Below are positions 1 to 17,043 of a stretch of DNA of 17,043 nt, in pieces. The notes under the pieces were generated by a model that searched no databases, had not been told where the DNA came from, and was given only the letters and a program-made list of their open reading frames with translations. Made by a program: the position numbers and the translations under genes. The stretch spans positions 1 to 17,043 of the forward strand of contig JAEOUE010000069.1 of NCBI GenBank assembly GCA_016839515.1. Reading direction: 5' to 3'. Position 1 is the first letter of the stretch. The number at the start of each line of letters is the position of its first letter. This DNA comes from Candidatus Hodarchaeum mangrovi. GTDB lineage: Archaea; Asgardarchaeota; Heimdallarchaeia; Hodarchaeales; Hodarchaeaceae.

Positions 1-2
1 GA

Positions 3-230
3 AGATGTATTGGAGGTTGTGAGGCTTGTTTTGGCGGTGAAATAACAGCTTATACCCAAAGTGCGATTGAGGCACGTAATGATGCCATCAACCGTTTATG
101 TTATCAAGTTCAACAAGTGGGAGGTAACGCAGTACTTGGGGTTAAATTTGATAGCTCACGATCTGGACAAGACTCCTCAATGACAGATATAGTGGCATAT
201 GGTACTGCGGTACGTGTTCGATCTAAATAA
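3..230 (+). CDS. YbjQ (UPF0145) family protein, 5'-truncated by the window edge
   Basis: Not in the ORF track. Manual translation of frame 3 gives RCIGGCEACFGGEITAYTQSAIEARNDAINRLCYQVQQVGGNAVLGVKFDSSRSGQDSSMTDIVAYGTAVRVRSK*. GGE..Y, EAR..A, GGNAVLGV and AYGTAV are YbjQ signatures. Confidence 0.88.
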   Translation, partial: RCIGGCEACFGGEITAYTQSAIEARNDAINRLCYQVQQVGGNAVLGVKFDSSRSGQDSSMTDIVAYGTAVRVRSK

Positions 231-263
231 GGAATAGTTGAAGCAATTTGTTGGGTAATAGGA

Positions 264-917
264 GTGCTAACTAGGAACAGATTTATTAGATCTCTCCCTC
301 TAAGGAAAAGAATCTCATTCTTTCATCGCTACTTGGAACTGATGCTTCCAATCCAGTTTGCTCATCATCCTTTATGCGACAAATTTGAACAAGAAACATT
401 ATTATTCAAGATTTTCCAGAAAAATTTTTACATTTGTCGAGGCTGTTTTTGGGTATTTCTCTCAACTTTTCTTAGCCTTTTGTTTGTAATCCTTTTTAAT
501 CCTTTAAAAGATTTATCGGTAATTGAAAAAATTATAGTGATAATTTTAATCTCATCTCCGACTTGGATTGGATTTTTATATTCATTTCAACATCGAATTG
601 TGAAAGATCTCCTTAGAATATCGCTTGGTACTGGTTTGGGTATTGCCATGGGGGAATTAATCCTTACACCAAATTTATTTTATAAAATCTTCACCTTTGG
701 ATTTATTATTGCCTTCATCTGGACTTTTTCTTATCTTAGAAGACGATTTTCGAGAAAAGAAAATCATAAATTATGTCTTAGTTGTAAAAAATTGAATAAT
801 GACATTTGTGAAGGATTTAAACAACAATTAGAAGCTCAGCGACAATATAGCCAAGAATTAAGTGATTATATACAAGAGAATTCTTCTTGGAGAGATATTA
901 TGCAAAAGTTAAATTAA
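264..917 (+). CDS. Cys/His-rich integral membrane protein, DUF2085-like, possibly metal-binding
   Basis: 217-aa ORF with about 4 hydrophobic helices. HHPLC and ICRGC precede TM1 and CLSC...IC follows the last TM. Start is GTG 264 or ATG 342. Confidence 0.55.
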   Translation: MLTRNRFIRSLPLRKRISFFHRYLELMLPIQFAHHPLCDKFEQETLLFKIFQKNFYICRGCFWVFLSTFLSLLFVILFNPLKDLSVIEKIIVIILISSPTWIGFLYSFQHRIVKDLLRISLGTGLGIAMGELILTPNLFYKIFTFGFIIAFIWTFSYLRRRFSRKENHKLCLSCKKLNNDICEGFKQQLEAQRQYSQELSDYIQENSSWRDIMQKLN

Positions 918-1067
918 TTATTTTCTTTATATTAGAAAATTATAGCTCTGTGTAATTATGAACTTAAAGAAAAAGATTTTGAATAATAATTCTTCGGCCT
1001 GAGATTATAAATACCTAAAAGAAAATAGTTTAGAGAGTTAAATATTATTCCTTATAACTAGTAAAGC

Positions 1068-2024
1068 TCATAAGGCTAAAAAATAATTTTCACCTTGTTT
1101 TATAATCTTTTCTAGGTCGATTAATCGATCAAAGTGTTGTTTAATCATGATTTGTTCTGCAATGAATAAGTAATCTTTAATATAACCATATTTTTTATAA
1201 ATAATGTTTTTTCCAACTAGATCAATGGGACGAGTAGGTTTTGAGGGAGATAAATAGTTTAAAATTTTTTCATCACGTTTTGAGATAACTTCAAGATATT
1301 TTTTTAATTCCTCGCTTATTCTCTTCTCTCCTTGGTAAATTCCCTTGTGACTTGAAACAGCTAGGACAATATTCAATTGAAGTAGTTTTTGAATTGATTT
1401 CTCAAAGTCTATTAAGTTGGAATCTAAACAACCATACCAAGGACCCAACCCTGTTAGATCTATATCACCTAAGAATATAAATTGATGTTTAGAATCATAA
1501 AAACAGCAATGTCCTGCAGAATGACCCGGAGTATGAATTATTTGTAGCTTAACAGAATTATTACACAGTATAAATTCATCAGGTATTAAAGGACTTATTT
1601 GTGGAAGATCAACAAGCTTTAATGACTGAATAAGTTCTTTAAAGATTCCTTCAACTACTGTTCCTTTAGTATTGTATAATTCTTGAATTTGATTAAGATT
1701 TTGAAGAATTTGGGAGTCTTTTGGATGACAAAAAAATCCAGATCCATGTTTTTGGAGCAAATAATTTCCTGAAATATGATCTTCATGCCAATGTGACAGA
1801 AAAGTTTTGGAAATATTGAAATCCTTTAATATTCTCTTAATGGTTGTATGACCGATTCCTGAATCAATCATAAAAGCTAAATTAGATTCTGGATTAGGTT
1901 TGATGAGGATTGAATGAGAAAAAGGATAGCTAGCATTCTGAAGTGCTGGAATAAAAAAATATTCAGGAATTGATTCATCTATTGATATAAGATAATCAGG
2001 GAGTGAAGAACGCAATTTTAGCAA
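1068..2024 (-). CDS. Metallo-beta-lactamase-fold hydrolase (glyoxalase II-like) with C-terminal extension
   Basis: IDSG, SHWHEDH (HxHxDH), HTPGHSAGH, FLGD and SSH metal-ligand motifs. TTG start is bounded by an in-frame TAA at 2040-2042. Confidence 0.9.
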   Translation of the reverse strand: MLKLRSSLPDYLISIDESIPEYFFIPALQNASYPFSHSILIKPNPESNLAFMIDSGIGHTTIKRILKDFNISKTFLSHWHEDHISGNYLLQKHGSGFFCHPKDSQILQNLNQIQELYNTKGTVVEGIFKELIQSLKLVDLPQISPLIPDEFILCNNSVKLQIIHTPGHSAGHCCFYDSKHQFIFLGDIDLTGLGPWYGCLDSNLIDFEKSIQKLLQLNIVLAVSSHKGIYQGEKRISEELKKYLEVISKRDEKILNYLSPSKPTRPIDLVGKNIIYKKYGYIKDYLFIAEQIMIKQHFDRLIDLEKIIKQGENYFLAL

Positions 2025-2287
2025 CTTCTTAGAGCTCAGTTATACAAGAAAATTCAAATCTTTTCAAGGCTAAAAATACACCATTAGCCTTTTCAAAAAG
2101 CTTTCTAATAAGAAGTGGGTATTAAAAATTATTTATTATTTTTATCATTTCAGCAATTATACATTATTTGATTATTGCGTTTCTTTAATCGTTTTTGATT
2201 CGTTATTAAGTTTGTTGGAGTTTGTATTAGTTGTATTGGTCTTAAAATATCTTTTTAATGTGTAGTCAAATGTGACCCTTGACTATA

Positions 2288-2827
2288 TTAAGGAAGAATC
2301 AATTGAGGCAAACGCTTCATATAGGAATTGGACCCAATTTCTTTGGTTTTTTCATGTTCTCTAAATCCGAATTGACAATAAAAAGTCTTACAATTTAAAA
2401 TGTCTTCATTTGAAGGTTTACAATTAGGATTAATAAAGGGTAAGGCATGAAGAGTTAAGATCACTCCTAAATCATCTGCAAAGTGGATTAACTCATTCAT
2501 AATATAAGTAGCAAGTCCATTGTTACGAAATGTAGGTTCTGTCCAGAGAAGGCCTATATAGCAATTATTCCTCTTCGGATTCCAACTAAAAGAAACACTC
2601 CCCGCAACAATAAAATCATTGTTGTGTCGTTCGCCAATGTCAATAAAACATCGTAATGTCTTTTTATGATCTATAGCCTTCTTTAATGAGAAGTTTTCGT
2701 CCAGAAAGATCTTATCCATACTACTAGCCATGAAACGATGGACCTGTTTGCTTAAACGTAGTTCAATGTTTAAGTCCCAAGATTTCAAAAACGAGTGATT
2801 TTCATCAATTTCTATAATAGAAAGCAT
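2288..2827 (-). CDS. GNAT-family N-acetyltransferase
   Basis: Acetyl-CoA motif A (LWTEPTFRNNGLAT) and C-terminal FY..FGF motif. Confidence 0.82.
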   Translation of the reverse strand: MLSIIEIDENHSFLKSWDLNIELRLSKQVHRFMASSMDKIFLDENFSLKKAIDHKKTLRCFIDIGERHNNDFIVAGSVSFSWNPKRNNCYIGLLWTEPTFRNNGLATYIMNELIHFADDLGVILTLHALPFINPNCKPSNEDILNCKTFYCQFGFREHEKTKEIGSNSYMKRLPQLILP

Positions 2828-3187
2828 AAATATTCTCCGAAGTCAAATAATTATTCTAGTTTCCCCTATTTAAGATTTGGGGAATTAACAAAAAGGTAAA
2901 AAAGAGACCGTTGAAATTAATGAATAATTAAATTTAATATTTCAAAAAAACTTAAAACTTTCTAGATTTAGTCTAAATTACCTTTGAATTGATAACAGTT
3001 CAATTGGGTCTTTTTATTTACACTAGTTAAATCAGATAATTGTAAACAACTTAAAATTAATATTTCTGTTCAGTTTATTTTTATTATACTTAAAAGAAGA
3101 AACTTTAACCTCTCAATATTTATTTAAAAGACATAAACAATGAAATACGTTATATTTTCACTTAAAAAACATCATTTGTTGTTTAAA

Positions 3188-3574
3188 ATGAATGATAATA
3201 TAAGATTTGGACATCATTTTGAAATCTGCTTTTCTGTTAAATACCTTCAAGAGAGTATAGACTATTACATAAACCTAGGATTCAAAATTTATACAGGAGG
3301 AAAAAATAAAGGGTGGTGTATTGTAACAGATGACATGATTTACCTTGCTATGTTTCCAGACAATTTTATTGAAAAAGAATTTGGAATACCTGTGCTTTTT
3401 AATTATCGGGGAGGAAATATTCAAAAAATCGTTGCATTCCTCAAGAAAAGAGGAATAAAATTTTCAAAAGAAAGAATTTTAGAAAAAAGAACAGGAGAGG
3501 CAATCTTTACAGATATTAATGGACAGGTTTTTTATTTAGATACAAGTCCTAAAGAAGAAAGAATAGATCATTAA
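3188..3574 (+). CDS. VOC (glyoxalase/bleomycin resistance) family protein
   Basis: Pattern HFEICFSVKYLQESIDYYINLGF ... FLKKRGIKF ... FTDINGQVFYL. In-frame ATG 3188 is preferred over the track start at 3140 because the fold begins there. Confidence 0.82.
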   Translation: MNDNIRFGHHFEICFSVKYLQESIDYYINLGFKIYTGGKNKGWCIVTDDMIYLAMFPDNFIEKEFGIPVLFNYRGGNIQKIVAFLKKRGIKFSKERILEKRTGEAIFTDINGQVFYLDTSPKEERIDH

Positions 3575-3625
3575 TAGCAGAGAGAAATATTAATCATAAT
3601 TTGAACTAGCTGCGAAGGGAAAAAA

Positions 3626-4090
3626 ATGAGTATCCTACAAATATTTGAACCAAGAATGGAAAGAGCAGGTCTGTTTGCAGAGGAAGATAGTTTAATGAAA
3701 GCGTTAAAGGAATTAAAAGATCCTAAATTATCATATAAGCGATCTACTCGTGGATATACTTTATTATACAATTCAAAACCAGCTAATCCAATAATTGCGG
3801 GAAAATTACGTGATGAGGTAGAAAAAGCACTCCATCACGTTCATGCATATTATATTAAGTACATGGCTACTCGTGATTTAGCGAAAAATGGATTTAAACT
3901 TTTAACTACCATAAATTCAGATAAAAGTTTTGATATAGTCTTTCAACACGATAAAGATTCAAATAAGTCAATAAAGATTAGTACTCATTACGATTCATGG
4001 CTAGTTAATTTAGAATTAAACGGTTATAAGTCAGAAGAAACAGATTTTCTTTCTGAATTACAAGCTAGAATTGGAAAACAATTATCCTGA
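3626..4090 (+). CDS. Hypothetical protein, possible DUF1257 (Ycf35-like) + DUF2997-like fusion
   Basis: 154-aa ORF with GAAGGG upstream. L.KAL.EL, Y...(K)NGFKL...D.S..IV and KSIKIS..D...V.LE..GY...L..RIG recall the two families from memory only. Confidence 0.45.
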   Translation: MSILQIFEPRMERAGLFAEEDSLMKALKELKDPKLSYKRSTRGYTLLYNSKPANPIIAGKLRDEVEKALHHVHAYYIKYMATRDLAKNGFKLLTTINSDKSFDIVFQHDKDSNKSIKISTHYDSWLVNLELNGYKSEETDFLSELQARIGKQLS

Positions 4091-4235
4091 AAACGCTCTT
4101 GAAGAAAAAATCAGAATCTATACTTTTTCAAAGGAAATACTTCTATTATTTACAATGATAATTATTAAAAACTATTCATTTTAATATTTTTAGAATATTG
4201 ATTCACAATGAAATTTGTACAGTAAACTGAAATCC

Positions 4236-4259
4236 TTTAAATTATGAAAAATTCATAAT
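4236..4259 (+). promoter_or_regulatory. TATA-like TTTAAATT overlapped by inverted repeat ATTATGAA-N3-TTCATAAT (candidate operator)
   Basis: Perfect 8-bp arms at 4241-4248 and 4252-4259, about 70 nt upstream of the regulator ATG. The AT-rich background limits significance. Confidence 0.35.
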
Positions 4260-4329
4260 GAATAATGTATAATAGACGAATTTAGTATAATTTATTGCTA
4301 TTAAATTTCTTTAAGTTGGAATTAAAAAA

Positions 4330-5361
4330 ATGCCAAAAGATATTACGCGTAGCTTACAGCTCACAGGGGCTAGAACATACTTGGTAAGTTTACCAAGAGA
4401 ATGGATTGAACAGAATGGGTTAGAAGCAAAAGATGAAATAGGAATAAGGATGGAAAATGAAATTTATTTACTACTATACCCAAGAAATCCGCGAAAATTT
4501 CCCCGAAAGACAACTACAATTTTTGAAGATGATACTGTTGAACTAGAATTGCTAGCTAGGTATGTAACAGGCTTTGACACAATGCTAGTATACCCAATGG
4601 ATTCTAAAAAAATTAAAGATCCTGATAAGATCCGAGAAGAAATCAGACATCAAATCGGTCTTGAAATTATCCGTGAATCTCCGGGACAACTCGAAATTCA
4701 ATTTATCGCTTCTTCAGCTTTAGATTTACAGACTCTTGTTAGAAAAATTTATGCTCTTTCATTTAGTATGCTTGATGATTCTATTAATGCTATCTTCAAT
4801 TCAGATCAAGAGATTAAAGAACGGATCATAAGACGCTATTCTGAGGTGGATCGTGTTTATTATTTTATTGTAAGACTTCTCCAACAAGCTTTAACTGATC
4901 CTTTAGAGGAGATAAATTTATACCCTTATGAATGTTTAAATTATCAAATTGTAGCTTATCAAGGGGAAGTTTTAGGCAAATCCTGTCGAGAGTTAGCAAA
5001 TAGAATTGGAAGATTTCAAAATTCTTTTTTAACTTCTGAAACTGAATCTATGGTAAAGGAAATAACTGATAAGTTGATAGAACTCCTAGATGATTCAATT
5101 GAAGCGTTCTTGAACAAAGATATGGAACGAGCTAAAATCACTTTTAATGAAGTAAAAAATAAAAAATATCAAGTCCAACCTATGCTAGCCATTATATCGG
5201 AAGAGGCAGCAGACGAACCTACTTGGTTTTTAGCAACATTGTTATCAAGTTTACTTGAACGAGCCGATCAAGTATGCTATTTAACAAATTTAGTTACTCG
5301 TGGATTCAAAGCATTGGAAGAATATCATTCAAAAAGTTATTTAGATTCAGAAATAGCTTGA
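4330..5361 (+). CDS. Archaeal-type AbrB/SpoVT + tandem PhoU-domain regulator
   Basis: N-terminal RSLQLTGARTYLVSLPREWIEQNGL is the archaeal AbrB-PhoU signature, followed by ARYVTGFD, GLEII.E, EVDRVY and LLERAD PhoU-repeat motifs. Confidence 0.88.
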   Translation: MPKDITRSLQLTGARTYLVSLPREWIEQNGLEAKDEIGIRMENEIYLLLYPRNPRKFPRKTTTIFEDDTVELELLARYVTGFDTMLVYPMDSKKIKDPDKIREEIRHQIGLEIIRESPGQLEIQFIASSALDLQTLVRKIYALSFSMLDDSINAIFNSDQEIKERIIRRYSEVDRVYYFIVRLLQQALTDPLEEINLYPYECLNYQIVAYQGEVLGKSCRELANRIGRFQNSFLTSETESMVKEITDKLIELLDDSIEAFLNKDMERAKITFNEVKNKKYQVQPMLAIISEEAADEPTWFLATLLSSLLERADQVCYLTNLVTRGFKALEEYHSKSYLDSEIA

Positions 5362-5495
5362 TTTAGTTATCTAGTTTATTTATTGAATCGGTTAACCCTT
5401 GAAACAGAAATATCATATATTCTGTTGCACTAATTACAAAAATAAATCTATTCAAGAAAAAGTCTAATTCTTAATTGAGGACTGAGGTAGTTGAA

Positions 5496-6731
5496 ATGGA
5501 TAAATTAGCTGTTCTTGGAGGAGAACCTGTAAGAAAAACACCTCTCTCATTCTTCAAAGTAAATTTAGGTGAGGAAGAAACTTCAAACGTTGTAGAAGTT
5601 TTGAAATCTGGAAATCTGGTTCAAACCCATGGAAAGTGGGCAAATCTATTTGGAGAATTGGCAAAAGAGTATTTGGGTTCAAAATACTCTGTGATTGCAA
5701 ATAATGGTACTAGTACAATGCATTTGGCGTTAATCGCCTTAGAAATAGGCCCTGGTGATGAGGTAATATGTTCTCCCTTGGGATGGATATCAAGTGGAAC
5801 AGTTTGTTTATATCAGAATGCAGTTCCGATTTATGCAGATGTCGATCCGATTTTTGGATTCATTGATCCAGAAGATGTCGTGAAAAAAATAACCCCACGA
5901 ACCAAAGCTGTCTCGGTTGTGCATACTTGGGGACTTCCCGCTGATTTAGATCCTCTCGTTGAAATTTGTGAGGAAAGAGATATCCTAATTATTGAAGACG
6001 CGGCAGAGGCTTTAGGTGCCACTTATAAAAATAGAAAGGTTGGAACAATAGGAACATTTGGTAGTTTTTCTACAGTATGGAACAAAATTATAACAACAGG
6101 GGAAGGGGGATTTCTTGTTACAGATGAGGAGGATCTAGCTAAAAGAGCAAAACATTTTGGGAATTTTGCAAAGGTTCCTAATAAAGGGGATTATTTTGAT
6201 GGTTTAGGATATAATTATAGAATGACAGAATTAATGGGAGCTTTAGGGGTTGCTCAGATAAAAATGATCGATCATCTGATTGAAAAGAGACAAAACAATG
6301 CAGATTATTTGACCAAACAAATAGATTCATTAGGAATTAATGGAGTTCATCCTGCTTATCAGCCAAGCTATGGAAAAGGAGTTTTTTGGAAGTACACCAT
6401 TCGTCTTGATTTAGTTAACTATAAAGTCTCACGCAATGAAATCGTACGTGCTCTTAAGGCTGAGGGAATTCAATGTGATGCTCCTGTTTTACCTGATAAT
6501 ATGCAACCTCTTTATGAAAATCAAACAGTTTATGGTACTACACATTGTCCTTGGGACTGTAAATATTATAAAGGGCCTAAAGAAATTGATTATACCAATA
6601 TGACTCCAATTGCAAAAGAATATTCAGATCGTGCAATCTGGTTAACAGGTTGTGGACCACACTTAACAAAGGTTGACCTTGATTCAATTGTGCTTGCTCT
6701 TGAAAAAGTCTTGAAATGGTATCAACGATAA
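5496..6731 (+). CDS. DegT/DnrJ/EryC1/StrS-family PLP-dependent sugar/cyclitol aminotransferase
   Basis: NGT..MHLAL, GPGDEVI, IIEDAAEA (PLP Asp), SFS...NKIITTGEGG (Schiff-base Lys), GYNYRM. ATG 5496 has GAGGT at 5484-5488 and is preferred over TTG 5475. Confidence 0.93.
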   Translation: MDKLAVLGGEPVRKTPLSFFKVNLGEEETSNVVEVLKSGNLVQTHGKWANLFGELAKEYLGSKYSVIANNGTSTMHLALIALEIGPGDEVICSPLGWISSGTVCLYQNAVPIYADVDPIFGFIDPEDVVKKITPRTKAVSVVHTWGLPADLDPLVEICEERDILIIEDAAEALGATYKNRKVGTIGTFGSFSTVWNKIITTGEGGFLVTDEEDLAKRAKHFGNFAKVPNKGDYFDGLGYNYRMTELMGALGVAQIKMIDHLIEKRQNNADYLTKQIDSLGINGVHPAYQPSYGKGVFWKYTIRLDLVNYKVSRNEIVRALKAEGIQCDAPVLPDNMQPLYENQTVYGTTHCPWDCKYYKGPKEIDYTNMTPIAKEYSDRAIWLTGCGPHLTKVDLDSIVLALEKVLKWYQR

Positions 6732-6744
6732 ATGGTGATAATAA

Positions 6745-7422
6745 TTGAAATATTCAAAAAGACAATTTGCTAAATTTTTAGATCATTCAGCGTTAAAACC
6801 TTTTTTTGGAGAACAAGATATCATACGAATGGCTACAGAAGCAAAGAAATGGGAATTTGCAGCTCTTTCGATAAATCCTCATTATACAGCACTAGCAGCT
6901 CGTGAGTTAAAAGGAACAGATATTCGTGTAAATCCGTGTATTGCTTTTCCATTTGGAGCTATTTCTCCCGAATGGAAAGCATGGGAAGCTGAAATGTGTA
7001 TTCGACAGGGAGCAACTGAAATCGATATGGTAACTAATATTGGAGCTATAAAAGAGGGAAAATGGAATTTAGTTCGAAAGGATATTGAGTCGGTTGTAAA
7101 TGTTGCTAAAGATATAGAAGTTAAAGTCATAATTGAAACTGCTTATTTAACTGATGATTTAAAAATCAAAGCAGCATTAGTGGTAGCTGAGGCAGGAGCT
7201 GCCTATGTAAAAACAAGTACAGGTTATGCTCCTACTGGAGCGACTATTCATGACGTAAAATTACTTTATAATACGGTTGGGGATCGAATTAAAGTGAAAG
7301 CAGCAGGAGGAATCCGTCATTACGAGGATGCTGTTGTAATGATTCAATCTGGGGCGAGTCGAGTTGCATCAAGTTCAACAATTCAAATTATGACAGAAGG
7401 AGGATTTCACGACTCAGCCTAA
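6745..7422 (+). CDS. deoC: Deoxyribose-phosphate aldolase-like class I aldolase
   Basis: LDH..LKP, FP.G, GATEIDMV, VKVIIET, VKTSTG (Schiff-base Lys), VKAAGGIR. TTG start with GGTGA upstream, 13 nt after the aminotransferase stop. Confidence 0.88.
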   Translation: MKYSKRQFAKFLDHSALKPFFGEQDIIRMATEAKKWEFAALSINPHYTALAARELKGTDIRVNPCIAFPFGAISPEWKAWEAEMCIRQGATEIDMVTNIGAIKEGKWNLVRKDIESVVNVAKDIEVKVIIETAYLTDDLKIKAALVVAEAGAAYVKTSTGYAPTGATIHDVKLLYNTVGDRIKVKAAGGIRHYEDAVVMIQSGASRVASSSTIQIMTEGGFHDSA

Positions 7423-7577
7423 AAAGATAAATAATAGTAAATTTTTTAATACATAGAAAATTTTTTCGTACGTATGAGGCCCTTCAGATCGGATAAGATC
7501 TATTAGTTTCTCTTCTGTATCTTTTAAAATTCATTATTTCAAAGACTAGATTCTTTATCCCTATTGATTTTAATTTT

Positions 7578-7596
7578 GAAAGGATAGATTTATATA
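7578..7596 (+). promoter_or_regulatory. Candidate archaeal promoter (purine-rich BRE-like run + TTTATATA) for the EIIC gene
   Basis: GAAAGGATAGA followed by TTTATATA at 7589-7596, about 92 nt upstream of ATG 7689. Confidence 0.5.
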
Positions 7597-7688
7597 TTAA
7601 TAGGATATTATTCATTACTCTGATTTTGAGATGATTAATACTCTCAAAATAAAATATCAGTAAAAACATCATTCGTTGGTGTTTAAAA

Positions 7689-9290
7689 ATGACTATAATG
7701 CAAGATACATTTTTTGATGCAATAAATGAAATACTACGACCCCCAATTGACTTTTTGTTTGCCGGTGGTCCAGTTATTTTCATGCCAGTTATTATTATCA
7801 TTTTGGGATTGATTTTCAGACAAGGGCTTTCCAAGTCTATCCGAAGTGGTATATTAATTGGTATAGGGTTCATTGGTATATTCACATTTGCTTTTGATGT
7901 CTTTGGTGGAACGATTGGTCCTGCAGCTGCAGCATTCGTACAGAACACAGGCATAAACCTTACTGCAATTGACGCGGGTTGGGGTTTGGCCAGTAGTATC
8001 ACTTGGGCAATGCCAACAGCATTTGGAGTTATTATATTATGTTTCATTGTAAACTTAATAATGTTGGCTCTTGGGACCAAAGCATTCAACTTCCAAGGAA
8101 AGACATTTCGAATTGGAACCCTTACATTAGATATAGACCTCTGGAACTATTGGGCTTTTGGATTTACTGCAGCATTGACTTACATTATGACCCGTGACTA
8201 CATTGGTGAACTGGGTGCATATGTCTTGGCCATGATTTTTGCTATAATCCATGCAATTATGGCCTTCAAAATATCAGATTGGATTGCACCTTGTATGGCT
8301 GATCCAGAAAACTTCAATTTACCTGGTATTTCATTACCTCACGGTAATGCAATGATGGCTCCCTATGCTTTTGCCATTGATAAAGTTTTACGAAAAATCC
8401 CTGTTATTGGAAAGGCAAAAGCAGATCCTGAATCAGTACAAGAACGATTTGGTCTCATTGGAGAACCAATTTTCCTCGGATTAGTCATTGGTGCCATTAT
8501 CGGTTTTCTTGGATATTTTGAAGGATTATTAGACCTTAGTACTTTCTGGGACACATTAGGGACGATCGCTAATGTCGCAATGGTTTCTGCAGCTGTGATG
8601 TATTTAATACCCAAGATGATCGCAGTTCTTATGGAAGGACTTATTCCACTATCCGAAGGTATTCGGGATGTTATTACCAAAAGATATCCTGGTCGTGAAT
8701 TTATAATCGGAATGGATATGGCGATAATTATTGGGTACCCTGCAGTCATTGCTGTAGCTTTACTTATGATCCCAATCTCCATCCTACTCTCTGTCTTTCT
8801 CAGCTTTCTTCCTGCACCATTTGGGATAATTGTATTACCCTATGTGGACTTAGCGGGTATGGTCTTTTATTCTGTCTTAGCTATTATGCCATCAAAAGGG
8901 AACATCGTACGTGGTGTTATTTCAGGAACGATCCAACTTGTCTTCATCCTATATACAGCAGGTGTCATGGCTCCGCTAATGACAGCTGCAGGAGCAGAAG
9001 CAATAGCTCAGGGATTCGAATTTGGTTTAGCAGATGTTGAAGAAGTCTTTGGATCAGGTTTGACAATTACATCGCTAGATGCAGGAAGCAATGCAGTACA
9101 TTGGATGTTGATATTATTAGTATTCCCATTGTTCACGTTAGAAGCATGGACCGACATCTTCACTTCTGGAGGTTATCTGATTTGGTTTGTTATTGATATC
9201 GCATGGTGGATTGGTTATATCCTACTATGGTTCTATTTACGAGACGAACCAACTAAGATTTCTGAAGAAAAAATCCATACAATGGAATGA
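7689..9290 (+). CDS. PTS galactitol-family (GatC/SgcC-like) EIIC permease
   Basis: 533-aa polytopic membrane protein with GIGFIGI, IDAGW, DIDLWNYW, GISLPHG, GLIGEP..LG...G, LMEGLIPLS, IGMD and GNIVR motifs collinear with GatC. Confidence 0.92.
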   Translation: MTIMQDTFFDAINEILRPPIDFLFAGGPVIFMPVIIIILGLIFRQGLSKSIRSGILIGIGFIGIFTFAFDVFGGTIGPAAAAFVQNTGINLTAIDAGWGLASSITWAMPTAFGVIILCFIVNLIMLALGTKAFNFQGKTFRIGTLTLDIDLWNYWAFGFTAALTYIMTRDYIGELGAYVLAMIFAIIHAIMAFKISDWIAPCMADPENFNLPGISLPHGNAMMAPYAFAIDKVLRKIPVIGKAKADPESVQERFGLIGEPIFLGLVIGAIIGFLGYFEGLLDLSTFWDTLGTIANVAMVSAAVMYLIPKMIAVLMEGLIPLSEGIRDVITKRYPGREFIIGMDMAIIIGYPAVIAVALLMIPISILLSVFLSFLPAPFGIIVLPYVDLAGMVFYSVLAIMPSKGNIVRGVISGTIQLVFILYTAGVMAPLMTAAGAEAIAQGFEFGLADVEEVFGSGLTITSLDAGSNAVHWMLILLVFPLFTLEAWTDIFTSGGYLIWFVIDIAWWIGYILLWFYLRDEPTKISEEKIHTME

Positions 9291-9319
9291 TAAGGATCCT
9301 ATTTGTAACTCCAAATCCC

Positions 9320-9362
9320 TCCTTTCTTTTTTTTCTTTAACACTAAGAAAATTTTCATTTTT
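9320..9362 (+). terminator. Oligo-T tract, candidate archaeal-type terminator after EIIC
   Basis: TCTTTCTTTTTTTTCTTT about 30 nt after the stop, more T runs downstream, no GC hairpin. Confidence 0.4.
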
Positions 9363-9429
9363 ATCAAAAATAAGCGCATTTAATCCATTAAACAAAACTT
9401 TTTACATTTCACCTTTCTTTCCCTTGCTT

Positions 9430-9441
9430 AAAATTTATAAA
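9430..9441 (+). promoter_or_regulatory. Candidate TATA box (AAAA-TTTATAAA) for the EIIB gene
   Basis: TTTATAAA at 9434-9441, 44 nt upstream of ATG 9486. Confidence 0.4.
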
Positions 9442-9485
9442 TAGAGAGATGAGTAATATTAAAAAAGATCTGTTGGTTTATAGAA

Positions 9486-9803
9486 ATGTCAAAAAAAATA
9501 TTAGTAGCATGTGGTACTGCTATTGCTACTGCAACTGTTGTTGCAACGAAAATTAAAGATTTATTAAGGGAAAACAAGATAAAAGCAGAGATTTCTCAAT
9601 GTAAATCATTTGAAGTAAAAGGAAAAGTGAATTATCAGAAATATGATTTGATTGTATCAACTACTAAAGTGTCTGGTGAAGTAACTGAGGGAGAGACAAG
9701 AACAATCAATGGTGTTCCTATTCTGAACGGAATTCCCTATCTTACTGGTATGAAAAAAGATATTTTAGATCAAGATATTCTAAAGATTCTAAAAGGTATT
9801 TAA
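9486..9803 (+). CDS. PTS galactitol-family EIIB component
   Basis: KKILVACGTAIATAT P-loop with phospho-Cys, plus QC, DLIVSTT and G.PYLTG, all GatB-like. Confidence 0.93.
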   Translation: MSKKILVACGTAIATATVVATKIKDLLRENKIKAEISQCKSFEVKGKVNYQKYDLIVSTTKVSGEVTEGETRTINGVPILNGIPYLTGMKKDILDQDILKILKGI

Positions 9804-9955
9804 GTTGTCAAGCTAAATTCATGTGTTTTTTGTTGCGAGTTGAATTTTTTAATACTTGTTAGTTCTGTTGTTTTAATTACTGATGATTCAAATATTGTTT
9901 TTTCTTTAATTTTTTTGATAAAATCCATTATAAACACATAAGGAAGAGTTATTAC

Positions 9956-10582
9956 ATGAAAAAATCACAAGCTTTAACCCAGATCAAACGTGAAATGGCT
10001 ACTGTTTGCCGAAAAATTTATGAAAAAGGTTTGACTTATAGTACGGGAGGCAATATTAGTGTACGTATAGGGGAAGACTCTTTTTTAATCAAACCTGCTG
10101 ACTATTGTTTTGGGGATTTAAAAGGTAGGGATTTTATAGTAGTTAATAGTAGAGGAGAAAAAATGATTGGTCCTAAGGGTAACAGACCCTCCAGTGAAAC
10201 ACCAATGCATGTAACTATCTATCGAGACTTAAAGGATATTAATGCCGTTATCCATGCCCATTCTCCTTATACTCTTGTTTTTGCTACTATGGGAGTTCCC
10301 ATTGAACCAGCAACAACATTTGCTGAAGAAGAGCTTGGCTTAGTCCCTTTAGCTCCTTATCGTGATCCAGGAACTCAAGATCTGGCAGAAATCGCTGCTC
10401 AAACATTGAAAAAAGTAGAAAAAAACCTCTATCCACCTGCTAAAACACCTGCAATTGCTTGTCTTTTAGAAAGGCATGGTGTTCTAGTTGCCGGAAAAAA
10501 TCTACGTCAAACATTCTATGCATTAGAATCACTAGAAACGACAGCAAGAACAATATTATGGATGAAAACAATTCAAAACTAA
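9956..10582 (+). CDS. Class II aldolase/adducin-family protein (FucA/AraD-like aldolase, epimerase or decarboxylase)
   Basis: GGNISVR, PSSETPMH (catalytic Glu), HAHSP and LERHG (three Zn-binding His). Confidence 0.92.
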   Translation: MKKSQALTQIKREMATVCRKIYEKGLTYSTGGNISVRIGEDSFLIKPADYCFGDLKGRDFIVVNSRGEKMIGPKGNRPSSETPMHVTIYRDLKDINAVIHAHSPYTLVFATMGVPIEPATTFAEEELGLVPLAPYRDPGTQDLAEIAAQTLKKVEKNLYPPAKTPAIACLLERHGVLVAGKNLRQTFYALESLETTARTILWMKTIQN

Positions 10583-10608
10583 AAAATTCTTTTATCGTGG
10601 AGATAATT

Positions 10609-11664
10609 ATGTATCCAGATGAAATGAAAGTTGCTTTAATGTATGGGGCTAAAGATATACGAATTGAAACGGTCCCAATCCCGAAAATTGAAGAAAATGA
10701 GGTTTTAGTCAAAGTTGAGTCTGTAGGTATTTGCGCTACGGACGTAAAAAAATATATTGGTGTTTCGTCATGTAAATTTCCAATTATATTAGGACACGAA
10801 TTGGCTGGATCAATTGTCAATCTTGGTTCCAATGTAACGGGATATAAAAATGGAGATCGCGTTAGTGCTAATCCTGATATGCCTTGTTTTAAGTGTAAAT
10901 ACTGCCGTCAATCGAAATTCAATCTGTGTAATAATTTAGCTGTTATTGGATATGGAACAGAGGAGATTGAACCTATTAATGGAGCCTTTGCCCAATATGT
11001 TAAGATTCCAGCTTGGAATCTCATAAAACTTGAAGATACGATTACTTATGATCAAGGAACATATATTGAACCCTTCGCTTGTGTAATCCGAAGCTTCAAC
11101 CTTGCTAAAATCAGTCCAACAGATTCTATTTTGATTCTTGGTGATGGAAGAATAGGACTATTGCATACACAACTTGGAAAGGAATCAGGAGCAGATAGAA
11201 TAATTGTTACAGGACTTTCAAAGGATCGATTAGTATTAGCAAAGAAATTAGGTGCACATGAGGTAATTAATGTCCAAAACATCGATCTTTTGAAATATAT
11301 TAAAGAACACATTTCAGATGGGGTGGATGTAGTTTTTGATACTACTGGGGTAGTATCTGCAGCAGAACAGGGAGTTCAGTTATTAGCACCCCATGGACGA
11401 TTTATTGCTTTTGCAGGTTTTCCTAAAGGACAAAATATGATGATTAATCCACGAGATTTGCATTATAAAGAAATTATTTTAACAGGTTCCTTTGGGTATG
11501 GATCACCTATGGATTATTATCATGCAGGTCATTTAATTGCAGCAAAACGCATTAAAGTTGACGAACTTACATCTCGGGTACGTCCATTAAATGGGATTGA
11601 AGAAGGTTTTATAGAAATCAGTGAATTGAAAAGTATAAGAACTATAATTCATCCTCAAGAATAA
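10609..11664 (+). CDS. Zn-dependent medium-chain polyol/sugar-phosphate dehydrogenase
   Basis: GICATD and GHE (catalytic Zn), CFKCKYC..SKFNLC (structural Zn), EP, GDGRIG Rossmann loop. ATG 10609 has GGAG at 10599-10602; the track start 10459 overlaps the previous gene. Confidence 0.92.
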   Translation: MYPDEMKVALMYGAKDIRIETVPIPKIEENEVLVKVESVGICATDVKKYIGVSSCKFPIILGHELAGSIVNLGSNVTGYKNGDRVSANPDMPCFKCKYCRQSKFNLCNNLAVIGYGTEEIEPINGAFAQYVKIPAWNLIKLEDTITYDQGTYIEPFACVIRSFNLAKISPTDSILILGDGRIGLLHTQLGKESGADRIIVTGLSKDRLVLAKKLGAHEVINVQNIDLLKYIKEHISDGVDVVFDTTGVVSAAEQGVQLLAPHGRFIAFAGFPKGQNMMINPRDLHYKEIILTGSFGYGSPMDYYHAGHLIAAKRIKVDELTSRVRPLNGIEEGFIEISELKSIRTIIHPQE

Positions 11665-11730
11665 TCACTAATTATTCAATCCTCAAATTTCATTAACTAA
11701 TTAGATAGTAAAATTTTAGCTGGATATAGA

Positions 11731-12795
11731 ATGGCAGAATTAAATAACAAACATGAAAATATAATCAAGTACATACTACTTTTAGATAAATGGAGATCCC
11801 GACAAGCCATTGAAGAAGAAATTAGTGCTTTATCACTCGTTGGGGAGAAATTTTTCCCAAACCAAACAAAAGATGCATTAAAACTCGTCAATTCTCTTAC
11901 ATGTGATCAAAATTTTCCCCTTTTATATAAGATATATCAACCAATTCAAAAATTTACCATTGCTTTAACTCTAGTTTTTGTTTTTTTTATTTTCTCATAT
12001 ACAACGAAGTCTTTTGCTTATGAACTGGCAGGGTCTCTTATTTTTAATCCGTTATTTATTTTAACTGTTTTATCTTCCTTTATAATTGCTGGTATAGTAA
12101 TGTATACATATAGAAAGAAATCTTGGGAATTTAGAAGTGCCAATATCGATAAATTACAGAATTTTAAACCAATTATTGAGGAATTAATCAAAGATCTTGT
12201 TCCACTAGCAATCGAAAGGAAATTTATTCCAAAAAAATATCCTATTCAATTAAATCATAATGATTACATAGGATTACGACTCGTAGGCTCATCTGGATCC
12301 ACTTTTCACATGGTTTTTTCATTATCTCATGCCCTGCTTCTTAATTCCCGTGAAGCTCACATTATGACGTATATGGGACGACTTTCGTTCTTTGATGGAC
12401 TTCCAGGTTTTAGAGGGGGAAAACCTTCTATTAAACTAATAGTAAGTCAAATAGCTGGAGATATCAAACCTTATCTAAAAAAATGTGCGGATTGGAGAAT
12501 GCAAGGTGTTGATGTTCTTGTAAGAAGAAGTAATCCAGATCAAATCAAAAAGAGCTATATCATATTGGATGAAGAAACGGTATGGATTTCAAGTCAGCAC
12601 CTAGAGGAATTAGATTTCCAAGATATAGTCCTTATAGATAAAATGAATAAACCTGAAGAAAAAAAGAAAATAATTTCTCGTTTTGAAAAACTTTGGGAAA
12701 CGTCTCAGATTTCTGATGAACTAGAAGCAATATCTTGGAGGACGTATTTCAAGGAACAGAGAAAAGAAGAGAAATTAAAAGGAAAAAGCGAATGA
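11731..12795 (+). CDS. Hypothetical 2-TM membrane protein with a possible degenerate PLD/TrmB-like C-terminal domain
   Basis: Two hydrophobic helices at about aa 76-127. C-terminal KKSYIILDEETVWISSQHL ... FEKLWE has PLD-fold spacing but lacks HKD. Confidence 0.5.
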   Translation: MAELNNKHENIIKYILLLDKWRSRQAIEEEISALSLVGEKFFPNQTKDALKLVNSLTCDQNFPLLYKIYQPIQKFTIALTLVFVFFIFSYTTKSFAYELAGSLIFNPLFILTVLSSFIIAGIVMYTYRKKSWEFRSANIDKLQNFKPIIEELIKDLVPLAIERKFIPKKYPIQLNHNDYIGLRLVGSSGSTFHMVFSLSHALLLNSREAHIMTYMGRLSFFDGLPGFRGGKPSIKLIVSQIAGDIKPYLKKCADWRMQGVDVLVRRSNPDQIKKSYIILDEETVWISSQHLEELDFQDIVLIDKMNKPEEKKKIISRFEKLWETSQISDELEAISWRTYFKEQRKEEKLKGKSE

Positions 12796-12837
12796 AACAA
12801 AATTATTCAGGATCTTTTACATATTTTAGCTAAAAAA

Positions 12838-14565
12838 TTAAATTTTTGTTGTCGGGTCAATAGATAAGAATTTTCGTACTTCGGGAGCTCCAGATAAATT
12901 TAATACTGTCTTTACAATATTCTTACATTCATCTAATGAAAGACTAGAAATTTTTCTCTTTACTCTTGGAATCGAACTTGGATTCATGCTCAATTCATCT
13001 ATTCCTAATCCAAGTAATATTGGTGTAGCCAAAGTTTCACTAGCCAACTCTCCACAAATTCCTACCCATTTTCCATATTTTTTAGCTACTTCTACTACTT
13101 TTTGAATTAGAAAGAAGATAGAAGGATGATAATGATCATAGATGGCAGCCATTTGTTCATTAGTTCTGTCTGCAGCTAATAAATATTGAGTTAAATCATT
13201 TGTTCCTATACTAAAAAAATCTATATATGGTGCAATATTTTCCGCACAAATAGCGGCAGCAGGAACTTCTACCATTATCCCAATTTCAACTGATTTAGCA
13301 ATTTCATATCCCTCTTCTTCTAATTCTTTTTTACATTGCTTCACCATTGTTGATAATTCATCTATTTCCTCAAAGATTGAAACCATAGGAAACATTATTT
13401 TTAAATGCCCATCAAAGGAAGCTCTTAAAGCAGCTCTTATTTGTGATCTTAAAACATCTTTTAAGTTCTCATTCAAGAGAAATCTTGATCCACGAAGGCC
13501 TAAAAATGGATTATTCTCTTTTCTAAGGTTTAAAAATGGTATATTCTTATCTCCACCAACATCGAGAGTTCTTAAGACAACGGGTCTACCTTTCATTGCT
13601 TTTAGGACTTTTTTATAGGTAGAATACTGTATGTCCTCCTCTGGCAATTTTTCATTCTTTAAATAGAGAAATTCTGTTCTGAATAAACCAATTCCATCAG
13701 CCCCATTCTCTAAAGCTTGGTTGACTTCCTCTACAGATCCAATATTCGCAAATACTTTGAATTCATAGCCATCCTTAGTCTTCGCTTTTCTAGTAGAAAA
13801 TCTCTTATTCTCATGCTCTTCCTCATAAAAAGTAGTTTGTATTGCTTTAAATTTATTGAGAGTCTTTTCATCTGGATTGATTATAATTTTTCCATTATTT
13901 CCATCAATTATAGCAAAATTATTTTCTTTCGCCGTTTTAATGAGTTCTTTAGCCCCAACTACAGCTGGTACATTTAAGGCTCTAGCAATGATTGCAACAT
14001 GTGATGTTGATCCTCCTAATTCTGTGGCAAATCCAAGAATTTTATCTTTATCCATTTCTGCGGTATCAGAAGGTGTCAGTTCCTTAGCAATGATAATTAC
14101 TTCATTTTTGAGATTCGAAAGCAATGAAGGACGCTTTCCTGATAGTGTTTTCAAAATTTGTTTTCCAACATCCTTGATGTCGCTGGACCTTTCCTTGAAA
14201 TATTGATTTTTCATATGATTGAATTTCTCTACATAATCATTAGTGACGTTTAGAATGGCTTGATCAAGACTTATATTTTCCCGTAATTTTTGAATGATTG
14301 ATTCTTGAAAATCATTATCTTCTAACATTAGTATTTGAGCATCAAAAATAGCTGCTTCCTTGAAACCAATCTCTTTTTCAGTTTTCTTTGTTAGTTCCTC
14401 AAGATATGAAATTGTATTCAAAATTGCTTCCTTGAAAATTTGTATTGAATTCTCGATTGGTAATAATTTGAATTTTGATAAATCAAAATTTGATACCTGA
14501 TCATAAAATAAAATATTTCCTATTGCAATTCCGTTTGAGGCAGGTATACCATAGACTAGATTCAT
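12838..14565 (-). CDS. ptsI: PTS enzyme I (phosphoenolpyruvate-protein phosphotransferase)
   Basis: 575 aa; AS.GIAIG, GGSTSHVAIIAR (phospho-His), GIGLFRTEF, RTLDVGGDK, NPFLGLRG, MVEVP, SIGTNDLTQY, GICGE. Confidence 0.97.
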   Translation of the reverse strand: MNLVYGIPASNGIAIGNILFYDQVSNFDLSKFKLLPIENSIQIFKEAILNTISYLEELTKKTEKEIGFKEAAIFDAQILMLEDNDFQESIIQKLRENISLDQAILNVTNDYVEKFNHMKNQYFKERSSDIKDVGKQILKTLSGKRPSLLSNLKNEVIIIAKELTPSDTAEMDKDKILGFATELGGSTSHVAIIARALNVPAVVGAKELIKTAKENNFAIIDGNNGKIIINPDEKTLNKFKAIQTTFYEEEHENKRFSTRKAKTKDGYEFKVFANIGSVEEVNQALENGADGIGLFRTEFLYLKNEKLPEEDIQYSTYKKVLKAMKGRPVVLRTLDVGGDKNIPFLNLRKENNPFLGLRGSRFLLNENLKDVLRSQIRAALRASFDGHLKIMFPMVSIFEEIDELSTMVKQCKKELEEEGYEIAKSVEIGIMVEVPAAAICAENIAPYIDFFSIGTNDLTQYLLAADRTNEQMAAIYDHYHPSIFFLIQKVVEVAKKYGKWVGICGELASETLATPILLGLGIDELSMNPSSIPRVKRKISSLSLDECKNIVKTVLNLSGAPEVRKFLSIDPTTKI

Positions 14566-14581
14566 TACCCAACATCACTCC

Positions 14582-14854
14582 CTATTCTTCACCAAATTTA
14601 TTTTCAATAAGGGATACCAACTTCTCTTTTGCTTCAAGTGCATCTTCTCCCTCAATGTATACCGTTATTGTATCACCCTTTTCAACCCCTAAACCAAGCA
14701 CACCTAAAATCATTTTAGCATCAGCTTTGTTCCCATCTTTAATTACAGTTATTTCTGAAGAAAATTTTTTTGCAGTTCTTACAAATAGTGCTGCTGGTCT
14801 GGCATGTAATCCTACTCGATTTTGTAAAGTTGCAGTAAATTGAGTTTTTGTCAT
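14582..14854 (-). CDS. ptsH: Phosphocarrier protein HPr
   Basis: 90 aa; GLHARPAA (His17, equivalent to His15), G..GD.I...EGED, directly upstream of ptsI. Confidence 0.96.
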   Translation of the reverse strand: MTKTQFTATLQNRVGLHARPAALFVRTAKKFSSEITVIKDGNKADAKMILGVLGLGVEKGDTITVYIEGEDALEAKEKLVSLIENKFGEE

Positions 14855-14874
14855 TATTAGTAGTTCCTTTTATT

Positions 14875-15327
14875 TTATTGAATATCAATTAACCTTCTTA
14901 AAATTTGAGCACTTGCGATAAGATCAGAGGTATTTCTAAGTTGTGCTACTACTTCTGGATTACTAAAAACATTATCCGTTAAAGCTTTTAAATTTGGAAC
15001 TACCATCTGAGGTTCACTAATAGCAAGTAAAAATACTAAATGAATCTTAATTTTTTGTTCTGGGTCCTCCATATTTTCCCAAAAAATAGGAGTTTGTAGA
15101 ATTCCAACTGCTATAGCAGGTTTGATTACATGTTCAGTTTCAGCATGTGGAATAGCAACATTATATTCCCCTTGAAGCTCTAATCCTGTCGGAAAATTTT
15201 GTTCACGGACATGAATCGCTGTTTCGTAAGATTCTTTTACATATCCTTTGACTAAGAGAAAGGAGAACAATTCATGTACAACTTCTTCCTTATTCCTAGC
15301 ATTTGAATTAATGATAAATATCTCCAA
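14875..15327 (-). CDS. PTS EIIA component (GatA-like, Fru/Mtl/Gat EIIA fold)
   Basis: GYVKESY, REQNFPTGL, VAIPHAE (phospho-His), F..M, LVFLLAI. TTG start with GGAAGG 9 nt upstream. Confidence 0.93.
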   Translation of the reverse strand: MEIFIINSNARNKEEVVHELFSFLLVKGYVKESYETAIHVREQNFPTGLELQGEYNVAIPHAETEHVIKPAIAVGILQTPIFWENMEDPEQKIKIHLVFLLAISEPQMVVPNLKALTDNVFSNPEVVAQLRNTSDLIASAQILRRLIDIQ

Positions 15328-15462
15328 ATTTTTTTTCCTTCCAACGCTAATATAGGATTAAGGATAGTTGGATTTTCAAATTGACCCCAACTATATCATA
15401 TTGAAAAAGGACAAATTATTGAAAGTTATTAATAATTAGTAATCGACATTTTGTATAATTTG

Positions 15463-15906
15463 TTATTTATTTTTTTCTTCTTTATTCCCAATAATGGAAA
15501 CAAAAACCTTCCTCTTCCTTGCCTCAATGTATTCTATGAAATAGACTCTTTGCCAAGTCCCTAAAACAAGTTTCATTTTATCTATACCTATAAAAATTGA
15601 ATTCCCTATCATTTGAGCCTTTACATGTGCTGCAGAATCTAATGGACTTTCTTCAATATGATTCCAGGCTCTATTTTCAGGTACAAGGTTCCATAGTATC
15701 TCTGATACATCTTTTCCAACACCTGGATCCGATCCTTCGTTTACAACAAGACCTGTTGTGGTATGCATACTATAAGCTAGTAAAATGCCAGATATTATTT
15801 TTTTATCTGTAATTATTTGTTGAAGATCCTCTGTTATGTCATGATATGTACCAGCATTTTCAGTATTTATAACAACATAATCAGTGAATATTTTTAATTG
15901 TGACAT
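15463..15906 (-). CDS. yjbQ: YjbQ/UPF0047 family protein
   Basis: DIT, HTTTGLVVNE, D, H.E...AAHVKA, LGTWQRVYFIE and R.R motifs. Confidence 0.9.
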   Translation of the reverse strand: MSQLKIFTDYVVINTENAGTYHDITEDLQQIITDKKIISGILLAYSMHTTTGLVVNEGSDPGVGKDVSEILWNLVPENRAWNHIEESPLDSAAHVKAQMIGNSIFIGIDKMKLVLGTWQRVYFIEYIEARKRKVFVSIIGNKEEKNK

Positions 15907-16079
15907 TTATTGCAACCTTCATTAAAATTCTTTCATGGTATTTTCCAAAGAGTTATTAATATTAGTTTTGAAATCAATTTTACTTTCTGTTTGTTGGAGA
16001 AATCTTTTTTTCCATCTCAGGGTTAAAGGAATTACTCAATTTTAAAACATTTATCACATGATATTGATTAAATTATGGT

Positions 16080-16895
16080 ATGGGACAAAATATGACTTGC
16101 TTAGATGAAATATTTGGGATTAATAAACCCGTAATCGGGATGATTCATTTTCCTCCTCTTCCTAGTACTCCAGAATATAATGATAAGGAAGGATTACAGC
16201 AGATTTGGACAAGTACAAAACAAGATTTACTAGCATTACAGGAAGGAGGAATTGATGGGGTATTATTCTGTAATGAGGGTGACCGCCCCTATGCAAAGAG
16301 TGTCAATCCAGTTATTGTGGCTACAATGGCAGCTATTATCGGCCAATTAAAAAATGACATTTCTGTTCCCTTTGGTGTTGATATTATGTGGGATCCAGTT
16401 TCTGCTTTTGCACTTGCAAAAGGTACAGGTGCCAAGTTTATCAGGGGAGTCTTTACTGGAGCATTCGCAGGTGATATGGGATTTTTTGATGCAAACGGTG
16501 CAGAAGCACTTAGATTTCGAAAATCAATTGATGGTTCTGATATTAAAATTTTTAGTATTGTAAATGCGGAATTTGCGTATCCTCTTGATCAACGATCTCT
16601 AGCTCTTATTGCTAAAGGAGCAGTATTTGTTGGAATAGCTGATGCACTCTGCGTTTCAGGTCCTATGACTGGAATGGAAGCTAAATTGAATGAACTCAAA
16701 ATTGTTAAGGAAAACTCATTAGGGGCCGCAGTAATAGTAAATACAGGTGCTAGAATGGACAATATTGAAAAACAATTAGAAATTGCTGATGCTGTTATAG
16801 TGGGAACAAGCTTGAAGTTTGGAGGGGATACATGGAACAATGTAGATGTATCACGAGTAAAAGAGTTTATGCAGGTCGTTAGAAAAATTCGTTAA
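16080..16895 (+). CDS. BtpA/SgcQ family TIM-barrel protein
   Basis: KPVIGMIHFPPLP..P, LQEGGIDG..F.NEGDRPY, PFGVD, A.FIR, ADALCVSG..TG, NTG and ADAVIVGT.LK. Alternative ATG at 16092. Confidence 0.93.
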   Translation: MGQNMTCLDEIFGINKPVIGMIHFPPLPSTPEYNDKEGLQQIWTSTKQDLLALQEGGIDGVLFCNEGDRPYAKSVNPVIVATMAAIIGQLKNDISVPFGVDIMWDPVSAFALAKGTGAKFIRGVFTGAFAGDMGFFDANGAEALRFRKSIDGSDIKIFSIVNAEFAYPLDQRSLALIAKGAVFVGIADALCVSGPMTGMEAKLNELKIVKENSLGAAVIVNTGARMDNIEKQLEIADAVIVGTSLKFGGDTWNNVDVSRVKEFMQVVRKIR

Positions 16896-16935
16896 ATAAA
16901 ACTAAATCGTAAGACTTATTTTTTATGTGGTTATC

Positions 16936-17043
16936 ATGATAGAACTTCCTTTAACTACTAGATTTTTGAAAGCTTCCTTATTTGATCTAGATGGAGTTTT
17001 TATCGATAGCACACAGGGATGGGTGATGGCTCTTAAAGTAATC
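16936..17043 (+). CDS. HAD-superfamily phosphatase, 3'-truncated by the window edge
   Basis: Not in the ORF track. Manual translation gives MIELPLTTRFLKASLFDLDGVFIDSTQGWVMALKVI, with HAD motif I FDLDGVFIDS. Confidence 0.85.
   Translation, partial: MIELPLTTRFLKASLFDLDGVFIDSTQGWVMALKVI

Follow-up and report, generated by a model that had tools for sequence, protein, structure and literature searches.

The kanosamine pathway of Bacillus subtilis is encoded by ntdABC, in which NtdC is a dehydrogenase, NtdA a DegT-family aminotransferase acting on 3-oxo-glucose-6-phosphate, and NtdB a HAD phosphatase. The association of a Gat-type EIIC with a Zn-dependent polyol-phosphate dehydrogenase, in turn, is a known pattern for galactitol and pentitols, as in the gat operon of Escherichia coli and the pentitol PTS operons of Gram-positive bacteria. 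In archaea, the fructose PTS of Haloferax volcanii is a characterised system (cited in PMC7997004 and PMC12525153).

The window analysed here, i.e., the whole 17-kb contig of Candidatus Hodarchaeum mangrovi (Hodarchaeales, an Asgard archaeon), resembles each of these systems in part. As in NtdABC, a DegT-family enzyme, for which we propose a nucleotide-free sugar phosphate as substrate, is paired with a dehydrogenase; NtdA is a detectable homolog, and two copies of the block have a HAD gene near them. However, the Ntd system is biosynthetic, whereas the context of the block is that of uptake and aldol cleavage; its dehydrogenase is a Zn-dependent medium-chain enzyme and not a member of the GFO/IDH/MocA family; NtdA is distantly related (E 7e-29, compared with 2e-64 for GDP-perosamine synthase), and the HAD gene is not conserved at the block. 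With the gat and pentitol operons the block shares a Gat-family EIIC, an EIIB, a type-2 EIIA and a Zn-dependent medium-chain dehydrogenase related to GatD. Unlike them, it encodes an EI and an HPr of its own, comes with an archaeal-type AbrB-PhoU regulator and includes a DegT aminotransferase, a deoxyribose-phosphate aldolase (DERA) and a FucA-like aldolase; it lacks a GatY/GatZ-type aldolase, and its host is archaeal. Moreover, its EIIC (307 bits against 542 for TIGR00827) and its dehydrogenase (160 against 550 for GatD) miss the galactitol equivalog cut-offs by a wide margin. The system of H. volcanii is likewise a complete bacterial-type PTS beside catabolic enzymes in an archaeal genome, but of the Fru family instead of the Gat family, in another archaeal phylum, with other downstream enzymes and involving no aminotransferase.

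Gene content of the window

Open reading frames were called and assigned by Pfam and NCBIfam profile matches, and solved relatives were taken from the PDB (Table 1). The genes that an earlier note on this DNA had named were borne out, at their positions, by the reading frames and by both profile collections. That note had placed the DegT gene at the head of the run; in fact, the run is headed by the AbrB-PhoU regulator, which was missing from its list together with a second gene, that of the 354-residue membrane protein. Its "HAD phosphatase" stands only in part, since the contig end cuts the gene, leaving an N-terminal fragment of 39 codons, in which a DLDG stretch resembles HAD motif I. Its statement that the window holds no nucleotidyltransferase, NDP-sugar dehydratase or glycosyltransferase agrees with our search, in which these families gave zero matches among the 20 reading frames scanned. 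Six further genomes of the genus and one metagenome contig show the same gene order, so that the run has not come about by chance.

Table 1. Genes of the block and its flanks, in their order along the window
Feature	Coordinates	Strand	Basis
AbrB/SpoVT-PhoU domain protein, candidate transcription regulator, left border of block	4330..5361	+	PF04014, PF01895
DegT/DnrJ/EryC1/StrS-family PLP aminotransferase, 411 aa	5496..6731	+	PF01041, 283 bits
Deoxyribose-phosphate aldolase (DeoC/DERA-type class I aldolase), extra copy	6745..7422	+	TIGR00126, 235 bits (cut-off 117)
PTS EIIC, galactitol (Gat) type, 533 aa	7689..9290	+	PF03611, 199 bits
PTS EIIB (GatB/UlaB type)	9486..9803	+	PF02302
Class II aldolase/adducin-family enzyme, FucA-like	9956..10582	+	PF00596, 165 bits
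Zn-dependent medium-chain dehydrogenase, polyol/threonine dehydrogenase group	about 10609..11664	+	PF08240, PF00107
Conserved 354-aa membrane protein, function not assigned by family	11731..12795	+	position and homologs
PTS Enzyme I (EI)	12838..14565	-	PF05524, PF00391, PF02896
HPr	14582..14854	-	PF00381, 100 bits
PTS EIIA (type 2, mannitol/fructose fold)	14875..15327	-	PF00359, 89 bits
YjbQ/UPF0047 protein, block membership uncertain	15463..15906	-	PF01894, TIGR00149
SgcQ/BtpA-family phosphate-binding TIM barrel, right-hand neighbour of block	16080..16895	+	TIGR00259, 263 bits (cut-off 153)
HAD-type hydrolase gene, 5' fragment cut by contig end	16927..17043	+	DLDG stretch in open frame

The Gat-type PTS of the block is complete and self-contained (EI, HPr, EIIA, EIIB and EIIC), and the phospho-relay motifs are intact. 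EI has the contexts of His189 (GGSTSH) and Cys504 (GICGE), and EIIA the AIPHA motif with its His; read by eye, Cys9 of EIIB lies within VACGTA, and HPr has the GLHARPA motif with the equivalent of His15, while its Ser46 position has no Ser. The closest EIIC homologs outside Hodarchaeales share at most 50% identity, and named bacterial GatC-type proteins at most 41%. PTS genes are rare among Asgard genomes, an EIIC of the GAT family being found in 11 out of 400.

The catalytic motifs of the enzymes are retained as well. DeoC matches a solved DERA with an E value of 3e-63 and has the DERA lysines; a second DeoC copy, with 47% identity, is located on contig C153. The best solved relatives of the class II aldolase are L-fuculose-phosphate aldolases (E 7e-22), followed by AraD (1.5e-11), and the SSE, HAH and HG motifs, i.e., the Zn-ligand motifs, are present; its scores with the NCBIfam models for OtnC (117), aldolase (110) and 4-epimerase (108) are alike and all below the cut-offs, and the protein could alternatively be an epimerase or a decarboxylase. 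The Zn-dehydrogenase, whose start codon is the Met at 10609 or that at 10624, reaches none of the NCBIfam cut-offs (Tdh 192/380, IolM 162/450, besides GatD), and threonine, xylitol, sorbitol and galactitol-1-phosphate dehydrogenases are among its PDB relatives. It has the catalytic and structural Zn cysteines and, by eye, lacks the Asp usual after the second Rossmann strand, which hints at the use of NADP and leaves the reaction direction unfixed.

The 354-residue membrane protein gave zero Pfam or NCBIfam matches; it has two hydrophobic stretches at 70-128, and its AF2 model is of low confidence in the C-terminal half. It occupies the same position in five congeners (44-66% identity), and the five named ones among its 11 homologs in all are labelled Hodarchaeales or Hodarchaeota. 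Thus, it seems to be a lineage-specific protein restricted to Hodarchaeales.

The DegT aminotransferase and its relatives

The DegT protein reached no NCBIfam equivalog cut-off; its Lys197 is kept in 27/27 aligned homologs. Its best solved relatives are GDP-perosamine synthases (PDB 3bn1 and 3dr4, residues 40-341), and that the closest solved relatives are NDP-sugar enzymes is a counterpoint to a catabolic role. Among solved proteins, GDP-perosamine synthase, which belongs to the same fold family, is also the one closest to the subfamily in which the CPxxC insert is found here. Nevertheless, its substrate is a GDP-linked 4-keto-6-deoxy sugar used in glycan synthesis, whereas the window enzyme belongs to a clade with catabolic-type neighbourhoods, and the window holds no NDP-sugar genes.

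This clade (64 rows) was delineated in a tree of 168 homologs, built with FastTree only and holding no characterised nucleotide-free DegT enzymes. An NDP-sugar marker occurs at one of its loci, and many of them harbor kinases, transporters, dehydrogenases, aldolases and GntR regulators; the neighbouring clade of 65 rows has 22 loci with NDP markers. Arranged by identity to the window DegT, NDP-sugar markers were found at 0/32 loci at 38.5% or above, 10/57 at 36.5-38.5% and 17/76 below 36.5%, a count that is a weak proxy, as it comes from tblastn of eight proteins of this genome against loci of which many are short. In the sister clade (support 99), the DegT gene is accompanied by an MFS_2 sugar transporter, an FGGY kinase, a Zn-dehydrogenase, a DeoC/LacD aldolase and a MarR regulator, that is, by the same enzyme set as in the block with another uptake and phosphorylation step. 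An Anaerolineae clade, moreover, has an ABC transporter, a GntR/UTRA regulator and three PIG-L deacetylases as neighbours, together with an SDR, a class II aldolase and a xylose-isomerase-like barrel.

In the family search of the whole genome, all PF16363 (12/12) and PF00483 (10/10) matches lie on contigs other than the window. A DegT paralog on contig C265 resides in a classical NDP-sugar setting, and the window DegT is therefore an extra copy.

Inheritance and loss of the block

The DegT ortholog is present in seven of the 22 genomes of the genus (its own and 6/21 congeners, at 66-71% identity); 61 further genomes of the class were searched and gave none. EIIC-GAT occurs, within the genus, in exactly those seven, both genes in one block, whose order from DegT to EIIA is identical, save that DeoC is missing in two copies (genomes G060 and G061) and that in G048, which has no EI, an IS605-type transposase gene cuts the block after EIIB. 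Orthologs of EI were found only in the window's own genome and five block-bearing congeners, and those of the class II aldolase likewise in the own genome and five others, that is, only in the six genomes with the full block. The linkage of DegT to the PTS genes, on which the earlier note had made its reading depend, is thus conserved in all DegT-bearing genomes of the genus; since it arose once, within one genus, it represents one evolutionary observation and not seven. Furthermore, the block was lost as a unit in two congeners: in G051, the regulator is directly followed by SgcQ and YjbQ is also lost, and in G054, a deletion between the regulator and SgcQ left a DegT stub of 70 codons and YjbQ. 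Its repeated loss implies that the block is dispensable. On a metagenome contig (L125) with the same order, identity is high in the left part (regulator 96%, DegT 90%, DeoC 94%) and lower in the right part (EIIC 63%, EIIB 64%, aldolase 69%).

The regulator, SgcQ and HAD genes, which flank the block, are not co-inherited with it. Orthologs of the regulator (77-81% identity) head it in four congener loci and also occur in G051 and G054, both devoid of it; SgcQ is intact in three congeners without the PTS block (the same two and G053), and its AF2 model (pLDDT 97) retrieved through Foldseek only generic phosphate-binding barrels (TM 0.5-0.64). A HAD gene follows SgcQ in two of the five loci reaching past it, encoding in G049 a full HAD_2 protein of 225 residues, and no HAD follows SgcQ in L102, L103 and L105. 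For these reasons, SgcQ and HAD, which the earlier note had counted among the pathway members, are no more than candidate members, and the same holds for the regulator and for DeoC.

Possible roles of the block

Our preferred reading, to which we assign a probability of roughly one half, is that the block is an accessory one with which this Hodarchaeales-like Asgard archaeon breaks down an aminated sugar or polyol. The Gat-type PTS would import and phosphorylate the substrate, and the DegT enzyme would strip the amino group from a nucleotide-free sugar phosphate, giving a ketone that the Zn-dehydrogenase would interconvert with a hydroxyl; taken together, these two steps would run the NtdC/NtdA scheme, oxidation followed by amination, backwards. 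Next, the FucA-like class II aldolase would split the resulting ketose phosphate into DHAP and an aldehyde, and DeoC, where present, might take a deoxy-aldose phosphate or acetaldehyde branch. As to the substrate, our best guess would be an amino-deoxy-alditol or an amino-deoxy (possibly 6-deoxy) sugar. What the earlier note had proposed, a catabolic route with a nucleotide-free substrate, is supported by context, because the DegT neighbourhoods are of catabolic type and none of the 32 nearest loci has an NDP-sugar marker, and by the co-inheritance with the PTS; the membership of SgcQ and HAD, and in part that of DeoC, was not supported.

The block might instead be an ordinary Gat-type PTS operon for a polyol or deoxy-sugar, whose pathway would need nothing beyond the PTS, a polyol-phosphate dehydrogenase and the aldolase or epimerase, DegT and DeoC being a separate or accessory module linked by chance in this lineage. 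This fits the known pairing of a Gat-type EIIC with a Zn-dependent polyol-phosphate dehydrogenase, the finding that relatives in the PDB and NCBIfam include polyol dehydrogenases, GatD among them, and the different histories of the two parts of L125, which imply that the halves can be exchanged separately. We consider it rather unlikely, given that DegT and EIIC occur in exactly the same genomes and were lost together, that the sister DegT clade again lies beside a sugar transporter, a kinase, a Zn-dehydrogenase and an aldolase, and that no nearby glycan-synthesis genes offer DegT another role.

A biosynthetic, NtdABC-like route appears improbable. In this case, the Zn-dehydrogenase would oxidise an imported sugar or polyol phosphate, DegT would aminate the product, and the HAD enzyme would remove the phosphate, giving an amino sugar or amino polyol, e.g., a kanosamine-like antibiotic or a solute. 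Although both the window and G049 combine the dehydrogenase, DegT and HAD genes, and NtdA is detectable among the DegT relatives, the HAD gene is missing from most of the loci reaching past SgcQ, two aldolases lie inside the block, the dedicated EI/HPr/EIIABC set suggests the uptake of a growth substrate, and related DegT clades are found beside GntR/MarR regulators, ABC or MFS importers and kinases. As for a decaying, horizontally acquired island whose function is lost, the patchy distribution, the two deletions, the IS truncation and the rarity of PTS genes in the phylum would agree with it; yet all frames are intact and the catalytic motifs are kept in six genomes at 44-83% identity, a divergence without disruption that implies purifying selection. 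Moreover, near-identical DNA was found in 19 runs of eight studies, and one RNA-library run contains five small contigs, all confined to 7642-9164 (EIIC), which is weak evidence. This last explanation is, according to these data, very improbable.

Besides the block, the same genome harbors a second PTS island, on contig C329, where a Man-type PTS is associated with a DegT gene, a GFO/IDH/MocA dehydrogenase and a HAD gene. This island has the same logic of uptake, dehydrogenase and aminotransferase, and it is closer to the Ntd system than the window block is.

Gene content, borders and conservation of the block

The window, a whole contig of 17,043 bp, belongs to an assembly of 4.0 Mb in 348 contigs (91% complete, 6% contamination, GC about 32%). 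The listing of its ORFs, together with Pfam and NCBIfam scans, led to the gene list reported in the table. These scans bore out the genes named in the earlier note, with the qualification that the HAD gene is only a stub, and added a regulator (the AbrB/SpoVT-PhoU protein) and a membrane protein (354 aa), both of which had been overlooked. The absence of nucleotidyltransferases, NDP-sugar dehydratases and glycosyltransferases, also stated in that note, holds for all 20 ORFs scanned; the PF16363 (12) and PF00483 (10) matches of the genome are all located on contigs other than the window. NCBIfam equivalog cut-offs are reached only by DeoC, YjbQ and BtpA.

Genes of the window, with positions and strands
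Feature	Position	Strand
DUF2085, metallo-beta-lactamase, GNAT, two unknown genes	left 4.3 kb	
AbrB/SpoVT-PhoU protein	4330-5361	+
DegT-family aminotransferase	5496-6731	+
DeoC	6745-7422	+
EIIC-GAT	7689-9290	+
EIIB	9486-9803	+
Class II aldolase-family protein	9956-10582	+
Zn medium-chain dehydrogenase	about 10609-11664	+
354-aa protein without family	11731-12795	+
EI	12838-14565	-
HPr	14582-14854	-
EIIA	14875-15327	-
YjbQ	15463-15906	-
SgcQ/BtpA	16080-16895	+
HAD-type gene, first 39 codons, cut by contig end	3' of SgcQ	+

The genes from DUF2085 to the unknown ones (window 1-4329) stand beside the block, i.e., the DegT-to-EIIA run, only in a near-identical metagenome contig (L125), and they were not found beside it in the loci of the congeners; therefore, the conserved unit starts at position 4330. 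Compared with window 1-10582, the same metagenome contig has near-identical upstream genes, regulator (96%), DegT (90%) and DeoC (94%), together with an EIIC (63%), an EIIB (64%) and a class II aldolase (69%) that are more divergent than those of other species of the genus. Judging from these identities, the mosaic suggests a recombination in which the transporter half was exchanged. The search for a shared promoter or operator motif retrieved no 9-mer with at least three G/C common to the upstream regions of at least four genomes.

Close relatives were taken from the genome search; the single-protein contig scan gave no relative, and the profile scan gave only homologs with at most 40% identity. 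In a comparison covering 83 genomes of the class, orthologs of DegT (66-71% identity) are restricted to the genus of the window, that is, to its own genome and six of the 21 others, and one further relative (G115, 47%) was found among the 400 genomes of the phylum. EIIC-GAT (PF03611) is present in 11 of these 400 genomes and, within the genus, in exactly the seven harboring DegT. Three congeners (G049, G064 and G052) share the whole series from the regulator to SgcQ in the same order, the block of G049 lying on a 631-kb contig. The series is without DeoC in G060, whose contig starts at DegT, and in G061, where it is distributed over two short contigs. In G048, the regulator, DegT, DeoC, EIIC and EIIB are followed by an IS605 OrfB/TnpB gene, and the neighbours of the block include archaeal GatD/GatE and a gene for a histone fold. 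Orthologs of EI were found in five of the six congeners, none being found in G048, and those of the class II aldolase in the same five. The linkage between DegT and the PTS, on which the earlier note had built its proposal, is thus conserved in other genomes of the genus, both in gene order and in the co-occurrence with EIIC-GAT, and it has a single origin.

Orthologs of the AbrB-PhoU regulator (79-80%) and of SgcQ (72-76%) are also present, and intact, in congeners lacking the block. In one of these (G051), 199 bp separate the regulator from SgcQ, the next gene; in another (G054), the regulator is followed by a 70-codon remnant of DegT (47% identity), YjbQ and SgcQ. Given these deletion scars with their borders kept, the DegT-to-EIIA segment behaves as one unit. 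An ancestor of some members of the genus carried it, and at least two deletions and one IS event have since removed it.

A HAD gene lies 3' of SgcQ in only two (the window and G049) of the five loci reaching that far; in the other three, the next gene is a GH13-like gene of 1143 aa, a UbiA gene or an aldehyde:ferredoxin oxidoreductase (AOR). The earlier note had listed both SgcQ and the HAD in the run and had given SgcQ a possible part in the pathway; since the former persists without the block and the latter is confined to these two loci, neither is counted here as a shown part of it, and the membership of YjbQ is uncertain. The AOR gene occurs in G060 (L105 11442-13202); G049 has, close to its HAD, a short fragment resembling AOR (L101 2958-3335). 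This enzyme could dispose of the aldehyde released by the aldolases; its gene is not conserved.

Contamination as the source of the block is not tenable, because the named closest homologs of DegT, EIIC and the 354-aa protein (44-79% identity) come from MAGs labelled Hodarchaeales, Hodarchaeota or Heimdallarchaeota, and because of the long contig of G049 and the archaeal flanks of G048. One contig labelled Thorarchaeota supplies both a DegT and an EIIC match, and the nearest EIIC from outside the Hodarchaeales (P0140) shares 50% identity with that of the window. Near-identical DNA was retrieved from 19 runs of eight studies, from sediment and soil metagenomes. One RNA-library run gave five small contigs, all inside EIIC, a weak hint of transcription for which DNA carry-over is possible; the other genes have no cover in that run, which is uninformative on their expression.

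Phosphotransferase components and accompanying enzymes

The Gat-family components score above their gathering values (EIIC, PF03611, 199 bits; EIIB, PF02302, 44 bits; EIIA, PF00359, 89 bits), and the galactitol-specific equivalog scores were not reached (TIGR00827, 307 vs. 542; NF007643, 65 vs. 95). Reading by eye disclosed the motifs GGSTSH (at 189) and GICGE (at 504) in EI, GLHARPA in HPr, AIPHA in EIIA, VACGTA with Cys9 in EIIB, and a Met in HPr at the position of the regulatory Ser46. We take the residues of the phospho-relay to be the His and Cys of EI, the His of HPr, the His of EIIA and the Cys of EIIB; a complete relay with its catalytic residues is thereby predicted to be encoded. A complete PTS in an Asgard archaeon stands against a 2021 survey of Asgard transporters, which recorded no PTS protein in Asgard MAGs or in the MK-D1 genome (PMC7997004). 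Our search of open-access main texts on Hodarchaeales or Heimdallarchaeia and phosphotransferase gave no report of an Asgard PTS.

DeoC exceeds its equivalog cut-off (TIGR00126, 235 vs. 117), matches DERA in the PDB (E 3e-63) and contains, by eye, the motifs VKTSTG and KAAGGIR, presumably holding the DERA catalytic lysines. The class II enzyme (PF00596, 165 bits) has SSE, HAH and HG motifs (by eye), which we assume to represent the Glu and the Zn ligands (His triad) of the FucA type; its PDB relatives are fuculose-phosphate aldolases (7e-22) and AraD (1.5e-11). It does not reach the FucA equivalogs (TIGR01086, 64 vs. 400; NF005302, 94 vs. 264), and the OtnC and 4-epimerase models score it similarly, below cut-off too. 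For the Zn-dehydrogenase, a putative Zn-dehydrogenase is the first PDB relative, followed by threonine, xylitol, sorbitol and galactitol-1-P dehydrogenases. Reading by eye recognized the Cys/His of the catalytic centre, a structural Zn site of four Cys, and GDGRIG, as well as a Gly after the second Rossmann strand in place of the Asp that is usual in NAD-dependent relatives; this replacement suggests a possible use of NADP.

SgcQ/BtpA (TIGR00259, 263 vs. 153) has no sequence relative in the PDB, and Foldseek retrieved only generic phosphate-binding TIM barrels; therefore, no specific chemistry can be assigned to it. Literature searches gave no functional work on SgcQ and nothing relevant on 8GYH and 7B0M. 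The 354-aa protein has no Pfam or NCBIfam match. It contains two hydrophobic helices, and its C-terminal alpha/beta part is conserved; its AF2 model has a pLDDT of 67, with a poor C-terminal half. The Atlas lead (PLDc_2, 0.84) is weak, and no HxK motif was seen by eye. Its family comprises 11 detected proteins, the five named ones being labelled Hodarchaeales or Hodarchaeota, and its gene is always located between those of the dehydrogenase and EI.

The DegT aminotransferase and the proposed route

To our knowledge, the annotation given to DegT enzymes is nearly always that of NDP-sugar aminotransferases which serve in building glycans. The protein of the window matches PF01041 with 283.4 bits (gathering cut-off 19.8) over residues 31-360 of a 418-aa frame. 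Its Lys197 (FSTVWNK context) is aligned with a Lys in 27 out of 27 homologs and is invariant in all 18 close relatives; we take it to be the PLP-binding Schiff-base residue of an aminotransferase, as distinct from a His-bearing ColD/E1-type dehydratase. The scores fall far below the cut-offs of the named NDP-sugar equivalogs of NCBIfam (LegC, PseC, ArnB, RfbH, WecE and DesI; 235/420, 207/423, 179/631, 146/423, 145/375, 139/650 and 110/435). Among solved structures, the closest relatives are GDP-perosamine synthases (E 2e-64) and then other sugar aminotransferases, with inosose aminotransferases at about 1e-43 and NtdA at 7e-29. A DegT paralog of the same genome, on contig C265, adjoins NDP-sugar dehydratase-type genes and a nucleotidyltransferase. 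A Cys-rich C-terminal insert (HCPWDC, C351/C355) was considered as a possible hallmark of a distinct catabolic clade that might bind metal; this idea was rejected, because a CPxxC insert is also found in a clade with NDP context and one of the four Cys is a Thr in the window's DegT.

The neighbourhoods of the nearest DegT homologs were sampled in 80 genome and 80 metagenome loci by a coarse tblastn screen, whose queries were the proteins of the window, proteins from three further contexts and, as markers of NDP-sugar metabolism, eight proteins encoded by this genome. Markers were found in none of the 32 loci at 38.5% identity or more (0/19 among those of at least 10 kb), in 10 of 57 at 36.5-38.5%, and in 17 of 76 below 36.5%. 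Their absence from the 32 nearest loci would favour a nucleotide-free substrate. A coarse FastTree phylogeny of 168 rows, which do not include the characterised enzymes NtdA, BtrR/StsC, Per, PseC and ArnB, joins the six PTS-linked DegTs in one clade (support 100), sister (99) to a three-row clade formed by G115, its metagenome twin and the locus L150. Both fall inside a 64-row clade (93), in which one locus has an NDP marker; in the adjacent clade of 65 rows (94), 22 loci do.

The sister-clade loci harbor an FGGY kinase, a TPP enzyme, a flavoprotein with a 2Fe-2S partner and an ATC-hydrolase-like gene, to which L150 adds MarR, an amino-acid permease, an MFS_2 sugar transporter, a DeoC/LacD aldolase and a Zn-dehydrogenase. 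Furthermore, in an Anaerolineae clade, the DegT gene is accompanied, in divergent orientation, by GntR/UTRA, an SDR, a class II aldolase, a xylose-isomerase-like barrel, three tandem PIG-L deacetylases and an ABC ATPase. Three unrelated modes of uptake, by a PTS, by an MFS transporter with kinase, or by an ABC system, are thus combined with one kind of core, consisting of an aminotransferase, a dehydrogenase and an aldolase, as would be expected if the module were catabolic. The conserved bacterial cluster of the Anaerolineae type (L006 2343-11320 and at least eight similar Anaerolineae or metagenome loci, with a DegT of 435 aa) appears to serve the breakdown of an N-acetylated amino sugar.

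In the route that we propose, the Gat-type PTS, on account of its complete components, would take up and phosphorylate the substrate; DegT would transaminate an amino sugar or amino-polyol phosphate to a ketone, which the Zn-dehydrogenase, possibly with NADP, would interconvert with the alcohol. The FucA-like enzyme, from its family and motifs, would then cleave a ketose-1-phosphate to DHAP and an aldehyde, DeoC being an optional branch. That the aminotransferase and dehydrogenase precede the aldolase would be explained by an amine sitting on the carbon that needs a hydroxyl for the retro-aldol cleavage.

That the PTS, DegT, the dehydrogenase and the aldolase act together in a catabolic route of this kind, for an amino sugar or amino-polyol, is, on sequence grounds, about an even bet. 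To the narrower reading, close to that of the earlier note, we tentatively assign a probability of roughly 0.4: an undescribed route in which DegT deaminates a nucleotide-free phosphorylated amino-polyol or amino-deoxy-sugar, fed by a working PTS in Hodarchaeales, the core being re-used with MFS and an FGGY kinase in the sister lineage. A plain polyol PTS operon with DegT as an accessory is unlikely; in its favour, polyol dehydrogenases are among the relatives of the Zn-dehydrogenase, and against it, DegT and EIIC-GAT occur in the same seven genomes of the genus. A biosynthetic route resembling the kanosamine pathway NtdABC, of which NtdA is a distant relative of DegT, appears rather improbable: NtdC is a GFO/IDH/MocA dehydrogenase, whereas the window has no PF01408 or PF02894 protein and its dehydrogenase is a Zn-MDR, and the counterpart of the HAD phosphatase NtdB is not conserved. 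Finally, we regard a decaying island as very improbable; the losses in the genus are to be set beside the shared gene order and the catalytic motifs of the PTS.

All the parts belong to known families; what is new is how they are combined, the host in which they occur and the role inferred for DegT, and literature searches gave nothing relevant on a catabolic DegT with PTS and only unrelated results on EryC1 and structure. If the proposed route is true, a DegT clade acting in breakdown on free sugar phosphates would change the reading of thousands of DegT genes and would indicate that sediments offer an amino sugar or amino-polyol not so far recognised as a nutrient; the aminotransferase/Zn-dehydrogenase/aldolase core would represent a widespread, unrecognised module of amino-sugar salvage. 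Hodarchaeales are an Asgard group placed close to eukaryotes, and the block illustrates how an archaeal genome accommodates an uptake system of bacterial type, with its own EI and HPr, an adjoining archaeal-type regulator and a lineage-specific membrane protein inside, as well as how easily it is lost again.

Other phosphotransferase genes in Asgard genomes

EI and HPr are also found in other Asgard lineages (G089, contig C15, L230; G046, contig C1, L119), and EIIC-GAT family genes in G089, G285, G286 and G290. None of these five genomes harbors a DegT ortholog, and the window's EIIC had no tblastn match in them at 1e-6; so, those EIIC-GAT genes represent another branch of the family.

A second PTS island is present in the window's own genome on contig C329 (L121/L122; L121 366-16109). 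It embeds Man-type EIIC, EIID, EIIB and EIIA with their own EI and HPr, and the search of the remaining 82 genomes of the class yielded no EI of this type. The island also includes a SIS-domain protein, a HAD, a DegT, a GFO/IDH/MocA dehydrogenase, a cupin-type GPI, a ceramidase-like protein and a DeoC/LacD aldolase; the best PDB matches of its DegT are the scyllo-inositol transaminase 7b0d (E 6e-87) and then QdtB. Its dehydrogenase, DegT and HAD mirror NtdC/A/B, so that the island could be an uptake route for a kanosamine-like amino sugar.

Follow-up and report, generated by a model that had tools for sequence, protein, structure and literature searches.

The locus and its PTS genes

The window analysed here is the whole 17,043-nt stretch of DNA from Candidatus Hodarchaeum mangrovi, which is an entire contig of a 4.0-Mb bin with 33% GC. 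A first-pass annotation made from the sequence had reported five PTS components in it, and Pfam and NCBIfam models find EIIC, EIIB, EIIA, HPr, and EI all present at the coordinates given in Table 1. The TSH, GLH, IPH, and ACG carrier motifs that it described as intact are so, with the carrier residues at EI His189, HPr His15, EIIA His61, and EIIB Cys9. Chance cannot account for five intact PTS genes whose catalytic residues are conserved.

EI scores above the equivalog-domain cut-off in NCBIfam (TIGR01417, 623 vs 341.7 bits), aligns end to end with staphylococcal EI (2hro/2wqd, 560 residues), and has both the GGSTSH motif with His189 and the catalytic GICGE motif with Cys504; the His and the Cys are retained in 14/14 clade members. 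HPr is over the NCBIfam subfamily cut-off (TIGR01003, 95.8 vs 47.9) and has Met at the Ser46 position, and its GLH motif aligns with structure 3le1, as the IPH motif of EIIA does with an EIIA structure, 1xiz. EIIB aligns with E. coli GatB (1tvm) with VACG conserved, and the ACG motif is retained in all four full orthologues. EIIC has multiple hydrophobic segments and a C-terminal extension that reaches past the family models.

Table 1. Genes and sequence elements in the window.
Feature	Position	Strand	Match or remark
AbrB/MazE-PhoU fusion protein	4330..5361	+	Pfam PhoU, MazE_antitoxin
DegT/DnrJ/EryC1-family PLP aminotransferase	5475..6731	+	Pfam, 283 bits
Deoxyribose-phosphate aldolase (DeoC), within the variable segment	6745..7422	+	TIGR00126, 235 bits vs cut-off 117
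GATAGATTTATATA element, TATA-like, upstream purines	7583..7596	+	~95 nt before EIIC start
Inverted repeat TTTGAGA-N10-TCTCAAA	7625..7648	+	~29 nt past putative TATA box
EIIC permease, Gat/Sgc family, 533 aa	7689..9290	+	PF03611 EIIC-GAT, 198.6 bits vs cut-off 24.2
EIIB, phospho-cysteine Cys9	9486..9803	+	PF02302 PTS_IIB, 44.4 bits
Class II aldolase/adducin-fold enzyme (FucA/AraD/OtnC superfamily)	9956..10582	+	PF00596, 165 bits
Zn-dependent medium-chain dehydrogenase, polyol/threonine dehydrogenase type, 346 aa from ATG at 10624	10624..11664	+	ADH_N, ADH_zinc_N
Orphan 354-aa protein	11731..12795	+	No family match
Enzyme I (PEP-protein phosphotransferase)	12838..14565	-	Pfam, three domains: 379.7, 85.1, 84.5 bits
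HPr, His15	14582..14854	-	PF00381, 99.9 bits
EIIA (type 2), His61	14875..15327	-	PF00359 EIIA_2, 89.3 bits
ATTACTnAnTTTTAATAA element, TATA-like	15426..15444	-	Upstream of EIIA-HPr-EI
UPF0047 (YjbQ-like) protein, backbone neighbour	15463..15906	-	PF01894, 111 bits
BtpA/SgcQ-family protein, right backbone neighbour	16080..16895	+	PF03437, 255 bits

Accessory genes and promoter-like elements

For the aldolase-fold protein every NCBIfam equivalog fell below its cut-off. Its closest solved proteins are fuculose-phosphate aldolases, and a Phe aligns with the conserved Tyr of the best-matching one, which we take to be the FucA catalytic tyrosine. The PDB neighbours of the dehydrogenase are threonine, xylitol, and sorbitol dehydrogenases and GatD. 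The orphan protein, without a Pfam or NCBIfam match, has a hydrophobic stretch at about residues 70-127, enough for two membrane helices, and a C-terminal domain; its AF2 model is weak (pLDDT 66.5). Only 4 matches at E<1e-10 were found among 1.84 billion representatives, and the protein is confined to these PTS clusters, being retained in 4/4 syntenic clusters at 44-66% identity.

DegT is the first gene of a segment that varies among congeners, syntenic in those that bear the PTS and missing from empty sites; EIIA is the last. DeoC is syntenic in three of the four full-cluster congeners and in the G057/B3_Heim remnant, and absent in G069. The left backbone neighbour of the segment, AbrB-PhoU, has orthologues at 79-81% identity in six congeners, two of them without the PTS, and is a candidate regulator.

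The TATA-like boxes and oligo-T runs that the first-pass annotation took as archaeal signs are present, and the boxes are conserved among orthologues. The GATAGATTTATATA element is nearly invariant in all six aligned orthologous EIIC upstream regions and is a putative archaeal TATA box with a predicted promoter function. The arms of the inverted repeat are preserved in 5/6 orthologues with variable spacers, and in G069 both arms are altered and still complementary. The repeat has one copy in the window and 6 matches genome-wide, with no sign of a regulon there, and may act as an operator or form a hairpin at the 5' end of the RNA. On the other strand, the TTTTAATA core is invariant in four of five aligned EIIA upstream regions, the window itself having TATTAATA, and ATTACTnAnTTTTAATAA would be the TATA-like promoter box of EIIA-HPr-EI. 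SD-like motifs lie upstream of both EIIC and EIIA, and the TTG start of EIIA and its GGAG motif are conserved in 5/5 sequences.

Synteny and distribution among congeners

The gene order AbrB-PhoU, DegT, DeoC, EIIC, EIIB, aldolase, dehydrogenase, orphan, EI, HPr, EIIA, UPF0047, BtpA is common in full to the window and three congeners (G058, G061, and G073), and G069 has the same order minus DeoC and minus AbrB-PhoU, where its contig begins. The G058 cluster occupies 230-250 kb of a 631-kb contig, with six Ras-family genes flanking it on both sides and an actin gene at 401 kb. Two genomes have empty sites: AbrB-PhoU adjoins BtpA in G060, and the order is AbrB-PhoU, UPF0047, BtpA in G063. In the G057 remnant, EIIC and EIIB are the only PTS genes and EI is missing from a 93%-complete genome, so EIIC may also have a role that does not depend on the PTS. 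EI occurs in 6/22 genomes of the genus and EIIC in 7/22. Within the genus, the DegT-EIIA stretch of about 10 kb is an indel, present or absent as a unit. All ten of its genes have open, full-length reading frames in the window, G058, G061, and G073, as do all but DeoC in G069, with protein identities of 44-83% between orthologues. EI is only 49-58% identical vs 74-83% for EIIC, and this high divergence may reflect relaxed constraint.

The cluster had been interpreted in the first-pass annotation as a self-sufficient module acquired by a host with no housekeeping PTS. The self-sufficient module stands, given its own EI and HPr within an indel of about 10 kb, but the host is not otherwise PTS-free: contig C329 of the bin has a second EI and HPr, which belong to a complete mannose-family PTS. 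"Acquired" goes too far, because the differing end points of the empty sites and the single remnant fit repeated loss at least equally well.

Besides the window's own protein, EIIC has 17 matches at 62% identity or above, and the named ones are all Hodarchaeota, Hodarchaeales, or Heimdallarchaeota, except for one 3.5-kb contig labelled Thorarchaeota. The next match after the Hod group, at 50% identity, has a Bathyarchaeota label, and the remaining matches do not exceed 41%, those with names being bacterial. SH-aLRT support in the EIIC tree is 100 for the Hod clade and 99 for Hod plus Bathy; this was one of two trees, built from quick searches and midpoint-rooted, with long-branch warnings. Because the window EIIC and the Bathyarchaeota-labelled one fall inside the bacterial Gat-family radiation, the ultimate origin of the EIIC-bearing segment is probably bacterial.

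Host assignment and alternative explanations

The host is a non-halophilic Asgard archaeon of the Hodarchaeales/Heimdall kind. An archaeal host, as first proposed from the sequence, is borne out by ribosomal protein S3Ae, two tandem Snf7 (ESCRT-III) genes, and actin (437 bits) in the same bin, and a haloarchaeon is excluded, as was also proposed, by the GC of 0.33 and by proteins with pI 4.7-9.4 and D+E about equal to K+R. The guess of a Heimdall- or Hod-like Asgard agrees with these markers and with the closest EIIC relatives (74-83% identity), which come from MAGs titled Hodarchaeota or Heimdallarchaeota. Every genome in this analysis is a MAG. Misbinned bacterial DNA or a chimeric assembly would suit the overwhelmingly bacterial distribution of the PTS, as stated in the accessible part of PMC8100219, and the state of the bin, which lacks rRNA and has an estimated contamination of 6.1%. 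However, the cluster and the same non-PTS neighbours recur in four other congeneric MAGs, one copy being the G058 contig with actin and the six Ras GTPase genes. The contig fits its bin in GC (0.327 vs 0.329) and tetranucleotide distance (rank 36/138), and the window is covered in 30/30 bins, at no less than 95% identity, by Logan contigs that derive from sequencing runs of three other studies and span all gene junctions. A sigma-70 promoter scan found 37 sites vs 40.6 +/- 5.6 expected, which is chance level, while the TATA-like boxes are conserved. Misbinning or chimerism is effectively refuted by the congener synteny, independent contigs, and composition, and we give it next to no probability. 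It is also very unlikely that the cluster is what remains of a transfer, in decay and no longer functional: its patchy distribution, with one clear remnant and two empty sites, and the low EI identity would fit decay, but the genes have stayed open and full length, with invariant catalytic residues and conserved promoter-like and start-site motifs, despite their divergence, which requires long purifying selection.

The first-pass annotation had called the system galactitol-family. Its Gat/Sgc family membership holds, and "galactitol" is valid only at the family level, because every galactitol-specific NCBIfam cut-off is missed by a wide margin (score/cut-off: IIC, TIGR00827, 307/542; IIB 64.6/95; IIA 67.2/139; GatD 159.8/550). 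A true galactitol PTS, orthologous to E. coli GatABC and with the Gat pathway, would explain why the top NCBIfam names are those of the galactitol IIC, IIB, and IIA models, why a GatD-like dehydrogenase is present, and why public annotation uses this name. We regard it as quite unlikely given these margins; moreover, the tagatose-bisphosphate aldolase GatY/GatZ family was not found among the 20 window ORFs scanned, and the aldolase_II-fold enzyme and SgcQ-like BtpA are closer to the uncharacterised sgc system. Instead of transport, the main role of the intact genes might be that of a phosphorelay in signalling or of a cytoplasmic kinase system, in the manner of PTS-Ntr or DhaM. EI and EIIA evolve faster than EIIC, the orphan membrane protein lies within the cluster, a PRD regulator is absent, so that any regulatory wiring must be unconventional, and in another Asgard genome, G055, EI and HPr belong to a non-transport PTS together with DhaM, DhaL, and DhaK. 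This too is unlikely, since EIIC is full length with many hydrophobic segments and has a cognate EIIB in the same unit, and two carbohydrate-processing enzymes directly follow EIIC-EIIB, the classic catabolic PTS operon layout (cf. E. coli sgc).

We consider it likely that the locus truly belongs to the chromosome of a Hodarchaeales-like Asgard archaeon and encodes a complete, probably functional PEP-dependent PTS of the Gat/Sgc family. By homology, PEP would phosphorylate EI on His189, and the phosphoryl group would pass to HPr His15, EIIA His61, and EIIB Cys9. EIIB would hand it on to the substrate that the EIIC permease has bound, and this substrate would enter the cell as a phosphate ester. 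The ester is most likely processed by the two adjacent enzymes, the Zn-dependent dehydrogenase and the one with the class II aldolase fold. Our best guess for this processing, the least certain step, is that a polyol phosphate would be oxidised to a ketose phosphate, followed by cleavage, epimerisation, or decarboxylation on the way to DHAP or pentose phosphates. The segment has resided in the genus for long enough that its proteins have diverged to 49-83% identity, with TATA-like boxes conserved before two of its putative transcription units.

In its accessible part, a 2021 survey reports zero PTS proteins in Asgard archaea, and we found no published description of an Asgard Gat/Sgc-type PTS cluster in the searchable literature. 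The caveat that orthologous clusters might already be described applies to public MAGs, where they are present under automatic names, but not to any paper that we found. The locus represents a full bacterial-type sugar uptake-and-phosphorylation system in an Asgard group earlier reported without a PTS, and related species retain it at the same chromosomal place.

Comparison with known systems

The characterised archaeal PTSs named in the accessible parts of two papers are only haloarchaeal, the Haloferax volcanii fructose PTS, along with DhaKLM-linked EI/HPr (PMC8100219; PMC12525153). Like the haloarchaeal PTS, the window system is a bacterial-type EI, HPr, and EII set in an archaeal chromosome, but its EII family is Gat/Sgc, not Fru, its host is a low-GC, non-halophilic Asgard, and its HPr is under the haloarchaeal HPr equivalog (67.4 vs 140). 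With the E. coli galactitol system (GatABC, GatD, GatYZ) it shares the EIIC Pfam family, an EIIB that can be aligned with GatB, active Cys included, and a Zn-dependent dehydrogenase resembling GatD, whereas its aldolase is of another fold family (PF00596), the galactitol-specific cut-offs are missed, and GatY/GatZ were not found in the window.

Outside the Hod clade, the closest EIIC, which is 50% identical and sister with an SH-aLRT support of 99, is encoded on L049 (cluster of P0019), a contig labelled Bathyarchaeota by MAG title only. L049 has the same order, EIIA(-), EIIC, EIIB, aldolase_II, Zn-dependent dehydrogenase, with a BtpA gene nearby. Its aldolase and dehydrogenase, however, are just 31% identical to those of the window, its GC is 0.43, and its 10.8 kb hold a second IIA/IIC/IIB set but neither EI nor HPr.

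The E. coli sgc operon (sgcX-sgcB-sgcC-sgcQ-sgcA-sgcE-sgcR) encodes an uncharacterised Gat-family PTS. Unlike it, the window has no SgcE-type epimerase, SgcX, or DeoR-type SgcR, and adds EI, HPr, the Zn-dependent dehydrogenase, the aldolase_II-fold enzyme, and the orphan membrane protein; BtpA in the host genus is a backbone gene, persisting at 75% identity in PTS-less G060 and G063. Both have separate Gat-family IIA, IIB, and IIC polypeptides and an adjacent BtpA-family gene, with 32% identity between EIIC and SgcC and 43%, over the full length, between BtpA and SgcQ.

Gene order and PTS components

From its sequence and that of its relatives, the cluster in the window is a real, intact and long-resident island for a PEP-dependent phosphotransferase system (PTS) in a Hodarchaeales-like Asgard lineage. 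The window is the entire contig C290 (17,043 bp). The bin to which it belongs totals 4,006,905 bases across 348 contigs, with completeness of 91.3% and contamination of 6.1%. Its gene order was taken from Pfam and NCBIfam scans of its 20 ORFs and is listed below together with the PTS genes of C329, a second contig from the same bin.

Features of the window (contig C290) and PTS genes of contig C329
Feature	Contig	Position	Strand	Basis or remark
YbjQ, DUF2085, metallo-beta-lactamase-fold protein, GNAT, two hypothetical genes	C290	left of AbrB-PhoU		Pfam/NCBIfam scans
AbrB/MazE-PhoU fusion	C290	4330-5361		Pfam/NCBIfam scans
DegT-family aminotransferase	C290	5475-6731		Pfam/NCBIfam scans
DeoC	C290	6745-7422		Pfam/NCBIfam scans
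EIIC-GAT	C290	7689-9290		Pfam/NCBIfam scans
PTS_IIB	C290	9486-9803		Pfam/NCBIfam scans
Class II aldolase-fold enzyme	C290	9956-10582		Pfam/NCBIfam scans
Zn-dependent dehydrogenase	C290	ATG 10624 to 11664		ORF open from 10459; start set by family alignments and orthologues
Orphan 354-aa protein	C290	11731-12795		no family match
EI	C290	12838-14565	minus	Pfam/NCBIfam scans
HPr	C290	14582-14854	minus	Pfam/NCBIfam scans
EIIA type 2	C290	14875-15327	minus	Pfam/NCBIfam scans
UPF0047	C290	15463-15906	minus	Pfam/NCBIfam scans
BtpA	C290	16080-16895		Pfam/NCBIfam scans
Man-type IIC	C329	6751-7470		loci L016, L077
IID	C329	7543-8310
IIB-sorbose	C329	about 14709-15197
IIA-man	C329	about 15197-15610
Second EI	C329	18740-20473
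Second HPr	C329	about 20478-20726

The EI protein has all three of its Pfam domains (N-terminal, mobile His and PEP-binding), scores 623 bits against TIGR01417, for which the curated NCBIfam cut-off is 341.7, and carries His189 in GGSTSH and the catalytic Cys504 in GICGE, both aligned to 2hro and 2wqd. HPr scores 99.9 bits against PF00381 and 95.8 against TIGR01003 (cut-off 47.9), and its His15, in GLHARPA, aligns to 3le1. The EIIC matches PF03611 (EIIC-GAT) with 198.6 bits over profile positions 3-387 of 394. In EIIB, Cys9 lies in VACG and aligns to GatB 1tvm, and in the type 2 EIIA, His61 lies in VAIPH and aligns to 1xiz; both residues are kept in 4/4 orthologous clusters. Each carrier residue is thus matched by alignment to its counterpart in a solved bacterial protein, and the claim of the first-pass annotation, made from the sequence alone, that the window encodes a five-component PTS with intact carrier residues stands as written. 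By homology, phosphoryl groups would pass from PEP to EI, HPr, EIIA and EIIB, and from there to the substrate. Opposite a Ser of 3le1 (KSIMG), which we take to be the target of HprK, the window HPr has a Met (KMILG), so the regulatory Ser46 of the Firmicute type is missing. We found no PRD domain in the bin.

The cluster also encodes a membrane-anchored 354-aa protein that is confined to these PTS clusters. A profile search among 1.84 billion representatives returned four matches at E<1e-10, all from the protein's own small family, and in a relaxed Pfam scan of five members no family was matched in more than two of the five. The AF2 model, built from five sequences, has a pLDDT of 66.5, and most of its C-terminal domain scores below 50. 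An Atlas lead to PLDc_2 was set aside, as its score of 0.84 is under the trustworthy level.

Host identity and integrity of the contig

A search of the bin for SSU rRNA (RF01959) returned nothing, so classification relies on protein markers and on the labels of relatives. The bin encodes S3Ae, an archaeal and eukaryal ribosomal protein, two adjacent Snf7/ESCRT-III genes that score over the Pfam cut-off, and actin at 437 bits, which together identify an Asgard archaeon. The contig has a GC content of 0.327 compared with 0.329 for the bin, and by tetranucleotide distance to the bin mean it ranks 36th closest of the 138 contigs of at least 8 kb. When one genome per species was scanned, six loci had an EIIC 74-83% identical to that of the window; two are labelled Candidatus Hodarchaeota, three Candidatus Heimdallarchaeota (including B3_Heim) and one, a 3.5-kb contig, Candidatus Thorarchaeota. 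The markers and the labels of the nearest EIIC proteins bear out the first-pass guess of a Heimdall- or Hod-like Asgard host. Its argument against a haloarchaeon is also upheld, as the window proteins, with pI values from 4.7 to 9.4 and D+E about equal to K+R, are not halophile-like. The Thor-labelled contig (L037) encodes a DegT and an EIIC that are 64% and 76% identical to those of the window, arranged in the same order. It probably comes from a Hod-type genome and was assigned to a Thor MAG in binning, rather than marking a cluster in Thorarchaeia.

A contig that is bacterial, misbinned or chimeric was the explanation that the first-pass annotation had set against its own claim, and we rule out a binning or assembly artefact based on synteny in congeners, one very long congener contig and contigs from other studies. 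When 19 window proteins were compared with related loci by tblastn, three congeners (G058, G061 and G073) were found to share the order AbrB-PhoU, DegT, DeoC, EIIC, EIIB, aldolase, dehydrogenase, orphan, EI, HPr, EIIA, UPF0047, BtpA, and a fourth, G069, has this order starting at DegT, where its contig begins, and without DeoC. The G058 copy occupies 230-250 kb of a contig of 631,821 bp, which itself carries Asgard markers: actin at 401 kb, and six of the genome's 54 Ras-family matches, which flank the cluster on both sides. Near-identical DNA is present in 20 runs from 7 studies. At 95% identity or above, contigs from three of these studies cover 30/30 bins of the window and those from a fourth cover 26/30, and single contigs span DegT-DeoC-EIIC, EIIC-EIIB-aldolase, dehydrogenase-orphan-EI, EI-HPr-EIIA-upstream and UPF0047-BtpA.

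In three runs, contigs connect position 2810 directly to 4420, without 1,609 bases that include the two hypothetical genes at 3140-4090. The joint, which has just 21 letters on its shorter side, hints weakly that other populations carry an indel variant.

A variable segment in a conserved backbone

Orthologues of AbrB-PhoU were found in six congeners at 79-81% identity, and the genes that follow it differ. In G060 (L078) the site is empty, with BtpA about 200 bp after AbrB-PhoU, and in G063 (L079) it is also empty, with the order AbrB-PhoU, UPF0047, BtpA. G057 (L036/L080, the B3_Heim contig) has a remnant consisting of AbrB-PhoU, DegT, DeoC, EIIC and EIIB; beyond EIIB there was no match to the genes from aldolase through BtpA, and no EI was found in this 93%-complete genome, which is left with an EIIC/EIIB pair and no energy-coupling chain. 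Given the empty sites and the remnant, DegT through EIIA (about 5475-15327, ~10 kb) behaves as one variable segment within a backbone made up of AbrB-PhoU, UPF0047 and BtpA. Repeated loss of an ancestral cluster would account for the differing end points and the G057 remnant at least as well as a single insertion would.

Within the genus, counting the window genome, EI scores over its cut-off in 6/22 genomes and EIIC-GAT is present in 7/22, and across the phylum the corresponding numbers are 15/400 and 11/400. A small-genome family (f24; L044/L022-L028) has EI in six of its seven genomes and EIIC-GAT in three, and there are further single-genome carriers (G007, G055 and G003). The PTS is rare among the phylum genomes searched and stably integrated where it is present. 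The G007 locus (L045) has EIIA_2, EI, HPr, IIB and a very divergent EIIC-GAT, and the G055 locus (L043) combines EI and HPr with a DhaM-like EIIA-man, DhaL and DhaK, as well as a MIP channel.

Age and origin of the segment

The proteins of the four syntenic congeners have diverged considerably from those of the window, with identities of 74-83% for EIIC, 71-77% for BtpA, 77-81% for AbrB-PhoU, 60-76% for HPr, 57-63% for EIIA, 49-58% for EI and 44-66% for the orphan. The segment is thus old in the window's lineage. EI is ordinarily a slow-evolving protein. Here it is only 49-58% identical among congeners (L033-L038), compared with 74-83% for EIIC, and its His and Cys are invariant in 14/14 clade members; the EI of this segment is evolving oddly fast.

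A database search with EIIC gave 17 matches of at least 62% identity besides the window's own protein, and all of the named ones are from Hodarchaeota, Hodarchaeales or Heimdallarchaeota except for the 3.5-kb Thor-labelled contig. The next match, at 50%, belongs to a cluster in which a protein bears the name of a Bathyarchaeota MAG. The remaining matches are at or below 41%, and those with a name come from bacteria, among them Desulfitobacteriaceae, Polyangiales, Thermogemmatispora and Clostridiaceae. In a quick IQ-TREE analysis of 64 EIIC rows, midpoint-rooted and with a long-branch warning, the clade from the window's lineage (16 rows) has SH-aLRT support of 100 and pairs with the Bathy-labelled protein as its sister (99), within a group of Clostridia and Chloroflexi. 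A metagenome contig with a 99% identical copy of this Bathy-type EIIC carries EIIA on the minus strand, EIIC, EIIB, an aldolase_II (31% identical to that of the window), a Zn-dependent dehydrogenase (31%) and a BtpA gene (46%). A further IIA/IIC/IIB set is present on it as well. The EI tree likewise has the window's clade (23 rows) with support of 100 on a stem of 0.51, and the next-best EI matches, at 43-48%, are Thermoprotei-, Odinarchaeota- and Bathyarchaeota-labelled proteins amid Chloroflexi and Clostridia. We read these trees and matches as pointing to an old transfer of the PTS from bacteria to archaea, possibly with later spread among sediment archaea; the trees are too coarse to single out a donor.

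Regulatory elements

Upstream of EIIC, the element GATAGATTTATATA at 7583-7596 is common to six orthologous regions in the alignment. About 29 nt past the conserved TATA-like element of EIIC (7589-7596) there is an inverted repeat, TTTGAGA-N10-12-TCTCAAA at 7625-7648. Five species have the same arms, and in G069 three paired positions are altered on both arms with complementarity retained, so it is the complementarity itself that seems to be selected. The repeat could be a repressor site that overlaps the start of transcription, or it could form a hairpin at the 5' end of the transcript. A genome-wide search gave six matches to the 12-base palindrome, none of them in a like promoter context, and thus nothing to suggest a regulon. 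Upstream of EIIA, five species share a conserved element together with a GGAG motif and a TTG start; the core of the element is TTTTAATA, which in the window reads TATTAATA. Oligo-T runs lie 3' of DeoC, EIIC, EIIB and BtpA. Scans for bacterial promoters and terminators gave counts at or under chance, and sigma-70-like sites occur at chance level. The first-pass annotation had pointed to TATA-like boxes and oligo-T ends as archaeal signals; conserved elements of this kind are indeed there, and we infer rather than observe their functional roles.

A second PTS in the bin

The bin has another contig, C329 (24.6 kb, GC 0.331), with a complete mannose-family PTS that includes its own EI (480 bits) and HPr. 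The Man family is generally regarded as bacterial. The neighbours of this PTS are GFO/IDH/MocA oxidoreductase, cupin-type isomerase and ceramidase-like genes, and among the 22 genomes of the genus the second EI occurs in just one species, that of the window. The idea that the window cluster is a self-sufficient module in a host with no other PTS therefore survives in part: the cluster does have its own EI and HPr, but the bin holds a second pair.

Orthologues of a gene flanking the C329 PTS occur in five congeners at 69-75% identity, so the contig belongs to the window's genus; no EI was found in those five. The flank genes are mosaic in their presence: the congeners with an orthologue of the C329 flank gene and those with one of the window AbrB-PhoU do not overlap, a pattern that would fit a mixed bin and a single genome alike. 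With 97-98% identity throughout the genus, actin is uninformative on whether C290 and C329 share one cell, and the placement of both systems in one cell rests on binning. The two EIs of the bin are about 37% identical. In a quick EI tree, the C329 protein grouped with other Asgard EIs on a long branch, which had suggested that the two have separate origins, but an AU test did not reject joining the C329 EI with the window's clade (p-AU 0.52), and we dropped the suggestion.

Substrate and pathway

The first-pass label of galactitol family holds at the Pfam level (PF03611), but every galactitol-specific NCBIfam cut-off was missed, with EII scores of 307.3 against 542.2 for TIGR00827, 64.6 against 95 for NF007643 and 67.2 against 139 for NF007236. 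The dehydrogenase is placed among polyol and threonine dehydrogenases. The aldolase-fold protein is closest to fuculose-phosphate aldolases, has a Phe aligned with a Tyr of that enzyme that is presumably the catalytic tyrosine, and matches NCBIfam models for aldolases, epimerases and one decarboxylase, all under cut-off. These family placements make a polyol-like compound a possible but somewhat doubtful class of substrate. Such a compound would enter as a phosphate ester, which would be oxidised to a ketose phosphate and then converted by the aldolase-fold enzyme. DegT and DeoC move with the segment, although G069 lacks DeoC, and they may be part of the pathway.

Comparison with known systems

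Outside the haloarchaea, a PTS is known in Thermofilum pendens. Asgard metabolic reconstructions generally assume sugar uptake by ABC or secondary transporters, and the locus described here bears on them. Hodarchaeales-type Asgards are often discussed as close kin of eukaryotes, and the locus offers a testable case in which a complex bacterial multi-protein phosphorelay was apparently taken up by an archaeon whose cell biology resembles that of eukaryotes. It would also be an example of a PTS rewired to archaeal transcription, given the roles we ascribe to the motifs. EI, HPr, EIIA and EIIB are small, soluble and readily tested in vitro.

Passages in three papers describe a narrower distribution: PMC8100219 treats the PTS as almost solely bacterial, with characterised archaeal examples only from haloarchaea, PMC12525153 names only haloarchaeal systems as characterised, and PMC7997004, a survey of Asgard transporters, reports not one PTS protein in Asgard MAGs or MK-D1. 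For one genus-level Hodarchaeales-like lineage, our locus contradicts this last statement as it is worded there. We found no paper on a PTS in Asgard, Heimdall or Hod archaea, although subscription papers and supplementary tables could list such genes; the PTS matches in PMC13728122, which does mention Hodarchaeales, turned out to be plasmid names. Public records with automatic names do exist (e.g. 'PTS transporter subunit IIC [Candidatus Hodarchaeota archaeon]'), so orthologous clusters are already deposited but, as far as we could find, undescribed. The system is of an ordinary type, and it is the host that is unexpected.

Taken together, the observations could mean that Hodarchaeales-type Asgards use PEP-driven group translocation that was domesticated long ago, is expressed from archaeal promoters, is controlled by an operator or hairpin specific to the lineage and by the orphan membrane protein in place of PRD domains and HprK, and belongs to an archaeal PTS lineage in common with Bathyarchaeia-like sediment archaea. 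The window's species would then run two insulated relays, one of Gat/Sgc type and one of Man type, that do not share their EI-HPr pairs. We offer this combined reading tentatively and think it unlikely to be correct as a whole.

Two E. coli systems are close points of reference. The window differs from the Gat pathway in that its dehydrogenase scores well below the model for galactitol-1-phosphate 5-dehydrogenase, GatD (NF007642, 159.8 vs 550), and no GatY/GatZ-type tagatose-bisphosphate aldolase was found among the 20 ORFs scanned. It resembles the sgc operon, an uncharacterised Gat-family PTS, in which SgcQ is encoded within the operon and is 43% identical to the window BtpA.
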